Shown here: one piece after another, positions 1 to 64,000 of the stretch
Layout: every line of letters begins with the position of its first letter
Numbering within the stretch: position 1 is the first letter of the stretch
Source: Candidatus Nomurabacteria bacterium
Lineage (GTDB): Bacteria; Patescibacteriota; Minisyncoccia; Phycocordibacterales; UBA918
Reading direction: 5' to 3'
Assembly: GCA_020632035.1 (NCBI GenBank)
Contig: JACKGG010000001.1
Span: 221,483-285,482 of the forward strand
Length of the DNA: 64,000 bases
Program-made: the position numbers and the translations under genes
The notes under the pieces: generated by a model
What the model saw: only the letters and a program-made list of their open reading frames with translations
Databases searched by the model: none
What the model was told of the DNA's origin: nothing

Positions 1-134
1 GGTAATGACCAGGAGTGCCGTCACTACTATCATTGGTAGCTCAAACCAATCCTCTACTCTTTTTTCTCTAGCCGTTAGTTTAACAACTGGCTTTTTCATA
101 ATTTAAGTTTAGCACTGTAATTACCATCATTAAG

Positions 135-160
135 AAAAAATCCACTAATGTGGATTTTTT
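135..160. terminator. GC/AT hairpin 'aaaaaatccactaatgtggatttttt' with flanking T-run
   Basis: Perfect inverted repeat with A/T runs, lying downstream of the minus-strand CDS at 181..852. Confidence 0.5.
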
Positions 161-180
161 CTTAGAGAACTTTGTGAATA

Positions 181-852
181 TTATTTCCTCGTCATTTCGT
201 CTATGAGGCGACCAGCGGCGTCTCTGCCACCAAGGCCGAAAGCCAGACCGGCTCCGAGTGAGAGCGCAAACACAATTCCCATAAATAAAGTCTGCACCAG
301 CTCATCAGCAATTTTCAATTGGTTCAATACAGCCAAGATTCCAAAGGCAATCACCAGGGAATAAGTGACTTTGCCAAAGAATTCTACCCGGTTACTACCG
401 CTAGCTCGCAGTGCTGCTACGAGCGTCTTTTGGGCCACTCCGGCAATCAAGACTGCTGCAAACAAAATCAATACCGCCGCGAATACATTTGGTAAGTAAC
501 CAAGGACAACTTCACGCATAAAGGTAGTCACGGCCTGTAGGCCAAGGATGTCGAAAGCCACAATGGCAAAAGCGATGATGACAAACCACTTAACTAAATC
601 CCCCACAAAATGGGTCGGCTTAAAGTCGTGCCCCGAACGACGAGACAGTTCATCTACCCCGGCTTTATCGAGAGCGTCGTCGAGGCGAAGTGTCTTAAAA
701 ACTTTCCGCACCACACCAGATAATAATCCGCCAATAATCCAGCCGAGGACCAAAACCAATACCGCCACCACTAATTGCGGTAAGTAATGTATAACCTCAA
801 ACCAGAGACTAGACATGGATTGTTCAATTGAGCCAAATAAGTTGTAGTTCAT
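181..852 (-). CDS. Multi-pass membrane protein with repeated conserved TM helices (mechanosensitive-channel-like family)
   Basis: 223-aa ORF. The translation is strongly hydrophobic, with repeated TM segments separated by charged loops. The family assignment is tentative. Confidence 0.45.
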   Translation of the reverse strand: MNYNLFGSIEQSMSSLWFEVIHYLPQLVVAVLVLVLGWIIGGLLSGVVRKVFKTLRLDDALDKAGVDELSRRSGHDFKPTHFVGDLVKWFVIIAFAIVAFDILGLQAVTTFMREVVLGYLPNVFAAVLILFAAVLIAGVAQKTLVAALRASGSNRVEFFGKVTYSLVIAFGILAVLNQLKIADELVQTLFMGIVFALSLGAGLAFGLGGRDAAGRLIDEMTRK

Positions 853-1041
853 ATAGAATATTTATACTAATAACTACTTTCAGTATAGCACTCATGGGAC
901 AAGTGCTGTTTTATTCAACATAAATAGCCGTTTGGCAATATCTTCCGAATAACCAACATTTATCCCAAACCCTTTTGTAGGTATGTTACTATAAAAATAT
1001 ACATATATTAGTTATTAGTAAAATACTTAAGTTAATTAACT

Positions 1042-1293
1042 ATGCAATTTAATGGTGAGAAAGAATTCCACGCAAGACCAATCCAGAAAAAGCAGGGCTG
1101 GCCAACCAAACTGGCCTACAAGCTAGGTGCCAAAGACGATGCCCAAGCTAGCTTATTTATGACTATTTTTGCTGTTGTTGGTTTAATTATTACCTTTTAT
1201 TTGTATAAAGGGATTTTGTTTCCATCTATTGATACAACCATATCACATGAGGAGAAGCTACAGACAGAACTAGACGCTAATCCGTCAAGCTAA
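1042..1293 (+). CDS. Small hypothetical membrane protein
   Basis: 83-aa ORF with a single hydrophobic segment, immediately upstream of the pilin gene and probably co-transcribed with it. Confidence 0.3.
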   Translation: MQFNGEKEFHARPIQKKQGWPTKLAYKLGAKDDAQASLFMTIFAVVGLIITFYLYKGILFPSIDTTISHEEKLQTELDANPSS

Positions 1294-1295
1294 GT

Positions 1296-1856
1296 ATGTT
1301 TAATTTTTACACAGACACAATTTCCAGAAAATTGAATTCAAAAAATTCTGGCTTTACTCTTATTGAGCTGTTAGTTGTCATTGCAATTATTGGTATATTG
1401 TCTTCTGTAGTACTAGCATCATTACAAGATGCAAGGAAGTCTGCGCGCGATAGTACAATCAAACAACAGGTGCGAGCTCTGGCCACAATGGCTGAAATAA
1501 TCTACAACGAACAGCAAACTTTTGATGAGGTTAATACCCGGTGCTACGGCGACGGTTCTGGGGGTTGTTTGACTTGTGACGATGCTGCTAGACCTGATTT
1601 TTCCGGACCAAATGGAGCCGAACTATATAAACTATGTAAAGCTATCGAAGAAAATACAACTACCGATGATAACTATATGATCTGGAGGAATAAATGTACG
1701 ACAGAAAATAATTGTTACTCCTTCACCGTACAGCTTAATGACGGAAACTTCTTTTGCGTTGGTGGTAATGGAAAGAACTATGAGGGACCAGCCAACCCAG
1801 TAGGCCCATTAGGTTACCTAGAAGGTCCAGGATGTCGGAATGATCCTCAGAATTAA
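1296..1856 (+). CDS. Type IV pilin-like protein (prepilin N-terminal cleavage/methylation domain)
   Basis: N-terminus has the motif 'GFTLIELLVVIAIIGIL' (class III signal, G-F-T-L-I-E). The C-terminal globular part is Cys-rich. Confidence 0.75.
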   Translation: MFNFYTDTISRKLNSKNSGFTLIELLVVIAIIGILSSVVLASLQDARKSARDSTIKQQVRALATMAEIIYNEQQTFDEVNTRCYGDGSGGCLTCDDAARPDFSGPNGAELYKLCKAIEENTTTDDNYMIWRNKCTTENNCYSFTVQLNDGNFFCVGGNGKNYEGPANPVGPLGYLEGPGCRNDPQN

Positions 1857-1895
1857 AAATGTAAAATTATTCTATAATATTATCTATTACTTTCT

Positions 1896-2531
1896 TTATC
1901 CCCTAAAAGTCGAAGCCGTCACTTCGTCTTTCACGCCGATTTTATCTACCAATACTTGGTGATTGTAGTCGAAGAAGTCTCGAGTGAGTTTGTCATACAT
2001 ACCCACCCGGTACATTAGATCTTCTGAAGACATCGCTGCAAAACGGATTTCAATCCCTACTTCAGCCTCGAGTGAGCGAATGGCTTTTTCCACTTTAGCT
2101 TGGGAAAATTTCTTCATGGACAAGAGTACGTCTAACCTTTGTTCAAAATCTCGCACAAACACACCGGCAATACCGACAAAATCCAATACACCTGCTTGTC
2201 GTAGGTGCTTTAGTAAATTTTTCCCATCGATTGGTGCGGTTTCAAATAGAAAAGTTTGTAATGCTTGGAGTTCCTGAAAATCCTTGTTTAGTACATAGCC
2301 AACCGCTTTCATCTTCTTTGACTTACCCTCCACCTCTATGTACATGGTCTTTTGCTTAATAACACCTGCTTTTTCAAGTGCAGAAATTTCTGTCCGAGCA
2401 GTCCGACGCACCAGCTTAGCTCGACGACTAATATCATCAAAAAGAAATTCCTTAGAAGGATTAAACAAGAAAAATCGGAGGAGTTTTACTCTTGCAGTGC
2501 TACCAAACAGGATTGAAAGTGGGTCTGCCAT
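1896..2531 (-). CDS. Hypothetical protein with N-terminal winged-helix-like region
   Basis: 211-aa ORF with no recognisable catalytic motif. The N-terminal basic/helical segment suggests DNA binding. Confidence 0.35.
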   Translation of the reverse strand: MADPLSILFGSTARVKLLRFFLFNPSKEFLFDDISRRAKLVRRTARTEISALEKAGVIKQKTMYIEVEGKSKKMKAVGYVLNKDFQELQALQTFLFETAPIDGKNLLKHLRQAGVLDFVGIAGVFVRDFEQRLDVLLSMKKFSQAKVEKAIRSLEAEVGIEIRFAAMSSEDLMYRVGMYDKLTRDFFDYNHQVLVDKIGVKDEVTASTFRG

Positions 2532-2606
2532 ACTGTGATTATGAGGCGATTATATCACAAAGGGTCTGTAGACAGCTTTTAAGGAAAATGTCGTAACTGA
2601 CGTAAT

Positions 2607-2645
2607 AAAAAGGCGCGAACCTTAAGGTTCGCGCCTTTTTATTAA
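2607..2645. terminator. Bidirectional rho-independent terminator (stem aggcgcgaacc/ggttcgcgcct)
   Basis: Perfect 11-bp GC-rich stem flanked by an A-run and a T-run. Confidence 0.6.
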
Positions 2646-2799
2646 CTTAAGAGAAACTTATTTCAAAGTAACTTTAGCTCCGTCACAAGTCCTCAGAAAT
2701 ATATTCCTTGCAGTCATTATTTTCTGGGCTCGCGACCCCGCCTCGCGCTATTTCGTCCCCCGGACGAAGCGCTCCGACCCTGGAGCTAAGGTCACACAA

Positions 2800-2830
2800 A
2801 GAAAAAACGGACCGAAGTCCGTTTTTTCTT
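2800..2830 (-). terminator. rplL terminator hairpin (aaaaaacggac..gtccgtttttt)
   Basis: Stem-loop plus U-tract immediately 3' of the rplL stop on the minus strand. Confidence 0.65.
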
Positions 2831-2848
2831 TGTCATAGTGTGTAAACA

Positions 2849-3349
2849 CTATTTCAATGTAACCTTAGCTCCAGCTTCTTCAAGCTTAGCCTTTAGTGCT
2901 TCTGCATCTTCTTTCTTAAGGTTTTCCTTAACAACAGCAGGAGCTCCGTCAACCATTTCCTTTGCTTCCTTTAGTCCTAGACCACAAGCTTCCTTAACAG
3001 CCTTGATAACCGCAATCTTTTGCGCACCAGCTTCTGTTAGTTCTACTGTGAATTCTGATTGCTCTTCACCACCAGCGTCTCCACCAGCAGCTGGACCTGC
3101 TACTGCTACTGCAGAAGCTGATACTCCGAATCGCTTTTCAAGAACCTTAACTAGTTCATGTAGTTGTAGTACTGACATTTCTTCAACTTGCTCTACAAGC
3201 TTCTTGAATTCTGCTGGTACTTCTACTGTCTCATCAGCATCTGATGCTTTTTCTTCTACTGCCGGAGCAGCTTCTTCCTTAGTTTCTTCAACCGCTACTT
3301 CTGGAGTCGCAGTTTCTTCTACTGCTACGTCTTTTGTTTCTTCTGACAT
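2849..3349 (-). CDS. rplL: 50S ribosomal protein L7/L12 with an approximately 45-aa acidic N-terminal extension
   Basis: Translation has the motif '[20 protein letters not shown]...[15 protein letters not shown]...' and is colinear with bacterial L12. The extra Glu/Val/Ala-rich N-terminus has no internal alternative start codon. Confidence 0.93.
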
Positions 3350-3488
3350 AATTTTAATTTTAATCTCTATCGATATAAAAGGGTCTAGGTTGCATTAGCT
3401 GCGCGAAGCACAAAGAAATTTTTTCGAGTCGTACTTAGTAGTACGGTAAGATAAAATTTCTGCAGTGCGACAAAGCAGATGATGTGAA

Positions 3489-3977
3489 CTAGGCGCTTTT
3501 CTTCTCTGCGATAGCGTTCAATCCTAGAACAAGTCCTTGGATTGGTGAGTTAATAACATTTACGAACATACCTCGCAGTACTGGTAGAGCTGGGATTGAA
3601 GCAATCTCAGTCATTTCTACAGCGTCTTTATAAACACCTTGGAAGACTCCTCCTGCAATAGAAAGGTTGTCTTTGTACTTACCGGCAAATTCTTTAATCT
3701 TTTGGGCTGGAGCTATAGCGTCGGTGCTGTAAGCAACGGCGATTTCTCCTTCAAGAGCGGGCATTTCTCCTTCGAAAGCACCATCGAAAGCTCGTTTCAT
3801 TAGTGTTTTCTTGGCCACAAAGTACCCTACTCCTTCTTCTCGCAATGTCGCTCGCATCGCAGTTGAGTCTTGAACTCCAAGTCCGTTGAACTTAACAAAT
3901 ACGATAGATTCAGAATCTTTCTTGACTCCATCTAGTTTTGCGAGGATTGTTTGCTTTTTAGCTTTTGTAATTGCCAT
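3489..3977 (-). CDS. rplJ: 50S ribosomal protein L10
   Basis: Translation 'MAITKAKKQTILAKLDGVKKDSESIVFVKFNGLGVQDSTAMRATLREEGVGYFVAKKTL...' is L10-like. The start was moved from the ORF-track start (4013) to the internal Met at 3977. Gene order rplJ-rplL is conserved. Confidence 0.88.
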   Translation of the reverse strand: MAITKAKKQTILAKLDGVKKDSESIVFVKFNGLGVQDSTAMRATLREEGVGYFVAKKTLMKRAFDGAFEGEMPALEGEIAVAYSTDAIAPAQKIKEFAGKYKDNLSIAGGVFQGVYKDAVEMTEIASIPALPVLRGMFVNVINSPIQGLVLGLNAIAEKKSA

Positions 3978-4208
3978 GTGAATATGGATTACTTTTAAAA
4001 ACAGGCCCATCATATATATGAGGGGGCTCGACCTGCCAAACTAAAATAAATAGATTGGACCTCGGCGGGCGAACCAATCGGTTCATTACCTGATATCCTT
4101 TTCGATATCAGACCAGCTGTCATGAGCCTGTTGCAGGACACTATATCAGAATATTTAAAAAAGAAAAGGCTGCCACTCATGGTGTCCACCTTTTCTTTTA
4201 ATCTTCTC
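3978..4208 (-). promoter_or_regulatory. Candidate L10 (rplJ) leader / promoter region
   Basis: A 230-bp untranslated region upstream of rplJ that is GC-richer than its surroundings. It contains the palindrome ctgatatc..gatatcag. The position matches the known autoregulatory L10 leader; the structure was not verified. Confidence 0.25.
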
Positions 4209-6551
4209 TTACAGCCCCTTTTCTTCAATCCTATTTCCAATATTTGATACTGCCGATGGCGTATTTGCTTCGATACGTTTTACAATCTCAAATGTATAAG
4301 CGTCATACACTTCTACTTCATTGGCTGTTTGAGAAACTATGTAAACAAATTTTCCATCATTAGTAAACTCTGGATGCCACGAGCTTTCCCCTTCGACTGG
4401 ACGAATAGTTTTTACGATTTCATCTACTCGAGCATCAATAACATATATTTCATCGTGAAATTCTCCAAAGGCTGTCTCTGCCCATACATAAGGATATTCT
4501 GGATCCTCCAAGAATGATCTAATAAATAACCCTGGACCAGCTGTTTTTATGTACGAAACAGGTTCCCATGTATTGGTATCAATAGCTGTAATCAACCCTT
4601 CGCCCAAAGCTGGAACGTAAACTTTATTACCCCAAGCTGCACCTGGACCAGTATGGGGAGTTTCTCCTGTAACCACTTCTGTCACTGGTTGCCAGGTATC
4701 TGTGTCCATCACCCAAACTGTTTTTGAACCCATTGAAGCAACAATGTAGAATCGTCCATCGGGCGTCAAAAATGCATCATGAAGGGGTGTGGCATTCTCT
4801 CCAATATTCCAGTGTTTCTCAATTACAGGAAAATCTGGTTTTGAGGTATCGATTACCCAAACGCTATTTAGGTCTTTTAGAGCAGCAATTACTTTATCTC
4901 CATCTTCAATCATTGCTCCTACCCGTGACTCTATTTCTTCACCATCAATTTCACCAACAGTTGGGATTGTTTTCAAAATATCTAGAGTTTCGGGATCAAC
5001 CATAACGACATTGCCAGGAATATAATTACCGATAGCCAAATATTTACCATCGTCAGTTAGCGCCGTCCCCCTGGAGCTTTCTCCAACACTAACCGACTTA
5101 ATCGGCTCTAGAGTATTTAAGTCAATCTTAGTCAACCAACCATCGCGAGCAATAATAAACATATACCGTGCATCTTCTGTATATACAGAAGTATGAGGCT
5201 GGAATCCAATGTCATGGATTCTGCCTAATTCAGTATGTGTGCTTCCGTCCATGAAAAGAAGTTTTTCTGCATCTTTCTCTACAATTACCATCAGGTCGTG
5301 ATTATCCCATGATCCTACTTCTACATATAACTCAGTATACGGATTGAGTTCAGTGACCTTCTCATCTGGATTTCCTGACTCCATCGCCACCACCCCATCA
5401 TCAATAGCGCCAATGAAGAATTTCATCTGTTTATCACTAATTCCCTTTCCGTGGTTGTGGTGATAATTTTCTGAAGCGTCTGTACCACAGTTAAATGCGG
5501 CCGGATGAAGCTTAGATTCTTCAGTCATATCAAACACCAACCCATCAATTATCAACCAACAACTATCTTTGCTGTTGTTAACAGTAACCTCTTCCGCTGA
5601 AAATCCAAGTAAGCCAATCTCGTATGATTTTACTCGATCACTTATTCCGTCTGGTGTTATTTTACGATAATTTTCTGTGGTGTCTGTACCGCATGCATAA
5701 ATATCAGGGTATTTCTCTGCGGCTGGAGTAGCGTCGTACACTCTTCCATCAATTGCCACCCAACAATCTTCGATGTTGCTGTGCATGGCAACTTCTTTGA
5801 GAGTATATGTAGTATTTTCCGGACCTTCATTTACCCCTTCAACGATTATTTCTTTTTCTGGATTTGATACTGCTACCACCTTCATATCCTCTTTAAAACT
5901 ACCGACTGCAGAAACTCCAAACACTACAGAAAATAAAATACCTAGAGCAGCGAATCCCTTTAAGATTTGCTTGTTTCTCCTTGTCAGTCTTTTAACTGTA
6001 GTCAAGAAAAACAGAAGACCAACTACCACTACAAAAAAGAAATAGGCTGACATCACCATAGAGTAACTGCCCGGAAAGCGAAACATTGCGTGGTGCAAAA
6101 TAATAAATACCCAAGACGCTACTGATACAGCTTCACTCACAACTAAGAATGCGAGGAGGTTTGATGGAGAGGCTTCAATTTCTTGATTGTTCTGTTTTTT
6201 ATCTACGAGTTGTCCAAGTTTAGGTAAATAGAAATATTGGAAGATGAAGGCATTAATCATCATGAGAGTAGCGATGGTCATATCAGCATAAAAAATACCT
6301 ATGCCAAGCATCGCCTCTGCCGACAAAGTGAACAAGCCCACTCCAGAAAAGGTATACAAAATAATCCCTACCCACACAACTGCTCGTGCATGACGAAGAA
6401 TCCTGTACTCGTCTTTAGAAATTTCCCCATCACGTACACTGGTGACAAATAATAAATTGCTGAGAATAGCAGCCCCAGCAGCAATAGATAAACCCAGTGA
6501 AAAAATAACCAAGTAGATGAGGTGAAGATCAAAATATGATAAAAGTTCCAT
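4209..6551 (-). CDS. Large membrane protein with about 6 N-terminal TM helices, two tandem cytochrome b5-like domains and a C-terminal YVTN-type beta-propeller
   Basis: The hydrophobic N-terminus is followed by 'YTLKEVAMHSNIEDCWVAIDGRVYDAT' and 'DSCWLIIDGLVFDMTEESKLHPAAF...NHGKG', which are cyt-b5 fold signatures. Repeated 'Y.V..DG..(L/Y)' blades follow in the C-terminal half. Confidence 0.55.
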   Translation of the reverse strand: MELLSYFDLHLIYLVIFSLGLSIAAGAAILSNLLFVTSVRDGEISKDEYRILRHARAVVWVGIILYTFSGVGLFTLSAEAMLGIGIFYADMTIATLMMINAFIFQYFYLPKLGQLVDKKQNNQEIEASPSNLLAFLVVSEAVSVASWVFIILHHAMFRFPGSYSMVMSAYFFFVVVVGLLFFLTTVKRLTRRNKQILKGFAALGILFSVVFGVSAVGSFKEDMKVVAVSNPEKEIIVEGVNEGPENTTYTLKEVAMHSNIEDCWVAIDGRVYDATPAAEKYPDIYACGTDTTENYRKITPDGISDRVKSYEIGLLGFSAEEVTVNNSKDSCWLIIDGLVFDMTEESKLHPAAFNCGTDASENYHHNHGKGISDKQMKFFIGAIDDGVVAMESGNPDEKVTELNPYTELYVEVGSWDNHDLMVIVEKDAEKLLFMDGSTHTELGRIHDIGFQPHTSVYTEDARYMFIIARDGWLTKIDLNTLEPIKSVSVGESSRGTALTDDGKYLAIGNYIPGNVVMVDPETLDILKTIPTVGEIDGEEIESRVGAMIEDGDKVIAALKDLNSVWVIDTSKPDFPVIEKHWNIGENATPLHDAFLTPDGRFYIVASMGSKTVWVMDTDTWQPVTEVVTGETPHTGPGAAWGNKVYVPALGEGLITAIDTNTWEPVSYIKTAGPGLFIRSFLEDPEYPYVWAETAFGEFHDEIYVIDARVDEIVKTIRPVEGESSWHPEFTNDGKFVYIVSQTANEVEVYDAYTFEIVKRIEANTPSAVSNIGNRIEEKGL

Positions 6552-6649
6552 AAAGTAATTGATATTAATAGCTATTTACATAATACAGCATTGTTTTGCT
6601 TTATATATGAATAACTAACAGCACCAACATCGCAGGATAGAGCGGTAAT

Positions 6650-6832
6650 TTACCTTCTATTTTTTATATACAGGTTTATTGAGACTGAAATTCTAAGCAG
6701 AAGCACGAAGACTGCAATTGCAGCAAATATAAAAGACAATCCTTGTAAAGTTGTAGGAACAACATAAGTACCAATTAAATAAAAGGTGCTCGCACAAATA
6801 AATATAAGGCCGTGATAATTGCAACTGTCCAC
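6650..6832 (-). CDS. Small hypothetical membrane peptide
   Basis: 60-aa ORF with two hydrophobic segments. Weak call. Confidence 0.2.
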   Translation of the reverse strand: MDSCNYHGLIFICASTFYLIGTYVVPTTLQGLSFIFAAIAVFVLLLRISVSINLYIKNRR

Positions 6833-6875
6833 GGCTTCTTCGTACTTGTTATATATTTAAATTGATTATCAACTG

Positions 6876-8528
6876 CTACTCCTTAACTTCTTTCTTAATT
6901 GATTTCAGAAGTAGGTCCATGTCTCCATCGACTTTTTTGTGTGGGTTAAATATCTTCTTTGGGTCAAACACATTTTTCACATCCTTAAAAACAGAAAGCA
7001 TTTCTTCCGAAAACATTTGACCTAAATATGGGGTACGGATTAAACCGTCATTATGCTCACCAGTTATTGAACCATCGTACTCCCCTACTAATTTGTAGAC
7101 ACGTTCGGACAACTCTCTGATTATCTTAGAAAAATCTGGTCGTGAATAATCCATCAAAGGAATGATGTGGAAGTTTCCATCGCCAATATGACCAGCAATC
7201 GTAAATATCAATTTGTAGTCAGCCATGATTGCGTAGAGCTTTGGCAGGAATTCTGGCAACTTTTCTGGTCGAACAGAAATATCGTCAATAAATGGTGCTG
7301 TGTGTTTGCCGTGGACATTCTCACGTAACAACTTGAAGCTCTCTCTACGAATTGTCCAGAATTTTTCACCTTCCTTCTGAGTCTTTGTTACGTGGGTCGA
7401 TACTTCAAATGAAGCCAGGACTGACTTCTGTGCTCTATTGGCGGCTAGTACCACCTCTTCTTCGGTGTCCCCTACGAACTCTGCCATCAATACCAGCTTG
7501 GGAATACCACCAGTCAAAATCATTTTTACTTCCGGCAAGAAGTCCAGCATCAACTTAAACGGATTGCCTCCCAACTTTTTTAGAAGCTTGGGGAAAATTC
7601 TTAACATTATCCCAAATGTCTTGTCATCGTACGATTCAAAACTTTCTGGTTTTTCTTTAAGAACAGTATTCACCATTTCTCCTAAAACCTTCATGTGCTT
7701 ATCTCGCAAGAACATCACCAACATTCGAGCATGTTTCTTTGGCTTCATTAAAGCAAAAGTTATCTCGGTAATAATACCTAACGTTCCTTGAGAACCGACA
7801 ATCAATTGAGTCAGGTCAAAAGTATCGGCTTCCTCATCCCAGATATTCCAAACACTATAACCAGCCGAATTCTTTGAAACAACTGGCTTTTCTTTCCGTA
7901 AAATATCTATCTTCTCGTGAATAATCCAATCTATATCTCGATATAGTTGACCTTCAAAAGTATCAAGCGACTTCTTTGCCTCAAGATCTTCTCTGGTTAG
8001 CTTATGGAATTCATATTCATTTCCGTCACTTAATACCATCTTTATTGAACGAACCCACTTTTCAGTCTTACCGTAAGTAAGAGATTTTTCTCCTGCTGAG
8101 TTGTTGGCCACCATTCCGCCCACTGTGTTTAGTTCTTTTGATGCTGTATAGCAAGGAAGAATTACTCCTTGTTTAAGGGTTTCTTTTTCTAAATCTCGAT
8201 AGAATACTCCCGGCTGAGTCACCGCAAATTCTTCACTTACCGAGTAAATTTTGTTGAAATGCTTGGTCATACTGACTACAACAGAATCTGTCAGAGGACC
8301 GCCAGACATGTCGGTACCTGCCGCACGAGCGGTCAGAGTGACCTCTGGATTGTCGGCAGCAAACTTAAGCAAAGACTGAACGTCCTGAACATCTTTAGGG
8401 TAAACCACGCACTTTGGACGAACATGAAAAATACTAGTGTCTTCACTATTTATCTCTAAAGTTTCATCATCAATGGAAACTTTACCTGAGAATATACTTT
8501 CTAGTTCTTTTTGAAAGTCCATGTGCAA
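6876..8528 (-). CDS. FAD-linked oxidase (GlcD / D-lactate dehydrogenase family)
   Basis: N-terminal PCMH-type FAD-binding domain ('VVYPKDVQDVQSLLKFAADNPEVTLTARAAGTDMSGGPL') followed by a C-terminal oxidase domain. Confidence 0.8.
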   Translation of the reverse strand: MHMDFQKELESIFSGKVSIDDETLEINSEDTSIFHVRPKCVVYPKDVQDVQSLLKFAADNPEVTLTARAAGTDMSGGPLTDSVVVSMTKHFNKIYSVSEEFAVTQPGVFYRDLEKETLKQGVILPCYTASKELNTVGGMVANNSAGEKSLTYGKTEKWVRSIKMVLSDGNEYEFHKLTREDLEAKKSLDTFEGQLYRDIDWIIHEKIDILRKEKPVVSKNSAGYSVWNIWDEEADTFDLTQLIVGSQGTLGIITEITFALMKPKKHARMLVMFLRDKHMKVLGEMVNTVLKEKPESFESYDDKTFGIMLRIFPKLLKKLGGNPFKLMLDFLPEVKMILTGGIPKLVLMAEFVGDTEEEVVLAANRAQKSVLASFEVSTHVTKTQKEGEKFWTIRRESFKLLRENVHGKHTAPFIDDISVRPEKLPEFLPKLYAIMADYKLIFTIAGHIGDGNFHIIPLMDYSRPDFSKIIRELSERVYKLVGEYDGSITGEHNDGLIRTPYLGQMFSEEMLSVFKDVKNVFDPKKIFNPHKKVDGDMDLLLKSIKKEVKE

Positions 8529-8529
8529 T

Positions 8530-8922
8530 TTACATTATTCTTTCTCCTGGTCGCTCTTTGGTAGCAGTCACGTCGTAAACTTCTTCTGGCGTTAAAACCA
8601 AAACACCCTTAACCACTCTGTCCGGAAGTGTATCAGCCACCATCTCAACGATTAAATCAAACGTCTCACCTTCTGTGACGTATTCAACAACACCCTTAAT
8701 CTGGTAACCCGCCAAACCACGCCAAGCTGCTAGTGAAACTTTTGGGTTTTCTAGAATATTTTCTAGAGTCTTGGTCATGAAATAATTCACCAGTAAAATC
8801 TGATTGTTGACCACCTTCACCGTAGACACAGGCACTACATGCAAGCAGCCAGGGACCATTGTCGCCAAAGCCTTTCCGTCAGCATTCTCAATAATATCTA
8901 CAATTTTTTCTGTAAGTTCCAT
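8530..8922 (-). CDS. Pyridoxamine 5'-phosphate oxidase-like FMN-binding split-barrel protein
   Basis: 130 aa, about the length of a PNPOx-like split-barrel protein. Its stop lies 2 nt from the start of the FAD-oxidase gene, so the two are likely co-transcribed. Confidence 0.55.
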   Translation of the reverse strand: MELTEKIVDIIENADGKALATMVPGCLHVVPVSTVKVVNNQILLVNYFMTKTLENILENPKVSLAAWRGLAGYQIKGVVEYVTEGETFDLIVEMVADTLPDRVVKGVLVLTPEEVYDVTATKERPGERIM

Positions 8923-8995
8923 ACTAATTATCTGTAATTAAACAATAACATTTATAACAGTCCACCATATCAGTTTCCCACCAAGACGGGCCTGC

Positions 8996-9454
8996 CTATT
9001 CTCCTATTTTCGAGGCTACAAGTCTCGATAGATTACTTAGGAAGGTTGCCACAGCAGATAGAGCCAGTAGCACAACAGGGAAAATTGCGTATGGGGTCAT
9101 TAAGTAGAAAAAGATAATTGTAGCGGTTGCCCATATACCAAAGCACCAAGCACAATCGAGTAAATCGGCCAGAGTCCGGCGGGGGCCAGTTTTAGGCTTC
9201 ACTAACTCAAAACCCCGACCCACCTTCTTAACATCCCAAAACTGCTCTCGGAAAAACTTAGTAATTAGGTCATAGACAAACAGCCTAGTCAGTCGCCAAG
9301 AAGCTAGTGTAATGATTACGTAGTCGACTAAGCTTAAGTCTACCAGCGGTATCCGAGCCTCAGTCTCAAGAATAATTGAGCCCATAACAACCAATATCAG
9401 AAAAAATATTGCAAAGATAAAATTCCAAAAGTACTGATCTGTAATACGAATCAT
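8996..9454 (-). CDS. DUF1360-like membrane protein
   Basis: Has a 'DLLDCAWCFGIWAT' CxxC motif inside a hydrophobic protein, typical of DUF1360. Confidence 0.45.
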   Translation of the reverse strand: MIRITDQYFWNFIFAIFFLILVVMGSIILETEARIPLVDLSLVDYVIITLASWRLTRLFVYDLITKFFREQFWDVKKVGRGFELVKPKTGPRRTLADLLDCAWCFGIWATATIIFFYLMTPYAIFPVVLLALSAVATFLSNLSRLVASKIGE

Positions 9455-9472
9455 AATATTCCCTGGTTCAAC

Positions 9473-9727
9473 TTATTGTACACCACTTCCAACTCCAACT
9501 ATTAAAATAAATAACAACACCCCAGCGATAACAGCGATAAAACTAAAAACGAAACGATAAAAGCTTTTGTTTAATGCATTTTCTTTTATTCTCCTCAACC
9601 TCGCTTTTGGATTCATATTAAATATTATAGCAGATGTAAAAAAGTCCGTCCTGAATTCCAGTATTTCAGACAGACTTTGGTCTATGTGGCTATCTAACTT
9701 TGAAGTAAAAACGTTGCACCAAAGCAA
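9473..9727 (-). CDS. Small hypothetical membrane protein
   Basis: 84 aa with a C-terminal TM helix. Confidence 0.3.
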   Translation of the reverse strand: MLWCNVFTSKLDSHIDQSLSEILEFRTDFFTSAIIFNMNPKARLRRIKENALNKSFYRFVFSFIAVIAGVLLFILIVGVGSGVQ

Positions 9728-10079
9728 ATACTAAAGTCGTTACAACCATAACTACACCCATCCCAATTGCCATTGATGTTCGTGTCGGCCAACCGTAATT
9801 CACCTCTACTGAACCCATTGCAATCAAAACCAATGAAATCGGCACGAACCAAATCATAAATTTATTTAGCCAGAGTTTGAAGATTTGGTTGTTGAAGAAT
9901 AGTAAGATTATAGAAGTTGTAATTATTGACAAAGACAAAAATTCTAGCGAATCCATAAAGGCTGCTCCGTAGGTACTCCTAAATTCATAAATTTTTGTTC
10001 CTACTTCAAATATAGACAACGAATACATGAACAGTAAAAAGAATAGTGAGATTCCAAAAAAGTTTTTTTTATTTTTCAT
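9690..10079 (-). CDS. Hypothetical multi-pass membrane protein
   Basis: 129 aa with 4 hydrophobic segments. Confidence 0.4.
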   Translation of the reverse strand: MKNKKNFFGISLFFLLFMYSLSIFEVGTKIYEFRSTYGAAFMDSLEFLSLSIITTSIILLFFNNQIFKLWLNKFMIWFVPISLVLIAMGSVEVNYGWPTRTSMAIGMGVVMVVTTLVFALVQRFYFKVR

Positions 10080-12573
10080 TTTGATTTAAATTATTTATAA
10101 TTACTTTAATTTGAGATAAATCTTCTTCTGATATTATACGTCTTTTTGCGTATCTATCTAAAACTCTATCGAGCGAATTAAGTATTCTTGTCTCAAGTCT
10201 ACTGAAAACTGGTTTCTTATCAGCCTCTCTAGAGAAGAACTCTGCCAACCTAACCTTAACCATCAATCCTTTCTCGAGGTTATGTTTAAGATTCAAGTTT
10301 TCAATAATCTCTCTTAGATCAGAATAACTATACTCAGGATCTGGTTCATTTATAACTTCACCGTTGAGAGTTTGCTCCAAATCTGTCTCTCCATCGCCAT
10401 CTAAATCCGTCTTTAATAAACTGTATACTCCATTTTCAATAGCAAACTCAGCTTTCATTGTTAGACTAGTTGTTGCATTAGCCAAAAGTGACTTTTGACT
10501 TTGTCGACCAGACTCATTTACCTCATCAATACTAAGTGAATAAACACCTTCTCCCGTGCCAGCCAGTTCTATGGACACATCAATCTCAGCTGGCAAAACT
10601 AAGTATTTACTATCTCCCAACTCAAAATACTGCGAACCAGAAATCTCAGTCTTAATTTCTCCGGCGACAACTCCAACCTGATTGCCTGCTTGGTCTTTAG
10701 CCAATATCGATACTGGTGAGTGTACGCCCACAATTGTGTATCTTGAATTAACCCTTGTGAACTCAGGAATGATGACTGAATCGGTAAAATAAGGGTATTT
10801 AATAACAGAATCTACAAATATTTGAACTGAATCGCTTTCGGTTAGGTTTTTATGAGTTCTGTCTATGGTTGCAAACTTTGAATTTTCTTCTTTCAAATCC
10901 ACCACCGCAGTAACTTTATCTCCTTTATATCCTTCCGCCGAGAACCCCATCACAGTCTGATCTCCTTCGTTGGTCATGATAGGAAAAGGTTTTAAATATG
11001 AATGTAAAATACAGGAGGGATTACTCTCTGCACAGCTAAACTCTCTATACCGGTAACCTTTAATTGTCGCCAAACCAGTACCAACTACTTCGTACACCTC
11101 TACTCCGTCTGGTGCATGCCAAGTATCCAAAATATTTTGCATATCTGTTGCCTCAGAAGATATTTGAGCATTAAGTATAATTGGTTCGCTTAGAACCATC
11201 GCTTCATCTCTATTACCTAAGCTGTTGAGGAGGAAATTTTGTAATCTTGAAGCTGAGTCTATATCTCCATAAGTAGATACAAGCTCCGCTAACTCTGAAC
11301 CATCAGTTGTTATAACTGGTTCAGAAATTTCATTGAAGTACCCTTGTGAAGGCAACAGAGTGTAAGCTCCTGGAAGATTTCTAGTGACTTGTCGTATAGT
11401 ATCTGCCGTCGCAACCAAACCAAAACCGAGACTCTGATCAAGACCATGCAACATTGAGCCAATCGCTTTTGGTGTACCAAGCTGTGGAGTTCCAATCATT
11501 ATAAATTTATCAATCTTCCCAGCTAAATAAGTTTCTCCATATTCATAAAGCAGAGCCTTGGCGACCAATCCCCCATTGGAGTGTCCAATCAGGGTAACCT
11601 TACCTGTATATGATTCTTCAGCTAGGGCAAGTACTTCATCTAACAAATGCTTAGTTTCATTTTCATAGATGACATCTTCCTTTGCAACATCAAAAACACT
11701 ATATCTCCAGTCATAAGCGAACGGTTCAAAGTCTCTAATGACTTTATCAGATTTAAGTTCTTCCATTTGGTCTAAAAATGTCTCGTATATATTGCCTCCA
11801 GAGGGAATTTCATCAATGACATCTCTTGTGTAGATATCATTTATGCTTGCACCAGTACTTGTCATAGTCAACTTATCTACATCAGCGTTTCTATTCGGCT
11901 CCCAGAGTTTGTTTTCTGTACCTAAGGCACCTTCTGTATATAAGCGGCTGGCTTGGATTCCTGGTAGGAACAAAACACTTGAGGCTCCGAGTGGCTCTGT
12001 GGTCTCGTACTCTATTGTGAATGAAACTGCTACCACTTCGAAATCATCTGGGAAAAATGCATAAGCAATGTTTGGTAAGAATATTTTTTTAATAAACTGT
12101 TTCCAAATTGGTTCGGACAAAGTCTGAAAAGGTGGCAGCTCATAGGTCAGTACCGCTACATACTCCCCTGCTTGGAGTGAGTCAAACAAATAATTTTCGT
12201 CTTCAGACAAATCGACTTGTCTAAAGTCTTCACCTTCATGGCGGAAGAGCTGGAAAGGGAAAGCAAAATTACCACTCTTATTAATCTCAAAAGAGCCGGC
12301 CACCGGCTCACCTTCGATTACCGAAATTACCGCACCCTCCGTAACACTTTGCTCAGCTATCGATAATTCATAAGTGAAGGGTTCCGGCGTATCGACATTG
12401 AAAGGATTGTCACAATCTTCGATTGGGGTACTCTTTTCAACAAAATCTTCTAAATCATAATCAAAATAACGAGTAATTATGTCACCACAACTAGCAAAAA
12501 TGGTTGGAGACCAAAACGATAAATAAATTAGTGCAAATAATGCGCTTAATAGACTTTGACTAAATATTTTCAT
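10069..12573 (-). CDS. Secreted alpha/beta-hydrolase (lipase/esterase-like, GHSNG nucleophile elbow) with large accessory domains
   Basis: Has a signal peptide and the motif 'GKVTLIGHSNGGLVAKAL' (a GxSxG serine-hydrolase motif, PGAP1/lipase-like). Confidence 0.6.
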   Translation of the reverse strand: MKIFSQSLLSALFALIYLSFWSPTIFASCGDIITRYFDYDLEDFVEKSTPIEDCDNPFNVDTPEPFTYELSIAEQSVTEGAVISVIEGEPVAGSFEINKSGNFAFPFQLFRHEGEDFRQVDLSEDENYLFDSLQAGEYVAVLTYELPPFQTLSEPIWKQFIKKIFLPNIAYAFFPDDFEVVAVSFTIEYETTEPLGASSVLFLPGIQASRLYTEGALGTENKLWEPNRNADVDKLTMTSTGASINDIYTRDVIDEIPSGGNIYETFLDQMEELKSDKVIRDFEPFAYDWRYSVFDVAKEDVIYENETKHLLDEVLALAEESYTGKVTLIGHSNGGLVAKALLYEYGETYLAGKIDKFIMIGTPQLGTPKAIGSMLHGLDQSLGFGLVATADTIRQVTRNLPGAYTLLPSQGYFNEISEPVITTDGSELAELVSTYGDIDSASRLQNFLLNSLGNRDEAMVLSEPIILNAQISSEATDMQNILDTWHAPDGVEVYEVVGTGLATIKGYRYREFSCAESNPSCILHSYLKPFPIMTNEGDQTVMGFSAEGYKGDKVTAVVDLKEENSKFATIDRTHKNLTESDSVQIFVDSVIKYPYFTDSVIIPEFTRVNSRYTIVGVHSPVSILAKDQAGNQVGVVAGEIKTEISGSQYFELGDSKYLVLPAEIDVSIELAGTGEGVYSLSIDEVNESGRQSQKSLLANATTSLTMKAEFAIENGVYSLLKTDLDGDGETDLEQTLNGEVINEPDPEYSYSDLREIIENLNLKHNLEKGLMVKVRLAEFFSREADKKPVFSRLETRILNSLDRVLDRYAKRRIISEEDLSQIKVIINNLNQNEK

Positions 12574-12737
12574 TTCTTTAACTTATCATGATAGAAAAAA
12601 ACTGAAACACCTATAATCAACATCTTTGCTATCTCCCTTGAGCCGGTCTTAGGTAATCCTAGACTTTCCTTAAGACCGGTTCAGGGGAGATGTGGATTAA
12701 AGGTAAGCCATTCAAGCAAATCTTTCTGGATAATCGG

Positions 12738-12766
12738 GCTACCCGAAGGACCGTCCTTCGGAAAGT
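12738..12766. repeat. REP-like hairpin (ccgaagg-accgt-ccttcgg), 3' of the transposase-like gene
   Basis: Perfect 7-bp stem with a 5-nt loop. The same unit appears twice in tandem on the other side of the gene. Confidence 0.55.
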
Positions 12767-12783
12767 TTGAGTGTGGTGTAATA

Positions 12784-13458
12784 TTAATCCCTTTTGGGAA
12801 TTTCCTCGTCAGCGCCATAAGAAAGCCATTCTTCCATTTCGCTGTCGTAACTCTCCTTACTTGTGAAGTATTCTGGAAAACGTTCCCGATTAATAATCTT
12901 AGCTTCTGGGCGAACATAATTATTGTCTACATAACTTGAATATCTAAAACTTCTCAAATAATTCAACACCTCTTCTTTGTTATGAATACCCTTCTCTCTC
13001 CAATCACTTTGAATTAATTTCACCGGATTCAAATGTATATACGAAAATAAGTACTTAAGGTACATATCATCATCTACATGTTCTGACTTATAATTACCTT
13101 CGAACAATGAACCTGTGCGAAAATTTTTCTTATTAAAATACATCGAGTATCCTGTCGACAGCTTTTTCATAAAGGTTGTCGCTCCTCCATCAACCAACGG
13201 TGTGAGGAGTATATGAAAATGGTTTGGCATTAGACAATATGCCCCAATTGCTACCTGTTGTTGACCCCTGTCGAACTCAAAGACTCTATCTTTATCAATC
13301 TCTCGAAAATCAAACGAGGTGGTTCCATTCGAAATATATAATAAGGCACTAAATCTAGTGTAGTTATCTTCTGTAAGAAAAATAGCTTGCCTTGAGTTGC
13401 CCCTATTATAAATATGGTAGTACTCTCCTTCAACCAAAGCGACCTTTCTCTCTGACAT
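12784..13458 (-). CDS. Y1 HUH transposase (IS200-like / REP-associated tyrosine transposase, RAYT)
   Basis: Has 'YHIYNRGN..' and 'YCLMPNHFHILL' (HuH motif), then 'YIHLNPVK' (catalytic Tyr region). It is flanked by REP hairpins on both sides. Confidence 0.75.
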   Translation of the reverse strand: MSERKVALVEGEYYHIYNRGNSRQAIFLTEDNYTRFSALLYISNGTTSFDFREIDKDRVFEFDRGQQQVAIGAYCLMPNHFHILLTPLVDGGATTFMKKLSTGYSMYFNKKNFRTGSLFEGNYKSEHVDDDMYLKYLFSYIHLNPVKLIQSDWREKGIHNKEEVLNYLRSFRYSSYVDNNYVRPEAKIINRERFPEYFTSKESYDSEMEEWLSYGADEEIPKRD

Positions 13459-13483
13459 TATTAATATTATACCACATCCTCAT

Positions 13484-13556
13484 TTCCCGGAGGACCGTCC
13501 TTCGGAGTTAGTCTTTCCCGGAGGACCGTCCTTCGGAGTTAGTCCTTCGGAGTTAC
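13484..13556. repeat. Two tandem REP units plus a partial third (cccggaggaccgtccttcggagttagtc x2)
   Basis: Direct tandem duplication of a hairpin-forming unit upstream of the RAYT start. Confidence 0.6.
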
Positions 13557-13574
13557 TAGCTGGTGTTGGGGTAC

Positions 13575-13603
13575 AACAAAAGCCCCCGAAGGGGCTTTTG
13601 TTC
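13575..13603 (-). terminator. Terminator hairpin aaaagcccc-cgaa-ggggctttt
   Basis: Immediately 3' of the minus-strand CDS that ends at 13642. Confidence 0.6.
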
Positions 13604-13641
13604 GTTTAGAATTTCGTCTAAGAAATCCTCATTAACTAAAA

Positions 13642-15627
13642 TTAGCTAGCGATAGATTGACTCTTAGATCGGAAGTCTGAAACTGGTGTTAGGTTGTACT
13701 GAGTTGTTCCAGTTACACCATCTGTATCATCAGTATAGTGAACTTCGTCAATTTGTACTCGGTATGTACCACCAAGACCTGTAGCGTCAACAGTAACTGT
13801 CAAAGTGAATGTTTCTGTTTCACCTTCATTTACTGTAAACACATCAGTTGTATCTTCATCAGCAGTTGAATCAAGTGCAGATGAGATTATCGCGTTACCA
13901 CCAGTTACTGTAAATCCAACACCTGTTGTTGGAGATGTAGAAGCAGCAGCAGCAGCATTAGCGATGTAGAAATCACCTTCAACTGCGGTTACTTCAAAGT
14001 CCATCTGGAATTGGTAAACCTTACCATCAGCGTCAACCTTACTTGGAGTTGATGCTTCAAATCCATCAACTGGTACTACGATTCCTTCCGCAACAAGAGT
14101 ATGAGTCTTACCAACAGCTGTTCCTGAGAATGTGTCAATATCGTCAGCTCCTTCTGCATCAGTAGCGTCTCGTTCAGCTGAACGAACTTGTGCCATGATA
14201 GTTGTTCCGTTTGCGTAAGTAGCTTGTGACTTGAAGTCAACAACAACTTCTACAGTAACTTCATCGTCTTCATCAATAGTGATGTCACCATCAATATCGA
14301 ATTCAACTGTAGTTGAACCGTTTCCAGTTACAACTGGAGATTCATCCTTGAATGTTTGACCATCAATGACAAGTTCAACATCTGCTACTACATCAGCATA
14401 TGTGTCTCCACCAATAACGAAGTTTACAAATAGAGTATTTAGTTCAATATCTCCCTCCTTAGCTTCGATAGTGTATTCAAGTACAGTCTCATCGTTTGTT
14501 CGATTACTATCGTCTACGATGATGTCAGATGCATCTGGATTATTTGATCCTAGAGAGAACTTTAGTTCTTCTCCTTCACCTTCTTCTTCAATATTGAAGG
14601 TTGCAGCTGGACCTGTCCAGTCGTCTTCAAGATCACCTTCTTCCTCTTCTGTTGTAGCAACGCCATCAGCATCGAAGTATCGAAGTGAACCTGCTCGTAG
14701 ATCCCAGTTTCCTTGGTCACCTGAGTCAAGGTTGTTTTGGATTGAAGCCGCAACAACGATTTCAACTTCTTCATCTTCCATAGCGATGATGTCTAGACCA
14801 GAGAATCGGATTGAACCATCATCCTCATCTAGATAGTTGTCTTCATCATCAGCTTCGAATTCAGCAATCATATCGCCGTCTACCCATAGAGAGATAGTTT
14901 CAAATACATCCCATGGATCTGAACTAGTTCGTTCTACAGCAACATCAAGACGTGAGATTTCAGCATCACCATCAGAAAATTCGATAGTGAATACTCCGAT
15001 CTCTACATCTTCGTCACCTTCTTGAACGTCTACATCGTCAGCGTCGTCGACTTCAAAGATATCTAGAGCAGCTTCGCCTCCTAGAGTTACGCTTGAATCG
15101 TCATCATCATCCATTGAATCATCAGCGTCATCTTCCACTACTGGAGCAGTAACACATGAAGCGTTAGCCTTAGCTCGTGATGATGGACCAAAGTAACCTG
15201 TTGGGTTAACTAGGTTTGCTGGTGAAAGAATGTCTGAACGGTACTTAACTTGGAACTTAGAAACAGCTGCTGCTGTTGCTGGTCCGTAGTATTCAGTTTC
15301 TGCTCCAACTGATCCTGCACCTGCTGCAGCCACTCGTGTGTCTGGGTCAGCGTTTAGGAATTGTTGTAGTTTCATAACATCAGCTCCTGTTGAACCTGAT
15401 GAAAGGTCACGTGTCCATGTGTAAGGACATACACCTGATGCAACACCAGTAGCTCCTTGTCCAGTCGAAGACTGTAGGGCAGCAACTTGTGCTAGTAGGT
15501 CGTTGATCATTTGCTGTAGATCTTCAGTTGTTTGTGCCTTTGCTGTTGAAGCAAATGCTGTGAAGATCATTGCAGCTGCTACAAAAGCTACAAGTAGCTT
15601 TGAAGCAAAATCTTTTGCAATAGTCAT
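13642..15627 (-). CDS. Secreted, highly acidic (Asp/Glu/Thr-rich) cell-surface protein
   Basis: Signal peptide 'MTIAKDFASKLLVAFVAAAMIFTAFASTAKA', then 630 aa of low-pI beta-rich sequence. An 830-bp non-coding region lies upstream. Confidence 0.55.
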   Translation of the reverse strand: MTIAKDFASKLLVAFVAAAMIFTAFASTAKAQTTEDLQQMINDLLAQVAALQSSTGQGATGVASGVCPYTWTRDLSSGSTGADVMKLQQFLNADPDTRVAAAGAGSVGAETEYYGPATAAAVSKFQVKYRSDILSPANLVNPTGYFGPSSRAKANASCVTAPVVEDDADDSMDDDDDSSVTLGGEAALDIFEVDDADDVDVQEGDEDVEIGVFTIEFSDGDAEISRLDVAVERTSSDPWDVFETISLWVDGDMIAEFEADDEDNYLDEDDGSIRFSGLDIIAMEDEEVEIVVAASIQNNLDSGDQGNWDLRAGSLRYFDADGVATTEEEEGDLEDDWTGPAATFNIEEEGEGEELKFSLGSNNPDASDIIVDDSNRTNDETVLEYTIEAKEGDIELNTLFVNFVIGGDTYADVVADVELVIDGQTFKDESPVVTGNGSTTVEFDIDGDITIDEDDEVTVEVVVDFKSQATYANGTTIMAQVRSAERDATDAEGADDIDTFSGTAVGKTHTLVAEGIVVPVDGFEASTPSKVDADGKVYQFQMDFEVTAVEGDFYIANAAAAASTSPTTGVGFTVTGGNAIISSALDSTADEDTTDVFTVNEGETETFTLTVTVDATGLGGTYRVQIDEVHYTDDTDGVTGTTQYNLTPVSDFRSKSQSIAS

Positions 15628-16455
15628 AAGTATAATTTCTGTAATAATTTGCGTAATTACTACGCGTGCTTCTTGCGAAGCGTTAATTGATAGATTCTAA
15701 TAATATGAATTAATTCATATTGGCAAACGGTTATCAAATCGTTTACCTAATATCACTAACTCCAAACTTGAGTCTGTTTTATTCAAACTCTTGTATGAAG
15801 GTTAGCTGCGGATTGGGACTGAGTATCGGCGTGGCGGTGAGCTAAGGGATAAGGTCAATCGGTATTACAACGAACAATAATAAATAGTGTGTCGTTGTGT
15901 TGTGTTGTTTTTAAATATGTCGGGCTTTAGTGAAATAAGCTTTTGCAAATTTCTACCTGTTATCAAGGAACATCCGCTGTCAGTACTTTTTCTTATCGAG
16001 TGACATAGCTGTGGTCTACACAGTATGTGACTTTGACTTAGAAAAAAAGCGCACTGGCGCGTACAAAGATAATAGCATTGTTATCAAGATAAGTGGAGTT
16101 CACAGGTTGTGGATACATGGTCTTGTGGAGACACAGACATGTATATAAAACATGAATTCGCACTGTTTATTTGAATAAATCCAAACGAAAAACACTACTC
16201 TTTGCTCTGGTGTATATGACGATAGATACCAGAGGTTCTTACAAGCCAATAAACTACAAAACAAAAAAACTATCAATGCAAACAATGTTTTTAAACAGAT
16301 CTGCTGTTCAATATTTATGCTCTGCTCCTCTTTTCAAAATTACTTTTTAATAGAGGGTTTTATTTGTATTTGTCTTTTATATAACTGTACCTACCTAATG
16401 CTTATGGTACTCTTAGAGACACGATAGTCAAGTAATTTTAAAAGACTTATACAAA

Positions 16456-17187
16456 CTACTTCTGTACAGAGTATTTAGACCAACGTCTTTCGCCCTCTCT
16501 TGTAACTTGTCCTTTTTCTATGAGACTATTAAGTTCACGTTGGATAGTCTTCTCACTAACGTCGGTAATAACTTCTGAGATGTCCTTTATTGTTGCTTGA
16601 GGCTTAGCTTCTAAGACTGTCTTTATGCGCTCGGCTCTATCGGTCATTTGACTGTAGACCAAGTAGGCATCGGTGCTAATGTCTCCAGCTGGAATATTGA
16701 CCCGTCTTTGTCTTGGAGCAGACTGAGGATTTCTGGTTTTATTGGTTGACACTCGTGGGCTCTGGTCTCCGACTAAATCATCAACTGTTATGCCTTGATT
16801 ATGTAGGTAGTGGTTGTTCACATACCTTAAGACTACATCTAGCTGGTCGATCAATAAGGTAAAAATATCGGACGGAATGATCTTGGCCATATGAGCTATA
16901 CGGAGAGTACTGTCTAAAGCTACTAGTCCGTACTGAAACTCTAAAATACCTTCTGGTTGTTCATGTGGTTGTAGGGTCAAAGTCTTAAGGGACAACTCGT
17001 GAGTCTTTAATGCTCTGTCCTTTATAGTTTGTATATGTGTCTCTGTGGCCCTAGTTTCCTTTGTCTCAGACATTATATAAAGAGTAACGGACACAATCTT
17101 TTCTGTCTTTTTAAAGACATTATTATAATATCCAGTGTCGCTTGATAGTCTATGAAGATGTATTGTTTTGTCTTTTTCGATTTGCAT
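16456..17187 (-). CDS. Hypothetical protein with C-terminal winged-helix DNA-binding domain
   Basis: The C-terminus 'IKDISEVITDVSEKTIQRELNSLIEKGQVTREGERRWSKY' resembles DeoR/MarR-type wHTH domains. Confidence 0.4.
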   Translation of the reverse strand: MQIEKDKTIHLHRLSSDTGYYNNVFKKTEKIVSVTLYIMSETKETRATETHIQTIKDRALKTHELSLKTLTLQPHEQPEGILEFQYGLVALDSTLRIAHMAKIIPSDIFTLLIDQLDVVLRYVNNHYLHNQGITVDDLVGDQSPRVSTNKTRNPQSAPRQRRVNIPAGDISTDAYLVYSQMTDRAERIKTVLEAKPQATIKDISEVITDVSEKTIQRELNSLIEKGQVTREGERRWSKYSVQK

Positions 17188-17377
17188 AGTCTGAAATGTC
17201 TTTATCCCCTGTTAAGGACTTCACGCTGTACGATACTACTACTATAAGGGCATTTACGGACTTTGCAAGGGCCTGTCTTTTTATGACACACTTAATTACT
17301 AACCCTATTTAATGAGGCTATACATGATATTATGGAGGCAATATTTACTGGATATTTGTACGCATGAATTAGCTTCT

Positions 17378-19615
17378 ATGGCACGTAAGAAACGAAAAAC
17401 AAAAGTTGAAAAAACACCTCTCTTTGAGGATCTGTCTCCCCACGCCAGGCAGGCCATCTGGGCGGTCGTGATGGGCATTGCTGCTGTATTTTTCTTATTC
17501 TCTTTGCTTGACTACGCTGGACCGGTTGGACGGTTTACCGAGATTGCTCTTCAGGCTATGTTTGGTGGTGGAGCTTGGTTAGCACCTTTGGTCTGTGTTA
17601 TTTATATATTTGTCTTATTAAATCCACGAGAGGACGACCACCAAGTAAGTGGGGCCAAAATCACCGGGACCATTCTGCTCTTTGTTTCACTACTCGGCGC
17701 GCTGGAGCTATACAGTGAAGGACAAGGCGGGTTTACAGGCCTCGCCATCTCATGGCCACTTGTGGCTATGTTAGGAAATGCACTGACCGGAGTGCTTATC
17801 TTTGGTTTGGTTCTAATTTCTATTTTCCTTCTCCTCAACACTGGTCTTAAGCTACACTTCTTTAGAAGAAACAAAGAGGCTGTCTTAGACGAAGAAGACT
17901 TTATAGACCCAGAAACGCTTGAACTGCCGGAAGAAGATCAGGAAGAAGAACCAGAAGAAAGTGATGAAGAGACAAACAGCTCATCAACTTTGGCTGCCGT
18001 TACTCAGAAAATGGCTGCCCTCACTAAAGGCAAAGCTAACGAAATCACCGTCAAGAATTTCAACGGTACTTACGTCGCCCCCTCACTTTCCCTCTTAAGT
18101 AAAGAGAAAGGTAAGGCGCAAATCGGAGACGTCAAAGCTAACGCCAACACGATCAAGCGAACTCTTAGGGAGTTTGGTATTAGTGTAGAAATGGATGCGG
18201 TTGAAAGTGGACCGACTATCACCCGCTACTCTCTTAAGCCGGCCCAAGGAGTAAAGATCTCTCGGATAGTTGGTTTACAACAAGAACTACAACTAGCCCT
18301 CAAGGCAAGCACGATCCGGATCGAGGCACCGATCCCTGGCAAGTCGCTTGTTGGTATTGAGGTTCCTAACCAAGTCCGGGCAGCCGTCGGCCTAGCATCA
18401 CTCCTCTCTACCCCCGAATACACCGACTCGCCGCACCCGCTAATGGCCGCGCTTGGAAAAGACGTAACTGGAAACGTGCACTTCGCCAACATCGCTCGGA
18501 TGCCTCATGGATTGATTGCTGGTACGACCGGAGCCGGTAAGTCAGTGGCAATTCATAACTTAATCATATCGCTTCTCTACCGAAACTCTCCCGACCAGCT
18601 AAGATTTATCTTAGTTGACCCAAAAAGAGTTGAGCTCACCTTATACAACAAAATCCCCCACCTACTGACCCCAGTAATAACCAACGCAAAGAAAACCATC
18701 CAGGCGCTCTCTTGGGCGGTTAAAGAGATGGAAAGACGCTATGACATTCTTGAAGCCGAAGGAAAACAAAACATTCACGCCTACCACGAAGATGTATACA
18801 AACCAGCTAAAAAAGACTGGGAAGAAGCTGGATCTATTGATGAAGAACGGATCAACCTTCCCGAAGCTCTACCGTACATAGTGATTATTCTCGATGAGTT
18901 GAACGACATCATGCAGGCTTTCCCACGTGAGCTTGAGGCTTGCATAGTAAGACTAGCCCAAATGAGTCGAGCCGTTGGGATCCATCTTATCTTGGCTACT
19001 CAGCGCCCGTCGGTAAACGTTATTACTGGTACGATCAAGGCCAATATCCCAACAAGAATTGCTTTGATGGTGGCCTCTCAGATAGACTCAAGAACCATTC
19101 TCGACACTCCAGGAGCTGAAAAGCTGCTGGGTCGAGGAGATATGCTCTACCTTTCTTCGGACAGTCCTAAGCCAGTTAGACTTCAATCGGCCTATGTTTC
19201 AGAGGAGGAAATCAAAAAAGTGGTTAACTACCTGAAGGACCAAGCTGCCGATGAGTTAGAAACTATAAACTTCGATGACCAATCAACCAGCAGTAACGAC
19301 TCTGTCTTCAATGCTATGGTCAGTGGTGGAGATGACGCCGATGACGAATTATACGAAGACGCTAAGCACGCTGTGATGGAAGCGGGCAAGGCATCCACCT
19401 CATATATTCAACGCAAGCTTCGTGTCGGCTACTCTCGAGCGGCTCGACTTATGGACCTCCTAGAAGAAAATGGTGTGATCGGGCCGGCCGACGGGTCGAA
19501 GGCGAGAGAGATACTGTCTCATGGCACCCCACCAGAATCTGATAATCCTGAATCCGAAGAAGAAAGTGACGATCATTATGAAGAAGATAACGATACTGAA
19601 GAAAGACGTTTCTAG
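17378..19615 (+). CDS. ftsK: DNA translocase FtsK/SpoIIIE
   Basis: N-terminal TM helices, Walker A 'GTTGAGKSV', and a C-terminal gamma/winged-helix segment 'YIQRKLRVGYSRAARLMDLLEENGVIGP'. The start was taken at the internal Met 'MARKKRK'; the ORF track starts at 17312. Confidence 0.9.
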   Translation: MARKKRKTKVEKTPLFEDLSPHARQAIWAVVMGIAAVFFLFSLLDYAGPVGRFTEIALQAMFGGGAWLAPLVCVIYIFVLLNPREDDHQVSGAKITGTILLFVSLLGALELYSEGQGGFTGLAISWPLVAMLGNALTGVLIFGLVLISIFLLLNTGLKLHFFRRNKEAVLDEEDFIDPETLELPEEDQEEEPEESDEETNSSSTLAAVTQKMAALTKGKANEITVKNFNGTYVAPSLSLLSKEKGKAQIGDVKANANTIKRTLREFGISVEMDAVESGPTITRYSLKPAQGVKISRIVGLQQELQLALKASTIRIEAPIPGKSLVGIEVPNQVRAAVGLASLLSTPEYTDSPHPLMAALGKDVTGNVHFANIARMPHGLIAGTTGAGKSVAIHNLIISLLYRNSPDQLRFILVDPKRVELTLYNKIPHLLTPVITNAKKTIQALSWAVKEMERRYDILEAEGKQNIHAYHEDVYKPAKKDWEEAGSIDEERINLPEALPYIVIILDELNDIMQAFPRELEACIVRLAQMSRAVGIHLILATQRPSVNVITGTIKANIPTRIALMVASQIDSRTILDTPGAEKLLGRGDMLYLSSDSPKPVRLQSAYVSEEEIKKVVNYLKDQAADELETINFDDQSTSSNDSVFNAMVSGGDDADDELYEDAKHAVMEAGKASTSYIQRKLRVGYSRAARLMDLLEENGVIGPADGSKAREILSHGTPPESDNPESEEESDDHYEEDNDTEERRF

Positions 19616-19620
19616 TTATT

Positions 19621-19986
19621 ATGAATGAAACTCTACCCTTTCGCTCCTTAGTAAAGCTAGTCCTTATAGCCATTGGCCTAATGTGTATCCTGGCTTATGT
19701 GATATTCCAAGCACGATACCTGATCAGCGGACCACAGATTTCTTTAGTTGAAAACCCGGACCTACGACAAAATGAACGCCAGATCTTTCTTTCCGGGGCC
19801 ACCTTCAATATTTCCCACTTATGGCTCAATGATAGACCTATTTACACCGACGGGCAGGGAAATTTCAAGGAGGCGCTGATACTAGAAAACGGCTATACTG
19901 TAGCTACTCTGCGGGCCGAGGATCGTTACGGAAGAGAGACCAGGATTATAAAACCATTTGTCTATACCCCAGCGAGTTTTGAGTGA
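19621..19986 (+). CDS. Hypothetical membrane-anchored protein
   Basis: 121 aa with an N-terminal TM helix. Confidence 0.35.
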   Translation: MNETLPFRSLVKLVLIAIGLMCILAYVIFQARYLISGPQISLVENPDLRQNERQIFLSGATFNISHLWLNDRPIYTDGQGNFKEALILENGYTVATLRAEDRYGRETRIIKPFVYTPASFE

Positions 19987-20045
19987 TAATGATAGAATAA
20001 AATTACATTATTGAGCGAGATTATAAAAATAATAAAATAACCACC

Positions 20046-21125
20046 ATGGCAGGAAAAGCAAAAAAGACTACTAAAGCAGCACCAGTCGAAAAGGCTGACA
20101 AAGATATTGGTAAAGAAGCTAGTCAGATAAGCGAGACCATTAGAAGTATCAAAACCAAGTTTGGTGATGATTCAATCATGACCTTGTCTGAAACCAAAAA
20201 GGTTGACGTAGAGGCTGTCTCTACTGGATCTATCGGCCTAGACGATGCCCTTGGTATCGGTGGCTACCCGCGAGGTAGAATCCTTGAAATCTACGGACCA
20301 GAGTCTTCAGGTAAGACCACTCTCGCCCTTCATGCCATTGCTGAGGCGCAAAAGCTTGGTGGTATCTGTGCTTTTATCGATGCGGAGCACGCCATGGACC
20401 CAGTTTACGCAGAAGCATTAGGGGTAAAACTAGATGAATTACTCATCTCTCAGCCAGACAACGGCGAACAGGCTCTAGAAATTGTTGAATCTTTAGTCCG
20501 TTCTGGCAAGCTAGATGTGGTTGTTATCGATTCAGTTGCCGCCCTTACCCCTAGAGACGAAATCGAAGGTGAAATGGGAGCACACCACGTTGGGAAACAA
20601 GCTCGTCTTATGAGTCAAGCTTTAAGAAAGCTAACTGGAATTGTCTCTAAAAGTAAGACGGTGGTTATTTTCATTAACCAGATCCGCATGCAGATTGGAG
20701 TGATGTTTGGTAACCCTGAGACTACCCCAGGTGGAAAGGCGCTCAAGTTCTACACCTCTGTCCGATTAGACATCCGACGGATTGCCCAGATTAAAAAGGG
20801 TGACGAAGTAGTAGGCGGGCGCCACCGAGTCAAGGTGGTGAAGAACAAAGTCGCTTCCCCTTTCCGCACCACTGAGTTCGACCTTATTTATGGAGAAGGA
20901 ATCAGCCGTGAAGGTGAACTTTTAGCGCTTGGCGAAAAGTATAAAATGGTTACTAAGTCTGGTTCTTCATACTCATACACCCCACCGGGAGGCGACGAAT
21001 CAACAGTTGTAAAGCTTGGTCGTGGCTACGATGCCGCTCGTAAGACCTTGCAAGCAGACAAGAAACTAATGGCCGAACTGCTGAAGAATATTAGGAAGTC
21101 TATGAAGGAAGAGGCTGCGAAGTAA
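20046..21125 (+). CDS. recA: Recombinase RecA
   Basis: '[13 protein letters not shown]...' Walker A plus full-length colinearity with RecA. Confidence 0.95.
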
Positions 21126-21280
21126 CAACTCCAGGAACCACATTTACAATAGTGTCTTAGTAAAATGACTTTATTGAGCTCATATGGATGTTACGAAAGA
21201 ATTTCGTCTAGAAATTCTGAGTATAGGGCTCGACCCGCGTCCAGATGAGTTTAGTGAGGTCATTTACAGAAGAATATTAT

Positions 21281-21317
21281 TGTCACAAAAGGCCGGCGCG
21301 CGCTGGCCTTTTGTGAC
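21281..21317. terminator. Bidirectional terminator gtcacaaaaggccggcgcgcgctggccttttgtgac
   Basis: Near-perfect palindrome between recA (+) and the minus-strand membrane-protein gene. Confidence 0.6.
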
Positions 21318-21333
21318 CCAAAATATTTAATTA

Positions 21334-21675
21334 TTATACTCGCGACAAGTGTAATAATCTTGGAGCAATTTCATGCATCAGCCTGTATCCTACTGAAATT
21401 GCTACTCCTCCAGCCAACACTAGGGTCATTGCGGTAAGCAATTCTCCATGTGATACGGCCCCAAAGAAGGAGTGATAAAGATAGCCCGGTACATTCCCCA
21501 CTGGTACCGATAAAAAGTTATGAATTATACTTTCGACATGAAGCCATTTAGCCAGCAAAAGAGTCGCGACACTCAAAAACACTCCCTGCCAAAACATGGC
21601 GTGGGTAAAAATACTAAGAGCATAGGTGTAATATACTCGACGCATTATGTTTGATTGTAAACTGTTTGACTTCAT
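21334..21675 (-). CDS. Small membrane protein (possible anti-sigma partner of the upstream ECF sigma factor)
   Basis: 113 aa with 3 TM segments, in the same orientation as and downstream of the ECF sigma gene. The functional link is inferred only. Confidence 0.3.
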   Translation of the reverse strand: MKSNSLQSNIMRRVYYTYALSIFTHAMFWQGVFLSVATLLLAKWLHVESIIHNFLSVPVGNVPGYLYHSFFGAVSHGELLTAMTLVLAGGVAISVGYRLMHEIAPRLLHLSRV

Positions 21676-21719
21676 ACTTATCTTATACTCTGCTACTGCA
21701 AAAAAAGTTGCATTGAAAT

Positions 21720-21967
21720 AATACGGTGGAATATTTTGACATAAAAAGCCCCCGCCGAAACGAGGGGTTCACGGAATCCGGAATCCGTGGGCCTAGCTAG
21801 TATGGGTGCCAATCCATACTGCGCTTCGTCGATGGAGGTTCGACTAACCGTGCTCTTACTTGCCCCCAAAGGTACTCTATAGAATACCTGAGCAACTATT
21901 TGATACCCTACTCTTACTTTTTCGTCAAGACTAACTGTAATGACCTTAGCAATGTAAGGGCGACAAA
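21720..21967 (-). ncRNA. Candidate structured non-coding RNA or long 3' UTR downstream of the ECF sigma gene
   Basis: About 245 nt with no credible ORF. A GC-rich segment ends on the minus strand with a stem plus U-tract (..cccctcgtttcggcgggggcttttt). No RNA family was identified. Confidence 0.2.
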
Positions 21968-22561
21968 TCAATCCGCCAATAACTCTGACTCCTTGCCTTT
22001 GGCACGTTTGCGAAAAGCGGCCTTGGCCCGATGGATGCGGGCTTTTACCGCTCCTACCTGCTCCCCGGTTTCGTCGGCAATATCTTGGTGGCTCCAGCGC
22101 TCTAAGTAATGGAGCCTGAGGACGACGGCGAAATGACCTGGTAATTCAGCCAAGACTCTTTCGATGCCATCTTTCCTTTGATTGAGACCAGAGTGGAGAG
22201 TCCAGTCGCTGTAGTGTTGTTCATACTCTGGGTCCATTGAAGCAAATCTTTCGCTATTTTTAACCAACTTCTGGTAGCGAGTGAAAGCAGTATTAATCAG
22301 AATGCGGTAAGCCCACGAAGAAAACTTGGCGCCAGACTGCGGTTCATATTTGTCGGCATTAACATAGATCTTAGTGAAAGTGTCTTGCACTACCTCTTCA
22401 GCGTCTAGTGGATTGTGAACGATAGACCGAACCTTACGCATAAAAGGCGCTTCATAACGCTTTACCAAAATAGCAAAAAGCCAGGGTGAGTTTTGTGATT
22501 CAGCCAGAATCCTCTCATCCTCCCACTCTTCAGCATCGTCTGTAGCCGTAAAACCCAACAT
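21968..22561 (-). CDS. ECF-type RNA polymerase sigma factor (sigma-70 regions 2 and 4)
   Basis: '...FTKIYVNADKYEP...' matches region 2. 'LRLHYLERWSHQDIADETGEQVGAVKARIHRAKAAFRK' is a region 4 HTH. Confidence 0.8.
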   Translation of the reverse strand: MLGFTATDDAEEWEDERILAESQNSPWLFAILVKRYEAPFMRKVRSIVHNPLDAEEVVQDTFTKIYVNADKYEPQSGAKFSSWAYRILINTAFTRYQKLVKNSERFASMDPEYEQHYSDWTLHSGLNQRKDGIERVLAELPGHFAVVLRLHYLERWSHQDIADETGEQVGAVKARIHRAKAAFRKRAKGKESELLAD

Positions 22562-22604
22562 ATGTTAGTATCTTGCCACTCTAACATAACCAGAAAAAAT
22601 TAGC

Positions 22605-23180
22605 ATGGCGATCCTATCATATAATGAAATAACCCTTAAAAAAGTCATCTTGCATGATGGCGAGCCTTGTTTGGTGGTGGCTTCTCACGTGTTTAGAAAG
22701 CAACAACGAAAGCCTGTCAACATTACTAAGCTCAAGAGCTTAAAGTCTGGCCGAGCGCTTGAGGTCACCTTTCATCAGAATGAAACTGTGCAAGAAGCTG
22801 ACCTAGAGACCAAGACAGTAACTTTTATATTCAAGAAACCAGGAGAGTTTTGGTTCCACAATATTGGCAAGCCAGCGGAGCGCTTTTCACTCAGCGAAGA
22901 TTTGGTTGGTGACCAAGGAAAGTTTCTTAAAGAACGGTCTGATATAGACGTACTGGTTTTTGATGAGGAAGTGATTGGTATCAAGTACCCGATTAAAGTT
23001 GAGCTCAAGGTAAAAGAAGCGATGGACGCCGTTAAAGGCAATACTTCAAGTGGTGCTCAGAAGGAAGTTACTTTAGAAACCGGAGCAGTAATTATGGCCC
23101 CGATGTTTATCAATGCTGGAGACATAATTAGTATCAACACCGAAACAGGCGCTTACTCAGAGCGGATTGAAAAGGCTTGA
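22605..23180 (+). CDS. efp: Elongation factor P (Arg-type loop KSGRA)
   Basis: Colinear with EF-P over three OB domains. The tip of the modified loop reads 'LKSGRALEV' where Lys-type EF-P has PGKGQA. Confidence 0.88.
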   Translation: MAILSYNEITLKKVILHDGEPCLVVASHVFRKQQRKPVNITKLKSLKSGRALEVTFHQNETVQEADLETKTVTFIFKKPGEFWFHNIGKPAERFSLSEDLVGDQGKFLKERSDIDVLVFDEEVIGIKYPIKVELKVKEAMDAVKGNTSSGAQKEVTLETGAVIMAPMFINAGDIISINTETGAYSERIEKA

Positions 23181-23188
23181 ATTTAAAA

Positions 23189-23222
23189 ACAAAAGGCCGG
23201 CGCGTAAGCGCCGGCCTTTTGT
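23189..23222. terminator. Terminator aaaaggccggcgcgtaagcgccggcctttt
   Basis: Perfect GC stem. An identical copy is at 23861..23893. Confidence 0.65.
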
Positions 23223-23348
23223 TTGGTCTACTAACTTTCTAGGCTTCAGGGTGACAGCTTCAGCTTTATGACCCTCGTCATTTTCTAGGAATGAAAATGA
23301 CTAACGGATCGGCCTAAAAATATACTAGCATTGCTAGTTATTTTTGGC

Positions 23349-23789
23349 CTAGAAAGGGATGTCCTCCGGATTGATCTCCTCTTCTGGGTAGTCAGGCACA
23401 GACGGTGCCTTGCTATCTTCAGCTGGGCCAGAATCATTGCTCGGTGCTCCCCCTCCGCCACTACCATTTTTTGGTCCAAATTGGACTCGGTCAGCCACAA
23501 TCTCAGTTCGGTATTGCTTCTGTCCATCCTTCTCCCAACTCCTGGTTTGAATTCGACCTTCAATATAAACGCCATTACCTTTAGATAGATACTTGGCACT
23601 ATTTTCTGCTTGGTTACCAAATACAACCACATTGTGATAGTCGACACTTTCCTGCTTCTTACCATCTCGGTCTTTGTATACGCGATTGGTCGCAATCGAC
23701 ATCGAACAGACATTCATACCGCTCGGTAGAGCCTTTAGTTCTGGATCTCGTGTAAGATTACCGTAAATCATTGCTTTGTTCAGATACAT
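23349..23789 (-). CDS. ssb: Single-stranded DNA-binding protein
   Basis: OB fold 'IYGNLTRDPEL...YHNVVVFG', a Gly-rich linker, and an acidic C-terminal tip '...EDIPF'. Confidence 0.9.
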   Translation of the reverse strand: MYLNKAMIYGNLTRDPELKALPSGMNVCSMSIATNRVYKDRDGKKQESVDYHNVVVFGNQAENSAKYLSKGNGVYIEGRIQTRSWEKDGQKQYRTEIVADRVQFGPKNGSGGGGAPSNDSGPAEDSKAPSVPDYPEEEINPEDIPF

Positions 23790-23860
23790 AATAGTTTATA
23801 CATTAGGTGTTATGCTCGCTATTATACCTTTTCTATAGCCACTGTCTAAATTCCGACACA

Positions 23861-23893
23861 GAAAAGGCCGGCGCGTAAGCGCCGGCCTTTTCC
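23861..23893. terminator. Terminator identical to the 23189 hairpin
   Basis: Separates rpsR from ssb on the minus strand. Confidence 0.6.
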
Positions 23894-23904
23894 TCCAACC
23901 TATT

Positions 23905-24111
23905 TTAATGCTGAATAAACGGCATCAGGGCCATAAATCGTGCTCGTTTGACAGCTCGGGCAAAGTTTCGCTGACCTTTAGCAGACTTGCCTGTTCGGCG
24001 ACGACTCATCATTCGAGCATGTGGGTTCACGTTGCTTCGAAGTCTAGTGATGTCCTTGTAGTCTACATGGTGCATCGGGGCGTTGATTGTTTGTTGTGTT
24101 TCTTTTTCCAT
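23905..24111 (-). CDS. rpsR: 30S ribosomal protein S18
   Basis: 'HVDYKDITRLRSNV...RRRTGKSAKGQRNFARAVKRARFMALMPF' is an S18 signature. Confidence 0.85.
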   Translation of the reverse strand: MEKETQQTINAPMHHVDYKDITRLRSNVNPHARMMSRRRTGKSAKGQRNFARAVKRARFMALMPFIQH

Positions 24112-24234
24112 TGAATGAGAAAATTAGCGTAGCTAATACTTTCGAATTTAGTTCCGAATTTGCTCGTTTCCTTGAGCAAATTCCTGGAACACTCGAACGT
24201 TAACTACAGTTTAATAAAATTTAACGTTCGAATG

Positions 24235-24741
24235 CTACTTTTTATCTTCTTCGTCTTCAGTATCTTCGACCACGTCGGTTTCAACTAAAACCTCTTCTGA
24301 ATCTTCTACTTCCTCCTCAACTTCTTCGTCAAGCTCTATTGTCTTAACCTTATCGCTGTCTGCTAATGCTTCATGGAACATGAAAGGATTTGCTTCTTCA
24401 GCTTTAGTAAGTTTGATTAGGATATGACGCAGGATTTGTTTATTACCCTCAACTGTCTTACCAATCTCATCTACCTCGGTAGGATTAACTGTGAATCGCA
24501 CCCAACCGAAATAAGCGCTAGAAAACTTTCGATTCCTACCCTCAAGATACTTGACGATTTCGTATGCAAGGTCAAAGCGGGCTGGCGCTTCTTCAAGAGT
24601 GGTTTCACCCCCATGTTTAACAATAAGATCTTTTAGTCCCTGAAAGACTGTAGCTACTTCCCCTTCAGCAACCGTTGGAAGAACGTGGAAAGCTAGTTCG
24701 TATGAACCGGCTTCGATTACTGGCATTTCTGTTTTAGACAT
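24235..24741 (-). CDS. rpsF: 30S ribosomal protein S6 with acidic C-terminal tail
   Basis: 'YELAFHVLP...ARFDLAYEIVKYLEG..SAYFGWVRF' is an S6 fold. The arrangement is the conserved rpsF/ssb/rpsR neighbourhood. Confidence 0.8.
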   Translation of the reverse strand: MSKTEMPVIEAGSYELAFHVLPTVAEGEVATVFQGLKDLIVKHGGETTLEEAPARFDLAYEIVKYLEGRNRKFSSAYFGWVRFTVNPTEVDEIGKTVEGNKQILRHILIKLTKAEEANPFMFHEALADSDKVKTIELDEEVEEEVEDSEEVLVETDVVEDTEDEEDKK

Positions 24742-24826
24742 GAATTGATGTCTTAACTAATAACGGCAGAACAGTACCATACATAACCTTTAGCTTCAAG
24801 GTGTAATCGCATGTTAGAATGACCTA

Positions 24827-25753
24827 ATGAAAATTCGAAGTGATGGAACTCTTTACACCATCGGTGCAGTCGCCGCCATCGGCATTATTGCCTCAAGCTA
24901 TTTGGCTGTACAAGGAATGAGCAAGAATTCTGAAATTGAATCCTTGCTTCAGGAAAGGAATGCTCTACTAAAGGAAATGAACAACAAAAGCGCCGAGCTG
25001 ACTACGGCCAGCACCACCATACTAGAACTGCGCACAGAGTTTGATGATCTTAAAGCAGACTTAGAAGACTTGGCCGATGACTACCGCGATGAAAAAGATA
25101 AAAATGACGAATTCGAAGATCAGATCCGTGGCCTCGCGGGTACTTTAGGCGACCTCGACAAACTAGCCAAAACCGATAAAGAACTACTAGCCAAGTACTC
25201 GAAGGTGTATTTCCTCAACGAAAACTACATTCCAACCAAACTCAAGAAAATAGACGACAAATATATTCAAGAGGGCAAAAATGACCAATACTTCCACGCG
25301 AGCGCAATCGACCACCTAGAAGACATGTTTAAAGCCGCAGCTCGCGATGACATAGATCTAAAGGTAGTTTCAGCCTATCGATCTTTCGACGAACAGACCA
25401 GTCTAAAAGGCCAATATACTCAGGTGTACGGTACTGGCGCAAACACTTTCTCGGCTGACCAGGGTTATTCAGAACACCAACTAGGTACCACAATAGACAT
25501 TACAGTTGAATCAGTGAGTGGAGCCTATGAAAGTTTTGCTCAAACCGAGGCTTATGCCTGGCTACAGAAAAACGCTTATAAGTACGGTTTTATACTCTCC
25601 TATCCTGAAGGAAATACTTTTTATGTATTCGAACCCTGGCACTGGCGCTTTGTAGGCACTGAGTTAGCCCGTGACCTGGACAGGAAGAACGACTCATTCT
25701 ACGATCTTGACCAAAGAGAACTAGACGAATACCTTCTAAATTTCTTTGATTAA
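24827..25753 (+). CDS. Membrane-anchored M15 D-Ala-D-Ala carboxypeptidase (VanY/LdcB-like) with coiled-coil linker
   Basis: Contains 'SAYRSFDEQ', 'SEHQLGTTIDI' and 'EPWHWRFVG' (M15 zinc ligands / catalytic motifs). Confidence 0.75.
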   Translation: MKIRSDGTLYTIGAVAAIGIIASSYLAVQGMSKNSEIESLLQERNALLKEMNNKSAELTTASTTILELRTEFDDLKADLEDLADDYRDEKDKNDEFEDQIRGLAGTLGDLDKLAKTDKELLAKYSKVYFLNENYIPTKLKKIDDKYIQEGKNDQYFHASAIDHLEDMFKAAARDDIDLKVVSAYRSFDEQTSLKGQYTQVYGTGANTFSADQGYSEHQLGTTIDITVESVSGAYESFAQTEAYAWLQKNAYKYGFILSYPEGNTFYVFEPWHWRFVGTELARDLDRKNDSFYDLDQRELDEYLLNFFD

Positions 25754-25755
25754 GG

Positions 25756-26733
25756 TTAGGAAATTTTTTCAAGCACTGAAGTATCAACTCCAATCTGAGA
25801 GATTATTTTAGCTGCTGTTTTAGAACCTAGCGCTCCAGCATCCTCATGCGTATACCTATGGGTAAGACCGTACAAAAATCCAGCGGCAAACAAATCTCCT
25901 GCTCCGGTTGTATCTACTACATTAGCCGGCTCAGCGGCGATTGTTGTTACTCCTTCTTCGTAAATAATGTGTGCCCCGTCTGCCCCGCACTTAAGAACCA
26001 CGATGTTTGCTATTCCTTTAAGTTTTTCAATCACCTCTAAAGGTTCAGTCGTTCCTGTGAAAGCCGCTCCCTCAGTTTCATTTACAAATAAGATGTCGAC
26101 ATCTTCCCGAACAATTTTTTTAAACAAATCAAGATTTCTTTCTATAAGCCCGGCGTCGTTTAAATCTAAAGAAACTAGTGTTTGATTATTCCTAGCCATT
26201 TTAATCACTGTTTCAATAATTTCTTTAGTTGGCCCTTCGAGCTGAAATGCTTCAAGATGAATTACTTTTGATTTACTAATGACCGCTTCATCTATAGCTT
26301 CTAGTCTCATATGTGAAGCGGCACCCAGGTGGACTGAGAAAGTCCGTTGGTGGTCTGGGGTAATGTATGTAATTGCATTTCCGGTCAAAACCGATTCTTT
26401 GTGCAAAAATGTCTGAACACCAGCCAGGCTAAGGGCTGTGTCGTACATTTCTCCATACATGTCTTCACCCACTGTCCCAAAAAAGGCTGACCTGCCTCCA
26501 AGCGCACTGACTCCCCTGGCAGTATTGGCAGATGCACCACCGGGAACAGTCTTAATATGAGTATCGACCAATTCTGCCAGTTGGACTTCAGATTGAGAAA
26601 CGTCTACTAGTTTCATTCCTCCCTTAGCTAAATTATGTTTTTCAACAAAAGAATCTTCCACCTCAACCAGAATATCCATCAGAGCATGACCAACTGAGGT
26701 GACGTCGATATCCTTGCTAGGTGAAAAATTCAT
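25756..26733 (-). CDS. PfkB-family carbohydrate/nucleoside kinase (probable adenosine kinase)
   Basis: 'DTTGAGDLFAAGFLYG' is PfkB signature 2. The gene lies directly downstream of ahcY. Confidence 0.75.
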   Translation of the reverse strand: MNFSPSKDIDVTSVGHALMDILVEVEDSFVEKHNLAKGGMKLVDVSQSEVQLAELVDTHIKTVPGGASANTARGVSALGGRSAFFGTVGEDMYGEMYDTALSLAGVQTFLHKESVLTGNAITYITPDHQRTFSVHLGAASHMRLEAIDEAVISKSKVIHLEAFQLEGPTKEIIETVIKMARNNQTLVSLDLNDAGLIERNLDLFKKIVREDVDILFVNETEGAAFTGTTEPLEVIEKLKGIANIVVLKCGADGAHIIYEEGVTTIAAEPANVVDTTGAGDLFAAGFLYGLTHRYTHEDAGALGSKTAAKIISQIGVDTSVLEKIS

Positions 26734-26738
26734 AGATC

Positions 26739-28133
26739 TTAATATCGGTAATGATCTGGTTTGTATGGACCCTCTTTTGGAATGTCTAAGTACTTGGCTT
26801 GTTCGTCGGTCAAGATCTCTAAATCTGCTCCGATCTTAGCTAAGTGTAAGCGGGCGACTTCTTCATCTAGTGATTTGGGCAATATATGAACTCCGATTTC
26901 GTAATCTTTCTGCCATAGGTCTAGTTGTGCCAGGGTTTGATTGGTGAAACTAGCGCTCATAACAAAACTCGGGTGGCCAGTACCGCAGCCTAGGTTAACC
27001 AAGCGTCCTTCTGCCAAAATATAGATTGTCCGTCCGTCATCGAAGGTGTATTTGTCGTATTGGGGTTTGATCTCGTCTTTCTTAGCTCCAGATTTAGTAT
27101 CAAGCCAAGCCATGTCTATTTCGTTATCAAAGTGTCCGATATTACAAACTATTGCCTGGTCTTTCATGGCCTTAAAGTGACGATCAACAATGATGTCTTT
27201 GTTTCCGGTGGTAGTAACAAAAATATCTCCTTCCGTAACCACATCGTCCATTCGCCGGACTTCAAACCCTTCCATTTTGGCCTGAAGAGCATTAATTGGG
27301 TCGATTTCGGTAACAATTATCCTGCAACCATATCCTTTTAGTGACTGGGCGGACCCTTTCCCCACATCACCATAACCAGCCACAATCGCAACCTTTCCAG
27401 CCAACATCACATCAGTCGCTCGCTTGATCCCGTCGACTAAGGACTCTCGGCAGCCATATAAGTTATCGAACTTAGACTTTGTTACTGAGTCATTCACGTT
27501 TATAACCGGGATGAGCAATTCTCCCTTGGCCATCATCTGATACATCCGGTGCACACCAGTGGTTGTTTCCTCAGACACTCCTCTCATTTCTTTTACAACA
27601 TTTTGCCAGTGAGATTTGTCCTCTACTTCCAAAAGTAAGGTGTTAATTAATTTTAGATCTTCATTTCCTTCGTCATTTTTCAAAATAGCGGGATCTTTTT
27701 CACCGGCTACTCCACGGTGAACAAACAGAGTCGCGTCGCCCCCATCGTCTACAATCAAATTAGGACCCTTTCCTCCACCAAAATTAAGAGCTTCTTTGGT
27801 ACACCACCAGTATTCTTCTAGCGTTTCACCTTTCCAGGCAAAAACAGGAATACCGGCGGCTGCTATTGCAGCCGCGGCATGATCTTGAGTTGAAAAAATA
27901 TTACATGAAGCCCAACGCACCTCAGCCCCTAGTTCAACTAAAGTTTCAATCAAAACTGCTGTCTGGACTGTCATGTGCAGCGAGCCTGTAATCCGCGCTC
28001 CATTGAGCGGTTTCTCACTCTTGTACTTTTCTCTTAGGGCCATCAGTCCTGGCATTTCTTCCTCGGCAATAGTAATCTCTTTTCTTCCCCAATCTGCTAA
28101 TGAAATATCTTTTATTTTGTAGTTTTCTGACAT
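26739..28133 (-). CDS. ahcY: Adenosylhomocysteinase
   Basis: Full-length colinearity with AhcY, including the NAD-binding '[10 protein letters not shown]' segment. Confidence 0.95.
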
Positions 28134-28172
28134 AGTGCTGTCTATTGTCTCGTATTATTGAAGTATGTCAAT

Positions 28173-29027
28173 TCACAATATTTTATAGTGTCGTATAGCA
28201 TTTTTTACCAGCTGTTCTCTGACGACATCTTCATCCATTTCTTTTATCTCAGCGATCTTTTTATAAACTTCTTGGACCATCCAAGGCTCGCAACGCTTCC
28301 CCCGGTGCGGAATGGGAGCTACATAAGGACAATCGGTCTCTCCATGAATAAGCTCTAGTGGGGCGTTTCGAACCACTTCTTCGTAGTCTTTTGCGAAAGT
28401 AATCACTCCGGTAAAAGAGATGGTGCCACCGAGCTCAAAGAATTTTTCTGCTTCAGCAAAAGTGCCGGCATAAAAGTGCACATTGAAGGGAACTTTTGCA
28501 TATTGTTTGAGCGTATCGTAGACATCGGCATACACACTCCGGCCTGTCGGACTTTCTTTTCCGGGCTTCGGCCCTCTGGTATGTATCATCAATGGTAAAT
28601 TGAGTTCATTGGCCAACTCTATCTGTGCTATAAATGCTTCTTCTTGTACCGCATAACTATCTGACGCAGTATGCCAATAATCAAATCCGCACTCGCCAAT
28701 CCCGACCACTTTTTCACTCTTGGCCAACTCTCGATAAAAATCTTTATTGAAAACTTCCCCCTTGCTCTTGAAGGGTTCTCCTCCCTCTCCAATCTCAACT
28801 TCGTCATGCATCCCTGGAACAGTCTGGATTGGATGTAGACCAATTATTGAATACAGATGGCCGTACTGCCTAGATAGCTCCACAGCCTTTGCGCTAGTAG
28901 TTTCCTTGGTTCCAACATTAATCACCGCTACCCCTTCTTTCTTACACAACAAAGCCACCGCATCAACATCCTCCTTAAATGCAGAGAGGTTTAGGTGAGC
29001 ATGAGTATCGATGTATTTTATATTCAT
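28173..29027 (-). CDS. tatD: TatD-family metal-dependent hydrolase/DNase
   Basis: Has the 'IDTHAHLN' opening and conserved His/Asp/Glu ligands. Confidence 0.85.
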   Translation of the reverse strand: MNIKYIDTHAHLNLSAFKEDVDAVALLCKKEGVAVINVGTKETTSAKAVELSRQYGHLYSIIGLHPIQTVPGMHDEVEIGEGGEPFKSKGEVFNKDFYRELAKSEKVVGIGECGFDYWHTASDSYAVQEEAFIAQIELANELNLPLMIHTRGPKPGKESPTGRSVYADVYDTLKQYAKVPFNVHFYAGTFAEAEKFFELGGTISFTGVITFAKDYEEVVRNAPLELIHGETDCPYVAPIPHRGKRCEPWMVQEVYKKIAEIKEMDEDVVREQLVKNAIRHYKIL

Positions 29028-29752
29028 AAATTAATGCCGGTTGTTGGAGAATTTTTCGGAAACTTTTTATCTAAAGGATTATCAATCTCCCATTGTGGAT
29101 TCCCCTTAATCCACGCAGATATATCAGTCCAACGAAGTCCATGGTACCCAAATTGGCCATTCCATACATTTCCATATTCTCTGTTATTCTCAAGGCTAAA
29201 TTTATGACCCAATTCAGACGGAGCAAAACGTATACCCTTATTTTCTAGGTATTCTCTCATTACAACGCAAATTACCCAGTCTTCATTTTCAGCATACCTA
29301 TGATCTTTTTTGTTACCAAGTTGAATTTTATCATCGGACTGAAGAAGTGACATGAGTTTCTTGCTACGTATACTAAAACCTCCATTGCCAACCAACTGCT
29401 TACCCTCAACAAGAAGCGGTGCTCCAATAAAATCATAATCTAGAAACTCGTCAGTCCAAGCGTCTGGGTTAAGAATAAACCCATCGTACTCAGCTACCAT
29501 GACAAAATCGGTATCAAAATAATCATTCATTCTTTTTAAGTTGAATTGATTGTAGTCATGAAGTGAATTCACCTCATCAGTATGTATAATTTGAATCCCT
29601 GAGTCAGTAACAAATTCCTTGCTCAAATTCGTTATTATCTTTTTGGCTTTAAAATCAGCGTAACTTTCACAAATGGCAAAAGCTTTGAGTTGCCTATCTA
29701 GATCAACAGTATCTACACCGTATAAAGTTACATTTTGTAGATCTAGTTTCAT
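29024..29752 (-). CDS. DUF5672-like protein (glycosyltransferase-fold?)
   Basis: Opens with '..NVTLYGVDTVDLDRQLKAF..', which resembles the DUF5672 N-terminal pattern. Weak call. Confidence 0.35.
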   Translation of the reverse strand: MKLDLQNVTLYGVDTVDLDRQLKAFAICESYADFKAKKIITNLSKEFVTDSGIQIIHTDEVNSLHDYNQFNLKRMNDYFDTDFVMVAEYDGFILNPDAWTDEFLDYDFIGAPLLVEGKQLVGNGGFSIRSKKLMSLLQSDDKIQLGNKKDHRYAENEDWVICVVMREYLENKGIRFAPSELGHKFSLENNREYGNVWNGQFGYHGLRWTDISAWIKGNPQWEIDNPLDKKFPKNSPTTGINL

Positions 29753-29753
29753 A

Positions 29754-30293
29754 TTATTTAGTATACTTCATTACATCTTCTACCACCTCTTCCAGTGACC
29801 TCTCTGTATTAATTACTTTTGCACCAGCCTCTATCATTAATCCATCTAGAATCTTCTTCCACTTTAAGATCCTTGGGTGTACGCTCGGATCTTTTCCGAA
29901 TGAGTTTGTGTTTCTGGTCTTAAGACGTTCAATCTGAGTCTCTGCTGAACATTGAAGAAGAAGCACGGTATCAAACAAAGGTAAGAAATTACTATTATCA
30001 CCCACGTTACCAAACACAAAAATATCTTCCTCACTTTGATCCAACATCTCTTTAAGTTTTTGAATATCACATCTGTAATCATGCTCATCCATAAACTTGT
30101 CATTGATACTATCGGTGTTTCTACTAGTCGCTTTTTCTCCTGTACTTAAATCAAACCAAGAGCAAAGACCGGGCACTGTATCAACATCAATGACACGAAT
30201 ACATCTACTACTCAGCTCTTTGGCTACTGTAGATTTACCTACCCCAGACACACCAGCTACAAAAATTTTCTTTGATTTATTGACCATAATCAA
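29754..30293 (-). CDS. Small P-loop NTPase/kinase (AAA_33-like)
   Basis: Walker A 'VAGVSGVGKST' in a 179-aa protein. Confidence 0.5.
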   Translation of the reverse strand: MIMVNKSKKIFVAGVSGVGKSTVAKELSSRCIRVIDVDTVPGLCSWFDLSTGEKATSRNTDSINDKFMDEHDYRCDIQKLKEMLDQSEEDIFVFGNVGDNSNFLPLFDTVLLLQCSAETQIERLKTRNTNSFGKDPSVHPRILKWKKILDGLMIEAGAKVINTERSLEEVVEDVMKYTK

Positions 30294-30787
30294 AGCTTAT
30301 TTGTCTCAATATACTCCTCTAAGAAAGCAATGTCACTCTCCTGGTGTTCTCCCCTTAATTCATTTTTGTACTCAATCAAAACTCTCGGATGCATTAAGAC
30401 TACTTCTAAGTCTTGTATCTTTTTAACCACATCAGGGTATTTATTGTAAATGAGCTTATTATCAAGCCACTCAGTCGCCCCTTTATTAGTCATCTTTAGT
30501 GTGTCCACATCAGTCAAATCAATATCTTGCTCTTCGTAGTTTAAAGATAAGGTCGTACAATCCCACTTTTCATTTTTGTAATGTTTTGGACCAGCTACAA
30601 TATATTCTTTAACCAAAGGTACTAAAACATCAAAATCTTTCCCCGACATGGAAATATCTATGTCGTTTATTTTCCTGCCCGAACCATAAATATACGCTGC
30701 TGTTCCGCCTCCGACCCGATACGAAATATTATTATTGGAAAGAATTTCTACAATCCACTCAAGTGCTTTGTAAGTTTTACTATCCAT
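30290..30787 (-). CDS. Pol-beta-superfamily nucleotidyltransferase-fold protein
   Basis: 'VGGGTAAYIYGSGRKINDIDIS' matches the G-S/G...D-x-D nucleotidyltransferase motif. Confidence 0.45.
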   Translation of the reverse strand: MDSKTYKALEWIVEILSNNNISYRVGGGTAAYIYGSGRKINDIDISMSGKDFDVLVPLVKEYIVAGPKHYKNEKWDCTTLSLNYEEQDIDLTDVDTLKMTNKGATEWLDNKLIYNKYPDVVKKIQDLEVVLMHPRVLIEYKNELRGEHQESDIAFLEEYIETNKL

Positions 30788-30791
30788 ACAA

Positions 30792-31358
30792 TTACTTCAA
30801 TATGACATTAAGCAACTCAATAAACTCAACACCAATATCATCAGCTGTAAAATGTTCGTTGTCAGGAAACTCAATAAGCTCAACACTGTCTATCTCATCA
30901 ATAACTCTTTTTACGCTCTTTTGTACAGAATCACAATCTTTTAGCCCATTTAAAATGGTTATTTGATTCATTCTTTCTTTCAGTTTTGGATCAATTTCAA
31001 AATCAAAGAAATTCTCATGAACAAACTCATTCCGATTAAAAGACGGGGCGACTAAAACTAATTTATCGATTTTTACATTTTTATTCTCTGACAACCATCT
31101 AACTAAAAAGCCTGCACCATTACTATGTCCAACCAACACAGATTCTTCGTTCACATCAAAACGTTCAAATTCTGTCCTCCAAGTATTCCACTCTGGTGCA
31201 AAAGCCATAGGTATTTCAGGAGTATCTGCCTTAATGTCGCGGATCATTAGTTGTTTTTGTAGCCAAGGAATCCAGTGAAAATTACTAGCTGATGGATATT
31301 GGTCAGAATAGTACTCCTCCTTTTCTGGTCTTCCGTGAACAATAATGGCATTTTTCAT
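30792..31358 (-). CDS. Alpha/beta hydrolase, RBBP9/YdeN-like serine hydrolase
   Basis: 188 aa with 'IIVHG' near the N-terminus and the nucleophile elbow 'VGHSNGAGF'. Confidence 0.55.
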   Translation of the reverse strand: MKNAIIVHGRPEKEEYYSDQYPSASNFHWIPWLQKQLMIRDIKADTPEIPMAFAPEWNTWRTEFERFDVNEESVLVGHSNGAGFLVRWLSENKNVKIDKLVLVAPSFNRNEFVHENFFDFEIDPKLKERMNQITILNGLKDCDSVQKSVKRVIDEIDSVELIEFPDNEHFTADDIGVEFIELLNVILK

Positions 31359-31359
31359 A

Positions 31360-32787
31360 CTAACTTTCTAATCGCACGAACAGGTTTTCTGGCTTTTTGT
31401 TTTTTAAAACTGCTTCTTTAATGATTCTGTTTGCTTCTGGCATTACTGGATAGAGCAAACACCCAATTCGATACAACGCTAAGGTTAGTTCCTTAATGTT
31501 TTCAACAGCTTTTTCTTTATCAACCTTTATTAGTTTAAATGGTTCAGTCTCAGCAATTCTTTCATCAAGCTCTTGAATCCTACTCCATATATAATCACAA
31601 GCGCTCAAAAAATCACATGACTCAAGAGAGTTGGTATATCTTTCGTCAAAGACTATTGGCTCAGGTTCAGTAATCGGATCACCAAGGTGCGTCTCGGCCA
31701 TTTTCATAATTCTGGCAGTAAGATTTCCTAAACCGTTCACCAGATTTGCTGTATACCATTCATCCATTTTTTCCCATGTTAAGTCTGAATCATCCACAGG
31801 ATGAACATGACGGAGCATGATGTATCGTGTTGCGTCAGTGCCGTACTTCTTTACCAGCTCATACGGGTCAATCGTATTTCCAAGCGACTTACTCATCTTT
31901 TGTCCCCCGCTATTAATAAAACCGTGGTAGAAAATTTTATCAGTGGCTTTTATGTCGGCGCTCTTAAGCATCGCTTGCCAGATAACAGTCTGGAAGCGAA
32001 CTTGGTCTTTCCCAGCTAATTGCAATGTCTGTCCGTCTTGCCAAAATTTTGTAAACTTTCCTTCAGAATCTTCAGGCCATCCTAAGGTTGAGATGTAGTT
32101 GGTAAGAGCATCAAACCAAACATACATTACATGACCATCATCTTCAGGTACTGGTACTCCCCAATCCATTCTTGAGACCTCACGAGAAATACTCAAATCC
32201 TCCAAACCGCCTTGAACAAATTTCAACGCCTCTTCTCGTCGCCAGTCAGGCAATACTGATTCTTCTTTAGATAAATACTCTACTAAGTAGTCTTGATAGT
32301 TTGAGAGTTTGAAGAAGTAATTTTCTTCTTCGATTTCTTCGGGTGCAACACCATGGTCAGGACATTTACCGTCAACCAAATCTGATTCTACTTTAAAAGC
32401 TTCGCAACCAACGCAGTATAGGCCTTTATATTTCTTTTTATAGATGTCGCCTTTTGCGTCACAAAGTCGCCACATCTCTTCCGCTGCTTTTTTGTGGTCT
32501 TTGTTGGTGGTGCGAATGAAATTGTCGTAAGAAAGATTTAGAGCTTCTTTCAGATTGTTGAATTCGGAAGCAAATTTGTCAGCATAGGCTTGTCTATCTA
32601 TACCTGCTTCGTCTGCTTTCTTTGCTACCTTTTGGCCATGCTCATCTACACCAGTATTGAAAAATACTTCTTCTCCCATTAATCGCCAGTAGCGAGCTAG
32701 CGTGTCTGCTTGCACGAATTCAAGCGCATGCCCCATGTGAGGCTTGTCGTTTACATACGGCAAAGTTGTAGTGATGTATTTACTCAT
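31360..32787 (-). CDS. metG: Methionyl-tRNA synthetase (minimal core form)
   Basis: HIGH-type motif 'PHMGHALEF' and 'KMSKSLGN'. Confidence 0.95.
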   Translation of the reverse strand: MSKYITTTLPYVNDKPHMGHALEFVQADTLARYWRLMGEEVFFNTGVDEHGQKVAKKADEAGIDRQAYADKFASEFNNLKEALNLSYDNFIRTTNKDHKKAAEEMWRLCDAKGDIYKKKYKGLYCVGCEAFKVESDLVDGKCPDHGVAPEEIEEENYFFKLSNYQDYLVEYLSKEESVLPDWRREEALKFVQGGLEDLSISREVSRMDWGVPVPEDDGHVMYVWFDALTNYISTLGWPEDSEGKFTKFWQDGQTLQLAGKDQVRFQTVIWQAMLKSADIKATDKIFYHGFINSGGQKMSKSLGNTIDPYELVKKYGTDATRYIMLRHVHPVDDSDLTWEKMDEWYTANLVNGLGNLTARIMKMAETHLGDPITEPEPIVFDERYTNSLESCDFLSACDYIWSRIQELDERIAETEPFKLIKVDKEKAVENIKELTLALYRIGCLLYPVMPEANRIIKEAVLKNKKPENLFVRLES

Positions 32788-32801
32788 TACAATATATAAC
32801 C

Positions 32802-34193
32802 TTATTTAAGACGTTGAATCAAATCTGCGATAGCTACTCTTTCCTGCTCACCGGTATCTCTGTCACGCACAGTCACCGTGTCAGCTAATTCTGGCTTTTC
32901 TTGGCCGAGGGTTTCAAAGTCAATCACAATGCAACTAGGAGTTCCTATTTCATCTTGTCGACGATATCGCTTTCCGACATTTCCGTTGTCATCCCAAGCT
33001 ACGTTGCCAAATTCTGCTTTAAGAAGCTTAAATACCTCCCGAGCTTTTTCTACTAGTTCTGGCTTGTTCTTAAGTAATGGTGACACTGCAACTCGGTTTG
33101 GAGCAAGATCAGGATGTAACTTCAAAACCGTACGTGTGTTTCCGTCCATTTCTTCTTCATGATAAGCGTCAGCCAGCACAGCAAGGAACATCCTCCCAAG
33201 ACCAACCGATGTCTCAAGTATCCAAGGGATGTATTTCTCTCCGGTTTCGGGATCTGTGTAATTTAGATCTACTCCTGAGAACTTCATGTGTTGAGTTAGG
33301 TCGTAGTCTGTCCTGTCGTGTATTCCTTCTAACTCGTCAAAACCTCCTGGGAAATTGTATTCAATATCCCAAGCATCAGCAGCATAGAACACTAGGTTTT
33401 TGTGTTGAGTGAAGCGCAGATTTTCCGGCTTAATACCAATTGATACGTACCAATCAAAACGATCTTGCTTAATCTTTTCAAATGCTTCTTTGTTTTCATT
33501 CGGCTTCACGAAAAACTGTGTGTCCGCCTGTTCCATTTCTCTAGTACGAAACAAGAAATTTCTCGGAGAGATTTCGTTTCTAAACGCCTTGCCAATTTGA
33601 GCCATTCCAAAAGGTAATTTTGGTGACATTGAATTTAAAATATTCTTATAGTTCAGGTATATACCCTGACAAGCTTCTCCGGGAAGATACACTGGTTCGC
33701 CGCCCTCAGAGGTAAAATCACCAAGATTGGATTTCACCAACAAATTAAACGCACGAGCTGGAGTAAAATCTTTTTGACCACATTTTGGACATGAAATTTT
33801 CTCTCTATTCTCTTCAAAGAGTTTATTGATTTCCTCTTCGGACATCTTTTCGTCTGCAGTAACGCCAATCGCTTCAAGTTCTTTATCTACTCGAATCCTT
33901 GTATTACATTCTCGACAATCAGCTAAGGGATCTGAGAAGCCTGATGTATGACCACTAGCCTCCCATACCTTTGGATGCTTGAACATTCCAGAGTCGATTC
34001 CGTAGTAATTTTCCTTATCATAAACGTTAGCTTTCCACCACAGTTGTTTAAGATTATTCAAAAGCTCTACCCCGTTTGGACCATAATCAAATACCCCAGC
34101 TAATCCTCCATAAATCTCACTACCTTGAAATACAAAACCACGTCGCTTACAAAGCGAAACTACCTTCTCCATCGTGTCTGACTTTTTATCCAT
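32802..34193 (-). CDS. glyQS: Glycyl-tRNA synthetase (alpha2 type)
   Basis: 'RGFVFQGSEIYGGLAGVFDYGPNGVELLNN' plus class II motifs. Confidence 0.95.
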   Translation of the reverse strand: MDKKSDTMEKVVSLCKRRGFVFQGSEIYGGLAGVFDYGPNGVELLNNLKQLWWKANVYDKENYYGIDSGMFKHPKVWEASGHTSGFSDPLADCRECNTRIRVDKELEAIGVTADEKMSEEEINKLFEENREKISCPKCGQKDFTPARAFNLLVKSNLGDFTSEGGEPVYLPGEACQGIYLNYKNILNSMSPKLPFGMAQIGKAFRNEISPRNFLFRTREMEQADTQFFVKPNENKEAFEKIKQDRFDWYVSIGIKPENLRFTQHKNLVFYAADAWDIEYNFPGGFDELEGIHDRTDYDLTQHMKFSGVDLNYTDPETGEKYIPWILETSVGLGRMFLAVLADAYHEEEMDGNTRTVLKLHPDLAPNRVAVSPLLKNKPELVEKAREVFKLLKAEFGNVAWDDNGNVGKRYRRQDEIGTPSCIVIDFETLGQEKPELADTVTVRDRDTGEQERVAIADLIQRLK

Positions 34194-34199
34194 ATATTT

Positions 34200-36119
34200 C
34201 TATTTTACCACTTTGCCATTTCCTTCCTCGTATCCCATCTCTTTTGATAGTTCTGTTGTAACAGCTGGAGAGCTATCTTGCAAGAGTTCGCTAGTAAAGC
34301 GGTCATTTGCTCTTATGGTTTGGGAGTTTATCAGGACAGGACTATTACCAATCTGAGAGGTGCTTGGTTTAATACTGACATCAAAAGTAAGCTCCTTCCT
34401 TTTCCCTGACTCAATATCACCGACATTCCACTGGAGTTTTTTAGATACGGTATTGAAAGACACATTTCCTTCTGCTTGATAAGAATTCAACCAATCAATA
34501 TTTAGTGGCAAACTTGTTTCAACTACTCCATTGGCAGTATCATTAGCGCCAGCTTCGGCCGCTATGGTGATGGTATATACGCTGGTCTCTCCTACTTTTG
34601 GTGGAACTGGGCCAGACTTGCTAGCCGCCTGACTACCCAGTTTTACTGTCGCAGAATACTTGGCCTCGGCTCTAGCGGTACCGATAAGTGTCTCGACGGC
34701 GCTTGTCTCTGCCACTCGCCGGGCGTAGACATTTACCACCAAATCATAGGAAGCTGTTGTGCGATTGGGCCCAGGTTTTACAGTAAAACTTAGTGGCCTA
34801 GAGTCACCTGGTGAGACTTTATCAAAAGAACTGTTGTTGGAAACTTCCCAGCGAACCGTCCCCCTATTTGAATCGTAAAAACCATTCCCACCAATAATAG
34901 AGTCCTCGGTTAAAGCATTGCCACCAGGTATCACCTCTACCGCCATGTCATATACAGTTTCATCGAGAGTGTTAGTTATGTCTACTTTGACCGAAGAGCT
35001 TTTGCCCTCAGGCAGCACCGCCACTTGCCCGGTCTTACCGTCGATTGAAATACCGACATTTATAAACGGACGTTCAATGGTAAAGTCAGCTCGACCTTGG
35101 GCTAAGTTTGCTCCGACCAAATACTGATTATTAGGATCTGCTGGTCCGATAGCAAAGTTTATTCTGAAGGTTTCCTCGGTCAGACCAGTGGTGACCCCTT
35201 GAAGTTTTATCGACACTTCCTCCTCTGGGAGAATTTTATCTATATGCCAGACGTTCTGCCCGTAAACCGGGGCCGGGTCTGATTTCTCAAAGATGAATCC
35301 AGTTGGATAGGAGGCCGAAATGACCAGGTCTGTCAATGGAGTTGGAGCGTTTGAGACAGCGGTTATAGTGATGTCAACAACTTGTCCTGAAGCGACTTTT
35401 TCTATGTTGTCTATTCTTAAAACCAACGGAGAAGAGCTGATCTTAAAAGCGAGTGGCTCAGCATCTTTATAGAACATTCCGTTTGAGCCATTGACCCGAT
35501 ATTCAATAGTAGTTTGAATTTGTTTATCCGTACTTTCTTCACCAAAAACAGCAATTTGGATAGGGATAGTTTGAACTTCTCCAGCGGCAATATCACTAAT
35601 TGGGATCCTTTCTTCATACAAATTTTTCGGAGTTTCCCCCACTGATCTTGTTCCTTCGGGATATTTCAGAATAAGTGTGGCGGACTGAATCGGCACACTG
35701 TTTTTGTTGTCTACCGTAACTTGCAGAGACATGATTTCTCCACCACCGACAAACTGCGGACCAGATAAAGAAACTTGTATGTTGTCATTGGAGATTTGGT
35801 TACCACCAAAATACAAAAATAGGGTTGAGACTATCGCTACAATGGCGAATATGAACACACTAACACCTAAAATAATGCTCCGATAATGACGTTTTGGTTT
35901 GACTGGCTCTTCAAGAGTTTCGTTTTCTGTTACTACTACATTTTTCAAAGGATCAGGTTCATTTGACCTCATGTTTGGACTGCTACTAGACCAATCTCGA
36001 GACACATCAACCTTTTTATCAGATAATTCGTGTCGCTTCACATGATCAAGAGCCGTCCCCCGGTCGTAGAGCCGTCTGCGCATCTCGTCTATTTGTTCCT
36101 GTGTTTGCAGGGGTTTCAT
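34200..36119 (-). CDS. Large single-pass membrane protein with extracytoplasmic beta-rich repeat domains
   Basis: An approximately 80-aa cytoplasmic N-terminus, one TM helix ('SIILGVSVFIFAIVAIVSTLFLYF'), and about 540 aa of Ig-like repetitive sequence. No catalytic motif was seen. Confidence 0.5.
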   Translation of the reverse strand: MKPLQTQEQIDEMRRRLYDRGTALDHVKRHELSDKKVDVSRDWSSSSPNMRSNEPDPLKNVVVTENETLEEPVKPKRHYRSIILGVSVFIFAIVAIVSTLFLYFGGNQISNDNIQVSLSGPQFVGGGEIMSLQVTVDNKNSVPIQSATLILKYPEGTRSVGETPKNLYEERIPISDIAAGEVQTIPIQIAVFGEESTDKQIQTTIEYRVNGSNGMFYKDAEPLAFKISSSPLVLRIDNIEKVASGQVVDITITAVSNAPTPLTDLVISASYPTGFIFEKSDPAPVYGQNVWHIDKILPEEEVSIKLQGVTTGLTEETFRINFAIGPADPNNQYLVGANLAQGRADFTIERPFINVGISIDGKTGQVAVLPEGKSSSVKVDITNTLDETVYDMAVEVIPGGNALTEDSIIGGNGFYDSNRGTVRWEVSNNSSFDKVSPGDSRPLSFTVKPGPNRTTASYDLVVNVYARRVAETSAVETLIGTARAEAKYSATVKLGSQAASKSGPVPPKVGETSVYTITIAAEAGANDTANGVVETSLPLNIDWLNSYQAEGNVSFNTVSKKLQWNVGDIESGKRKELTFDVSIKPSTSQIGNSPVLINSQTIRANDRFTSELLQDSSPAVTTELSKEMGYEEGNGKVVK

Positions 36120-36139
36120 ATTATTAGTATACCACTTGC

Positions 36140-36718
36140 TTATAAATGACTGATATCAATGGCGTGGGCATACAGTTGATTGATTTTTTGTTGTGTCTCG
36201 GGAGTCATATGTTTAGCAATATTGGCTGGCTCTTCTTCTCGGACCCCTTCTGGAATCTTTTTAGTATCAACGTAGCCAAGCTCTGACAATATTCGAAGCT
36301 GAATTACTTCTTCAACAAAAGTACGTTCCTCTAGGTCCTTTTGTAAAACCTCAAGACTTTCCTTAACTAAATCAAACAATTCGCAAGCTGTTTCTTCTCC
36401 CTTAAGAAAACGACGTAAAAGCCTAAAAAGTGACACTACACTTCCCCGGGCAGATTTATCTATGGCTTCACTATAATAGTTCTTTAGGGCTTCGATACTG
36501 CCGACTTTCCACCCTCGCTTTCCTTTTACCAACGAGACTCTTACCAGAGAAAAGTCTTGTAGGGCGTAGCGTTGGCGGGAACGTTCTTCTCTAGCGCTCC
36601 GTGCATCTGCATACAACATCCCCGCCTCTCTGGTAAACAAAAGGTAAGAGCCGTCGGCGGTGTTTCGATTGAAAGTACCGCACACTAAAGCTTCTGTGGT
36701 GTAGGTAACGTAGGCCAT
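36140..36718 (-). CDS. recO: DNA repair protein RecO (short form)
   Basis: N-terminal OB fold 'EALVCGTFNRNTADGSYLLFTREAGMLYADARSAREERSRQRYALQDFSLVRVSLVKGKRGW' matches the RecO pattern. Confidence 0.65.
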   Translation of the reverse strand: MAYVTYTTEALVCGTFNRNTADGSYLLFTREAGMLYADARSAREERSRQRYALQDFSLVRVSLVKGKRGWKVGSIEALKNYYSEAIDKSARGSVVSLFRLLRRFLKGEETACELFDLVKESLEVLQKDLEERTFVEEVIQLRILSELGYVDTKKIPEGVREEEPANIAKHMTPETQQKINQLYAHAIDISHL

Positions 36719-39700
36719 TTAGGTTAGCTCCATTTTGAAACTAAAGTTAATGTCTCCTGCTTGAAGGGATTCTTGATCAGCCTCACCAAACTCAATTGAT
36801 TTGGCTCCAACTGTTTTAGTAATTAGGTCCTGGTGATCGGTAACAACCTTTTGTCCGGAGTTGTCGGTCTTAATCGTGAGCAAAATCGAGTCCCGAGGCG
36901 AAAGGCCTTCGGCCTTTCGCCTCCCCTGCACCGCCCGCATTAGTTCACGCACCACCCCTTCAGAGATAAGTTCGGGAGTAAGATTTGTGTCTATTGTTAC
37001 AGAATCTGCCACTTTGTAAGATTTTGCATTTAATTCATCAAGGATAACATCAGTAAGTTCACCAGAAAGCGCCGGGCCAGAAACGGATGATATTGGTTGT
37101 CGCACTTTTATGCCAATCTTTGTTCGGGCCTCTAGCGCTTGGGTCACAATATCTCTAGTCCTTTGCATCTCTGCCAATATATCCGTGTTAACTTCATCCG
37201 CATCTGGCCACTTTGCTAAATGTACGCTTTCAGAATCAGACTCCTTCTTTACTTTTTGCCAAAGATATTCAGCATAAAAAGGCATCGATGGAGCCATCAC
37301 TAATGCAAGAATACTTAGTGTATGACGAAGTGTAGCCAGCGCCTTAACTCTATCCTCCGCATCTTCTCCTTTAAACCTGTCGCGACTTCGACGTAAGTAC
37401 CATACAGATAAATCGTCAACAAACTCGGTAATTGGTCGAGTGGCCTTATCTAGTTCATAATTCTTATATCCATATGTCGTTTCTGAAACCAGTTGGTTAA
37501 GACGATTCAAAATCCATTTATCTAGAACATTATCTGAATCACTAGATGCCGAGGTATCATCAGCAAACATTTCGTACATCGTCAGAACATTATGTAGACG
37601 ACCAATGTTTTTTCTTTGCAGTTCCAGAACTTCTTTTTCAATAAAGTTGAAATCTTCCCCCTTTATACCAGGTGAAGACAACAAATAAAAGCGCATGGCA
37701 TCAGCACCAATTGTATGAGCTACATCCATTGGGTCTGGATAATTTTGTAATGACTTACTCATTTTACGTCCATCCTCTGCCAAAACCGTCCCATTTACGA
37801 CCACGTTTTCAAACGGTGACTTACCAAAAAGAGCGGTCCCTAGAACAATGAGCGAATAGAACCATCCTCGAGTTTGATCCAAGCCTTCAGCAATAAAGTT
37901 TGCTGGGAAATGCTTGTCCTCAAAATCTTCAGCACACTCAAACGGATAATGGTGTTGTCCGTATGGCATCGAACCACTTTCAAACCAACAGTCAAAGACG
38001 TCCGGTACTCTTTCCAGCCTTACCTCACCTTCGTATAAATCAATCTTGTCGATATACGGTCGATGAAAATCTAGTTCGTAGTTATCGTTGTGAGGGATTG
38101 GAATGAATTTAAGCTTTCGAACTTCTGCATTATCTAACCAAAATTCATTCTTTTCTCTAATCTCTACCGCTCTATCAATATTTGCCCCCTCAGAGACACA
38201 CGCTGTAGCAAAAGTTGAGCTAACGTGACCGATAATCAAAATATTTCTATCTTTGTAGTTATTCTCTAATGAATAAAGTAAATCACCGACTCTTTTCTGT
38301 ACGTCAACTCTGTTCTCATCAACCCCTTCAACCACCCTAGTAAATTGATCCTTGAAATCTTTATATAATTCTTGGTGTGTATTCCATTTTCTACCTTGAA
38401 ATTCTGCCCCAGCTTGAATTTCTCTTATTCTTTCATCGACAACAACTTGTTCTGAAGAAAGACCCAATTTTTCTCTTACAATCTCAGCGGTTTTTTTAGT
38501 TCTGTGGAATGGAGATACTATAATCAAATCTATATTTTCTTTTTTAAGTTCCGCCGCAGTTTCTTCTACCTGCCTAACACCAAGGTCAGTAAGATTATCT
38601 TCATAGTTTACATCTGTCCTAATTACTCTCTCAATATTACTTTCTGCTTCACCATGTCTCATCAAGAAATACTTATTACCGCTCTTTGGTACATACTCCT
38701 GAATCTCAGCTAAACTACCAAATACTTTGTATTCGCCTGTAGTTGGATTCTTCCAAATTGGCAACGGTGCTCCCCAGTATCTTTGTCTACTCACGGCCCA
38801 ATCACGAGCGCCATCTAGCCATTTACCAAAGCGGTTTTTACCAACGTGCTCGGGAACCCATTTTACTTTGTCGTTGGCTTCTACCAACTGGTCTTTGATT
38901 TTTGTCACCTCCACAAACCACGACGTAGTAGCGTAGTTCAAAAGTGGTGTATCACAACGCCAACAATGCGGATAGCTGTGAGTGATATTTTCCTTCTTAA
39001 GAATAACCCCTTTAGCTTGCAAAGCCTTCAGGATTTCAATATCAGCATCTTTATGGTCCACTCCAGATGCCTCGTCGTCCTTTGGCTTTACTAGTTGTCC
39101 GGCGAAGTCAGTCACAAAGTCCGTAAAGTGCCCAGCTTCGTCTACATGGTGCACTATCGGCACATTGTTGGCCTGAGCGAGCTTCATGTCATCATCTCCG
39201 TAGGCCGGCGCAATATGGACGGCACCAGTTCCTTCTTCACCCACTTCTACATAGTCTGCGTGATAAAGAGTCCAGGCTTTATCTTTGTTTTCGAGGTCTT
39301 GATTTTGCAGATAATTAAATGGTGGTTGATATTTTTTACCAAGTAATTCTGAGCCCTTGAATTCTTCGATTATTTCTATTTCAAAACCATTTAATTGAGG
39401 TAACCTGCCTTTAGCGAGAACTACAAAAGTTTTTGAATCGCCCTCATTCACTTTTACTTTCACATAATCCAAGTCCTGATGTATGGCAGCTGCCATATTG
39501 CCCGGCAAAGTCCATGGTGTAGTTGTCCAAACAAGTAGACTGGTGTCAGTCATCTCACCTGCTTCATCGAGCAGTGGGAGCTTCACCGTAACAGCAATAT
39601 CCTTAATATCTTTATATCCTTGATTCACTTCAAAGTTCGACAAGGTTGTCCCACAACGAGGACACAAATGCATGCTTTTGAAGCCCTCATACACAAGACC

Positions 39701-40255
39701 TTTTTCATGTAGAGATTTAAATACCCACCAGACGCTTTCAGTATAAGTACTGTCCATTGTCCGGTAGTCATTTTCCATATCGACAAACCGGCCCATGCGC
39801 GGGATGATTTTTTTCCAGTCGTCGGCGTATTCCAAAACAGCTTCACGAGCTTGTTCGTTAAAATTCTGAATCCCGTATTCTTCAATGTCTCGTTTGGTCG
39901 CTAGACCAAGCTTCTTCTCAATCAAATTTTCGAGTGGCAAACCATGACAATCCCAACCCCAGTTGCGCGCTACTCGATAGCCATTCATCGTCCAAAATCT
40001 TGGAATTGCATCCTTGATAGTACCGGCTAAAATATGACCGTAATGTGGCAAACCAGTTGCAAACGGTGGCCCATCATAAAAAACAAAATCCCCGACCGGC
40101 TCTTCGCCAGCTGGAGTTTCAATACTCTTCTTAAAAATATCATGCTCGACCCAAAAAGCCTGCATAAGCTCCTCTCTCTCGGCTGTTTCTGATTTAGGAA
40201 CAGCGTCAACAACTTCTACCGAATCGTTTTCACGTCCGTGCATTTTTTTATTCAT
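36719..40255 (-). CDS. ileS: Isoleucyl-tRNA synthetase (type 2) carrying an in-frame histidine-phosphatase domain insertion
   Basis: 'PPFATGLPHYGHIL' (HIGH motif), the CP1 editing region, 'WAVSRQRYWGAPLPIW', '...DCWFESGSMPYG', and 'KMSKSLQN'. The protein is 1178 aa, roughly 130 to 260 aa longer than typical IleRS proteins (about 920 to 1050 aa). Confidence 0.95.
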   Translation of the reverse strand: MNKKMHGRENDSVEVVDAVPKSETAEREELMQAFWVEHDIFKKSIETPAGEEPVGDFVFYDGPPFATGLPHYGHILAGTIKDAIPRFWTMNGYRVARNWGWDCHGLPLENLIEKKLGLATKRDIEEYGIQNFNEQAREAVLEYADDWKKIIPRMGRFVDMENDYRTMDSTYTESVWWVFKSLHEKGLVYEGFKSMHLCPRCGTTLSNFEVNQGYKDIKDIAVTVKLPLLDEAGEMTDTSLLVWTTTPWTLPGNMAAAIHQDLDYVKVKVNEGDSKTFVVLAKGRLPQLNGFEIEIIEEFKGSELLGKKYQPPFNYLQNQDLENKDKAWTLYHADYVEVGEEGTGAVHIAPAYGDDDMKLAQANNVPIVHHVDEAGHFTDFVTDFAGQLVKPKDDEASGVDHKDADIEILKALQAKGVILKKENITHSYPHCWRCDTPLLNYATTSWFVEVTKIKDQLVEANDKVKWVPEHVGKNRFGKWLDGARDWAVSRQRYWGAPLPIWKNPTTGEYKVFGSLAEIQEYVPKSGNKYFLMRHGEAESNIERVIRTDVNYEDNLTDLGVRQVEETAAELKKENIDLIIVSPFHRTKKTAEIVREKLGLSSEQVVVDERIREIQAGAEFQGRKWNTHQELYKDFKDQFTRVVEGVDENRVDVQKRVGDLLYSLENNYKDRNILIIGHVSSTFATACVSEGANIDRAVEIREKNEFWLDNAEVRKLKFIPIPHNDNYELDFHRPYIDKIDLYEGEVRLERVPDVFDCWFESGSMPYGQHHYPFECAEDFEDKHFPANFIAEGLDQTRGWFYSLIVLGTALFGKSPFENVVVNGTVLAEDGRKMSKSLQNYPDPMDVAHTIGADAMRFYLLSSPGIKGEDFNFIEKEVLELQRKNIGRLHNVLTMYEMFADDTSASSDSDNVLDKWILNRLNQLVSETTYGYKNYELDKATRPITEFVDDLSVWYLRRSRDRFKGEDAEDRVKALATLRHTLSILALVMAPSMPFYAEYLWQKVKKESDSESVHLAKWPDADEVNTDILAEMQRTRDIVTQALEARTKIGIKVRQPISSVSGPALSGELTDVILDELNAKSYKVADSVTIDTNLTPELISEGVVRELMRAVQGRRKAEGLSPRDSILLTIKTDNSGQKVVTDHQDLITKTVGAKSIEFGEADQESLQAGDINFSFKMELT
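38120..38677 (-). other. Histidine phosphatase (PGAM/SixA/CobC-like) domain embedded within ileS, approximately aa 527-712
   Basis: 'YFLMRHGEAESN' (RHGE..N), 'VSPFHRTKKTAEIV' (sSp.xRa.qTA), and 'ILIIGHVSS' (second catalytic His). It sits in the loop between 'PLPIW' and 'HRPYID' of the IleRS catalytic core. Confidence 0.7.
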
Positions 40256-40360
40256 ATTAACTTAGTTATGTGTATCAGACATACGAGGTCAGCTTTCACC
40301 AAGCTCGAAAGTAGCGTATCAGGCTACTTTAGCATGGTAACATGATTTCTATTTTTGCAA

Positions 40361-40397
40361 AGAAGTAGCCGGCGCCTTCGGCGCCGGCTACTTCTTA
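40361..40397. terminator. Terminator aagaagtagccggcgcc-ttcg-gcgccggctacttctt
   Basis: Perfect long palindrome between the membrane-protein gene and the ileS promoter region. Confidence 0.65.
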
Positions 40398-40531
40398 ATC
40401 ATCTTAAAGAATCATCCAAGTCCTTTATACCTAGCTTTATTTTCCCCAAAACCCATTTTTCAAAAAAACGTTTAGCTGTTTTATTATCAAATAATTACCT
40501 CTGGCATACCAAACCTTACTCCAAAGAAACA

Positions 40532-41611
40532 CTACCTGATCTGCGTTTCCATCGGACCAACCTTCCCTTTCGTATCAATATTGACTATTTCTCTACCAAG
40601 TATCTGCCCTCTAGCTGTCTCTACACTGCACCGCCAAACACCAGGAAAGAAACTTTCGGCTTTAGTGTAGCCCCCATAACCACCTTGGTTAATACCGGAT
40701 ATATCGTACCCTAGGCGAAAATGTTCCCGCCAGGTACCAGCTTCGTCTTTGTATTCCCAGCGATGATAAATCTTGGTTGAAAGTTTAGTTGGAGCATATA
40801 CTCTAGCAAAGCAGGCAATCGAACCTCCAGTTGGATGGATAACCGGATGTATAAATGGAATACTCCGGTACCAAGGTTGGAGTTCACTCACCACCCGATA
40901 CCCCCCACTTTCTAGCTTATTCACACTCTGGACTATTTCCATGTCAGTCAGAGAAAGTGGGATTGGTGGAATCAAGCTAGTGAAATATAGAACATTAAAA
41001 CCAACATACATAAAACCAACAGCCAAAATCACCCTTCTGATATTAGCCTCCATAAAGTTTGGGACAATTTTATATAGGATTCGTATGACGAAGCTCACAA
41101 TCACTATAGAAATAAACCCACTCAAAACAAACATCCAATCGCCCATGATGCCGGTTAAAACCGGCATCACTAAAACTACGTAAGAAAAAAGCCCGATGAA
41201 ATATAGGGTAATGTTGTATACCAGCCGATCCGAACGTTTCCCCAAAAACTCATTCCCTAGTATCACTACTAGTATCAAAACTAAAAATGGTGCACTGGCC
41301 AGCCAATCTCCACTTCTACCATAGAAAATTAGCATTCCAGACAACAAACCACCAAAAGAATATTGCATCAATATTGGTGCGTACTTCTTAAACCAACCAA
41401 CCATCACCCCCGGTGCTTTCTCAGCTACCCCTACATAAAGTAAAAGCATAGTGGTGGTAGCCAACAAGACATAAAAGAGCAGCACAAGATTATCTACCAA
41501 ATTATCAATTTGGTTGAGTAGTATGGTGTCAGTTATGAACCCCAATATAAATCCAAATGTCAGCCAATGGTGACGAATGAAACTAAAGAGTCCTCTGGTT
41601 TTATCAAACAT
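40532..41611 (-). CDS. Hypothetical polytopic membrane protein with soluble C-terminal domain
   Basis: About 8 hydrophobic segments, then an approximately 110-aa Gly/Tyr-rich C-terminal domain. Confidence 0.45.
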   Translation of the reverse strand: MFDKTRGLFSFIRHHWLTFGFILGFITDTILLNQIDNLVDNLVLLFYVLLATTTMLLLYVGVAEKAPGVMVGWFKKYAPILMQYSFGGLLSGMLIFYGRSGDWLASAPFLVLILVVILGNEFLGKRSDRLVYNITLYFIGLFSYVVLVMPVLTGIMGDWMFVLSGFISIVIVSFVIRILYKIVPNFMEANIRRVILAVGFMYVGFNVLYFTSLIPPIPLSLTDMEIVQSVNKLESGGYRVVSELQPWYRSIPFIHPVIHPTGGSIACFARVYAPTKLSTKIYHRWEYKDEAGTWREHFRLGYDISGINQGGYGGYTKAESFFPGVWRCSVETARGQILGREIVNIDTKGKVGPMETQIR

Positions 41612-41650
41612 AGGTTATCCTATGTAATGTATCACGCTTGTGAAATAAAT

Positions 41651-42919
41651 TTAAACAAATTTATTTGGCACAGGAAATGCTTCACAAAGAGCTTTTACTT
41701 CAGCTTTAATAATTTCTTTTTCTTCTATGTTGCCCACTGCTCGCAATGTACGAATCATAAGTTGAGCCAACCTGGTGGCTTCAGTTTCTTTCATTCCTCT
41801 AGTGGTCATAGCTGGAGTACCAAACCGAATTCCTGAAGGATCCATTGCAGTTCTTGATTCATCAGCAATCATGTTCTTATTTAAAGTAATACCAACTTCA
41901 TCGAGTAAAGTCTCTGCCTCTTGTCCTGTCACCCCGAGCGAACCATATACATCTGCCAAAAGTAAGTGGTTATCGGTACCTCCACAGAGCAAACGGACGC
42001 CTTCTTCTAAAAACACCGTCTCCATAGCTTTAGCATTTTTCAGTATTTGTTCTGCGTAAATTTTAAAGCTTGAGTGAAGAGCTTCACCAAAGGCCACTGC
42101 TTTAGCAGCAATCACATGCATGTGAGGGCCACCTTGTACACCAGGGAAAACGGTCTTATTTATCCGCTTGGCAATTTCAGCGTCTTCACGCACCACAATC
42201 ATTCCCCCACGTGGGCCACGTAGTGATTTGTGAGTGGTCATAGTCATAACATCAAAGCCATAGTCAAAAGGATTCTTCACCACTCCAGCCGCGATCAGGC
42301 CGGCGATGTGTGCAACGTCGGCCACGGTATAGGCACCAATTTCCTTGGCAATATCAACAAACTTTTGGTAATCGAGTTCACGACTATAAGCTGAAAAGCC
42401 AGCCAAAATAATCTTTGGTTTTTCTTTTAGAGCCACCTCCCTAAGTTCATCATAATCAATTTCTCCGGTATTAACATCCTTCATTTTGTAGCGAACAAAA
42501 TTAAAAACTTTGTTAATACTTGTAGTCGGGTGGCCATGTGTAAGGTGCCCACCGTGAGACAAATCCATTCCTAGTACGGTATCGCCTGGCTCCATAAGGG
42601 CAAAATACATGGCAACATTGGCCGCCGCTCCGCCTAGTGGCTGGACGTTGGCAAAGCCAGCTTTAAATAGTTTTTTAGCCCGCTCTATAGCGAGTGTTTC
42701 AACTACATCGGTGTACTCTTGTCCGCCATAGTACCGGCGGCCGGGATAGCCTTCCGAGTATTTGTTGGTCAACACCGACCCGGCCGCCTCCCGTACCGCC
42801 AAAGATACATAATTCTCACTTGGAATTAATTCGATTCCAGAACGCTCTCTTTCTTCCTCACCGATGAGAGCATTGTAAACGGCAGTGTCTTGTTCTTTGA
42901 TGTGTTCGTATTCGTTCAT
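41651..42919 (-). CDS. glyA: Serine hydroxymethyltransferase
   Basis: Full-length SHMT including the PLP-Lys region '..TTHKSLRGPRGG..'. Confidence 0.95.
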   Translation of the reverse strand: MNEYEHIKEQDTAVYNALIGEEERERSGIELIPSENYVSLAVREAAGSVLTNKYSEGYPGRRYYGGQEYTDVVETLAIERAKKLFKAGFANVQPLGGAAANVAMYFALMEPGDTVLGMDLSHGGHLTHGHPTTSINKVFNFVRYKMKDVNTGEIDYDELREVALKEKPKIILAGFSAYSRELDYQKFVDIAKEIGAYTVADVAHIAGLIAAGVVKNPFDYGFDVMTMTTHKSLRGPRGGMIVVREDAEIAKRINKTVFPGVQGGPHMHVIAAKAVAFGEALHSSFKIYAEQILKNAKAMETVFLEEGVRLLCGGTDNHLLLADVYGSLGVTGQEAETLLDEVGITLNKNMIADESRTAMDPSGIRFGTPAMTTRGMKETEATRLAQLMIRTLRAVGNIEEKEIIKAEVKALCEAFPVPNKFV

Positions 42920-43020
42920 AAAAAATAGTCTTAAATATCTGTAATTACTGCTCTATAGAAGCTGAACGAAAACATTAGATCATAGTAAAAAAATATTTAA
43001 ACCATTATATCATAATAAAT

Positions 43021-43053
43021 AAGGCCCGGATTACTCGCGTAATCCAGGCCCTA
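43021..43053. terminator. Hairpin ggcccggattac-tcgc-gtaatccaggccc
   Basis: Near-perfect palindrome 3' of the repeat-containing gene. Confidence 0.5.
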
Positions 43054-43065
43054 AGGAGATCCTCC

Positions 43066-43731
43066 TCAACTTATGAACAACATTACCGTCATTATTGTCA
43101 GATATAAACCACCCAAGAAGAAAGCGAATTTTTTATTCTCTTGATCGGCGGCGATGGCGGCGACGATGGCGATGGCGGCGAAGGCGGTGAAGGCGGCGGC
43201 GATGGCGATGGCGGCGAAGGCGGTGAAGGCGGCGGCGAAGGCGGTGAAGGCGGCGGCGAAGGCGGCGAAGGCGGTGGTGGCGGCGAAGGCCTCAAAATAA
43301 AGGAAAACCATCGCCAGAACCATAGATACCATCCCAATGAGAATAACTACTCGATCTATTCTCAACCATTGTCTAGGCTCACTACCACCTGGCTGCAGTT
43401 CCTCACCTGTTTTTGTAATCAGGACAGTTTGAGTCCAAGTACAGTTTTCTACACGGTGCCACCAGGTACTTTTATCCGGATCAAGATTACAATTGTATGC
43501 AATCTTGATTTCCCGACCAGGTTCGAGCCAAATTACTGGATCAACTACCGGCGGTGGCCGGTTATTTATGTTGCCATAAACCTCCCCGTCATCGGCCTGT
43601 ACCTCGGCCATAGCAAAGTTTGCACCACTGACAAAGTATGCGACCCATACTGCAATAGTGATGATTAGCAAAAACAAATTTCTTGAACTGAACATAATCT
43701 GCACTCCTCTGTTGGCAGAATTAATCAACAC
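43066..43731 (-). CDS. Membrane protein with Cys-containing extracytoplasmic domain and an approximately 45-aa Ala/Phe/Ile/Thr repeat tail encoded by a GCC-rich tandem repeat
   Basis: Signal/TM N-terminus, then 'CNLDPDKSTWWHRVENCTW', then 'AFAATTAFAAFAAAFTAFAAAFTAFAAIAIAAAFTAFAAIAIVAAIAA'. Of the three frames open across the repeat, this is the only one with non-repetitive flanking sequence. Confidence 0.5.
   Translation of the reverse strand: MLINSANRGVQIMFSSRNLFLLIITIAVWVAYFVSGANFAMAEVQADDGEVYGNINNRPPPVVDPVIWLEPGREIKIAYNCNLDPDKSTWWHRVENCTWTQTVLITKTGEELQPGGSEPRQWLRIDRVVILIGMVSMVLAMVFLYFEAFAATTAFAAFAAAFTAFAAAFTAFAAIAIAAAFTAFAAIAIVAAIAADQENKKFAFFLGGLYLTIMTVMLFIS
43141..43300. repeat. Imperfect tandem repeat of GGCGGCGAAGGCGGTGAAGGC-type units (3-nt periodicity, about 75% GC)
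   Basis: Directly visible as gcggcgaaggcggtgaaggcggcggcgatggcgatggc... The repeat is open in three frames (GGEGG, PSPPSPP and AFAA readings). Confidence 0.85.
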
Positions 43732-43779
43732 TTTTTATACAGGATTATGGTGTTTTGTCAAGATTAAAATTTAGTTTAG

Positions 43780-43812
43780 AAAAGGCCGGGCGTTTTGCGC
43801 CCGGCCTTTCCT
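43780..43812. terminator. Terminator aaaaggccgggcg-ttttg-cgcccggcctttcc
   Basis: GC stem 3' of dut on the minus strand. Confidence 0.6.
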
Positions 43813-43820
43813 TTATCCTC

Positions 43821-44213
43821 TTAGGACAACGATTCACTTAAATCAGCTGCTTCTATCAGCTTCGCTCTTTCAACTTTTTGTATCAACATCTGAGCGATTT
43901 TTTCTCCAGCTCCAAACGATACTGATTCTGGTCCTTGATTAGACAATTCAATCTTAATTTCTTCACGAAATCCAGAATCTACAATGCCCGGAGTTATTTT
44001 TAAAGGTTCTTCTAGTGTAACCCCTTTGCGATTCCATATGACACCCACATATCCAACCGCGATAGCCATAGCCACTCCAGTTGAAACTACTACCCTTGCA
44101 CCTGGTTCAATTGTAACTCCCACCAAACTATATATGTCTATCCCAGAACTTGCTTCACTATTGTATGCCGGTAGTTTTGCTTGATCATTTAGTTTTTTAA
44201 TTAAAATTTCCAT
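43821..44213 (-). CDS. dut: dUTP diphosphatase
   Basis: 'SGIDIYS...VVVSTGVAMAI..GYVGVIWNRKG...GIVDSGFREEIKIELSNQG' are dUTPase motifs. Confidence 0.85.
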   Translation of the reverse strand: MEILIKKLNDQAKLPAYNSEASSGIDIYSLVGVTIEPGARVVVSTGVAMAIAVGYVGVIWNRKGVTLEEPLKITPGIVDSGFREEIKIELSNQGPESVSFGAGEKIAQMLIQKVERAKLIEAADLSESLS

Positions 44214-44223
44214 AAATAGTTAA

Positions 44224-44913
44224 TTACTCTAGTAATGGTTTGATAAGATTGTACACTTCATTATTTATATCGTCTTTACTTCGTAACTTATCATCAGAAA
44301 GACAAGAGACAATCTGCCACTTCTCTAGCCCTGCTATGTGCTTTGCACTATTTTGCACATTTGCTTGATATATAGCGTCTGTTTCGGTGTGTCCAAGGTT
44401 TGGCTTACTCTCATCGGTGGTTAAAAGAGCGTGTCTCATTTCCGCCGGCATATCGAGATACACGACTATATCTGGACGAGGAACCTTGAATACGTCGTAC
44501 TCTAAGCGTGACAGCCAAAGCAAAAATGCTCCACGTTTTTCGGTGTCTGAAATTTTTGCCCCTTGGTGAAGCATACTGGCGCTTACGTAGCGATCAAGCA
44601 CAACGTGCTTTCCTTCCTCTAGCCATTTATTGATCTGGTCACGGGTTTCAAATCTGTCGCCAGCAAATAAAATAGATGCCAGTCGTGGATCTAGATCAAC
44701 GAAGTTACCATGAACTTCATCAATCCATTCTCTAATATATGCACCAAAAAAAGTCTCATCGTAGTGAGGAAACTCTAGAGTCTCAACTTTGATTTTTTCT
44801 GCTTTCAACCGCTCAACCAGTAGCTTAGCCTGAGTCGCCTTACCTGCTCCATCCGCCCCCTCTATCACTATTAGTTTTCCTGACATAAGTTTTTGTTGAT
44901 CATATAATATCAC
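44224..44913 (-). CDS. Thymidylate kinase-like dNMP kinase (paralog A)
   Basis: P-loop 'IVIEGADGAGKAT' and 'VVLDRYVSASMLHQG' (DRY motif region, with HQG in place of the usual YQG). Confidence 0.7.
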   Translation of the reverse strand: MILYDQQKLMSGKLIVIEGADGAGKATQAKLLVERLKAEKIKVETLEFPHYDETFFGAYIREWIDEVHGNFVDLDPRLASILFAGDRFETRDQINKWLEEGKHVVLDRYVSASMLHQGAKISDTEKRGAFLLWLSRLEYDVFKVPRPDIVVYLDMPAEMRHALLTTDESKPNLGHTETDAIYQANVQNSAKHIAGLEKWQIVSCLSDDKLRSKDDINNEVYNLIKPLLE

Positions 44914-44926
44914 ACCTTATTTGTGA

Positions 44927-45334
44927 CTACTCTTCTTCAGAGTACCGACAGCTTTTAAGGTCAGCTGTGTAAAGTATTGCCTGTGGATCCTTCACAAATT
45001 TTCCTTCTCTCAACTCTCCTGAACGTGAATTTATTTCTGTGTACACCTCATCCATAACTTTGGTTGGATCATATCCTAGCTTTGCGATTGCCCCACTGGC
45101 AAAAACTATAATGTCGGCAAATGCATCCACAACCTTCTCCTCATCTACTGAAGCCTTGCCCACCATCTCTGTAGCAAACCTGGTCGCCTCATTTCTGGCG
45201 GTGACACTGTCAAACTTACCCGTACTTTCAAGCAGCTCTTCAACTATAAATGAAACCTCTTTAGTATAGTCAAACCCTTGCTCAAGAAGACCCCTTTCAT
45301 TATTCCAATCAACAATCTTCTGAAATATACTCAT
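44927..45334 (-). CDS. MazG-like all-alpha nucleotide pyrophosphohydrolase
   Basis: 'IVDWNNERGLLEQGFDYTKEVSFIVEELLE' and 'DAFADIIVFASGAIAKLGYDPTKVMDEVYTEINSR' follow the MazG/HisE-type EExxE and helical patterns. The start was placed at the internal Met 'MSIFQKI'. Confidence 0.5.
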   Translation of the reverse strand: MSIFQKIVDWNNERGLLEQGFDYTKEVSFIVEELLESTGKFDSVTARNEATRFATEMVGKASVDEEKVVDAFADIIVFASGAIAKLGYDPTKVMDEVYTEINSRSGELREGKFVKDPQAILYTADLKSCRYSEEE

Positions 45335-45421
45335 GCTGTTAAATTTTGAGACAATAATATGTATTGTAGCTATATGAATTACATATAGCAAAGATGTAAT
45401 TTATAAACCTTATGCCACTTG

Positions 45422-46078
45422 TTATTTTAGTTTGCTACAAACCAGTTGGTAGATTTCTTCATGAATGTCCTCTCTACTGCGTAATTGCCCGTCTTTTACA
45501 CAATTAACCGGCTGCCAGTTATTGAGCGAGGAAACCAAAGTTTGGGCTGCCTTTTCAGTAGCGATCTGATGCTCTTCATCTAACTCGGATGAATCTAGCG
45601 ACTTACGACTTTTATCATTTTTAAGTAGTAAACCACGGACAGAATAAGGAACTTCTAAATAAATAATCAGATCAGGTCGCGGGAGATTAAATACGCCATG
45701 CTCAACTTCATCTAGCCAGGTTAAGAAATCCTTTAGTTTAACTTCATCTTGTACCTTTGTACCTTGGTGAAGCATATTTGCGCTAACATAACGATCAGCA
45801 ACAACTATGTTACCGGAGTCAAGCCATTCTCTAATAAGACCTGACGATTCGAAGCGATCCGCAGCATAAAGTGTAGAAGCGATACGCGGATCCATCTTCA
45901 TAAAATCACCTCGCTTACCGTCGAGACACTCACGCAATAGTTTGCCAAATTTATTATCTGTGTACCTAGGAAAATCTATCGTTTTCACTTGGTGGCCCTC
46001 TGCCCCTAAACGTTCTCCCAATAAAGCAACTTGCGTTGCCTTACCAGAACCATCACTACCATCAATTACAAAAAGCAT
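45422..46078 (-). CDS. Thymidylate kinase-like dNMP kinase (paralog B)
   Basis: P-loop 'FVIDGSDGSGKAT' and 'VVADRYVSANMLHQG'. Identity to paralog A is about 45% by eye. Confidence 0.7.
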   Translation of the reverse strand: MLFVIDGSDGSGKATQVALLGERLGAEGHQVKTIDFPRYTDNKFGKLLRECLDGKRGDFMKMDPRIASTLYAADRFESSGLIREWLDSGNIVVADRYVSANMLHQGTKVQDEVKLKDFLTWLDEVEHGVFNLPRPDLIIYLEVPYSVRGLLLKNDKSRKSLDSSELDEEHQIATEKAAQTLVSSLNNWQPVNCVKDGQLRSREDIHEEIYQLVCSKLK

Positions 46079-46236
46079 ATTACTTCCTTAATAACACGCT
46101 CGATTAATTTATTAAAGTATTCGTAAGTAATTACACTTTTAATGTAACAGACTATTAACTATGTCAATGTTAGTATTAGACTTTAAAAAACCTTTTTTGG
46201 TACAATAAAATTAATCACCTTTAAATAAAAATTAAA

Positions 46237-47064
46237 ATGAAACAATACCTAGACACTCTCAAGCACATTTATGAAAATGGTACCGATGTTGTTGGGAGAA
46301 ATGGTAAGACCAGGAAGTTAATGGCCCAGCAAATGCGTTTTAACTTAAGTGATGGTTTCCCAGCTGTTACCACCAAAAAGCTTGCTTTTAAGGCAGTTAA
46401 GAGTGAGCTACTTTGGTTTATAGAAGGATCTGGTGACGAAAACCGTCTCAAGGAGCTTAACGGCACGGACAAAACTATTTGGACACCTAACGCTGAGGCT
46501 GACTATTGGAAACCCAAAGCGAAATTCCCTGGTGATCTTGGTCGTGTCTATGGTGTACAGTGGCGTCACTGGAAAAAATCAGACGGTGGTGAGGTGGATC
46601 AGCTGGCTGAAGTGATAGAAAAAATCAAGAAAGATCCGAATGATCGACGTTTGATAGTAAATGCTTGGAACCCTGGTGAGATAGACCAAATGGCTCTCCC
46701 GCCCTGCCATATGACTTTTCAATTCTTTGTGGTAAACAATAAAATTTCACTGCATATGACACAACGTAGTTGTGATATGTTTCTCGGTGTACCTTTTAAT
46801 ATCGCTTCCTACTCTCTGCTTCTTTCAATGGTGGCACAAGTAACCGATCTTACTCCGCACGAATGCGTACTGACATTAGTCGATGCTCACATCTACCACG
46901 ACCACTTTGAGGCAGTTGAGGAACAACTTACGCGACAACCACATAAACTGCCCACATTATGGCTTAATCCTGAAATAAAAAATATTGATGATTTTAAAAT
47001 GACTGATATCAAGTTAGAAAACTACCAACACGATGAAACCATCAGCGCAAAAATGGCAGTCTAA
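46237..47064 (+). CDS. thyA: Thymidylate synthase (ThyA)
   Basis: Contains 'MKQYLDTL', 'RRLIVNAWNPGEIDQMALPPCH' (catalytic Cys) and 'QRSCDMFLGVPFNIASY', with Asn retained as in dUMP-specific ThyA. Confidence 0.95.
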   Translation: MKQYLDTLKHIYENGTDVVGRNGKTRKLMAQQMRFNLSDGFPAVTTKKLAFKAVKSELLWFIEGSGDENRLKELNGTDKTIWTPNAEADYWKPKAKFPGDLGRVYGVQWRHWKKSDGGEVDQLAEVIEKIKKDPNDRRLIVNAWNPGEIDQMALPPCHMTFQFFVVNNKISLHMTQRSCDMFLGVPFNIASYSLLLSMVAQVTDLTPHECVLTLVDAHIYHDHFEAVEEQLTRQPHKLPTLWLNPEIKNIDDFKMTDIKLENYQHDETISAKMAV

Positions 47065-47083
47065 ATAATATTCTTTCTATTAT

Positions 47084-47638
47084 TTATTTTTTCTTATCTT
47101 TAGGGTCAGCAAAGTGATTTGAGTTTTCACTGGTGAAGCGTCCTATATCTTCGTATCTCTTTGAAGCTGGAGACGTGAGTTTTCCAAAAATCAGTTGGGC
47201 TATTTCCATTCCTGGACGTAAAATAATTGGGATGTTGCTACTATTTACTAATTCGAAAGTTGGGTAAAATTTATGCCCCGGATTGAACAGCATGGCAGTG
47301 TTGTGTACCACTAGACCAATCCGAGCCAAGCTACTTTTTCCAGAAAGCAGAATTAAGTGCTCTAGATCTACCCCAATGAATTCCTTTTGTTTCCCGAGTA
47401 CGTTCTCTCCTGGATGAAGAACGAAACTTTCACCATCTGGGATGGTTATTTTTCTGGTATCAGGATAAATCTTTCGAGCAGGGTCTGAAGCTTCAAGTTG
47501 GTGTCGATCTACAATCTCAAATTCATTTCCAAGCTTCACGTCATAACTAGCAAGCTGTAACTGCTCTTCGTTAAATGGCTCGATAATGACTGCGCCACTT
47601 TCTATAGCTTTTTTTATATCGACGTCAGATAAAAACAT
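47084..47638 (-). CDS. dcd: dCTP deaminase
   Basis: N-terminal 'MFLSDVDIKKAIESGAVIIEPF..' and full Dcd colinearity. Confidence 0.88.
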   Translation of the reverse strand: MFLSDVDIKKAIESGAVIIEPFNEEQLQLASYDVKLGNEFEIVDRHQLEASDPARKIYPDTRKITIPDGESFVLHPGENVLGKQKEFIGVDLEHLILLSGKSSLARIGLVVHNTAMLFNPGHKFYPTFELVNSSNIPIILRPGMEIAQLIFGKLTSPASKRYEDIGRFTSENSNHFADPKDKKK

Positions 47639-47732
47639 GCTCTATATTTTAACTAATAATTCTTCCAATAAACCATCTCTGTAAAGATGTGCCTCCAAAC
47701 CAAAACCTGCTGCATCTAGAAGAGCTTTCATA

Positions 47733-48407
47733 TTATTCAATAGTGAAAGTCTTATCGGTTCCGTAATATGACGTCCAGTTGTCGTTATAGAAAGAAAACA
47801 TCCTAGCTAAGCGTTCTTGGCTGAGCTCGACTACGTCGAGCTCAGCCATCAAAACATCGATCTCCTCACGTACACTATCGGCATCATTTTCGTCGATCAC
47901 AATTTTTTCAAACTCAGCTAGGTAACCGTACCCAGCATTTCGATCAAAACAGACATTGGCCCCTTTATATTCATACTCTTCTCGATCACGCGACCATTTA
48001 GCCTGATATTCATAGTCAGCTGACAAAACCAGAGCATCTAGCTCATCGAGCGATATGGCGACCGGCTCTTCAAACTCCATACGCTTCACTGTGTTGGCAC
48101 TAGTACCCTCATCGATTGAGGCTTTAATCACGAGTAGAACCTCTTCGTTTCGCTGACGGCTTCGTATTGAAAAATCGCTTCCACGCTGAGTAATTATTTT
48201 GAACTTTTCGAGTTGTTCTCCCAAAAAAAGATGTTCAACTTTTTTGAAAAGTTTATTTATATCTCCATCTTTAAAGTAGTGATTTAATTGCTTGTTGGTA
48301 GAGACATGCTTACAGTCCACATCCAACTCATACATTTTCTTCTTGAGCGCTTCGGCTCGTTCTTTCTCCCCCAGTAGACTTTTTACTTCAATTTCAAAAT
48401 GTGACAT
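47733..48407 (-). CDS. CYTH-domain triphosphate tunnel metalloenzyme (class IV adenylate cyclase / triphosphatase family)
   Basis: 'MSHFEIEVKSLL' is the EIE-K opener, and downstream R.R, K and E.E pairs are present. The start was moved from the ORF-track start (48611) to 48407, which removes the overlap with folA. Confidence 0.65.
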   Translation of the reverse strand: MSHFEIEVKSLLGEKERAEALKKKMYELDVDCKHVSTNKQLNHYFKDGDINKLFKKVEHLFLGEQLEKFKIITQRGSDFSIRSRQRNEEVLLVIKASIDEGTSANTVKRMEFEEPVAISLDELDALVLSADYEYQAKWSRDREEYEYKGANVCFDRNAGYGYLAEFEKIVIDENDADSVREEIDVLMAELDVVELSQERLARMFSFYNDNWTSYYGTDKTFTIE

Positions 48408-48492
48408 ACGCAAGATAAAGTTAGTTTTTTTATTATACCGTCCTGCCCAACTAGCGACAAAAGACAGGATTGACCTGACATGGTATAAACTG

Positions 48493-49014
48493 ATGAACAT
48501 GAAAAACAAGACACCGATAGTAATAGTAGCTGGTATGGGTAAACCCCGCAGGGTCATAGGTAAAGAAAATGGCTTACTTTGGCATGTACCAGAGGACCTA
48601 AAACGCTTCAAACGACTGACTATGGGTCACCCAGTAATAATGGGTCAAAAAACTTTTCTTTCAATAATCGAAATTCTTGGGAAGCCCTTTCCAGGCCGTA
48701 CCAATATAGTCGCCACTTTAGACAAGGACTATAAATACAAAGGAGTGAAAGTTGCACACTCTCTTGAAGAAGCAATTGAACTGGCTTATTCTGAAAACCC
48801 TACCGAAATTCACATCGGTGGCGGTGGAGAAATTTATCGACAAATGATGCCGCTTGTAGACAGACTTCATATCACTTGGTTTTTTGACGATAAAGATGGA
48901 GACGCTTTCTTTCCCGAGTTTGAAGATAACTTTGAAATAGTTAAAGAACACCCGGTGATGGAACACAATGAGGTTAAATTCCAGTGGGTTGATTACGAAA
49001 GAAAACGTTCGTAG
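48493..49014 (+). CDS. folA: Dihydrofolate reductase
   Basis: Contains 'IVIVAGMGKPRRVIGKENGLLWHVPEDLKRFKRLTMGHPVIMGQKTF...GRTNIV...IHIGGGGEIY'. The start was taken at the internal 'MNMKNK'. Confidence 0.9.
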   Translation: MNMKNKTPIVIVAGMGKPRRVIGKENGLLWHVPEDLKRFKRLTMGHPVIMGQKTFLSIIEILGKPFPGRTNIVATLDKDYKYKGVKVAHSLEEAIELAYSENPTEIHIGGGGEIYRQMMPLVDRLHITWFFDDKDGDAFFPEFEDNFEIVKEHPVMEHNEVKFQWVDYERKRS

Positions 49015-49703
49015 AGAACATTAAATACATCGTCTTCAAAAGAACAGAATAGTTCATCCTTGCAGTCTGCATCAACAAACTCGACATTTGGCACATCACG
49101 TACAATCACAACTGGCATGCACTCTGCCACCTCGCCCATTACCACCGTTGCACCAGCTGTTATACCGTCGACTAAGTTAGAGCGCTCAACTTTAATTTTC
49201 CTACCAAACAAATCTTCTTTACCAATGTGATTTTGTAAAGGGTGGATACCCCAAAAAGAAATAGCCACCCCCATCGCTCCGTAGCGACATGGTACCGAAT
49301 GACTATCTGCAATTATCACGCCTAGGTTTTTTAGCGCAAACTTCTTTATCAAAAAATTATATATCTCCCTGGCACTAACAAATGGCTCGGCGGGGAGCAT
49401 GGTAACGTATCCATTACTATTACTTCGATCTACACCGGAATTACCGACCATAACATTGTTGATAATAGTAAGTGGTGAATTCCAATTTGATCTTGGGATG
49501 ATCACATCTGCTTTTTCTTGATTGTGTTTAGTTGAATCAAAATCAGACTCGGTTACACATCTTCCCTCATTTATAGCCACCACCTTTGAAGAAATTACCA
49601 CCACATCTCCCTCTCTTAAGGAGGTCAGACTTTCATCTAACACTGCAAATAAGTCGTCCTTTGGTGGATTCATAATTCGGGTTTTGATCGGTATATACTG
49701 CAT
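48993..49703 (-). CDS. CofE-like (F420-0:gamma-glutamyl ligase family) protein
   Basis: 'LREGDVVVISSKVVAINEGRCV' and 'IIADSHSVPCRYGAMGVAISFWG' match CofE core motifs. The 3' end overlaps folA convergently by 22 nt. Confidence 0.55.
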   Translation of the reverse strand: MQYIPIKTRIMNPPKDDLFAVLDESLTSLREGDVVVISSKVVAINEGRCVTESDFDSTKHNQEKADVIIPRSNWNSPLTIINNVMVGNSGVDRSNSNGYVTMLPAEPFVSAREIYNFLIKKFALKNLGVIIADSHSVPCRYGAMGVAISFWGIHPLQNHIGKEDLFGRKIKVERSNLVDGITAGATVVMGEVAECMPVVIVRDVPNVEFVDADCKDELFCSFEDDVFNVLYERFLS

Positions 49704-49792
49704 GGCACTACTATATAGAGTTTTATGGAAATAAAAAGAGCTGCACCTAAGGTACTGCTCTTTTTATAATATTTACAGAAAAATTAGACTTT

Positions 49793-50218
49793 TTAGTCGA
49801 CTACTGTTACACCCATTGTGTAGCACGAGCCTTCCACAATCTTCATCGCTGCCTCAATTGAAGCGGCATTTAGATCTGGCATTTTTTCTTCAGCTACTTC
49901 TCGCACTTGGGCTTTGGTAATAGTTCCAATTTTTGAAGTGAGATTCTTCCCTGAACCTTTTTGCTTACCAAGCTTTTTTAGGATTAAACGTGACATTGGA
50001 GACACCTTAACCACGAAGTCAAAACTTCGATCATCATAAACATTTATAATAGTCGGCACGATTTCGCCCATTCTCTCACGAGTTTTTTCGTTAAATTGGT
50101 TTACAAACTCGCCGATGTTGATACCGGCCTGTCCAAGCACTGGGCCAAGTGGTGGGGCTGGTGTTGCCTTTCCGCCAATTGCCTGTACTTTGATTTGTTT
50201 TGCTAGTTTTTTAGCCAT
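49793..50218 (-). CDS. rplK: 50S ribosomal protein L11
   Basis: 'MAKKLAKQIKVQAIGGKATPAPPLGPVLGQAGINIGEF' is an L11 signature. Confidence 0.95.
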   Translation of the reverse strand: MAKKLAKQIKVQAIGGKATPAPPLGPVLGQAGINIGEFVNQFNEKTRERMGEIVPTIINVYDDRSFDFVVKVSPMSRLILKKLGKQKGSGKNLTSKIGTITKAQVREVAEEKMPDLNAASIEAAMKIVEGSCYTMGVTVVD

Positions 50219-50324
50219 GTTTTGGTTAATTTAAATCTATGTTGATACAAGCAGTCCATACCTACTCATATCTGAAGCTCGCGTATAGTACAAGAGAAAT
50301 CCTTGTTTTGCAAGAAGAATATAA

Positions 50325-50347
50325 GTGGCTCTGTAATATGTACAGAG
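50325..50347. terminator. Hairpin ggctctgta-atatg-tacagagcc
   Basis: Perfect 9-bp stem 3' of the orphan ORF at 50395..50928 on the minus strand. Confidence 0.4.
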
Positions 50348-50394
50348 CCAATGAAAGAGGATTCCAGTGCAAACCAAGTATCCAAAACCTAAGT

Positions 50395-50928
50395 TCAACT
50401 TGCAGGCACAACTGCGACAAACCAGTCGTCGCGCCAGTCAACCTCGTAACGGTCCACATCCACGCTCCGGTCATCGTTCCACCGAAGGAATGCGGCGTAG
50501 CTATGACGACCTTCTTTATCTCTGCTTTGAATGAAGTGCTGGACCTTTTCAGCAAAGTCTGGGTGGTCTTTGTTGTGTTTTGCCACCGCATGCAGACTGG
50601 CGTATTTATAGCCACCGTCTTCAACCAAAGAGTCAACCGCCCCTGGGCTCATTCGTTTTTCCAAAGGAATGAATGTTACGTTTTCTGTATCCCCAGTTCC
50701 TATTGGCAAGCGGATAGCGTGGCTGATATCGCCATAGAAGTTTCTGCCTGTTGACTCTATTGCTTCTTTAGCCGTTTGGCCGCGGTCAATTCCCTCTACC
50801 AGTCGAACGATTCTTTTCTCTATTGCCTCGACACGCTCGCGTACAATGCCAACAAACTGCGCGACTATTTCTTTTCCTTGTGTCTCTAGCACCCGCTGGA
50901 CAACATTTCCGGGTAAACCAGACTTCAA
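50395..50928 (-). CDS. GC-rich orphan ORF of unknown function (possible 5' frameshift)
   Basis: 177 aa with about 53% GC against a local background of about 40%. Just upstream, an SD-like aggaga plus ATG opens a 16-codon ORF (MSNMTPAQTRKLTTYL) in another frame. Confidence 0.35.
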   Translation of the reverse strand: MKSGLPGNVVQRVLETQGKEIVAQFVGIVRERVEAIEKRIVRLVEGIDRGQTAKEAIESTGRNFYGDISHAIRLPIGTGDTENVTFIPLEKRMSPGAVDSLVEDGGYKYASLHAVAKHNKDHPDFAEKVQHFIQSRDKEGRHSYAAFLRWNDDRSVDVDRYEVDWRDDWFVAVVPAS

Positions 50929-51030
50929 AAGTCCGGCTACAAATATGTCGTCAATTTGCGTGTTTGTGCTGGGGTCATGTTAGACATGGTGTCATCTCCT
51001 TTTGTGTAACTACGGGTTCTAGCCGAAGTG

Positions 51031-51152
51031 GCCGAATAGACGTAGCCAAAAACCTTCCTTGACCTAGGGTAACCCTAGGTCAATGCTTGGCCTAGGGTGT
51101 GCCTAGGGTTACCCTAGGCAAATTAGAAGTGCTTCGGGCTACGTCTATTGCG
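51031..51152. repeat. MITE-like element: 13-bp terminal inverted repeats (gccgaatagacgtagcc / ggctacgtctatt) enclosing two copies of the palindrome cctagggt(a/t)accctagg
   Basis: Directly visible: tgacctagggtaaccctaggtca (51060-51082) and cctagggttaccctagg (51102-51118), plus the half-site cctagggtgtg. Confidence 0.45.
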
Positions 51153-51520
51153 AATTTTTAAGGTTCAATTCAACACCTTTTATATACCATTGTTTGATGA
51201 TGTTAAATTTATTCTCAAGGTGTAATTAAAAAGTGGGATTTTGCAGTGCAGTAATTACGAGAGGTGTAAAGAAAATGGCCCACATTCGGACCTTTTCTCA
51301 AAACTTTATAAATTAGATGAGTCACGGGGAGGCTGGGAATTTTCTGAGGAAGACGTAGGGTTTCTACGTTGACTGAGGAAAATCCCGTAGCGACAAAGTG
51401 AATCGCTAATTTAGGAAGTTTTAAACCTTCTTGGCAACACGCAACCGACAGATTCTTCCCTAGGAAAGGGTCGAATCTGACGAAGCGTTTGCATAAGCAG
51501 TTTATAGTCGCTTCCGCTCC

Positions 51521-52066
51521 TTAAACCTTCTTAACTTGAAGAAAATCAAGCTCTACTGGAGTCTCCCTCCCAAACATAGAAACTAAGACCTTCACCTTTC
51601 CACTGGCTTCATCTACACCACCTACCTTTCCTTCAAGGTCTTTGAATGGACCATCAGCAATAATGACCATGTCGCCAGTTGAAAGATCGACTTTGTGCTT
51701 CACAGTGTCGCTAGTCATCTGCTTCATTAGTGAGTTGTATTCGGCTTCAGTCAGTGGAACCGGCTGGGTACCGCTACCAACAAAACCAGTTACTCGAGGC
51801 GTGTTTCGGACTACAAACCAAGACTCATCGTCTACAATCATGTCTACCAATACGTATCCTGGATAGATTCGTTCTTCTTCAGTCACTCGCTTACCTCCCT
51901 TGACCCGGATTTTCTTTTCAGTTGGTACAACCACGTTGAAAATCTTTTCGTTCATGTTTAGTGAGTCGATTCTTTGTTTGAGGTTACGGGTTACGGCATT
52001 TTCATAACCTGAGTAGGTATGAATTGCATACCAGTTTCGCTCTCCTGTGCTGTGTTGTTTGGCCAT
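51521..52066 (-). CDS. nusG: Transcription termination/antitermination factor NusG
   Basis: NGN domain 'WYAIHTYSGYENAV' and a C-terminal KOW 'GDMVIIADGPFKDLEGKV'. Confidence 0.95.
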   Translation of the reverse strand: MAKQHSTGERNWYAIHTYSGYENAVTRNLKQRIDSLNMNEKIFNVVVPTEKKIRVKGGKRVTEEERIYPGYVLVDMIVDDESWFVVRNTPRVTGFVGSGTQPVPLTEAEYNSLMKQMTSDTVKHKVDLSTGDMVIIADGPFKDLEGKVGGVDEASGKVKVLVSMFGRETPVELDFLQVKKV

Positions 52067-52075
52067 AGAAGAAAA

Positions 52076-52264
52076 TTAAAAACGGTTAACAATAAAGTTG
52101 ATGCCTTGAGAGAAAATGTAGTCAAAAGCACCTACAAACATCGCTACAATGAATGAGATACCAATAACCAACGCAGTGTAAAGCATTGCTTGGTGTTGGG
52201 TCGGCCATGATACTTGCTTCAATTCAGCTGCAGTATCATGGAAATATTTTGTAAGTTTGTCCAT
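52076..52264 (-). CDS. secE: Preprotein translocase subunit SecE
   Basis: 62 aa with a single TM helix. 'ELKQVSWPT' and the position directly upstream of nusG support the call. Confidence 0.85.
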   Translation of the reverse strand: MDKLTKYFHDTAAELKQVSWPTQHQAMLYTALVIGISFIVAMFVGAFDYIFSQGINFIVNRF

Positions 52265-52455
52265 ATTTATATTTTAATTCATTTGGTTGGGTCAGAAAAT
52301 GCAAAATTAGTTAGCACTCACTCGCTTTAGTCCAGTGATTTTCTCATGGTGAGAAAAAATCAGGACATAAATTCGCAATATGCCCTTCAGGCATTTGCTT
52401 ATTTAAAAAAACGCCTCCAGGGCGATTTCTAATATAGTACTCCTATTGCTGGAAT

Positions 52456-52495
52456 TGTAAAGAGCCGGCCCCCAAAGGGGCCGGCTCTTTACAAT
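52456..52495. terminator. Terminator ttgtaaagagccggccccc-aaa-ggggccggctctttacaa
   Basis: Perfect long palindrome. Confidence 0.6.
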
Positions 52496-52509
52496 TCTGG
52501 CTAAATATT

Positions 52510-52860
52510 ATCTTTCTAACGACTCTAAAATATCTTCTAATGCACTTGTTTTATCAAGGTAAAAAACTTTTTTACCCGTTTTTTCTGCCATTGCTATTTC
52601 TTCTTTTGTACCTGAGGAATTTTTCCATCCTGGCAAAACAGCCAGAAAATCGCAGTTATCTAGGATCGTGTGGTGAACACTAGTAGCATAGTTTCTCTTG
52701 TCTCAGTACGCTCTATGGTTTCTTGATTGAGATTTAGATGAGGTGAGAAATACGGTATCTCATAATCTATAAACTTAGAGACATACATTCTAGCTAATGC
52801 AATACTAGCTTTTTTTACTTTTTCAGACCCGTCACCTCTAAAAGAGCCGGAATAAAAACA
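52510..52860 (-). pseudogene. Decayed nucleoside 2-deoxyribosyltransferase-like (DUF4406-like) gene with at least two frameshifts
   Basis: Three consecutive minus-strand frames read 'MKVVFIPALLEVTGLKK*', '..GSFRGDGSEKVKKASIALARMYVSKFIDYEIPYFSPH..' and '..CDFLAVLPGWKNSSGTKEEIAMAEKTGKKVFYLDKTSALEDILESLER*'. The last carries the family's C-terminal PGW..S.G...E...A...GK.V pattern. Confidence 0.4.
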
Positions 52861-52870
52861 ACTTTCATGT

Positions 52871-53665
52871 TTACTTTACTTCGTACGTTAAATTCACCCG
52901 CACAACGGTACTATCTTCTCCGACCGGGATTTCTGCACCACCAAAACCGACTGACTCTTCTGCCATATCGTAGGACATAGTCTTCGCTTGGAAATAAGGT
53001 TCCGAGTATCCACCTTCTTCATAATAAGAAGCGATCCGAATAATCCGTACTCCAAGTTGGTCAGCCAGCATGTAAGCTTTGGCCTTAGCATCTTTGATGG
53101 CTAGTTCTCGTGCCTTATCTTTAAGTGCATCTGTATCATCGACAGTGAAGTTTAGGCTACTTATATTAGTAGCTCCTCGTTCCCCTACTCCAGCGATTAT
53201 TGATCCAGCTGTTTTGGTATCACGAATCTTTACCGATACAGTTTGTGTTACCTCAAAGCCATCTTGTACCCTCTCACCTGGAGGACAGTACGAATTGAAA
53301 GCACAAACCTTTTCTTCATATCGCCACTTTGGATAGAGGCTGTAATTTTGAGTCTTAACGTCTTTGTCTTCAATACTTTGCTCATTCAGATAGGCCAAGA
53401 TTTCGTTTATTTTTGTTCCAGATAGTTCTTGTGCTTCTGAAGCAGTATCACCTTCAGCATCAACCGAAAATGAAAATTGCGCCACGTCTGGCACGGCTAA
53501 TATTTCACCCTCTCCAGAAACTGAAATGGTTGCTGGTACCGGATTCAGAAAGTCTACTTTCTCAAAGTTTAGGGTGGCGTAAGAAGCCAGGGCGATTAAG
53601 GCCATCAATAACGTCAACGCACCAAGAAATCGCATCTGTTTTGTATTAAAAAATCCATCATTCAT
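52871..53665 (-). CDS. SIMPL-domain (DUF541) secreted/periplasmic protein
   Basis: Signal peptide, then '..ISVSGEGEILAVPDVAQFSFSV..' and a C-terminal '..VRVNLTYEVK' as in SIMPL/26-kDa periplasmic immunogenic proteins. Confidence 0.65.
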   Translation of the reverse strand: MNDGFFNTKQMRFLGALTLLMALIALASYATLNFEKVDFLNPVPATISVSGEGEILAVPDVAQFSFSVDAEGDTASEAQELSGTKINEILAYLNEQSIEDKDVKTQNYSLYPKWRYEEKVCAFNSYCPPGERVQDGFEVTQTVSVKIRDTKTAGSIIAGVGERGATNISSLNFTVDDTDALKDKARELAIKDAKAKAYMLADQLGVRIIRIASYYEEGGYSEPYFQAKTMSYDMAEESVGFGGAEIPVGEDSTVVRVNLTYEVK

Positions 53666-53675
53666 AAAATTTATT

Positions 53676-54620
53676 TTAAACTACTTTTAATAAGTCTCTA
53701 ATGACTCTACGTACTTTTTGGGTAAAAGTTTCATTTCTGCCACATACTGAGTTAAAGGCCAAAATATCATCTTCAGTCAAAACTGGAAATTCGGTTGTGT
53801 CTCCCAACAAATAGTACATCAGTGACGACTCATCTTCAACGTGGTCGATACCAAGCGAATGGCCAAATTCGTGTGCTAAAACTGTCACCAATTCTGATTC
53901 TGAGGAGAATTTGTATATTCTTATGTTATTTTCGTGGTAGTCACCTTGGGTAAATTCCCGGGCAAAACCATACTTTTCGTTATACTCGTTCACTTCCTGG
54001 TTGTAGGCATTGACCAGCAAATTACCCCGCTCACTTAGATCATTTATTTTCTTAGCAACCACATTTAGTTCTTCGGCTGTTTTATTCAACTTCTCCGACT
54101 CTCTACCCAAACTTTTTCTTTCTATCTCTAGCTCTTTGAAAATATCTGCTGGTGCCCCTCCCCGATCGTTATACTTATTTACTTCACTGTTATATTCACC
54201 CAACCTCTTCTCATAGGCACTAACATCTGCCCTATAGCTATTTGATAGAGACTGATAATCTGCTTGCAGGGATTCTACTGTCTCTTTTATCTTTTCGCTC
54301 TCTTCCCACTTTTTATCGAGATCGTATCTTTGTGTCTCTTCACTATTGGCTGTAGCTTGTCGCTCATCAAAAATAAAATCTATAGTGAAACTAGAGTCTT
54401 CATCATATTTAAACAACTCACGATCGGCAATAGACTCCCAATAAGTCTCTGCATCTGAAGCATATAAGCGAGCCTGGCTTTCAGTAAGGTCAAATGAAGC
54501 GTCTATGTCGCCAATTCTATATTCTATTGGAGCCGGGCAAACACTGGCAGTTGCCTTATACCAATAGGTCATCCCTACCGCTACCACCAAGGCTAAAGAT
54601 ATTAGATAAAAACTTCTCAT
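53676..54620 (-). CDS. Membrane-anchored zinc metalloprotease (metzincin HExxHxxGxxH) with coiled-coil region
   Basis: 'VTVLAHEFGHSLGIDHVEDESSLMYY' (an HEFGHSLGIDH zinc-binding motif plus Met-turn). Confidence 0.7.
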   Translation of the reverse strand: MRSFYLISLALVVAVGMTYWYKATASVCPAPIEYRIGDIDASFDLTESQARLYASDAETYWESIADRELFKYDEDSSFTIDFIFDERQATANSEETQRYDLDKKWEESEKIKETVESLQADYQSLSNSYRADVSAYEKRLGEYNSEVNKYNDRGGAPADIFKELEIERKSLGRESEKLNKTAEELNVVAKKINDLSERGNLLVNAYNQEVNEYNEKYGFAREFTQGDYHENNIRIYKFSSESELVTVLAHEFGHSLGIDHVEDESSLMYYLLGDTTEFPVLTEDDILAFNSVCGRNETFTQKVRRVIRDLLKVV

Positions 54621-54658
54621 ATGGTAAAGCTAATCATATCAGAGCCGACAATACAAAC

Positions 54659-54709
54659 GGCGCCCAGCGGGGACTGCGTAGTCGCGATACGTAGTCCCTG
54701 GTGGGCGCC
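54659..54709. repeat. Long imperfect hairpin ggcgcccagcggggactgcgta-gtcgcga-tacgtagtccctggtgggcgcc
   Basis: About 22-bp stem with 3 mismatches or wobbles, lying between the nrdA terminator and the metalloprotease start. Confidence 0.4.
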
Positions 54710-54820
54710 ATTGATAGAGGCGAACCTCTTATAAAAATATGTACGCAAGAGAATGTCTCTTACTTACCCTTACTATACCGTACTTGCAAGCGGGGAAATG
54801 GGAGATTTCAACACCCTGTT

Positions 54821-54857
54821 TAAAAAGCGCGGGGCCGAGGGCCCCGCGCTTTTTAGA
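54821..54857. terminator. nrdAB terminator aaaaagcgcggggcc-gag-ggccccgcgcttttt
   Basis: Perfect GC stem with flanking A and T runs, 4 nt 3' of the nrdA stop. Confidence 0.7.
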
Positions 54858-54860
54858 CAT

Positions 54861-56546
54861 TTACTTCACCGCCTCCTTTTCGGCCAACTTCTTTCTAACC
54901 ATTTGTTGGGCAGCGTTCTGACTGTGTTGGTAGTAAAGAGATTTAACCCCTTCTTTCCAAGCCTTTATGTAAAGCTGGTTGATTTCTTTTACAGGAGCGT
55001 CTGGAGAAACCATGATGTTTAAAGACTGACCTTGATCAATAAATTCCTGTCTAACTCCTGCTTGTTCAATAACTTTGGCTTGGTCAATTTCACCAAAAGT
55101 TCTAAAGACTGCTTTTTCTTCGTCACTTAAGAAATCCAGATGTTGCACTGAACCATCATTGTCTCGAATACTATCCCAGACTACTTTGGTGTCTTTATCT
55201 TTTTCCTTCAAAAGTTCAACTAGAGTTGGGTTCTTTATGGTCACCTTCATCTTGGCTACGTCTTTTATGTAGCAATTAGACCAAATTGGTTCAATTCCTT
55301 GTGACACTTGTCCAAGAATAAAAGCTGAAGAGGTGGTCGGTGCAATGGCAAGCAAGGTCGTATTTCGCCGTCCGTACCCCTCCAACACTTCTGGCTCACC
55401 AAGTTCTTTAGCCAGTTCTTTTGTTGAGGCTTCAGCCTTTTCTTGAATGACTTTGAAAACTTCCTTATTTAACTTGGCTGCTTCATCACTTTCAAATGGC
55501 AGATCTTTTGATTGGAGGAGAGAGTGGTATCCAAGGACACCTAAGCCGAGAGCTCTGTTTGCTTTTGCAAAGTTGTACGCGCGTTTCATGAATTCAAACG
55601 CTTGTTGTTTTTCTACATCCTCATCGTCACGCATAGCTTCTAGTTTGACAATGAAGTCTTCCATAACTGCATCAAGGAAGGCAATCATTGTTTCCACTAA
55701 ATCAGTATCCTTCCAGTCATCGTAATGGAGGAGGTTAACCGATGACAAGCAACACACAAATGACCAATCTTCCTTACTTGGAAGCATGATTTCACTACAC
55801 ATGTTACTGGCGTAGATTTCTAGTTTTTTGTCCTTGTAGACATCAACCGTGTTTTTGTTGGCGGTGTCATTGAACATGATGTATGGATATCCCATTTCAC
55901 CACGTCGTTGAATAATACGAGCCCAAATCTTACGTTTTGCTTCGTCACCCTCAATCATGCTTTCCATCCACTCATCCCCCACTGTTACACCATGAGTTAG
56001 TTTTTGGATTGGATTACCTTCTGTTCCAATATCCAAAAACTCCATAATGTCAGAGTGCTCTGCTGGAAGATATGGAGAAAAATGTCCTCGTCGTACAGAA
56101 CCTTGAGAAACCACATCAACCAAGGTTTCGAACAATTGCATAAAGTGTACAGAACCAGAAGAGTGTCCGTTGTTATCTGAAATGTTGGCTCCTCTACCCC
56201 GCAAAGCTCCAAAGTAGCCAGAACAACCACCACCAAACTTACTCATCATCCCTACTTCAGCGTTTGAGTACAAGATGTTTCCCATGTGGTCAGCCACATA
56301 CGAACCAAAACAACTAATAGGTAAGCCTTTGGTAATTCCAAAGTTAGACCAGACTGGTGAAGCTAGAGATATCCAGCCCTTAGACATGTACTCATAAAAC
56401 TTATCCGAAAAGCCATCTCGTTTGAGATATTTTTCAGCTGTGTCGGCGATTACGCGAATTCTTTCTTCTGCTGTTTGGCCTTCGGCCAGATATCCTCGGG
56501 CTAGAAACGCGCGACTATTTTCGTTCAGCCAGTACCAGGGTTCCAT
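54861..56546 (-). CDS. nrdA: Class I ribonucleotide reductase catalytic (alpha) subunit lacking an N-terminal ATP-cone
   Basis: 561 aa starting directly in the catalytic barrel ('MEPWYWLNENSRAFLARGYL'). Contains 'SNMCSEIMLPS' and the C-terminal Cys pair region. Confidence 0.88.
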   Translation of the reverse strand: MEPWYWLNENSRAFLARGYLAEGQTAEERIRVIADTAEKYLKRDGFSDKFYEYMSKGWISLASPVWSNFGITKGLPISCFGSYVADHMGNILYSNAEVGMMSKFGGGCSGYFGALRGRGANISDNNGHSSGSVHFMQLFETLVDVVSQGSVRRGHFSPYLPAEHSDIMEFLDIGTEGNPIQKLTHGVTVGDEWMESMIEGDEAKRKIWARIIQRRGEMGYPYIMFNDTANKNTVDVYKDKKLEIYASNMCSEIMLPSKEDWSFVCCLSSVNLLHYDDWKDTDLVETMIAFLDAVMEDFIVKLEAMRDDEDVEKQQAFEFMKRAYNFAKANRALGLGVLGYHSLLQSKDLPFESDEAAKLNKEVFKVIQEKAEASTKELAKELGEPEVLEGYGRRNTTLLAIAPTTSSAFILGQVSQGIEPIWSNCYIKDVAKMKVTIKNPTLVELLKEKDKDTKVVWDSIRDNDGSVQHLDFLSDEEKAVFRTFGEIDQAKVIEQAGVRQEFIDQGQSLNIMVSPDAPVKEINQLYIKAWKEGVKSLYYQHSQNAAQQMVRKKLAEKEAVK

Positions 56547-56726
56547 AGATTTTCTGTGTGTTATGCGTTAATTTTGATTAAAGTTACACCATTATACATT
56601 TTCTCCGAGATTTGGTTAAAATCATCAATTTCGATGCGAGCGAGCTTCGAAACATGAGTTGTACGGTTTGTACGGTGAGTGTTGAGAACGAGAAGCTCAA
56701 CAAAGAAATTTTGATTTTTGCCGAAT

Positions 56727-58040
56727 CTAGAACAAGTCATCACTCGTGACACTTGCTGAGCGTTTGTTGTAATTGATTGAGCGTTTGTTGAAGAAATCCA
56801 CGTGCTTAGTTGCAATAACTTCGTTATCGAACCAGTCAGTTTCTTCAAGCAACGCTTCGCTGACTTCAAAGATTCTTGGTAGGCCAATTGAAACTAAGGA
56901 GTTATTAAGTCGATGCTTAATAAATTCTTTTACGTTTGCAGCTGGCAAGAAATCTAGTTCACCTTTTTCGTAAATCCAATCAACGATGTCACTTTCTGCC
57001 TCGTAAGCTTCTCGACAAGATTCAATAATTAGATTGTTACAACTCTCATCGAACCATTCAGGGTGTTCGTCCTTGATGATATTAATAACATCAATACCAA
57101 ACATACCGTGTAGGTTTTCCTCTTTTGAGGTTGCTTCTACAGCATTGCTAATACCCTTGAATAAGTTCTTATGCTTGTTGAAAGACATCATTATCAAGAA
57201 CTGTGAAAACAATGACACGTGCTCCACAAACAGAGCAAAAAGAAGCACTGCATGTGAGTATTCCCGATCTTCAGAAGTTCGAGCAAGTTCATTAACCTTC
57301 TCTAGGTAGTTCATTCGCTTCTGAATAACTGGAATGTTCTTGATGTTAGTGAACTCATCATTTAGACCAAGAATCTCAAGCAAGTGTGAGTAGGCGTCAG
57401 TATGACGAACTTCTGACTCTGCGAAAGTTGCTCCCACTGCCCCAATCTCGGGCTTTGGCATTTTTTTGTAGATGTCTCCCCAGAAAGTCTTTACGGCTAC
57501 TTCAATCTGAGCGATAGCTAGCATCGAATTTTTGATTGCACTTCTTTCTGATTCACTTACATTGATGTGGAAATCTTGAACATCAGATGTAAAGTTGAAC
57601 TCTGTGTGCACCCAATATGAGTGACGAATAGCACTAGTGTATTCATACAGCTCTGGATATTCGTATGGTTTAAGATTTTGTCTCTTGGCAAAGATATCTC
57701 GCTCTCGAAGTTTCTTTCGAGCGTTTCGATAAATAATATATGCCTTTGCTGTATTGTAGTAATCCTTTTCCATCAAGGCTTGTTCTACCAAGTCTTGAAT
57801 TTCTTCCACCGCAGGGTTACCGTCAATACATTTTTTTGCTTGTGGGTCTTCTGGTGCTGCTGTGCCTGCTTGCACGCACATGGCAACAACTTTTTGATGA
57901 GCTAGTTCTGCGACTGCTTCTGCGTCCTTTCGATTTCCTTCTCCGGTTTCAGAGAGGGCTTTCGCGACTGCGCTGACTATTTTGCTGATATCAAACGGCT
58001 GGATTGAACCGTCTCGTTTGCGGATATTTTGGATTTCCAT
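56727..58040 (-). CDS. nrdB: Ribonucleotide reductase small (beta, radical-generating ferritin-like) subunit with N-terminal ATP-cone
   Basis: aa about 5-95 read 'IRKRDGSIQPFDISKIVSAVAKAL...VEEIQDLVEQALMEKDYYNTAKAYIIYRNARK' (ATP-cone). This is followed by the ferritin-like core with 'FVEHVSLF' and 'EENLHGMFG' metal ligands. Confidence 0.88.
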   Translation of the reverse strand: MEIQNIRKRDGSIQPFDISKIVSAVAKALSETGEGNRKDAEAVAELAHQKVVAMCVQAGTAAPEDPQAKKCIDGNPAVEEIQDLVEQALMEKDYYNTAKAYIIYRNARKKLRERDIFAKRQNLKPYEYPELYEYTSAIRHSYWVHTEFNFTSDVQDFHINVSESERSAIKNSMLAIAQIEVAVKTFWGDIYKKMPKPEIGAVGATFAESEVRHTDAYSHLLEILGLNDEFTNIKNIPVIQKRMNYLEKVNELARTSEDREYSHAVLLFALFVEHVSLFSQFLIMMSFNKHKNLFKGISNAVEATSKEENLHGMFGIDVINIIKDEHPEWFDESCNNLIIESCREAYEAESDIVDWIYEKGELDFLPAANVKEFIKHRLNNSLVSIGLPRIFEVSEALLEETDWFDNEVIATKHVDFFNKRSINYNKRSASVTSDDLF

Positions 58041-58442
58041 ATCAATCTTTATAAGCGTTGTTTATAAGTAACTTGATTTAGTAGATTGCGTGCAGACGTA
58101 ATTGGTGGAAGAGTTTCTATCTTTGTTGAGATAGTCAATTAGGTCTAGGCGCAATCTGGGTCGCGACAAACACACCACCATTAAGAAATGGCGACTGGCT
58201 CTTCAGTGAGAGGAGCGTGTGTCTTACCTCCGACACACGACTACTTCGTGTGATGTATTCATATTACCACCTATCTGATAACCTCACTTTCTGCGGAGTC
58301 TTTAAAAACAAGGCTATTTTATATTTTTATGGCCCCAGACTGTGGATAACTATCGAACAGTGAAAGTAGAAATCAATAATCAGCTTTTGCCAATATATAC
58401 AAGCATTTATTTTTATTTCCCGATAAGGTATTTTCTTGACAA

Positions 58443-58479
58443 AATAAAAGAGCCGACCCCTTTGGGGCCGGCTCTTTAT
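58443..58479. terminator. Terminator ataaaagagccgacccc-ttt-ggggccggctctttata
   Basis: GC stem with AT-rich flanks, 3' of mscL. Confidence 0.6.
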
Positions 58480-58489
58480 ATTTAAAAAA

Positions 58490-58885
58490 CTATTTTTTTA
58501 CCGAATCTCTAATCTCTCGCAATAGTTTTACTTCTTCTGACGGTTCAGCTGGCTTCTCTTCTTTGACCTCCTCCTCTTTTTTATCCAAGGCGTCCTTTGC
58601 CTTATTAATGCCTTTCACTACCATAAAGATAACTAAAGCAACAATTAAGAAGTCAATTACCGATTGGATGAACACACCATAGGTAATTTCGGCATCATCT
58701 ACCATGTAAGCCATACCAGAAAAATCAATTCCACCCATGATCAAGCCAATAATCGGAGTGATGATGTTTGCTACTAGTGAGGAGACGATATTTCCAAAAG
58801 CTGTTCCGATAACTACCGCTACTGCCAAGTCAATCACATTACCCTTCATGGCAAAGGCCTTAAATTCTGCAACAAATCCTTTCAT
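58490..58885 (-). CDS. mscL: Large-conductance mechanosensitive channel
   Basis: '[40 protein letters not shown]' is an MscL TM1 signature. Confidence 0.9.
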
Positions 58886-59106
58886 ACAAAAATCTTAATT
58901 AAAAAATAAATCTAGCTAAGTAAAAACCAATTCCTGCACCTAAAAAAAGCATGAAAGTGAGGGCTACCATTAAGAATGACTGGTCCATAGGTATATTATA
59001 TAGTATAAGAAACAAAAACATTTTTAGCTCTCGACTTTTTGCTAAAAAATAGGTATAAATGTACCCACGACGGCGGGATTTTCTCCGAAAATCCCGCCTG
59101 AAACAT

Positions 59107-59180
59107 GGCGGCTATAGTATAACGGTTAGTGCATCGGTTTGTGGTACCGATAGTTCGGGTTCGATTCCCGGTAGCCGCCC
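59107..59180 (+). tRNA. tRNA-His (anticodon GTG) with encoded G-1
   Basis: Folded by hand: acceptor GCGGCUA/UAGCCGC, D-stem GUAU/GUGC, anticodon stem UCGGU/ACCGA with loop UUGUGGU (GUG), T-arm UCGGG-UUCGAUU-CCCGG, and an extra 5' G opposite discriminator C73. CCA is not encoded. Confidence 0.85.
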
Positions 59181-59377
59181 AAAATTCAGAAACTCCTTCG
59201 GGAGTTTTTGTGTTTTGGGTGGCTAGAAAGTAAACTGCTTTGCTCGCGTCGGGAATCGAAGGCCACAGGTATGTTTTTATTTCCTTTCCTAGAAATAAAA
59301 ACAGCCGAGGCGGGGTCGAGAACACTTGGTAGATTTGGAGTTGTAGACGAACAATATGCTTAGTAACTCGTGACCGA
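59176..59377. repeat. 202-bp direct repeat, left copy (DR-L), starting inside the tRNA-His 3' end
   Basis: 100% identical to 62151..62352. Contains a terminator-like hairpin aaactcc-ttcg-ggagttt. It is followed at 59384-59397 by a second copy of the tRNA 3'-end motif cccggtagTcgccc. Confidence 0.9.
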
Positions 59378-59542
59378 TTCCTTCCCGGTAGTCGCCCATT
59401 TTAAGAAGCTCTATTTGAAAACGTATTTTAGGGTATTTTTTTAGTGTCTACCAGACCTAGTGGAACCAAAGCAATGTTCTATTGAAAAATAGAATTATTT
59501 GTGGCATTGTGCAACCAGTAGAAACCCTGTCTGGAGGCTTGT

Positions 59543-60103
59543 ATGCTGACAATCTTCATAAGTCCTCACAATCATCAAATTACTACCGCTGATGGTCAAA
59601 CTATGATTGTCAAAGGAATGTTTTTGAGAGAGGCTGGTGGTTTTGTTAGTCTGTTTGACTACCAGCCACCAAAAGACCTAAACGATGTGCAGATTGTATT
59701 GGTAAGGAAATACAGGAAAAACAAAATTCTGTCACTGCCTACTGATTTGAAACAAGCGATATTGTCTTTCTTGCGTGACCATCACGCTCAGATTGATATG
59801 TCATTTGACTGCTATGCGTTTGCTAACCTGGTGAAAGGGGTAGAAGTTCACAAAGTTCCTTACATGATTGCTTTCTGGGAACGAAAGAAAAAGCCATGGC
59901 TACCACAGCCTGGCTCGGTTGTCTTCTACGGCACAGGAGAAACTCAATTTCACCACGCTGCTATCTATCTTGGTGCTGGTCTGTATATTTCGGTATATGG
60001 TGCTGGCGGTAACCTGGAGATAGCAACTCACCGAAATATGATGCGAGACTATCGTGCAAAACACGCTTGTCTGGCAGAACCACTAGAGGAGCCACTCGTA
60101 TGA
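59543..60103 (+). CDS. NlpC/P60-like (papain-fold) cysteine peptidase/amidase
   Basis: Cys in 'FDCYAFANLV' and His in 'GSVVFYGTGETQFHHAAIYLGAG', ordered and spaced as in NlpC/P60. Confidence 0.5.
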   Translation: MLTIFISPHNHQITTADGQTMIVKGMFLREAGGFVSLFDYQPPKDLNDVQIVLVRKYRKNKILSLPTDLKQAILSFLRDHHAQIDMSFDCYAFANLVKGVEVHKVPYMIAFWERKKKPWLPQPGSVVFYGTGETQFHHAAIYLGAGLYISVYGAGGNLEIATHRNMMRDYRAKHACLAEPLEEPLV

Positions 60104-60684
60104 GCTTATTTGAAGGTTATAACCTTGAAAACTGTGTTAGCCCTGACGAGTGTGGCTACCGCTGGATGAAAGAAGGTCTACCTGACCAAGACTTCTTGCG
60201 GACACGTTGGAGGTTGCGACGCACTCTCCCAACGGCGCAAGAACATCTCCAGCGTCACGCTACCGACTTTCCTTGGGGTGAACTTTGTCTGCAACATGGA
60301 CAAGTCAGTAAACCGCCATCATATCGGACCAATATCACAATGGTTAAACGTGGAGGCTTCCTTGAACCTGGTCACTGCTTCCGCAACTCTCTGAGAGCAG
60401 TGCAACGCTGGAAGGAAAAACCTCCTGAGTGGGCTGAAGGTAAGCTGATTACGTATGTTAAAGGTCTGGCCCTTGACCCTACAGGTATCTTTCTTCACGG
60501 ATGGATTGACGTTGACGGACAAGCGGTTGACCTGACGTTCATGCGTGCACACATGACCACCTACTTCGGTGTTCGGTTTGAACCTGATTGGGCAATTGAA
60601 ACTTGCAGGCAAATCAACAAATACGGCATCTTCCATACTTGGGAGAAAAGCCAACCATTGCTTGAAGAAAAACTGGCAGCTTAG
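60101..60684 (+). CDS. Hypothetical protein (translationally coupled to the upstream NlpC/P60 gene)
   Basis: The start ATG overlaps the upstream stop (gtATGAgc). 194 aa, Trp/Arg-rich, no recognisable motif. The ORF track's longer version (from 60067) overlaps the upstream gene by 37 nt. Confidence 0.4.
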
Positions 60685-60732
60685 CTGTCTTTACCACCCA
60701 TCCGTGCAAACGGGAGGGTGGCTTTTTCTTTT

Positions 60733-60850
60733 CCCTATCGACCCAGTGGAACCACTTTCTTCCCTCTCAACTGAAACAAACCCTTGCGTCGCTTAACCAA
60801 TCAAGACAAAGCTCTTCCAATTGGTTCCACCCCAGGGTTGGTAGCCGCCC
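60733..60850. repeat. Cassette-boundary repeat A (about 118 bp), with inverted ends agtggaacca ... tggttccacc, ending in a tRNA-3'-like ggtagccgccca
   Basis: About 85% identical to repeat B at 62050..62156. The opener motif tagtggaacca also occurs at 59457. Confidence 0.7.
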
Positions 60851-60928
60851 AAAGTATAGACAAATATACTTTTTGTTGTATTATTATATCTAGCAACCCG
60901 TACATCTACTTAAACAAGGAGGTGTCTA

Positions 60929-61504
60929 ATGCAGACGCTTGTAATTATCACTGGCACCTCAGGTGCTGGTAAGACACTTCAACTTGAGCTGTTGGAACAA
61001 CATTATGGACAAGGGCGAGTACTGACTATTGCTACTCGTGCGAAAAGAAATGGTGAGGCTGGCAATGCCTACCACTTTGTCAGCGATGAACAACTTTCAG
61101 AAATGGAATCGCGCAACGAAACCATTTGGGTTATTGGTCGATATGGCAGTCGTTATTCCATCACGGAGCAAGCGATTCGAGAACCTTTACGAAAAAATAA
61201 TGGTCTGGCGTTTGTGGCAATCACGCCCGATTACCATGCCTTCTTGGCTCAATGGTGTGAGAGACACAATATCTCACCAATCAACATCCACCTGATTGCT
61301 CCTGGTCCTGATGAACAAAGACGGCGCCTGCAAGCACGTGACGGTAGCTTCAGCCTCGAACGTGTGGAAGCAAACACCAAATTCGAAACTGATGCTCAGA
61401 AGGCAGCAGAAATTGTCACGCTTCACTTCATCGAGCAGGCCCAACCAGAAAAGATGTTCGCCAAGCTGTGTGAATTGATAGACTCCGCCCGCACCCCGAG
61501 CTAA
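60929..61504 (+). CDS. Guanylate-kinase-family P-loop kinase (Gmk/PhnN-like)
   Basis: 'VIITGTSGAGKTL' P-loop and '..NAYHFVSDEQ..' as in the Gmk family. Confidence 0.55.
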   Translation: MQTLVIITGTSGAGKTLQLELLEQHYGQGRVLTIATRAKRNGEAGNAYHFVSDEQLSEMESRNETIWVIGRYGSRYSITEQAIREPLRKNNGLAFVAITPDYHAFLAQWCERHNISPINIHLIAPGPDEQRRRLQARDGSFSLERVEANTKFETDAQKAAEIVTLHFIEQAQPEKMFAKLCELIDSARTPS

Positions 61505-61556
61505 GGAAAACGCCCTGCGTTCCCTGCTAGCTCGGGGCGTTTTTTATTTCATAATT

Positions 61557-61991
61557 ATGAGTACAATAATGACTATGACAGATATACAAATACCACGAGT
61601 TGGCGTTGGTCTCATTATCCGCCGAGATAATAAAATTCTACTCGGTAAACGAATGAATACCCATGGTGCCGAAACCTGGAGCCCGCCAGGAGGTCACCTA
61701 GAGTTCATGGAGACAATTGAAGACTGTGCAAAACGTGAAGCTATGGAAGAGACGGGTTGTGTCGTTACTAATATTCAACCACCAGTTTTTACCGAAGAAT
61801 TTTATCCCGAGCTAGACAAACACTACATAAACTTAATGCTTACTGCAGACTGGTTAAGTAACGAACCTACAGTATTAGAACCTCACAAATGCGAGAGTTG
61901 GGAATGGTTTGCATGGGATGAGTTACCATCTCCGCTTTTTCTTCCACTCCAAAATCACATCAATCAAGGATATACTCCTTTTCCTAAATAA
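61557..61991 (+). CDS. NUDIX hydrolase
   Basis: Nudix box 'GGHLEFMETIEDCAKREAMEETGCVV' (GX5EX7REUXEEXGU). Confidence 0.85.
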   Translation: MSTIMTMTDIQIPRVGVGLIIRRDNKILLGKRMNTHGAETWSPPGGHLEFMETIEDCAKREAMEETGCVVTNIQPPVFTEEFYPELDKHYINLMLTADWLSNEPTVLEPHKCESWEWFAWDELPSPLFLPLQNHINQGYTPFPK

Positions 61992-62049
61992 ATCATGTAA
62001 CTTAGCAAAATACTCATCATTTACGCACGGGTATCTGAGCCTACCGAAC

Positions 62050-62156
62050 TAGTGGAACCACTTTCTTCCCTATCACCAAAACAAACCCTTGCGTCGCTTA
62101 ACCAAGTAAGACACAGCTCTTCAAGTTGGTTCCACCCGAGGGTCGGTAGTCGCCCA
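62050..62156. repeat. Cassette-boundary repeat B (partner of 60733..60850), ending in ggtagtcgccca and abutting DR-R
   Basis: Inspection shows 'ctagtggaaccactttcttccct...ttggttccacccgagggtcggtagtcgccca'. Confidence 0.7.
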
Positions 62157-62352
62157 AAATTCAGAAACTCCTTCGGGAGTTTTTGTGTTTTGGGTGGCTA
62201 GAAAGTAAACTGCTTTGCTCGCGTCGGGAATCGAAGGCCACAGGTATGTTTTTATTTCCTTTCCTAGAAATAAAAACAGCCGAGGCGGGGTCGAGAACAC
62301 TTGGTAGATTTGGAGTTGTAGACGAACAATATGCTTAGTAACTCGTGACCGA
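62151..62352. repeat. 202-bp direct repeat, right copy (DR-R)
   Basis: Identical to 59176..59377. It is followed at 62357-62370 by an exact cccggtagccgccc tRNA-3' motif. Confidence 0.9.
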
Positions 62353-62520
62353 ACTTCCCGGTAGCCGCCCTAAAGCTTTTCGCAACCTAAACTTATCCCC
62401 GTGGTACTACGTCTAAAAGATACCTATTGCCTATGGCAAGATTATTTAACACACTTTCCCAAACAAAATCGTTATACACTCGGTAACAGAATTGCTTTTT
62501 ATGGTGCTTTATAAAAAGCT

Positions 62521-63438
62521 CTAGGAACCTTTTTTAGAAAACACACTGTTGACTGGAGTTTTCAGCTGTACTGTTCCTGATTCGTCCGGCAATGGTAGGT
62601 TACCTCCGCGCATATTTACCTGAATTGAAGGAATGATCAACTTTGGCATGCCAAGTTGAGCATCTCGTTCTTCTCTCATTTTTTTGAATCGGTCTTTTTC
62701 GACACCTTCCTTTATATGTATGTTTTGCTTCTTTTGTTCACCAATGGTCGTTTCCCAAATATACTCAGTCCTCCCTTCTGGCAAATAGTCATGGCACATA
62801 AACATCCTCATACTTTCCGGCAAAGCGAAGATTTTTTGGGTTGATTCGTACATTATTTCAGCATTACCACCCGGGAAGTCACATCTAGCAGTACCAAAGT
62901 CTGGCATAAACATAGTATCTCCAGCAAAAACAGCGTCTCCTATTACATAGACCATGTCCGCTGGTGTGTGACCTGGAGTGTGAATTACTTTAGCTGGTAT
63001 CTCTCCCAAGAAAAAAGTGTCACCATCGTTCCATAATTGGTCAAACTGACTACCGTCTCGCTGAAACTCTGTTCCTTCATTAAAAACTTTTCCAAAAATA
63101 TTCTGTACATCGACAATATACTTTCCAATTGCCATGGTTCCGCCCAGTTTCTCCTTCAGGTAAGGGGCGGCAGAAAGGTGGTCAGCATGTACGTGGGTCT
63201 CTAATATCCATTCCACCTTGTATCCTTTCCCTGTTACAAACTCAATTATCGCATCAGCGTTTTCAAAGAAAAGTGTGGCTCCGTTTGGCTCATAATCCAT
63301 AACACTGTCTATAACGGCGCACTGTTTACTATTAGGGTCTGCCACCACATAACTTATCGTATTGGTTCGTTCATCAAAGAAACCTTGGACCTCCGGCTTA
63401 TGGTTTAGAAATTTTGAGTAGTCTATATTATTTTCCAT
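62521..63438 (-). CDS. Metallo-beta-lactamase-fold hydrolase (glyoxalase II / ETHE1-like)
   Basis: 'ETHVHADHLS' (HxHxDH), '..IHTPGHTPADMVY' and '..AGDTMF' metal-ligand motifs. Confidence 0.75.
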   Translation of the reverse strand: MENNIDYSKFLNHKPEVQGFFDERTNTISYVVADPNSKQCAVIDSVMDYEPNGATLFFENADAIIEFVTGKGYKVEWILETHVHADHLSAAPYLKEKLGGTMAIGKYIVDVQNIFGKVFNEGTEFQRDGSQFDQLWNDGDTFFLGEIPAKVIHTPGHTPADMVYVIGDAVFAGDTMFMPDFGTARCDFPGGNAEIMYESTQKIFALPESMRMFMCHDYLPEGRTEYIWETTIGEQKKQNIHIKEGVEKDRFKKMREERDAQLGMPKLIIPSIQVNMRGGNLPLPDESGTVQLKTPVNSVFSKKGS

Positions 63439-63450
63439 GTATATTTTGAA

Positions 63451-63981
63451 TTAATTTCTGCCTTTTACCTGACCTCCGCCCTGCTTCTGCGCGCTACCGC
63501 GCTCAACGTCGGAACTAATTATCGCATCGAAATCTGCTTGAGAAATAAATTCTGGATCATAGTTACTACCTGTTTCGTTTAACAACTGCCGATTAAATGC
63601 CCTAAGGTGATTCCTCGAGCTACGTTGAAGCGACTGGTAGACCGTTTTAATATCGTAATTTTCTGTCTTAGCCAAATTGATGGATAGATCACGGATATCT
63701 AAGTCTTCAATTTTTGCCCCCACCATAAAGGCGCCTATTTTTGATTCGAAGCCTTCAGCTATAAGTTGGTTGTAGAGATCTTGTAGGGTTACATCACTAA
63801 AGACACCTCTTTCGGTACTAGCTGGATCAGCAATACCATACCGTTGCAATAAAGTCAGCACCGCACCCGTGTGAGTCTGCTCGCTAGCTGAAATATTGTT
63901 AAAGATATTTACTCCCCATTTATCATATAGTGCCAAATAGACATCTCTGGCTAATTTTTCCTCCTCTCTCATAAAGACCAA
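63451..63981 (-). CDS. DUF2202-like ferritin-fold protein (possibly 5'-partial at window edge)
   Basis: 'REEEKLARDVYLALYDKWG' matches the DUF2202 ferritin-like opener. The ORF may extend beyond 64000. Confidence 0.45.
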   Translation of the reverse strand: MVFMREEEKLARDVYLALYDKWGVNIFNNISASEQTHTGAVLTLLQRYGIADPASTERGVFSDVTLQDLYNQLIAEGFESKIGAFMVGAKIEDLDIRDLSINLAKTENYDIKTVYQSLQRSSRNHLRAFNRQLLNETGSNYDPEFISQADFDAIISSDVERGSAQKQGGGQVKGRN

Positions 63982-64000
63982 ACCATTTATTTCTGCTGGA

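Follow-up and report, generated by a model that had tools for sequence, protein, structure and literature searches.

A probable stack of four small recombinase-less units at the 3' end of tRNA-His in a Candidatus Nomurabacteria genome, including members of a folded non-coding family

Among the described systems, the closest concepts to the locus reported here are CIMEs and tandem accretion at tRNA genes. CIMEs of the ICESt1 type, known from streptococci, have no integration genes, are bounded by attL and attR sites that come from the 3' end of the target gene, and can lie in tandem at one site (PMC5704250). Any direct pair of att sites can recombine, and mobilisation needs the enzyme of another element; CIMEs arise when ICEs or IMEs decay, measure kilobases and rely on a related neighbour that has an integrase (PMC5704250). 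The tycheposons of Prochlorococcus (10.1101/2020.12.28.424599) and the ssrA islands of Dehalococcoides (PMC3146451) are found in streamlined genomes, with cargo beside tRNA or tmRNA genes. Their elements are stacked and split by partial gene ends, and circular and tandem junctions have been detected; they measure 10-20 kb, carry genes of tyrosine or large serine recombinases and in many cases have replication modules (10.1101/2020.12.28.424599; PMC3146451). Here, we describe a locus in a stretch of 64,000 nucleotides of Candidatus Nomurabacteria DNA, hereafter the window. We consider it slightly more probable than all other outcomes taken together that the locus consists of four small recombinase-less integrative units, X1, C1, C2 and X2, accreted at the 3' end of tRNA-His. 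Each unit begins past a tRNA 3'-end copy and finishes with the following one, and the identical non-coding units X1 and X2 bracket the cargo cassettes C1 and C2. The features of the locus, with positions counted from the first letter of the window, are the following.

59108-59180, + strand: tRNA-His(GTG) (ARAGORN; Rfam tRNA, 59.1 bits), with G-1 at 59107
59165-59180, + strand: core1, the last 16 nt of tRNA-His and the gene-end copy in use, TTCCCGGTAGCCGCCC (from sequence)
59169-59377, + strand: 209-nt direct repeat, copy 1 (repeat family D1; 202 nt exact from 59176)
59181-59397, + strand: non-coding unit X1 (sequence, terminator scan, covariance model)
59187-59210, + strand: X1 terminator hairpin (terminator scan)
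59217-59225: X1 mirror of the acceptor strand, GGGTGGCTA (sequence)
59225-59244: X1 M3 hairpin (sequence)
59225-59374: X1 three-hairpin scaffold (covariance model, 141.6 bits; covariation)
59250-59262: X1 mirror of the T-loop and T-stem, CGGGAATCGAAGG (inverted T-arm match, p~0)
59387-59397, + strand: core2, the gene-end copy of X1
59398-60850, + strand: cassette C1 (repeat search, gene calls, protein profiles, closure in L028)
59459-59468, + strand: C1 leader box, GTGGAACCA
59543-60103, + strand: NlpC/P60-like gene of C1
60100-60684, + strand: C1 gene of a 194-aa protein, transglutaminase/papain fold (predicted fold)
60694-60729, + strand: C1 terminator
60734-60850, + strand: Y1 unit of C1, ending in core3 (60840-60850)
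60851-62155, + strand: cassette C2 (gene calls, protein profiles, terminator scan)
60857-60884, + strand: C2 promoter-like site
60929-61504, + strand: guanylate-kinase-like gene of C2
from 61522, + strand: C2 terminator-like site
61557-61991, + strand: NUDIX hydrolase gene of C2
62040-62155, + strand: Y2 unit of C2, ending in core4 (62145-62155)
62144-62352, + strand: 209-nt direct repeat, copy 2 (repeat search)
62156-62370, + strand: unit X2, same as X1 up to 62352, with its scaffold at 62200-62349, ending in core5 (extended form 62355-62370, TTCCCGGTAGCCGCCC)

An earlier note on this DNA had described one island between a tRNA-His(GTG) gene ending at 59180, on which ARAGORN and Rfam agree, and a far copy of the tRNA end. 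The segments [59169-59377] and [62144-62352] match over 209 nt with a single C/T mismatch; the 202-bp repeat of 100% identity given in that note, [59176-59377] and [62151-62352], is exact and is part of this longer repeat. The motif GGTAGYCGCCC occurs five times (59170, 59387, 60840, 62145 and 62360), always on the + strand and within 3.2 kb, while about 0.45 matches are expected by chance in the whole window and five were reached in 0 of 100 shuffles. The count of five motif copies was thus right, but the fuller T-arm flank TTCCCGG is present on only three of them, at [59165-59180], [59382-59397] and [62355-62370], and the copies at 60840 and 62145 have only an 11-12-mer in common with the rest. 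Core1 and core5 are identical at 16 of 16 positions, T-arm flank included; the earlier note had called the outermost copy exact over 62357-62370. Both have the C variant; in cores 2 and 4, which are internal, the letter is T. We read the outermost copy, [62355-62370], as the displaced original end of tRNA-His. The proposal that the duplicated ends are an integration scar agrees with this arrangement, in which the used copy is at the tRNA and the displaced original at the far edge. In the Islander-type definition, the target is split, restored by the element and left as a displaced fragment at the far end; here the tRNA is intact and [62355-62370] equals [59165-59180] at 16/16 positions. The tyrosine or serine integrase that such an element encodes is absent from the island. 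All four same-strand genes reported for the island were found on the + strand, whereas its GC content, given as about 50% against about 40%, had been overstated and is 45.4%, with 41.4% for the remainder of the window.

The four units share one layout. The proximal edge is a replacement copy of the gene 3' end, which is followed by a terminator only in X and by promoter, genes and terminator in C1 and C2. Then come a mirror image of the gene end and a conserved folded scaffold, of ~150 nt in X and ~100 nt in Y, and the distal edge is the older, displaced gene-end copy. X is native to loci of the tRNA-His type: an X-like trailer lies behind tRNA-His in a relative. Because X is a discrete unit, native to such loci and with a family at other genes, we favour four stacked units over one island with extra scars. 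The 202-bp repeats do bracket the cargo, but they are more than island boundaries, namely two copies of the discrete non-coding unit X. Repeated accretion, suggested earlier for the multiplied motif, fits several stacked units that are each ended by a gene-end copy.

The cassettes are also found apart from the window. C1 is predicted to encode a P60-like peptidase and a transglutaminase-fold enzyme of the Cys-His-Asp type. In another metagenome, a MEGAHIT k141 contig of 3116 bp (L006) has ends that overlap by 141 bp within the P60 gene; it corresponds to a closed 2975-bp unit, X+C1+C2, that is 100% identical to window [59181-62155]. The excised circular form that the earlier note had proposed to look for is matched by this closed contig from another sample, which is also compatible with a tandem array: L006 could come from at least two tandem copies instead of a free circle, and its closure could have been produced purely by RecA on the 209-bp repeat. 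L028 is a C1-only relative of 1476 bp with 70% protein identity, and its two ends have 29 nt of Y plus core in common. Judged on these 29 nt, the C1-only unit would close on itself; it could equally be a cassette between two identical Y ends. In L023, the gene of the 194-aa protein is joined to Y with neither P60 nor a tRNA present, and in L021 a homologous gene of the 194-aa type lies between units that are based on another tRNA-like end. Y1 and Y2 are 80-87% identical, and between C1 and its relative in L028 Y is ~93% conserved against 70% identity of the proteins. Y contains the inverted motifs CTATCGACC/GGTTGGTAG and GTGGAACCA/TGGTTCCAC. Its hairpin stems are invariant in the compared sequences, with no covariation, and the pairing of Y is a predicted one.

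Relatives with the same four genes at this locus and no repeats had been named as evidence against an island. The relatives L032 and L029 keep MBL, MscL, RNR and DUF2202, and all four cargo genes are absent from them; the cargo appears to be accessory. In L032, tRNA-His is followed by the X-like trailer. The proposed comparison at tRNA-His was borne out for the absence of the cargo but not for an empty site, since no clean empty-site allele (tRNA-X-MBL) was recovered and the relative's locus is occupied by other genes.

The repeat, or the whole arrangement, might have arisen when a small circular replicon was wrongly joined to the chromosome through shared sequence, which we hold to be most improbable. 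The junction between the tRNA and X1 was seen only in the window assembly; short-read contigs of other samples break at the X edges, and two MscL contigs end at 58991. However, the independent scaffold L001 is continuous from C1 to the chromosomal flank, with C2 and X2 between them, and this independent joining of C2, X2 and flank speaks against the 202-bp repeat as an assembly duplication. Contig breaks at a repeat edge are what a real repeat yields, the relative's tRNA-His is directly followed by an X-like unit, which lends the tRNA-X1 junction indirect support, and repeat-bounded units of the same plan are found in four other assemblies.

The family of folded non-coding units to which X1 and X2 belong had not been described before; the evidence for it consists of loci from four genomes. 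Besides tRNA-His, the family is found behind tRNA-Arg, Val, Leu and Asp, tmRNA and rplL. Its units run from a replacement gene end through a terminator, a mirror of the end and a three-hairpin scaffold of ~150 nt to the displaced old end. Both a mirror and a direct copy of the gene's own 3' end (p<=0.014) were found for His in the window, Asp in L015, and Arg and Leu in L032 (4 of 8 tRNAs), and for the tmRNA of L029. For Val in L032 the direct copy is present and the mirror is not significant (p 0.09). A model-free scan gave 11 matches, whereas shuffled sets gave none. In several units, the direct copy begins right after the T-loop GTT, and a conserved ...GTGAC precedes the copy. The covariance model matched tandem arrays behind tRNA-Arg and one unit behind rplL, the latter inside the window.

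2658-2848, - strand: X-family unit behind rplL, outside the island (covariance model, 25 bits, E 7e-5; sequence)
Order of this unit, - strand: terminator; mirror ACCTTAGCTCC, 2792-2782; scaffold, 2682-2831; second copy of the last 24 nt, 2681-2658; second terminator

The two rplL end copies match at 21 of 24 positions and are translated alike as GAKVTLK*, the three mismatches being synonymous. Covariation in the scaffold is strong: of its 38 pairs, 17 have changed on both sides. Pairing is kept in 92.6% of cells, against 80.6% in shuffles (0/500 reach the observed value) and 36-52% with slid partners. Of the two strands, one is paired at 92.6% and the other at 89.3%, with a slight excess of G-U over A-C. 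Among Rfam covariance models only tRNA was matched (in the window, L015, L021 and L032), and nothing credible was found in the island at E<=5. In the literature searched, no described match was found for an element-encoded mirror at unrelated targets.

Such units could be structured RNAs or regulatory 3' trailers, for example pairing with the upstream transcript end, that evolved in place, with the cassettes lying between gene-converted copies. The kept secondary structure with its G-U excess would fit this non-mobile origin, as would the position of the units, which are always on the strand of the gene and directly behind it, and the conserved X-like trailer behind the relative's tRNA-His. 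We nevertheless regard it as quite improbable. The units lie just past a strong intrinsic terminator and have no conserved promoter, and they form tandem arrays of two or three in which the distal end copies are progressively decayed. Moreover, the distal rplL copy keeps an open frame, with synonymous changes only and a second terminator, which fits a displaced older end. The scaffolds at the different loci are homologous, so X scaffolds have spread from locus to locus.

No recombinase signature was found in the four cargo proteins with Pfam, PHROGs and PADLOC, and with NCBIfam for the P60-like and 194-aa proteins, as the earlier note had stated for the island, and the predicted fold of the 194-aa protein has no recombinase likeness. 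The search for a recombinase acting in trans, also proposed there, covered the island, 30 scanned window ORFs of at least 197 aa and the called genes of 4.7 kb past the window end, and gave none. These results bear on the possibility of decayed ordinary islands, in which phage, tycheposon-like or ICE-like elements would have inserted repeatedly at tRNA-His and lost their integrases along with the majority of their genes, leaving X and Y as immobile attP-arm leftovers. Stacked integrations with partial tRNAs and degenerate remnants are documented (10.1101/2020.12.28.424599; PMC5704250), and the repeated boxes of the ACTTAGT and GGAACCA types resemble arm-type binding sites. However, no integrase fragment or pseudogene was found in any unit or array examined, and the identical X1 and X2 point to a recent event. 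Covarying hairpins are unexpected for double-stranded protein-binding arms, and one scaffold family at >=7 unrelated targets, including a protein-coding gene, is unexpected for a single integrase lineage. Such decay is in our view unlikely.

For the stack of integrative units, the proposed mechanism is that a unit would enter as a circle with one gene-end copy and recombine with the chromosomal gene end. The gene would stay intact after integration, and the older end would be displaced outward. Any two direct gene-end copies could then recombine, releasing the intervening DNA as a circle, and the nearly identical 209-bp X copies could release a circle likewise through RecA. The enzyme would be supplied in trans and encoded outside the island and the 64-kb window. 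It is from the anatomy only that we infer a site-specific reaction; an order of arrival of the units and an enzyme acting in trans would go with it.

Homologous recombination might also be all that operates here. The tRNA-end copies would then be inert old scars, RecA would duplicate, amplify or loop out DNA between the 209-bp X copies, and there would be no dedicated system today. A stretch of 209 bp with one mismatch suffices for RecA, recA is in the window, and the circle junction is exactly as recombination of X with X predicts; the 209-bp identity alone could be enough for looping-out. Furthermore, the crossover of the present arrangement may fall anywhere in [59176-59377], so that the site-specific and homologous routes give the same result and are indistinguishable by it. 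This account leaves several observations unexplained: the homologous scaffolds behind unrelated genes, each with its own mirror and end copy, the synonymous-only differences in rplL, the closing of the C1-only unit of L028 at Y plus core, and the conservation of Y above coding DNA. We judge it to be unlikely, about as much so as the decay of ordinary islands.

Within the stack of integrative units, a more specific idea is tentative and, in our estimate, has distinctly less than an even chance. X and Y may be a new class of enzyme-less, self-addressed integrative modules. Their folded strand, acting putatively as DNA or RNA and composed of target mirror, scaffold and target copy, would specify the site, and one trans-acting host or helper enzyme could insert a common scaffold behind conserved genes that are otherwise unrelated (tRNAs, tmRNA, rplL), at their 3' ends, restoring each of them. 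If true, this would be programmable nucleic-acid-guided gene acquisition in CPR bacteria, possibly fed by single-stranded DNA through the competence machinery.

Compared with CIMEs, the units at tRNA-His are likewise bounded by gene-end copies and devoid of mobility genes. However, they have no remnants of integration or transfer genes and no integrase-bearing neighbour in the window or 4.7 kb beyond. They are as small as ~215 bp, have a target mirror and a scaffold that covaries, and a single scaffold family is found at many targets that are unrelated to each other. As in tycheposons, the locus is stacked, with partial tRNA copies between the elements, but the units have no recombinase or replication gene, the cassettes are only ~1.3-1.5 kb long, and the cargo-less units are non-coding.

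Integron cassettes and CALINs have one or two genes, no recombinase, and an end site that is an imperfect palindrome of ~100 nt conserved above the genes. Their arrays run in one orientation, the free cassette is a circle, and the recombinase that they need is encoded at another place. C1 and C2 resemble them in being small recombinase-less cassettes that each end in a conserved Y of ~100 nt. In contrast, Y lacks the consensus RYYYAAC ... GTTRRRY of attC sites, which pair as R''/L''-L'/R', there is no IntI or attI, and where an integron would have these and a Pc promoter, the array begins with a tRNA gene that has MscL and ribonucleotide reductase upstream. Promoter-like sites belong to the cassettes C1 and C2 themselves, each unit restores the tRNA end to which the array is anchored, and Y shows no covariation. 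IMEX elements such as CTX-phi are also recombinase-less, and a single strand of theirs folds to imitate the dif site on which the host XerCD acts. Integrative DNA without a recombinase and inverted repeats whose folding would give a duplex copy of the chromosomal target on a single strand are common to both. The IMEX target is the fixed dif site, used by a known host enzyme, whereas the target of the X family varies (tRNA-His, Arg, Val, Leu, Asp, tmRNA, rplL) and its enzyme and single-stranded stage are only putative.

REPINs are short non-coding hairpin repeats spread by a single-copy HUH (Y1) enzyme, RAYT, in trans. X-family units are likewise non-coding hairpin units, and the window has a RAYT-like gene.

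12784-13458: RAYT-like gene, flanked by its own CCGAAGGACCGTCCTTCGG-type palindromes

X and Y were considered as REPINs and rejected, as these palindromes share nothing notable with X or Y and are found in the window only beside the RAYT-like gene. Nor do REPINs restore the end of a gene or match their sequence to the gene beside them.

Lastly, RNA-guided mobile systems include the IS110 bridge RNA (PMC11208160) and the homing guides of Cas12k transposons that match tRNA genes (10.1101/2021.02.06.429022). No IS110 recombinase, Cas12k, Tns or TnpB gene is near the X units, and no IS110 DEDD/Tnp recombinase gene was found in the island or the scanned window ORFs. The matching segments of X, 11-24 nt long, correspond to the same stretch and not to left and right halves, and the units lie behind terminators without an evident promoter. 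Unlike the target-matching segments of the bridge RNA, which line two internal loops and pair there with both strands of target and donor, the target mirror and copy of X flank the scaffold, and X is known here from DNA. What X has in common with these systems is a conserved structured scaffold with short target-matching segments, which in X match both strands as mirror and copy, and this likeness is taken as a resemblance only.

The island behind the tRNA-His(GTG) gene consists of two near-identical non-coding units, X1 (59181-59397) and X2 (62156-62370), and of two cargo cassettes, C1 (59398-60850) and C2 (60851-62155). ARAGORN and Rfam agree with the earlier note that the tRNA ends at 59180, and the perfect 202-bp repeat reported there is exact, being nested in a repeat of 209 nt.

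Features of the tRNA-His island; the last four rows are read from the sequence.
59108-59180, + strand: tRNA-His(GTG), the single tRNA placed by ARAGORN and Rfam
59169-59377 and 62144-62352: direct repeat of 209 nt with one C/T mismatch (repeat search)
Proximal part: tRNA, core1, X1 (about 205 bp), core2
C1: leader, P60-like gene, 194-aa gene, terminator, Y1, core3
C2: promoter-like site, kinase, NUDIX, Y2, core4
Distal part: X2, core5, flank (MBL hydrolase, opposite strand)

The cores are copies of the tRNA 3' end, GGTAGYCGCCC, found at 59170, 59387, 60840, 62145 and 62360, all on the + strand and with no other in the 64 kb. Five copies compare with 0.45 expected, and this number was reached in 0 of 100 shuffles. 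The count of five tRNA-end motifs claimed before is thus correct, but the fuller T-arm flank TTCCCGG accompanies only three of them. Core1 and core5 are identical at 16 of 16 nt including the T-arm flank and both carry the C variant; cores 2 and 4, which are internal, have T. Y1 and Y2, the end units of C1 and C2 (~115 nt each, with inverted motifs inside), are 80-87% identical. The island is a series of four units of shared plan. Its GC content is 45.4% against 41.4% elsewhere, which does not bear out the contrast of about 50 to about 40 described previously.

All four cargo genes lie on one strand, as had been noted, here the + strand, and encode an NlpC/P60-like protein (Pfam match of 27 bits), a 194-aa protein, a guanylate-kinase-like protein and a NUDIX hydrolase. 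The gene of the 194-aa protein, which is without family and annotated at NCBI as H6785_01315 (Candidatus Nomurabacteria bacterium), overlaps the P60-like gene. The earlier statement that the island has no recombinase is upheld: no recombinase or replication signature was found in the four cargo proteins with Pfam, PHROGs and PADLOC, nor in the P60-like and 194-aa proteins with NCBIfam. The 194-aa protein was considered as a hidden recombinase or Rep and rejected, since its Cys, His and Asp are invariant and its transglutaminase/papain-fold matches are weak but consistent. No tyrosine or serine recombinase, IS110 or TnpB occurs among the 30 further window ORFs of at least 197 aa, which include RecA, FtsK and a RAYT-like HUH protein, or among the genes called in the 4.7 kb past the window end. 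The RAYT-like protein was rejected as the enzyme because its own flanking palindromes are unrelated to X and Y; the 661-aa neighbour of its gene is an acidic secreted protein and no nuclease. This HUH (Y1) gene (12784-13458) has 46-nt inverted repeats on either side (region 12743-13536) with the palindrome CCGAAGGACCGTCCTTCGG inside; an extra copy lies at 13515-13536, and the window has no others. A phage, plasmid or viral origin was also rejected, as the island DNA is unmatched in phage and plasmid collections; searches of viral contigs for the Y pattern, for motifs of the X scaffold and for relatives of the cargo proteins other than NUDIX were negative too. The 194-aa protein family and the Y pattern were both absent from the search results for GTDB representative genomes, so that the family is rare or poorly represented there.

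Other genes of the window deserve mention. A 1178-aa class I aminoacyl-tRNA synthetase with isoleucyl-type domains (36719-40255, minus) has a histidine-phosphatase domain, His_Phos_1, inserted at residues 530-697. A 780-aa protein (4209-6551, minus) joins a cytochrome b5-like domain to a cytochrome d1 heme (nitrite-reductase-type) beta-propeller, which is unexpected in a reduced CPR genome. Two thymidylate-kinase paralogues nearly adjoin (44224-44913 and 45422-46078, within 44224-46078, minus), with thymidylate synthase close by (46237-47064).

By exact-protein look-up the island was recovered from several further metagenome assemblies. Short-read contigs mostly end at the edges of X, as is expected of a real repeat. 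On one independent contig, L001, C1-C2-X2 is joined to the chromosomal flank, which answers the suspicion of an assembly duplication for the C2-X2-flank side; that the arrangement is an assembly artefact strikes us as very improbable. Another contig, L006 (MEGAHIT k141, 3116 bp), has an identical 141 bp at both ends, within the P60 gene, and so represents a closed 2975-bp unit C1-Y1-C2-Y2-core-X-core-C1. Once rotated, this unit matches window 59181-62155 at 100% identity. The excised circular form envisaged in the earlier note may have a counterpart here, the unit being either a free circle or a tandem array. Because the neighbouring chromosomal gene was recovered from the same sample only on a 539-bp contig, the data suggest that the unit, in either form, is in excess over the chromosome. 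Two contigs with MscL, a gene flanking the locus (L013 and L014, from different samples and assemblers), share samples with L001 and the circular L006, and both end at precisely 58991, which is 117 bp short of tRNA-His; this common stop may be a structural difference or a graph branch.

The closed unit, core4-X-core2-C1-core3-C2, would recombine with a site of the form tRNA-core1-X-core5-flank, the crossover falling anywhere within 59176-59377. Such recombination fits the C/T pattern of the cores. The product would be the same for a site-specific event at a gene-end copy as for RecA recombination within X, which makes the two inseparable here; homologous recombination alone is, in our judgement, an unlikely account of the island.

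The X unit holds mirrors, that is inverted copies, of its own tRNA, one of the acceptor strand (GGGTGGCTA) and one of the T-loop and T-stem (CGGGAATCGAA). Mirrors and direct end copies were sought in the 400 nt downstream of eight tRNAs, with 500 shuffles. Both parts (each p<=0.014) were present behind the window tRNA-His, tRNA-Asp of the relative contig L015, and tRNA-Arg and tRNA-Leu of L032, with the T-arm mirror at +37 to +78 and the direct copy of the last 12 nt at +125 to +210. L032 tRNA-Val has a 12/12 direct copy and a mirror of only 10/14 (p 0.09), L032 tRNA-His has only a conserved box and a degenerate end copy, and L015 tRNA-Met and tRNA-Gln have neither mirror nor copy in those 400 nt. 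The tmRNA gene of L029 is followed by a full unit, whose post-terminator 11-mer is identical to that of X. Internal modules are common to units behind different genes and genomes; the window X and the second L032 tRNA-Val unit, for example, are 68% identical over 150 nt. Two or three units can trail one gene in tandem, the distal end copies being decayed. A model-free scan (exact 12-mer copy, exact 9-mer mirror between the copies) gave 11 matches in the real sequences and 0 in shuffled sets. The loci that document this family amount to four genomes' worth. Within the ~173 kb examined, every X module stands immediately behind a tRNA, tmRNA or rplL gene and on the strand of that gene.

Cargo-less tandem units with progressively more degenerate distal copies form the L032 arrays (1459-1966, 2227-2600 minus; 5407-5860): tRNA-Arg is followed by three units, tRNA-Val by two and a fragment, and tRNA-Leu by two or three. 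In L015 a 143-bp unit behind tRNA-Asp (12367-12508, minus) has a terminator, a T-arm mirror and flanking 24-nt copies of the tRNA-Asp 3' end.

The scaffold, a ~150-nt part of X, folds in RNAalifold into three hairpins with 38 pairs, 17 of which keep pairing through two-sided changes, in an alignment of four sequences only.

Pairing in the scaffold alignment against controls.
Cells paired: observed 92.6%; shuffles 80.6%, observed value reached in 0/500
Pairs with two-sided changes: observed 17; shuffles 7.9, observed value reached in 0/500
Cells paired with partners slid (control): 36-52%

The gene-sense strand is only slightly favoured (92.6% vs 89.3%). Pairing between the mirror and the terminal copy is better than in shuffles for most units (z from about -2 to -3.8), the exceptions being Arg1, Val1, Y1, Y2 and the L023 Y. 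No Rfam family matches the scaffold. A covariance model of it recovered all known units, three tandem units behind L032 tRNA-Arg, and a match in the window at 2682-2831 (minus; 25 bits, E about 7e-5) behind rplL.

The rplL unit.
2658-2848, - strand: unit behind rplL (L7/L12, 3349-2849), with terminator, mirror, scaffold, second end copy and second terminator

In this unit the gene-end mirror is ACCTTAGCTCC, and the scaffold, ending in ...CTTGTGAC, is followed by a repeat of the last 24 nt of rplL. The two end copies are identical at 21 of 24 positions and both encode GAKVTLK*, all three differences being synonymous (AAG/AAA, ACA/ACT, TAG/TAA). This is as expected if an incoming element had brought the gene end of another lineage and displaced the resident one.

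All unit types follow a common plan: the proximal edge is a replacement gene end, followed by a terminator, or by promoter, cargo and terminator, then by the gene-end mirror and the scaffold, and finally by the displaced older gene end. A tRNA-like RNA, with acceptor stem and T-arm formed from the two ends of X, had suited the tRNA-His and tmRNA units and was dropped as a general account, since the same plan stands behind rplL. A retroviral-type primer-binding site was rejected because the mirror matches the genomic flank (AAAA) and not a CCA-tailed tRNA. A promoter inside X was rejected as well, the spacing of the TTGTGT...TAAACT pair of the window copy not being kept in the tmRNA unit.

The locus was compared in two Paceibacterota genomes, L032 and L029, whose MBL orthologues are 80-82% identical to that of the window. 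L032 has the order rhodanese-MBL ... tRNA-His ... MscL-RNR, and the L029 neighbourhood differs from the window's. None of the four cargo genes is at either locus, so the cargo is accessory. The relatives thus lack the cargo, but offer no clean empty site, the L032 interval from the tRNA 3' end to MBL being filled by 5.2 kb of other genes. Behind the L032 tRNA-His stands an X-like trailer that comprises a terminator, the conserved box GCGTCGAGAATCGAAG and a degenerate end copy; X is thus a long-standing resident of such loci. Compensatory co-variation between the tRNA-His T-arm and the X box (window vs L032) was rejected, as the box is kept as sequence. Units of this kind might be structured trailers that do not move, a reading to which we give little credence.

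Cassettes also occur in other settings. L028, whose 194-aa protein is 70% identical, is a 1476-bp unit of the P60 and 194-aa genes. Its two ends carry an identical 29-nt stretch of Y and core, which means either closure of the unit or identical Y ends at its two borders. Y is ~93% conserved between the window and L028 while the proteins are only 70% identical, and the GTGGAACCA box and proximal leader are likewise conserved. L023 (80%) has the gene and Y, without P60 or a tRNA. In the L015 group (76%) P60 is internally deleted and Y is absent; in L015 itself (9595-10004) the P60-like gene that precedes the 194-aa homologue is broken into ORFs of 46 and 90 aa, with residues 36-87 gone. Being without Y and a gene-end copy, this copy looks like a decayed, immobilised C1. 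In L021 (58%) the homologue lies between units with a different tRNA-like 3' end, inside a longer array of repeat-bounded small genes. Other repeat families (1994-2096, 3933-4023, 4927-5020) separate the small genes there, which lie on both strands and are for the most part unannotated; examples are 2028-2096 = 3956-4023 and 938-992 = 4966-5020. The proposed stems are invariant among the four Y copies and thus uninformative on covariation, and thermodynamic folding of Y is unremarkable. Identity of Y with an integron attC was rejected, as the core consensus is missing and the invariant stems give no covariation.

CPR/Patescibacteria have tiny genomes with few recognisable mobile elements, which raises the question of how they gain accessory genes. 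Here, cassettes (1.3-1.5 kb) and non-coding units (~215 bp) have the behaviour of integrated elements, although no recombinase is encoded in them; closed forms of them come from independent metagenomes. The cargo-less unit is a member of a structured family whose units restore the end of the gene upstream and carry a mirror of that end. The best explanation, which we favour with modest confidence, is that units lacking a recombinase are integrated at gene ends, and excised from them, by an enzyme acting in trans. If mirror and scaffold set the target, this would be a compact, reprogrammable integration system. On a conservative reading, the units are an unannotated repeat class, located behind tRNA, tmRNA and ribosomal-protein genes, at which short-read assemblies break and which marks gene-gain hotspots in these genomes, and the covariance model provides a means of locating them.

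In the literature searched, no description was found of non-coding units with a restored gene end, its mirror and a covarying scaffold together at unrelated targets, an absence limited to those texts and not proof of novelty. Integron cassettes, CTX-phi-type folded att sites, REPIN/RAYT systems, IS110 bridge RNAs and Cas12k homing guides each have one aspect in common with the island but fail on the tested features. Stacked elements parted by partial tRNAs (10.1101/2020.12.28.424599) and integrase-less elements retaining att sites, the CIMEs (PMC5704250), are established. That the island is an ordinary decayed one seems unlikely to us. It can be grouped near CIMEs and stacked tRNA islands, but does not share the features that define them, namely having decayed from a neighbour with an integrase or depending on one.

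Follow-up and report, generated by a model that had tools for sequence, protein, structure and literature searches.

Two repeat-bounded gene cassettes behind a tRNA-His gene of a Patescibacteria genome, one with two thiol-hydrolase-like genes and one with a Gmk-like kinase and a Nudix hydrolase

The window, a stretch of 64,000 nucleotides from a contig of Candidatus Nomurabacteria bacterium, belongs to an 848 kb genome of the Patescibacteria (candidate phyla radiation), bacteria with tiny genomes that depend on other cells and in which the gain and swapping of accessory genes are poorly understood. A tRNA-His(GTG) gene (59108-59180, plus strand; found by ARAGORN and matching the Rfam tRNA model with 59.1 bits) anchors a variable region in this window, and the synteny nrdB-mscL-tRNA-His is retained at the loci of relatives. 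Behind the tRNA lie four open reading frames, all on the plus strand: g1 (59543-60103), g2 (60100-60684), g3 (60929-61504) and g4 (61557-61991). The original prediction had described four co-oriented genes at a tRNA anchor, the first two overlapping by an ATGA, and all of these elements are present, including the overlap at 60100-60103. It had also taken the genes to be accessory rather than housekeeping genes, which agrees with their position as cargo at a tRNA-anchored variable site. The stretch is made up of two repeat-bounded units of 1453 and 1305 bp rather than one operon-like block: cassette A (59398-60850), which holds g1 and g2, and cassette B (60851-62155), which holds g3 and g4, both on the plus strand.

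The boundaries of these units are plus-strand repeats that reproduce the 3' end of the tRNA. Directly behind the tRNA, the first copy of a module termed X (59181-59397) begins with the terminator hairpin of the tRNA (59187-59210), followed by a folded unit of ~190 nt whose 5' arm complements the 3' end of tRNA-His, a sequence that the unit repeats at its own 3' end (CCCGGTAGTCGCCC). The fold of this copy is computed at -59.7 kcal/mol (z -2.2); no Rfam family matched the X module, and its relatives are found behind other tRNAs of the source genome and across the genus. The second copy (62156-62370) ends in CCCGGTAGCCGCCC, and a direct repeat of 209 nt, identical at 208 of 209 positions, brackets both cassettes (59169-59377 and 62144-62352). 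Cassette A is closed by Y1 (60734-60850), an imperfect palindrome of ~120 nt that ends in GGTAGCCGCCC, the tRNA-His 3' end, and cassette B by a second palindromic site, Y2 (62040-62155), which ends in GGTAGTCGCCC and is 87% identical to Y1. The arms of the Y palindrome pair in 84.8% of cells, as opposed to at most 49.7% when they are slid against each other, and covariation between them is no higher than in shuffles (157/500). The conserved end of the Y site, GGTAGYCGCCC, is the tRNA-His end, which occurs in five copies, ending at 59180, 59397, 60850, 62155 and 62370. Cassette A further has a leader (59398-59542, plus strand) with a half-site of repeat family D5 (59449-59469, CTACC..GTGGAACCA) and a conserved stretch 5' of g1; in two relatives the last ~45 nt of the leader recur, with 93% conservation ahead of g1 (L026) and with 88% conservation immediately ahead of g2 (L025).

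The original prediction had joined the four genes into one accessory or defence system, in which the peptidase, its partner protein, the kinase and the Nudix hydrolase would serve one pathway. The genes are indeed co-oriented and adjacent within one repeat-bracketed insertion, and their arrangement is real: both cassettes were assembled alike from an independent run, in which one contig spans 59360-62186, and five runs, drawn from four studies, contain at least 92% of the sampled words. As a point against the cassette reading, the island was seen in neither an excised nor an empty form. Against a single system stand the full boundary site, the promoter-like site and the terminators between the two halves; the promoter-like site before g3 (60857-60884, plus strand; TAGACA-16-TATTAT, 10/12) is a consensus match only. 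A gene-neighbourhood check found all four genes together at no other locus, neither at 17 g1 loci, nor at 6 g2 loci, nor in 120 genomes of the genus, an outcome that the original prediction had itself named among its refuting conditions. A search of PADLOC-DB 2.0 returned no system: g1 and g2 matched zero families, g3 only the PtuA P-loop (1.5e-4), and g4 the single-gene candidate PDC-S07 (6.6e-13), in keeping with the earlier statement that no named defence or toxin system is matched. A four-gene system is, consequently upon these comparisons, very improbable, and for the original prediction the outcome is mostly deflating, neither such a system nor a sign of defence having been found. Its claim of foreign composition holds for half of the genes: the GC contents of g2 (0.489) and g3 (0.484) are reached by only 1.7% and 2.1% of the 600-nt windows of the genome, whereas g1 (0.435) and g4 (0.411) do not stand out, the genome mean being 0.414 with a standard deviation of 0.034. 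The preferred reading, to which a probability of roughly 0.6 is given, is that two independent accessory cassettes occupy a hot spot directly behind tRNA-His, one with the thiol hydrolases g1 and g2 and the other with the kinase and Nudix hydrolase g3 and g4, the latter presumably acting in nucleotide salvage or pool editing.

The motif calls first made for g1, g3 and g4 are upheld by Pfam profiles: g1 matches NLPC_P60 (PF00877) with 27 bits (cut-off 23, E 4.5e-6), g3 matches Guanylate_kin (PF00625) over its full length with 47.4 bits (cut-off 25.2, E 2.3e-12), and g4 matches NUDIX (PF00293) with 73 bits (cut-off 21.1, E 3e-20). The 186-residue g1 protein can thus be placed among the thiol hydrolases of NlpC/P60 fold. 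A PDB profile search recovers 4xcm and LytE at about 1e-6, and D89, C90 and H138 are invariant across 25 relatives, down to 37% identity. In the AF2 model (pLDDT 92.1), C90 starts a helix (90-98) and H138 lies in a strand (135-144); Foldseek relates the model to 7v6t (E 9.8e-4), and VIA relates it to 2evr (Z 7.7, rmsd 3.2, 117 aligned residues) and to 67 chains with Z of at least 5, the best 50 of which are mostly NlpC/P60 or CHAP-type hydrolases. The g1 protein shares the catalytic fold and the Cys-His positions of the gamma-D-glutamyl-L-diamino-acid endopeptidases (2evr, 2hbw, 4xcm; MepS; LytE), but it is only 15-19% identical to 2evr and 2hbw, and it differs from these enzymes by a private N-terminal domain (residues 1-63), modelled as beta strands and outside the fold matches, and by the lack of a signal or anchoring domain. 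On reading the translation, no hydrophobic or signal-like N-terminal segment is seen, nor is there a wall-binding domain; an export signal or wall-binding domain is usual for wall hydrolases but does not define the fold. The g1 family is widespread in, and restricted to, Patescibacteria-type records. Most NlpC/P60 enzymes act on the wall after secretion, and with its N-terminus lacking a signal-like segment g1 departs from this pattern, a point against the preferred reading.

The 194-residue g2 protein, whose start overlaps the g1 stop, has zero matches in Pfam, NCBIfam, PHROGs and PADLOC. It belongs to a family of 13 close clusters, with 116 representatives at E of 1e-3 or lower, and carries a Cys93-His133-Asp144 triad: in 34 sequences with identities as low as 20%, neither C93 nor H133 ever varies, and at least 90% of them keep D144. 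The AF2 model (pLDDT 90.8) has a helix at 93-106 and strands at 129-138 and 141-143, so that the Cys stands at the N-terminus of a helix, and the His and Asp lie in, or immediately behind, the strands that follow. This is the layout of transglutaminase- and papain-like enzymes such as NTAQ1/C8orf32 (3c9q), LapG (4fgo), PeiW (8jx4) and TglA (9crn), and the motif H-A-W...D-x-T-W of g2 aligns with TglA. The similarity reaches no significant sequence or fold score, however, and the first 70 residues have no match. Foldseek returned nothing at E of 1e-3 or lower, and nothing in the PDB profile search was significant, 9crn appearing at E 0.57; the best VIA match has a Z of 4.7, and most of the 48 VIA matches with Z of at least 2, which cover residues ~74-190, are papain- or transglutaminase-like enzymes. 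Among 69 distant relatives, a single protein gives a weak match to Transglut_core3 (0.0096). The fold matches of the g2 model to such enzymes are weak but consistent. That g2 represents a new Cys-His-Asp family of papain-type thiol hydrolases is the more probable view of this protein and forms part of the best explanation of the locus, and a protein family that lacks a Pfam model and keeps this triad is in itself a lead.

The genes g1 and g2 are coupled here and separable elsewhere. Their ATGA overlap is retained in L026, a metagenomic relative, where g1 is frameshifted and misses the region of the catalytic Cys next to an intact g2. In L025, g2 stands behind the same leader without g1, and L086 likewise has g2 without g1. 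The genes g2, g3 and g4 are absent from the available flanks of 17/17 other g1 loci, while g3 and g4 are absent from all 6 other g2 loci examined, just one of which has g1, in broken form; among the 120 genomes of the genus, g1 occurs in 8, g2 in 3 and both in none. Each gene occurs alone, and therefore neither depends on the other. A type II toxin-antitoxin pair was considered and rejected for want of obligate pairing, g1 being alone at 17 loci and g2 being found without an intact g1 at L025, L026 and L086.

The separate occurrence of the two genes also bears on the proposal that they form a toxin/immunity pair, an effector pair against the wall of another cell, or a leftover phage lysis module. 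NlpC/P60 domains are found in endolysins, tail lysins and interbacterial toxins, entries of this kind are among the fold matches of g1 (8tw1, 9euf, 9l5u, 7pzt), and a PHROG search gave a weak match to a tail protein (0.0013), all of which, together with the translational coupling, would suit such a role. Nevertheless, the catalytic-looking triad is present throughout the g2 family, which is unexpected for an immunity protein; neither g1 nor g2 has a signal-like segment, no secretion gene was read nearby, and searches of viral contigs and phage records yielded no relatives. A role in attack or lysis is accordingly improbable. Under the preferred reading of two accessory cassettes, g1 and g2 would be cytoplasmic papain-type thiol hydrolases, translationally coupled at this locus and each found without the other elsewhere, that might cleave amide or isopeptide bonds of small peptides inside the cell, for example peptides derived from the cell wall.

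In cassette B, g3 encodes a divergent P-loop kinase of guanylate-kinase fold (191 aa). Besides its Pfam match, it resembles phrog_1815 (5.3e-18) and, by PDB profile, the Gmk 3lnc (9.9e-8), and it has a weak full-length match to PhnN (6.6e-5). Its scores are far below the NCBIfam equivalog cut-offs (46.8 bits vs 160.45 for TIGR03263 and 47.9 vs 263 for NF011325), and a set of 5.8 billion proteins contains no more than 8 clusters of its family. The possibility that g3 is the gmk of this genome was rejected: the housekeeping gmk is on another contig (103.7 bits), and g3 is additional to it. The P-loop and the TTRxxRxGE...Y.F region are shared with guanylate kinases, and an alignment with the housekeeping enzyme shows that R37, Y48 and Y76 are retained. 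The same alignment places Trp and Thr/Pro in g3 where the housekeeping enzyme has Glu and Asp, positions that we take to be the guanine contacts of guanylate kinases. A further difference from Gmk is the constant Nudix neighbour, adjacent or one gene away. Judging from the weak match to PhnN, the substrate of g3 may even be a non-nucleotide.

The g4 protein (144 aa) is a Nudix hydrolase of the NUDT15 / AtNUDX1 / MutT-like group, with an intact Nudix box GX5EX7REUXEEXGU that reads GHLEFMETIEDCAKREAMEETGC in translation. Its PDB relatives are 4kyx (9.9e-37), AtNUDX1 (about 6e-33) and NUDT15 (about 2e-24), and the similarity to enzymes of this type (4kyx, 6dby, 5bon) is strong and full-length, at 9.9e-37 to 2.4e-24; what sets g4 apart from them is that it rides on a mobile cassette. 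The source genome has eight Nudix genes, g4 included.

The kinase and Nudix genes are the only two of the four that travel together in related genomes. The kinase family of g3 is present in 8/120 other genomes of the genus and in 0/400 of a sample of the class. At all 8 of these other loci, a Pfam-confirmed Nudix gene is near the kinase, adjacent in 7 and one gene away in 1, so that kinase and Nudix coincide at 9/9 loci when the g3/g4 locus is counted. The kinases at the 8 loci are only 27-35% identical to g3, the contexts vary (two loci follow tRNA-His and one lies between nusG and rplK), and the Nudix partner switches subfamily while the kinase stays constant. The neighbours of the pair in relatives include HD phosphohydrolases, a CYTH protein, another Nudix hydrolase and a P-loop kinase. 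Such a combination would fit a compact module for salvaging nucleotides or editing their pool, in which a g4-type Nudix hydrolase would convert NTPs or NDP-X compounds to NMPs and the g3 kinase would re-phosphorylate an NMP, a two-step route (NDP-X/NTP -> NMP -> NDP) that would be useful where nucleotides are scavenged. Bacteria of this kind depend on scavenged nucleotides.

The recurrence of the pair was anticipated by the original prediction, which had placed kinase-Nudix pairs in phage defence and NAD/ADP-ribose signalling; the pairing stands, and nothing found supports the assignment to these contexts. The g4 protein is closest to NUDT15/AtNUDX1/MutT-type enzymes. A related view is that the pair is a conflict module, toxin-antitoxin-like or anti-phage. 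The kinase would produce or use up a nucleotide and its Nudix partner would undo or restrain that effect, neither taking part in salvage. The constant proximity of the two genes, the patchy distribution of a mobile pair and the change of Nudix subfamily beside an unchanged kinase are all consistent with this notion, as are the match of g4 to PDC-S07 and the presence in the hot spots of toxin-antitoxin pairs and, in relatives, of Gabija-like and restriction-modification genes. The likeness of g4 to house-cleaning Nudix enzymes and the nucleotide-metabolism genes beside the pair in relatives speak against it, and the literature searched, PMC9503650 included, yielded no description of a defence system of kinase-Nudix make-up. 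The Nudix gene is also found alone, though an antitoxin would allow that. A conflict module is on balance unlikely, and the best reading of the cargo remains an accessory metabolism in which nucleotides are salvaged or their pool is edited and peptides or isopeptides are hydrolysed; the repeat-bounded units behind the tRNA gene would then carry enzymes for scavenged nucleotides and for peptide and wall fragments.

Three further observations touch on the pair. On normal nucleotides, an NTP pyrophosphatase combined with an NMP kinase would run a futile cycle, which counts against salvage. Between g3 and g4, a consensus scan finds a terminator-like hairpin with a T run (61522-61545, hairpin 61522-61537, plus strand), and a 90% identical copy of g4 exists without any kinase (G346); both count against a functional pair.

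The same kinds of site bound units of 1-3 genes behind tRNA-His in related genomes. Y sites occur in 24/120 other genomes of the genus, which as related genomes are not independent samples, and are spaced by 1.3-2.2 kb in the arrays examined. The arrays behind tRNA-His in L098 and L075, and the Y site in L099, are associated with Ham1, GNAT, ParE/RelB, a LOG-like protein and unknowns, and gene orientation in the arrays of relatives varies.

Integron cassette arrays, and the attC clusters without integrase known as CALINs, share several of these properties: the units are small, have one to a few genes and terminate in a ~120-nt imperfect palindrome whose end is conserved, and they are stacked at one locus with no recombinase beside the array. 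The cargo here is mixed, with toxin-antitoxin pairs, acetyltransferases and unknowns, and integron cassettes carry a similar spectrum. Unlike integrons, the present array has no nearby IntI-type integrase, its palindromes on reading lack a GTTRRRY core, the end of the site copies the tRNA 3' end, the array begins at a tRNA gene, and the cassettes own promoter-like and terminator-like sites, with variable gene orientation in relatives. A tentative extension of the two-cassette reading is that g1-g4 form two cassettes of an undescribed, integron-like gene-cassette system of Patescibacteria, aimed at tRNA 3' ends and using ~120-nt palindromes as sites, with a recombinase acting in trans from elsewhere or from another cell and with the Gmk-like kinase and Nudix hydrolase as recurrent cargo that edits the nucleotide pool.

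A second point of comparison is the tycheposons of Prochlorococcus, additive islands near tRNA genes that arise through integrative elements (10.1101/2020.12.28.424599). The streamlined genome, the growth of the island from a tRNA 3' end, the internal partial tRNA ends and the niche or defence cargo are shared, whereas the units here are without integrase or replication module, are much smaller (1.3-1.5 kb) and are bounded by long structured palindromes instead of ~40-nt att repeats. The island could accordingly be the decayed remainder of integrase-borne elements of tycheposon type stacked at tRNA-His, its repeats being old attachment sites, with no trans-acting cassette system. In islands of that type, repeats of partial tRNA sequence on either side of stacked elements are a known signature (10.1101/2020.12.28.424599), and in two relatives the island behind tRNA-His is longer and includes a gene for a large serine recombinase, which is whole in L014 and split in L013. 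The region of ~3.2 kb at 59181-62370, however, contains no recombinase ORF or integrase fragment, the source genome has no serine recombinase match, and its only two tyrosine recombinases (PF00589) are both on other contigs. Near-identical X copies and conserved ~120-nt palindromes that recur across the genus are likewise not what decay would suggest, and a decayed origin appears doubtful. The copying of tRNA ends extends beyond tRNA-His: 13/34 tRNAs of the genome have their own last 14 nt copied within 3.5 kb downstream, as compared with 0/34 upstream.

The four co-oriented genes that follow a tRNA-His(GTG) gene (59108-59180, plus strand) do not travel together; they lie in two units that are bounded by repeats and have separate histories, and the pairing of the kinase with the Nudix protein is conserved. 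The genes themselves are as originally predicted, namely plus-strand ORFs at 59543-60103 (g1), 60100-60684 (g2), 60929-61504 (g3) and 61557-61991 (g4), all anchored downstream of the tRNA-His gene, with an ATGA in which the start ATG of g2 overlaps the stop of g1. The Met of this ATGA is the start in 13 of 13 close g2 relatives. Pfam likewise upholds the three motif calls, matching g1 to NLPC_P60, g3 to Guanylate_kin (the P-loop kinase) and g4 to NUDIX; g2 has no family in Pfam, NCBIfam, PHROGs or PADLOC. The idea that all four genes are of foreign composition holds for g2 (GC 0.489) and g3 (0.484) only, whereas g1 (0.435) and g4 (0.411) are normal for the host genome, an assembly of 848 kb in 8 contigs with a GC of 0.41. 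The host is of the candidate-phyla-radiation (Patescibacteria) kind, since public records with the closest relatives of g1 bear titles such as Nomurabacteria, Kaiserbacteria and Paceibacteria.

The boundaries of the units are copies of the tRNA-His 3' end (GGTAGYCGCCC), five of which, ending at 59180, 59397, 60850, 62155 and 62370, split the DNA into four plus-strand units in the order X, A, B, X. X is a module occupying 59181-59397 and again 62156-62370, with one base differing across the 209 nt common to both copies. Unit A (59398-60850) carries g1 and g2 and is closed by the palindrome Y1; unit B (60851-62155) carries g3 and g4 and is closed by Y2. The two palindromes, of ~120 nt each, are 87% alike, and fold prediction gives Y a long imperfect hairpin. 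The arms pair in 84.8% of cells over eight Y copies (five genomes, one metagenome), and sliding the partner strand lowers this to 49.7% at most; compensatory change is no higher than in shuffles (157/500), leaving the secondary structure of Y plausible rather than proven. Consensus scans place a promoter-like site 3' of Y1 and terminator-like hairpins 3' of tRNA-His and 3' of g3, and a further terminator-like hairpin was read 3' of g2, at about 60695-60730.

The 5' arm of the folded X module shows complementarity to the tRNA 3' end, of which the module's own 3' end is a copy. X belongs to a family of ~190-220-nt folded modules with many copies across the genus, each with three hairpins: a conserved one (GAAAGCAAACTGCTTTGCTTTC), one with a CCTTTCCTAG loop and a third that is long. 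In many cases the closing stem resembles the acceptor and T-arm strand of the tRNA gene that directly precedes the module. In the host genome, family copies outside the window are found on contigs C1 (297102-297189 and 309378-309481), C2 (76770-76833 and 134977-135053) and C7 (39425-39514), and X relatives also lie downstream of other tRNAs. An Rfam scan of 58800-62600 (E up to 5) returned the tRNA only; neither X nor Y matches a family. One to five copies of a tRNA gene's own last 14 nt occur within 3.5 kb downstream of 13 of the 34 host tRNA genes, and upstream of none of the 34. The tRNA-Lys(TTT) gene has five such end copies, the first four of which are ~153 nt apart.

The proposal that the four genes form one system was not borne out, as no other locus examined has all four, and g1 and g2 are found together in 0 of 120 other genus genomes (g1 family in 8, g2 family in 3); these and the other counts for the genus rest on samples of 120 genomes that are not equally complete. 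The g1 family comprises 75 clusters of relatives, all ~180 aa. Its loci, 13 from species genomes and 8 from the genus, reduce to 17 distinct ones, with four judged to be shared by their identical scores and neighbours, and g2, g3 and g4 are absent near all 17 (flanks of 1.5-4 kb, contig permitting). At other loci g1 is mostly solitary; it lies 0.4-0.5 kb 3' of a tRNA-Val or tmRNA gene at two distinct loci and 65 nt 3' of tRNA-Leu at one. Two g1 relatives, from a Saccharibacteria and a Paceibacteria record (L034/L035), sit in or beside the ribosomal-protein cluster (rplB, rpsS, rplV region). The g2 family is rare (13 clusters). At L025 the same leader as in cassette A is followed by g2 and a Y site, with no g1; at L026 an intact g2 adjoins a frameshifted g1 without the catalytic-Cys region; at L027 g2 is flanked by X-like modules at a contig end; and at L086 g2 is present without g1.

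The kinase and the Nudix gene, by comparison, recur as a pair, as had been suggested. The g3 family is rare as well (8 clusters): in 300 genomes of the order there is no close relative, the best being three weak matches (33-40% identity, E ~1e-11), and a search of 400 other genomes of the class found no member at E<=1e-20, which confined the count of co-occurrence to the genus. There, 8 of 120 other genomes carry the kinase family (27-35% identical to g3), and a Pfam-confirmed Nudix gene lies beside the kinase at all eight loci, directly adjacent at seven and one gene away at the eighth. As Nudix genes make up only ~1 gene in 100, with eight loci in the host genome, this adjacency is far beyond chance, even with the relatives being non-independent. 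Eight Nudix genes are also a high share for a genome of 848 kb. The contexts of the pair vary: it lies downstream of tRNA-His in two genomes, with a Y-like end as its closing boundary in one of them (L079 in G349), and another pair adjoins X and Y fragments. At L082 (G747:C10, about 900-3270) the pair sits between nusG and rplK, among the most conserved gene strings in bacteria. The Nudix gene is not always with the kinase, because in G346 a 90% identical g4 lies behind a Y site, in a cassette array that lacks a kinase.

The g3 protein has a Gmk fold with a P-loop and an NMP-binding loop, scores far under the guanylate kinase equivalog cut-offs, and is altered in the alignment at the positions that we take to be guanine contacts. 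The housekeeping gmk is found on another contig, indicating that g3 is additional. The nearest matches of g4 are 4kyx, AtNUDX1 and NUDT15, and relatives ~66% identical to it are found in three genomes (L046, L047 and L048) among HD phosphohydrolases, at L048 also near a CYTH protein, a second Nudix and another P-loop kinase. As the simplest link between the two proteins, the Nudix hydrolase would convert an NTP or NDP-X compound to an NMP, and the kinase would act on an NMP. Cassette B could thus encode a two-step nucleotide salvage or pool-editing route, to which we give a probability of roughly 45%. Bacteria of this kind are not known to make nucleotides de novo, and such a route would therefore suit them. 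A role in conflict, either toxin-antitoxin-like or anti-phage, is improbable for cassette B; the phage-defence reading found no backing from PADLOC, which recognized no system among the four genes. Profile searches of viral contigs gave no relatives of g1 or g2, and a g3 match there, of 17 residues, was not counted. In phage records g2 has no match and g3 has remote N-terminal Gmk matches only (29-36% identity, at most 51% of the query). Full-text term searches, judged by title and start of abstract and by passages of PMC9503650, returned no module of a Gmk-like kinase with a Nudix protein.

The proteins of cassette A are predicted to be cytoplasmic thiol hydrolases, which would be co-translated here and are not bound together in evolution. 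In g1, residues 64-186 form the NlpC/P60 domain, in which D89, C90 and H138 are invariant among the relatives aligned, and residues 1-63 are modelled as a private beta domain that lies outside the fold matches. The best Foldseek match has an E of 9.8e-4, and VIA aligns 117 residues with 2evr and 2hbw (Z 7.7, rmsd 3.2), both cyanobacterial gamma-D-glutamyl-L-diamino-acid endopeptidases. No signal-like segment was seen on reading g1, so the protein is probably cytoplasmic. The g2 family keeps an invariant C93, H133 and W135, a few invariant Gly and Tyr residues and a near-invariant D144 (34 members, down to 20% identity). In a confident model (pLDDT 90.8), C93 is at a helix start, H133 on a strand and D144 right after the next strand. 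Fold matches of g2 are weak (best Z 4.7), and most of those that cover residues 74-190 are to hydrolases and transferases of papain or transglutaminase-like type, including NTAQ1, LapG, PeiW/PeiP, arylamine N-acetyltransferases and protein glutaminase. Neither Foldseek against the PDB (E<=1e-3) nor PDB profile searches with the family alignment A4 gave a significant match. A profile search found 116 representative relatives at E<=1e-3, and among the 69 of these scanned with Pfam, one has a weak Transglut_core3 match and one has zinc-ribbon matches. The nearest Protein Atlas clusters are unnamed hypothetical proteins, partly viral, and serve as a lead only. We read g2 as a predicted thiol hydrolase or transferase of the papain/transglutaminase-like superfamily; it merits a family of its own, and the cargo proteins add new members to folds already known. 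More tentatively than for cassette B, cassette A might serve the breakdown of scavenged or recycled peptides, hydrolyzing their gamma-glutamyl or isopeptide bonds.

The units may owe their presence to a cassette system that acts in trans on the palindromic sites, or they may be what is left of elements that carried an integrase. The architecture works like that of an integron array or CALIN, but the defining IntI and GTTRRRY core are missing. A likeness also exists to the islands that tycheposons build (10.1101/2020.12.28.424599), which are studded with partial tRNAs and for which an integrase is a defining feature, whereas the units here carry none. Full-text term searches gave no match, by title and start of abstract, for tRNA-linked cassette arrays in Patescibacteria. 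Y sites are found in 24 of 120 other genus genomes, in up to three copies 1.5-2.2 kb apart, and the array cargo examined includes Ham1, GNAT, a phage GP30.3-like protein, ParE/RelB, Phd/MazF, a LOG-like protein, beta-lactamase-fold proteins, ClpP and many unknowns. The order nrdB-mscL-tRNA-His is kept upstream in relatives, and the sequence after the tRNA differs in each genome. In two relatives, islands of ~8 and ~11 kb, each with a large serine recombinase, follow tRNA-His, and small Y-site units come next. One such island (L014, G001:C63, 2520-13157) holds, besides its recombinase, a Gabija-like pair of OLD-ATPase and UvrD helicase and an XhoI-type restriction-modification system (XhoI endonuclease and Eco57I-type methylase). 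Further on, it carries an APH-family kinase, a zeta-toxin-like kinase and a Fic protein. In the host genome nothing matches a serine recombinase, and its two tyrosine recombinases lie on other contigs. After the second X copy, at 62521-63981, lie MBL-fold and ferritin-like genes (the latter DUF2202-type by look) that have no counterpart at the relatives' tRNA-His loci examined, so the variable region may extend past 62370.

Five sequencing runs, from four activated-sludge or wastewater studies (2015-2021), contain at least 92% of the sampled words; one of the five may represent the source sample, and none of the runs listed is of RNA. A single contig in one run spans 59360-62186 with one letter changed and covers both cassettes, indicating the same cassette joint. 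Comparison of reads with the stretch gave no credible case of an empty site or a circle. A joint from 59180 to 62152 was rejected as an empty site, being seen in one contig with 27 letters on its shorter side, where it falls within the 209-nt repeat with the register shifted by 4 bases; runs X6-X8, which contain the stretch in part, were rejected as cassette-less variants, being low-depth fragments. In run X6, a contig ending at window position 59181 passes from the tRNA-His end to a cassette-A-like start (GATTAAGAAGCTATATTT...) with no X between. In run X3, a related strain is about ten-fold more abundant over 58400-59135 (depth 255 vs 25). It has the mscL flank in common, with 40 of 736 letters changed, and its contig stops inside tRNA-His, indicating that the sequence after the tRNA differs between co-existing strains.

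Follow-up and report, generated by a model that had tools for sequence, protein, structure and literature searches.

Some sedentary chromosomal integrons have homogeneous attC sites ~120 bp in length, as is the case for the repeats of Vibrio cholerae. The bottom strand of attC folds into a long imperfect hairpin, the structure of which is conserved more than its sequence, and integron cassettes mostly lack promoters and have ORFs that run in the direction of the array. Cis-mobilizable elements (CIMEs) and site-specific accretion with integrative conjugative elements are known in Streptococcus, and Xer-dependent modules include the IMEX elements at dif and the pdif modules of Acinetobacter plasmids. 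Dehalococcoides reportedly has tandem islands linked to ssrA. The CPR bacteria have very small genomes with few recognised mobile elements, and their acquisition of accessory and defence genes is poorly understood. Tandem tRNA-targeting integrative elements make up the tycheposon islands of Prochlorococcus (bioRxiv 10.1101/2020.12.28.424599).

The array described here sits 3' of the tRNA-His gene of a CPR bacterium with a tiny genome, Candidatus Nomurabacteria (NCBI name), within a 64,000 nt stretch of DNA that was analysed as a whole and is referred to as the window. The original prediction for this region, that there are two units of two genes each closed by an imperfect repeat with inverted termini, is confirmed. 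There are four cargo genes, and the closing repeats R1 and R2 (~120 nt each) are 88% identical when aligned (BLAST 87.5% over 120 nt, E = 2e-33). The region is probably the end nearest the tRNA of a hypervariable array of small mobile cassettes, which have no integrase and are moved site-specifically at the 3' end of tRNA-His, such arrays being found downstream of tRNA-His across a clade of CPR/Patescibacteria.

Organization of the array 3' of tRNA-His

The sequence GGTAGYCGCCC, designated O, occurs five times in the window (0.45 expected), all within 59170-62370, and one of the five is the genuine 3' end of tRNA-His. The core of O, [T/G]AGYCGCCC, is a copy of that end. The O copies partition the region into tRNA-His, a non-coding unit X (217 nt), unit 1, unit 2, a second X, and the flank (Table 1). 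MscL and tRNA-His form the fixed end of the array, while to the right of the last O is an ordinary chromosomal flank, where the minus strand carries MBL-fold and DUF2202 genes. A displaced 3' fragment of tRNA-His is present as a direct repeat at the far end, as in tRNA-targeting islands, and the same is seen in seven related contigs. As in CIMEs, the cassettes are bounded by att-like sites and are without recombination or transfer genes.

Table 1. Features of the tRNA-His array, with positions in the window
Feature	Position	Strand	Evidence and remarks
tRNA-His (GTG)	59108-59180	+	ARAGORN; Rfam tRNA 59.1 bits; anchor of the array
First O, GGTAGCCGCCC	59170-59180	+	last 11 nt of tRNA-His; attB/attI-like
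Perfect direct repeat, 209 nt	59169-59377 = 62144-62352	+	O and most of X; 100% identity; spacing 2975
X copy 1, 217 nt	59181-59397	+	non-coding mini-cassette
Terminator hairpin, X copy 1	59187-59210		
Inverted copy of tRNA 3' end, X copy 1	near 59215-59225, then 59250-59260		TGGGTGGCTA, then CGGGAATCGAA
O of X copy 1	59387-59397		finishes a direct, 21-nt tRNA-3'-like end
Cassette unit 1, 1,453 nt	59398-60850	+	O to O; Pfam on cargo
Left end, class A	59398-59470	+	ATTTTAAGAAGCT...; conserved cassette 5' end
Arm-like motif in left end	59448-59468		CTACCAGACCTAGTGGAACCA; resembles 5' arm of R
NlpC/P60-like gene	59543-60103		unit 1; Pfam
Hypothetical gene, 194 aa	60100-60684		unit 1
Terminator-like hairpin	~60686-60722		unit 1
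R1	60731-60851	+	nhmmer E = 6e-37
Arms of R1	60746-60754, 60822-60830		GTGGAACCA, TGGTTCCAC
Terminal O of R1	60840-60850		GGTAGCCGCCC
Cassette unit 2, 1,305 nt	60851-62155	+	
Promoter-like site	60857-60884		start of unit 2; promoter scan, 10/12 match
Guanylate-kinase-like gene	60929-61504		unit 2; Pfam
Terminator	61522-61537		unit 2; terminator scan
NUDIX gene	61557-61991		unit 2, followed by R2 and O; Pfam
R2	62036-62156	+	nhmmer E = 2e-35
Arms of R2	62052-62060, 62127-62135		
Terminal O of R2	62145-62155		GGTAGTCGCCC
X copy 2, 215 nt	62156-62370	+	
Last O	62360-62370		GGTAGCCGCCC

Unit 1 has, in order, the left end, the NlpC/P60-like gene, the hypothetical gene, the terminator-like hairpin, and R1 with its O. 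The hypothetical gene product has a predicted structure with pLDDT 90, for which there was no match in a comparison of the model with the PDB. In two related loci (L044 and L045) there is a homologue of the unit 1 module in which a GGACT gene replaces the NlpC/P60-like gene. None of the four cargo genes of the island encodes an integrase.

In at least seven contigs the left end of unit 1 recurs, behind R-O, X-O, or another O site. In left ends of classes A and B, the 5' arm of R is echoed at +40 to +65 from the junction by CCTACYG...GTGGAAC or GTTCGAAC, and several cassette starts, those of unit 2 and X among them, do not have this motif. The original prediction had an arm motif opening each unit, which is so only for the copy at 59460; the copies near 60746 and 62052 are instead the 5' arms of the closing repeats.

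The perfect direct repeat of 209 nt, which had escaped notice in the original prediction, brackets the island and is part of the third, non-coding unit, X. Units of the X type are also present in the related arrays, with 12 distinct versions of 163-217 nt. The sum of X, unit 1, and unit 2 (217 + 1453 + 1305) is 2975 nt, which is the spacing of the 209-nt repeat. A MEGAHIT contig of 2,975 nt (L031) has a terminal overlap of 141 nt, the only such overlap among the loci examined, and no mismatches to 59378-62352 of the window. This contig is the exact circular or tandem form of X, unit 1, and unit 2. If it is a circle, RecA recombination between the perfect 209-nt repeats could equally have produced it, and a tandem duplication would serve as well.

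The R family in related genomes

Both R1 and R2 carry the inverted arms GTGGAACCA and TGGTTCCAC, and both end in GGTAGYCGCCC, so that the tRNA-3'-like ending proposed for them can be identified as the 3' end of tRNA-His. The start of R is CCCTACCGACCCAGTGGAACCA, its end is TGGTTCCACCCGAGG(G)TC...AGYCGCCC, and GTGGAACC is its arm motif. There are six occurrences of GTGGAACCA in the window, five of them inside the island, where 0.35 would be expected by chance. A profile search of the 64-kb window found R1 and R2 only.

A pattern scan for R gave matches in 52 metagenome contigs and 4 MAG contigs, and a profile search identified 108 copies in 58 related CPR contigs, with 2-6 copies in 30 of the loci, although most of these contigs come from a few saline or aquatic metagenomes and the clade they represent may be narrow. 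The MAGs that carry R include CAZZPW01, CAYGTV01, CAYGOP01, and CAYGTP01. All 108 copies are co-oriented within their contig. In all seven contigs that contain tRNA-His, R lies downstream, at distances of up to ~10 kb, and points the same way as the tRNA gene, and the left flank is that of the window (RNR genes, MscL, tRNA-His). The expectation of an array of discrete units anchored on tRNA-His, with different content in related genomes, is therefore borne out, the genes between R copies varying from contig to contig. R is present at densities of up to 6 copies in 11.5 kb.

Among the genes carried by the related arrays are those for RelB/YafQ, Phd/PemK, NUDIX (6 clusters), AAA_33 kinases (5 clusters), GNAT, Zeta toxin, Abi_2, and a type ISP restriction enzyme, which is typical accessory or defence content. 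Of the cassette ORFs of at least 70 aa, 58 are on the array strand and 34 on the opposite strand.

Identity between contigs ends exactly after CGCCC, and the same classes of downstream start are present behind tRNA-O, X-O, and both variants of R. The shared identity with the tRNA is 9-13 nt for cassettes of the R type and ~21 nt for those of the X type. Three cassettes have different neighbours across contigs, with exact boundaries, independent cases of one cassette with changed neighbours being few. The whole of unit 2, for example, is 91.5% identical to positions 82-1391 of L062, where it lies directly after tRNA-His with a different cassette behind it.

Comparison with tandem tRNA-targeting elements, CIMEs, and Xer modules

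The array resembles the tandem elements that target tRNA or tmRNA genes in that these too are found in streamlined genomes, in islands seeded at a tRNA or tmRNA 3' end, where older insertions are displaced outward as new ones arrive, a partial tRNA copy delimits each unit, and circular and tandem junction forms are seen. Those elements, however, measure at least several kb and encode an integrase, usually along with modules for replication or packaging, whereas the units here are 0.2-3 kb with no recombinase detected. The tRNA identity is also shorter here, at just 9-13 nt or ~21 nt according to type, and otherwise unrelated cassettes have the conserved 120-nt arm in common.

CIMEs are similarly att-flanked, are without recombination genes, presumably move in trans, and form tandem arrays via the att sites of residents, but they derive from and adjoin a cognate integrative conjugative element with a known integrase. 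No autonomous partner was found here in the related loci, and the arrays are much denser. The Xer modules likewise consist of recombinase-less cargo between short recombination sites, forming arrays, and exploit a tyrosine recombinase encoded by the host. O is unlike the 28-bp dif site, and inspection of O and its flanks found no 11-6-11 dyad. Across the locus the cumulative GC skew declines steadily without a switch, and the partner site is a 120-nt arm rather than a second dif-like site.

Proposed movement of cassettes at the tRNA-His 3' end

Each cassette extends from just past one copy of the tRNA-His 3' end (O) to the next, most cassettes terminating in the ~120-nt R directly 5' of O and many starting with a conserved left end of ~65 nt that carries the R-arm-like motif. 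Since R is directly before O and the left end directly after it, these would come together in a circularised cassette as one complex site of ~190 nt, comparable to attP, which would have its simple partner, the counterpart of attB or attI, in the tRNA end or in any other O. In the favoured model a putative recombinase encoded elsewhere would recombine O sites, so that circles enter the array at the tRNA end or at any of its O copies, and a single cassette or several neighbouring ones leave it as a circle. The three units of the window (X, unit 1, unit 2) would be such a group, also present together as the 2,975-nt circle or tandem form. The anatomy, the R family, its co-orientation, the exact breakpoints, the shuffling of cassettes, and the circular or tandem contig are all observed; that the reaction is site-specific, that R is a binding arm for the recombinase or an accessory protein, and that the enzyme acts in trans are inferred. 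Serial site-specific insertion into a growing array had been put forward in the original prediction as an alternative to integron cassettes, and it is this that best fits the exact CGCCC breakpoints, the changed neighbours, and the 2,975-nt form.

A broader reading, which can be offered only tentatively, is that these CPR/Patescibacteria capture genes on a platform that is the analogue of the integron but is made of different parts, with the 3' end of the single tRNA-His gene as the fixed insertion site, R-O and the left end as the cassette site, and a recombinase encoded elsewhere, which might be of a novel type or recruited from the host, moving small circles of defence and accessory genes in and out of arrays. 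If true, the dense tRNA-anchored array would be a compact hotspot of gene flux in CPR bacteria, and a second, independently built solution to the integron problem. The R-O sequence provides a handle for harvesting cassettes from metagenomes and for finding the cognate recombinase by co-occurrence.

A search for an IntI-like or other recombinase, suggested by the original prediction, found no IntI, tyrosine recombinase, or serine recombinase in the 64-kb window and 343 kb of the 58 related loci, so that the central actor of the model is missing. The search used phmmer (E <= 1) with XerD and Hin probes, together with a regular expression for catalytic motifs, and a highly divergent or novel recombinase could therefore escape it. 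No related autonomous element that might supply an integrase was seen in the related loci. In viral contigs, searches for R and for the tRNA-His 3' end found nothing beyond chance matches: two R-specific patterns had no matches, and the tRNA-His 3'-end pattern had four chance matches, in high-GC coding DNA with no integrase. A pattern of the arms only matched 29 viral loci, near a rough chance estimate for 18 specified bases, and these have no R interior. Those with multiple copies (L018 and similar) are virophage palindromes, in contigs with a Sputnik-type capsid protein.

The array might instead be a graveyard of islands or prophages that once carried integrases, integrated serially at tRNA-His, and decayed, R being the leftover att-arm of one element family and the cassettes now being reshuffled solely by homologous recombination between R copies and 209-nt repeats. 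That there is no integrase present is in keeping with this, and precedents such as the tycheposon islands (bioRxiv 10.1101/2020.12.28.424599) show stacked integrations with degenerate remnants and partial tRNAs scattered among them. The perfect 209-nt repeat and the R copies, which are ~90% identical over ~120 nt, would be adequate RecA substrates, and the R copies could themselves allow cassettes to exchange by homologous recombination. However, no integrase fragments were seen in the 343 kb of arrays, and R is better conserved than would be expected of decaying scars: it is 84-90% identical between contigs in which the RNR and MscL genes are just 70-77% identical, and its arm-to-arm length is fixed at 83-86 nt. 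In addition, five different cassette types, in different contigs, meet tRNA-His at the identical nucleotide, where the 9-13 nt shared is too short for RecA, and O junctions without R show the same exact boundary. Decayed islands are thus an unlikely origin for the array as it now stands.

Folding of R and the remaining alternatives

According to the original prediction, the self-complementary termini of R could pair into a long stem. The arms are indeed there, but the stem is just 9-10 bp and closes an interior of ~66 nt. In RNA folding of the top strand the z-scores are modest (-2.7 for R1 and -2.5 for R2), and in DNA folding they are between -0.2 and -1.5. Across the family, the consensus fold is -15.7 kcal/mol for the bottom strand versus -3.3 kcal/mol for the top, and one-sided substitutions are mostly G-U compatible on the bottom strand. 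There are no compensatory changes among 69 distinct copies, all measures being equal to those of shuffled sequences, and the outer stem is missing in half of the family, the GGTCCAGGAG variant. It is therefore sequence rather than structure that is conserved in R. The 3' variant of R (GGTCGGTAG versus GGTCCAGGAG) does not track the T-stem of tRNA-His on the same contig. Nor does R appear to be coding sequence, as the best frame has a stop in some copies (GCC TGA CTT in L063) and the ORFs that span R disagree between loci.

These results bear on whether R could be an RNA with a function of its own, or an element for transcription or processing (a 3'-UTR, tRNA-like signal, or small RNA) that travels with the genes and is not a recombination site. 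R does lie directly after terminator-like hairpins and ends in a mimic of the acceptor strand, and both the top-strand z-scores of about -2.6 and the bottom-strand consensus fold might be read in this way. Against this, a functional RNA would leave the CGCCC breakpoints, the link with tRNA-His, and the circle unexplained, many cassette genes are on the opposite strand, and the family has neither covariation nor, in half of its members, the outer stem. In an Rfam scan of 58900-62600 the sole credible match was tRNA-His; the other two matches at E <= 1 were far under the gathering scores and lie outside R and X. An RNA function in place of recombination is accordingly quite improbable.

Eight of the arrays carry a RAYT-like Y1 transposase gene (Pfam Y1_Tnp, E = 5e-20; NCBIfam REP_Tyr_transpos, 69.7 bits), which is found 10 times in all, always antisense to R and at times just 44 nt away. 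An HUH enzyme of this kind (IS200/IS605- or RAYT-like) might move the cassettes as single-stranded DNA, recognising the R hairpin and cleaving 3' of O, and the one-sided substitutions that favour bottom-strand pairing would be consistent with this. The transposase genes are bordered by their own REP-like palindromes, AAATGGTGGCTGACCCCATTT, and not by R, and for this reason the RAYT-like transposase is rejected as the mobiliser. Most arrays, including that of the window, are without the gene, there is no matching hairpin at the cassette left ends, and a 9-bp stem with a 66-nt loop is unlike the end hairpins of IS200/IS605, which makes movement by a Y1 transposase very improbable.

The original prediction likened the repeats to attC, and the likeness to integron arrays is considerable: a co-oriented, highly similar, imperfect-palindromic repeat of ~120 nt is at the 3' end of each small cassette, insertion is at a fixed point at one end of the array, there is a circular form, and cassettes of 0.6-3 kb carry toxin-antitoxin, GNAT, NUDIX, and unknown genes, as in sedentary integrons, and one and the same cassette differs in position from array to array. 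A canonical integron array, or a CALIN (attC cluster lacking integron integrase) served by a distant IntI, is nevertheless hardly credible. There is no IntI in the window or related loci and no attI/Pc platform, the anchor being a tRNA end. The R''/R' cores (RYYYAAC/GTTRRRY) are lacking, and the boundary is after CGCCC, 20-22 nt past the inner stem, and not inside a GTT triplet. The weak hairpin of R, without covariation, is far from near-full-length. Unlike in integrons, genes are on both strands, some with promoter-like sites, and there are non-coding X units.

It is equally hard to credit that the duplicated X and the unit order are artefacts of a mis-resolved repeat in a metagenome-assembled genome for, although the perfect 209-nt repeat is longer than the k-mer size, the short-read assembly graph is identical for an integrated island and for a circle plus an empty site, and several contigs break inside X, the R1, R2, and O copies and both cassettes are identical in six independent contigs from five samples, one contig (L030) reads R2-X-flank as the window does, and the family-level pattern in 58 other contigs is independent of the assembly of the window.

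Organization of the island

The island is divided by copies of an 11-mer, GGTAGYCGCCC, which is the 3' end of tRNA-His and is here called O. There are five copies of O in the window, where 0.45 would be expected, all of them within 59170-62370. A perfect direct repeat was overlooked in the original prediction, in which the motifs at 60736 and 62052 were taken as the openings of gene units; each is in fact the 5' arm of the repeat that closes a unit, R1 and R2 respectively.

Features of the island, with units cut after each CGCCC
Feature	Position	Length (nt)	Content
tRNA-His (GTG)	59108-59180	73	
X, first copy	59181-59397	217	non-coding
Unit 1	59398-60850	1,453	NlpC/P60-like gene; 194-aa hypothetical gene (hyp194, 60100-60684)
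Left-end motif (example)	59448-59468		
R1	60731-60851		
Unit 2	60851-62155	1,305	guanylate-kinase-like gene; NUDIX gene
R2	62036-62156		
X, second copy	62156-62370	215	non-coding
Perfect direct repeat	59169-59377 = 62144-62352	209	
Chromosomal flank	from 62371		

The presence of two imperfect repeats was confirmed, R1 and R2 being 88% identical (BLAST E = 2e-33). Both contain GTGGAACCA and the inverse TGGTTCCAC, approximately 66 nt apart, and both are terminated by O, the final tRNA bases. GTGGAACCA has six sites in the window (0.35 expected), five of which are inside the island. A profile search of the whole 64-kb window found R1 and R2 only, and R, the family to which they belong, is therefore not a dispersed intergenic repeat.

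Repeats and cassettes in related contigs

When the invariant blocks of R were used as a search pattern, there were matches in 52 metagenome contigs and in 4 MAG contigs labelled Saccharibacteria. The arms of the 72 copies found in this way are 83-86 nt apart, and nearly all have CCCTACCGRCCYA upstream and CCGAGG(G)TC(GGT or CAGG)AGYCGCCC downstream. With the profile search the total rises to 108 copies, with 30 loci carrying two to six and the orientation uniform within each contig. In all seven contigs that contain tRNA-His, R is downstream in the same orientation, up to about 10 kb away, and the left flank is the RNR-MscL-tRNA-His block of the window. Between contigs whose identity in the RNR and MscL genes is only 70-77%, copies of R are 84-90% identical. 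The predicted arrays at tRNA-His, with the same repeats and varying cassette content, are thus present in related genomes. In one related array, with a 79% identical homologue of hyp194, the order is R, X-like unit, O, GGACT gene, hyp194, R, flank; the repeats are like those of the window and the content is different.

Across 104 distinct junctions, identity stops exactly after CGCCC. The sequences to the right fall into recurring classes, freely combined with what is to the left, be it tRNA-His, an end of the X type, or one or the other variant of R, and the tRNA is abutted at one same nucleotide by five different cassette starts. Unit 2 is 91.5% identical to positions 82-1391 of contig L062; in the window it is preceded by R1 and followed by X, while in L062 it is directly after tRNA-His and is followed by a cassette whose left end is of class A, one of the types of conserved cassette 5' end. 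Two more cassettes likewise change neighbours between contigs. Many cassettes open with a conserved left end of about 65 nt, in which CCTACYG...GTGGAAC or GTTCGAAC is located at positions +40 to +65 relative to the junction. Since this motif resembles the 5' arm of R, a circle would join R, O, and the left end into one composite site of about 190 nt.

There are 46 distinct O-to-O units of 163-7,168 nt (median 1.35 kb), including 12 non-coding units of the X type (163-217 nt). Their ORFs are on the array strand in 58 cases and on the opposite strand in 34. The cargo includes RelB/YafQ and Phd/PemK toxin-antitoxin pairs, NUDIX proteins (6 clusters), AAA_33 kinases (5 clusters), GNAT acetyltransferases, Zeta toxin, Abi_2, reverse transcriptases, a type ISP restriction enzyme, ASCH, and nucleoside hydrolase.

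The C/T polymorphism in O mostly tracks the upstream R variant. The acceptor stem of the tRNA-His at L067 3759-3831 contains a G4-U69 wobble pair (5' GCGGCTA, 3' TAGTCGC), the 5' half of this tRNA being like that of the tRNA in the window and the 3' end like the common cassette O. It is a hint that a tRNA end can be replaced by crossover, the 3' end here being perhaps of the cassette type, but the polymorphism in O counts against it.

Proposed recombination at the tRNA-His 3' end

The reading with the most support, which we think somewhat probable, is that these are integrase-less cassettes, moving in and out by site-specific recombination at the 3' end of tRNA-His. R with the left end would be the complex, attP-like partner and a bare O the simple one, with the enzyme supplied in trans.

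Six metagenome contigs encode a protein identical to that of hyp194 (194 aa). One of these, L031 (MEGAHIT, 3,116 nt; ENA ERZ27309186, k141_627080), has a 141-nt terminal overlap, and its core of 2,975 nt, when rotated, matches window 59378-62352 exactly, without a mismatch. It joins R2-X to unit 1, which means that X, unit 1, and unit 2 are together a circle or a tandem repeat. This length equals, to the nucleotide, three O-to-O units as well as the spacing between the 209-nt repeats. Recombination between copies of O and homologous recombination between copies of X would give this same product, so L031 fits both. The main rival explanation is that the cassettes may be decayed remnants that homologous recombination via R and X now reshuffles. 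Contig L030, from another sample, has the R2-X-flank order of the window. The short-read graph is the same for an integrated element as for a circle plus an empty site, so that the integrated state depends on the assemblers' resolution of the repeat. In the L031 sample the same organism's chromosomal contigs are short (539-2,453 nt) and the island is a closed circle or tandem, which suggests that the copy number of the 2,975-nt element may exceed that of the chromosome.

With site-specific recombination at the tRNA end, the array would act as an integron does, and its cargo and homogeneous repeats of about 120 nt recall sedentary chromosomal integrons. At the molecular level, however, it has none of the hallmarks of an integron; R is without RYYYAAC or GTTRRRY cores, and no cassette boundary falls within a GTT triplet. 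Of the original prediction, the array at tRNA-His stands and the attC/integron reading does not. The long attC-like stem was not found on folding either, R1 and R2 being slightly better than shuffles as top-strand RNA (z = -2.7 and -2.5) and no better as DNA (z = -0.2 to -1.5). Closest in kind are tandem tRNA- and tmRNA-targeting islands (tycheposons) and CIME-type elements without their own integrase, from which the array differs in its small units, common 120-nt arm, and lack of a linked recombinase.

R has no Rfam match, and no RNA structure is supported for it: among 69 distinct copies there are no compensatory changes on either strand. The consensus structure is at -3.3 kcal/mol for the top strand and -15.7 for the bottom strand, pair statistics are those of shuffles, and the outer stem (CTACCGACC / GGTCGGTAG) is missing from that half of the family which has GGTCCAGGAG. 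Where only one side of a pair has changed, the result is mostly compatible with a wobble pair on the bottom strand, a hint only.

The suggested search for a recombinase gave none: tyrosine (XerD) and serine (Hin) probes and a catalytic-motif regex had no hit either in the window or across 343 kb of related loci, nor is there an integrase among the 25 Pfam families most frequently matched by 150 cluster representatives. No GC-skew switch coincides with the locus, and O does not resemble dif, which makes an Xer/dif mechanism unlikely.

RAYT-like Y1 transposase genes (224 aa; for example L094:7484-8158:+) are present in eight arrays (L049, L054, L072, L073, L076, L085, L091, L094), in every case antisense to R. 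On either side they have a REP-like palindrome of their own, AAATGGTGGCTGACCCCATTT, in some cases as two or three tandem copies, and not R, and they were rejected as the mobiliser.

X, hyp194, and other elements

X, also present at L044 191-386 and L069 337-532, is a conserved mini-unit of 163-217 nt. It begins with a terminator hairpin, after which the tRNA-His 3' end is present as an inverted copy, interrupted by a hairpin of about 24 nt (TGGGYGRCTA ... CGGGAATCGAA); a variable middle part follows, and last comes a direct copy of 21 nt of the tRNA 3' end. Base pairing between the 5' and 3' parts of X could give a long stem. X may be a native trailer of the tRNA, an empty cassette, or a small RNA.

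The hyp194 family is rare (13 clusters). In the window an ATGA overlap (60100-60103) couples translation of hyp194 to that of the NlpC/P60-like gene. The structure model is a confident one (pLDDT 90, pTM 0.85) and has no significant match in the PDB; with its invariant Cys93, His133, and Asp137 the protein is a candidate papain- or transglutaminase-like hydrolase. In L036, from a related genome, an NlpC/P60 remnant and hyp197 module without R immediately follows a tRNA-like 3' end, ahead of which there is a match to a group I intron (Rfam 49.2 bits, against a gathering score of 50). This site (9113-9498), just 5' of the unit 1 homologue (9548-10628), is probably an intron-containing tRNA gene, so that the module also adjoins a different tRNA.

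A 400-444-aa protein (L058 1692-2999; L092 9627-10961:-) with an arginine-rich C-terminus (RPHWRRAHWRRPRG) is a cassette in five arrays, alongside a nucleoside hydrolase, and has no Pfam or NCBIfam match. In viral contigs, R and the tRNA-His 3' end have chance matches only. Virophage contigs of IMG/VR that have a major capsid protein of the Sputnik type (L018, L002/L008, L019/L022, L028) carry several copies of a palindrome of about 120 nt, GGTGGATAGAGTGGAACCATTTTT...AAAAAATGGTTCCACTCTATCCACC, which has GTGGAACCA arms in common with R by coincidence.
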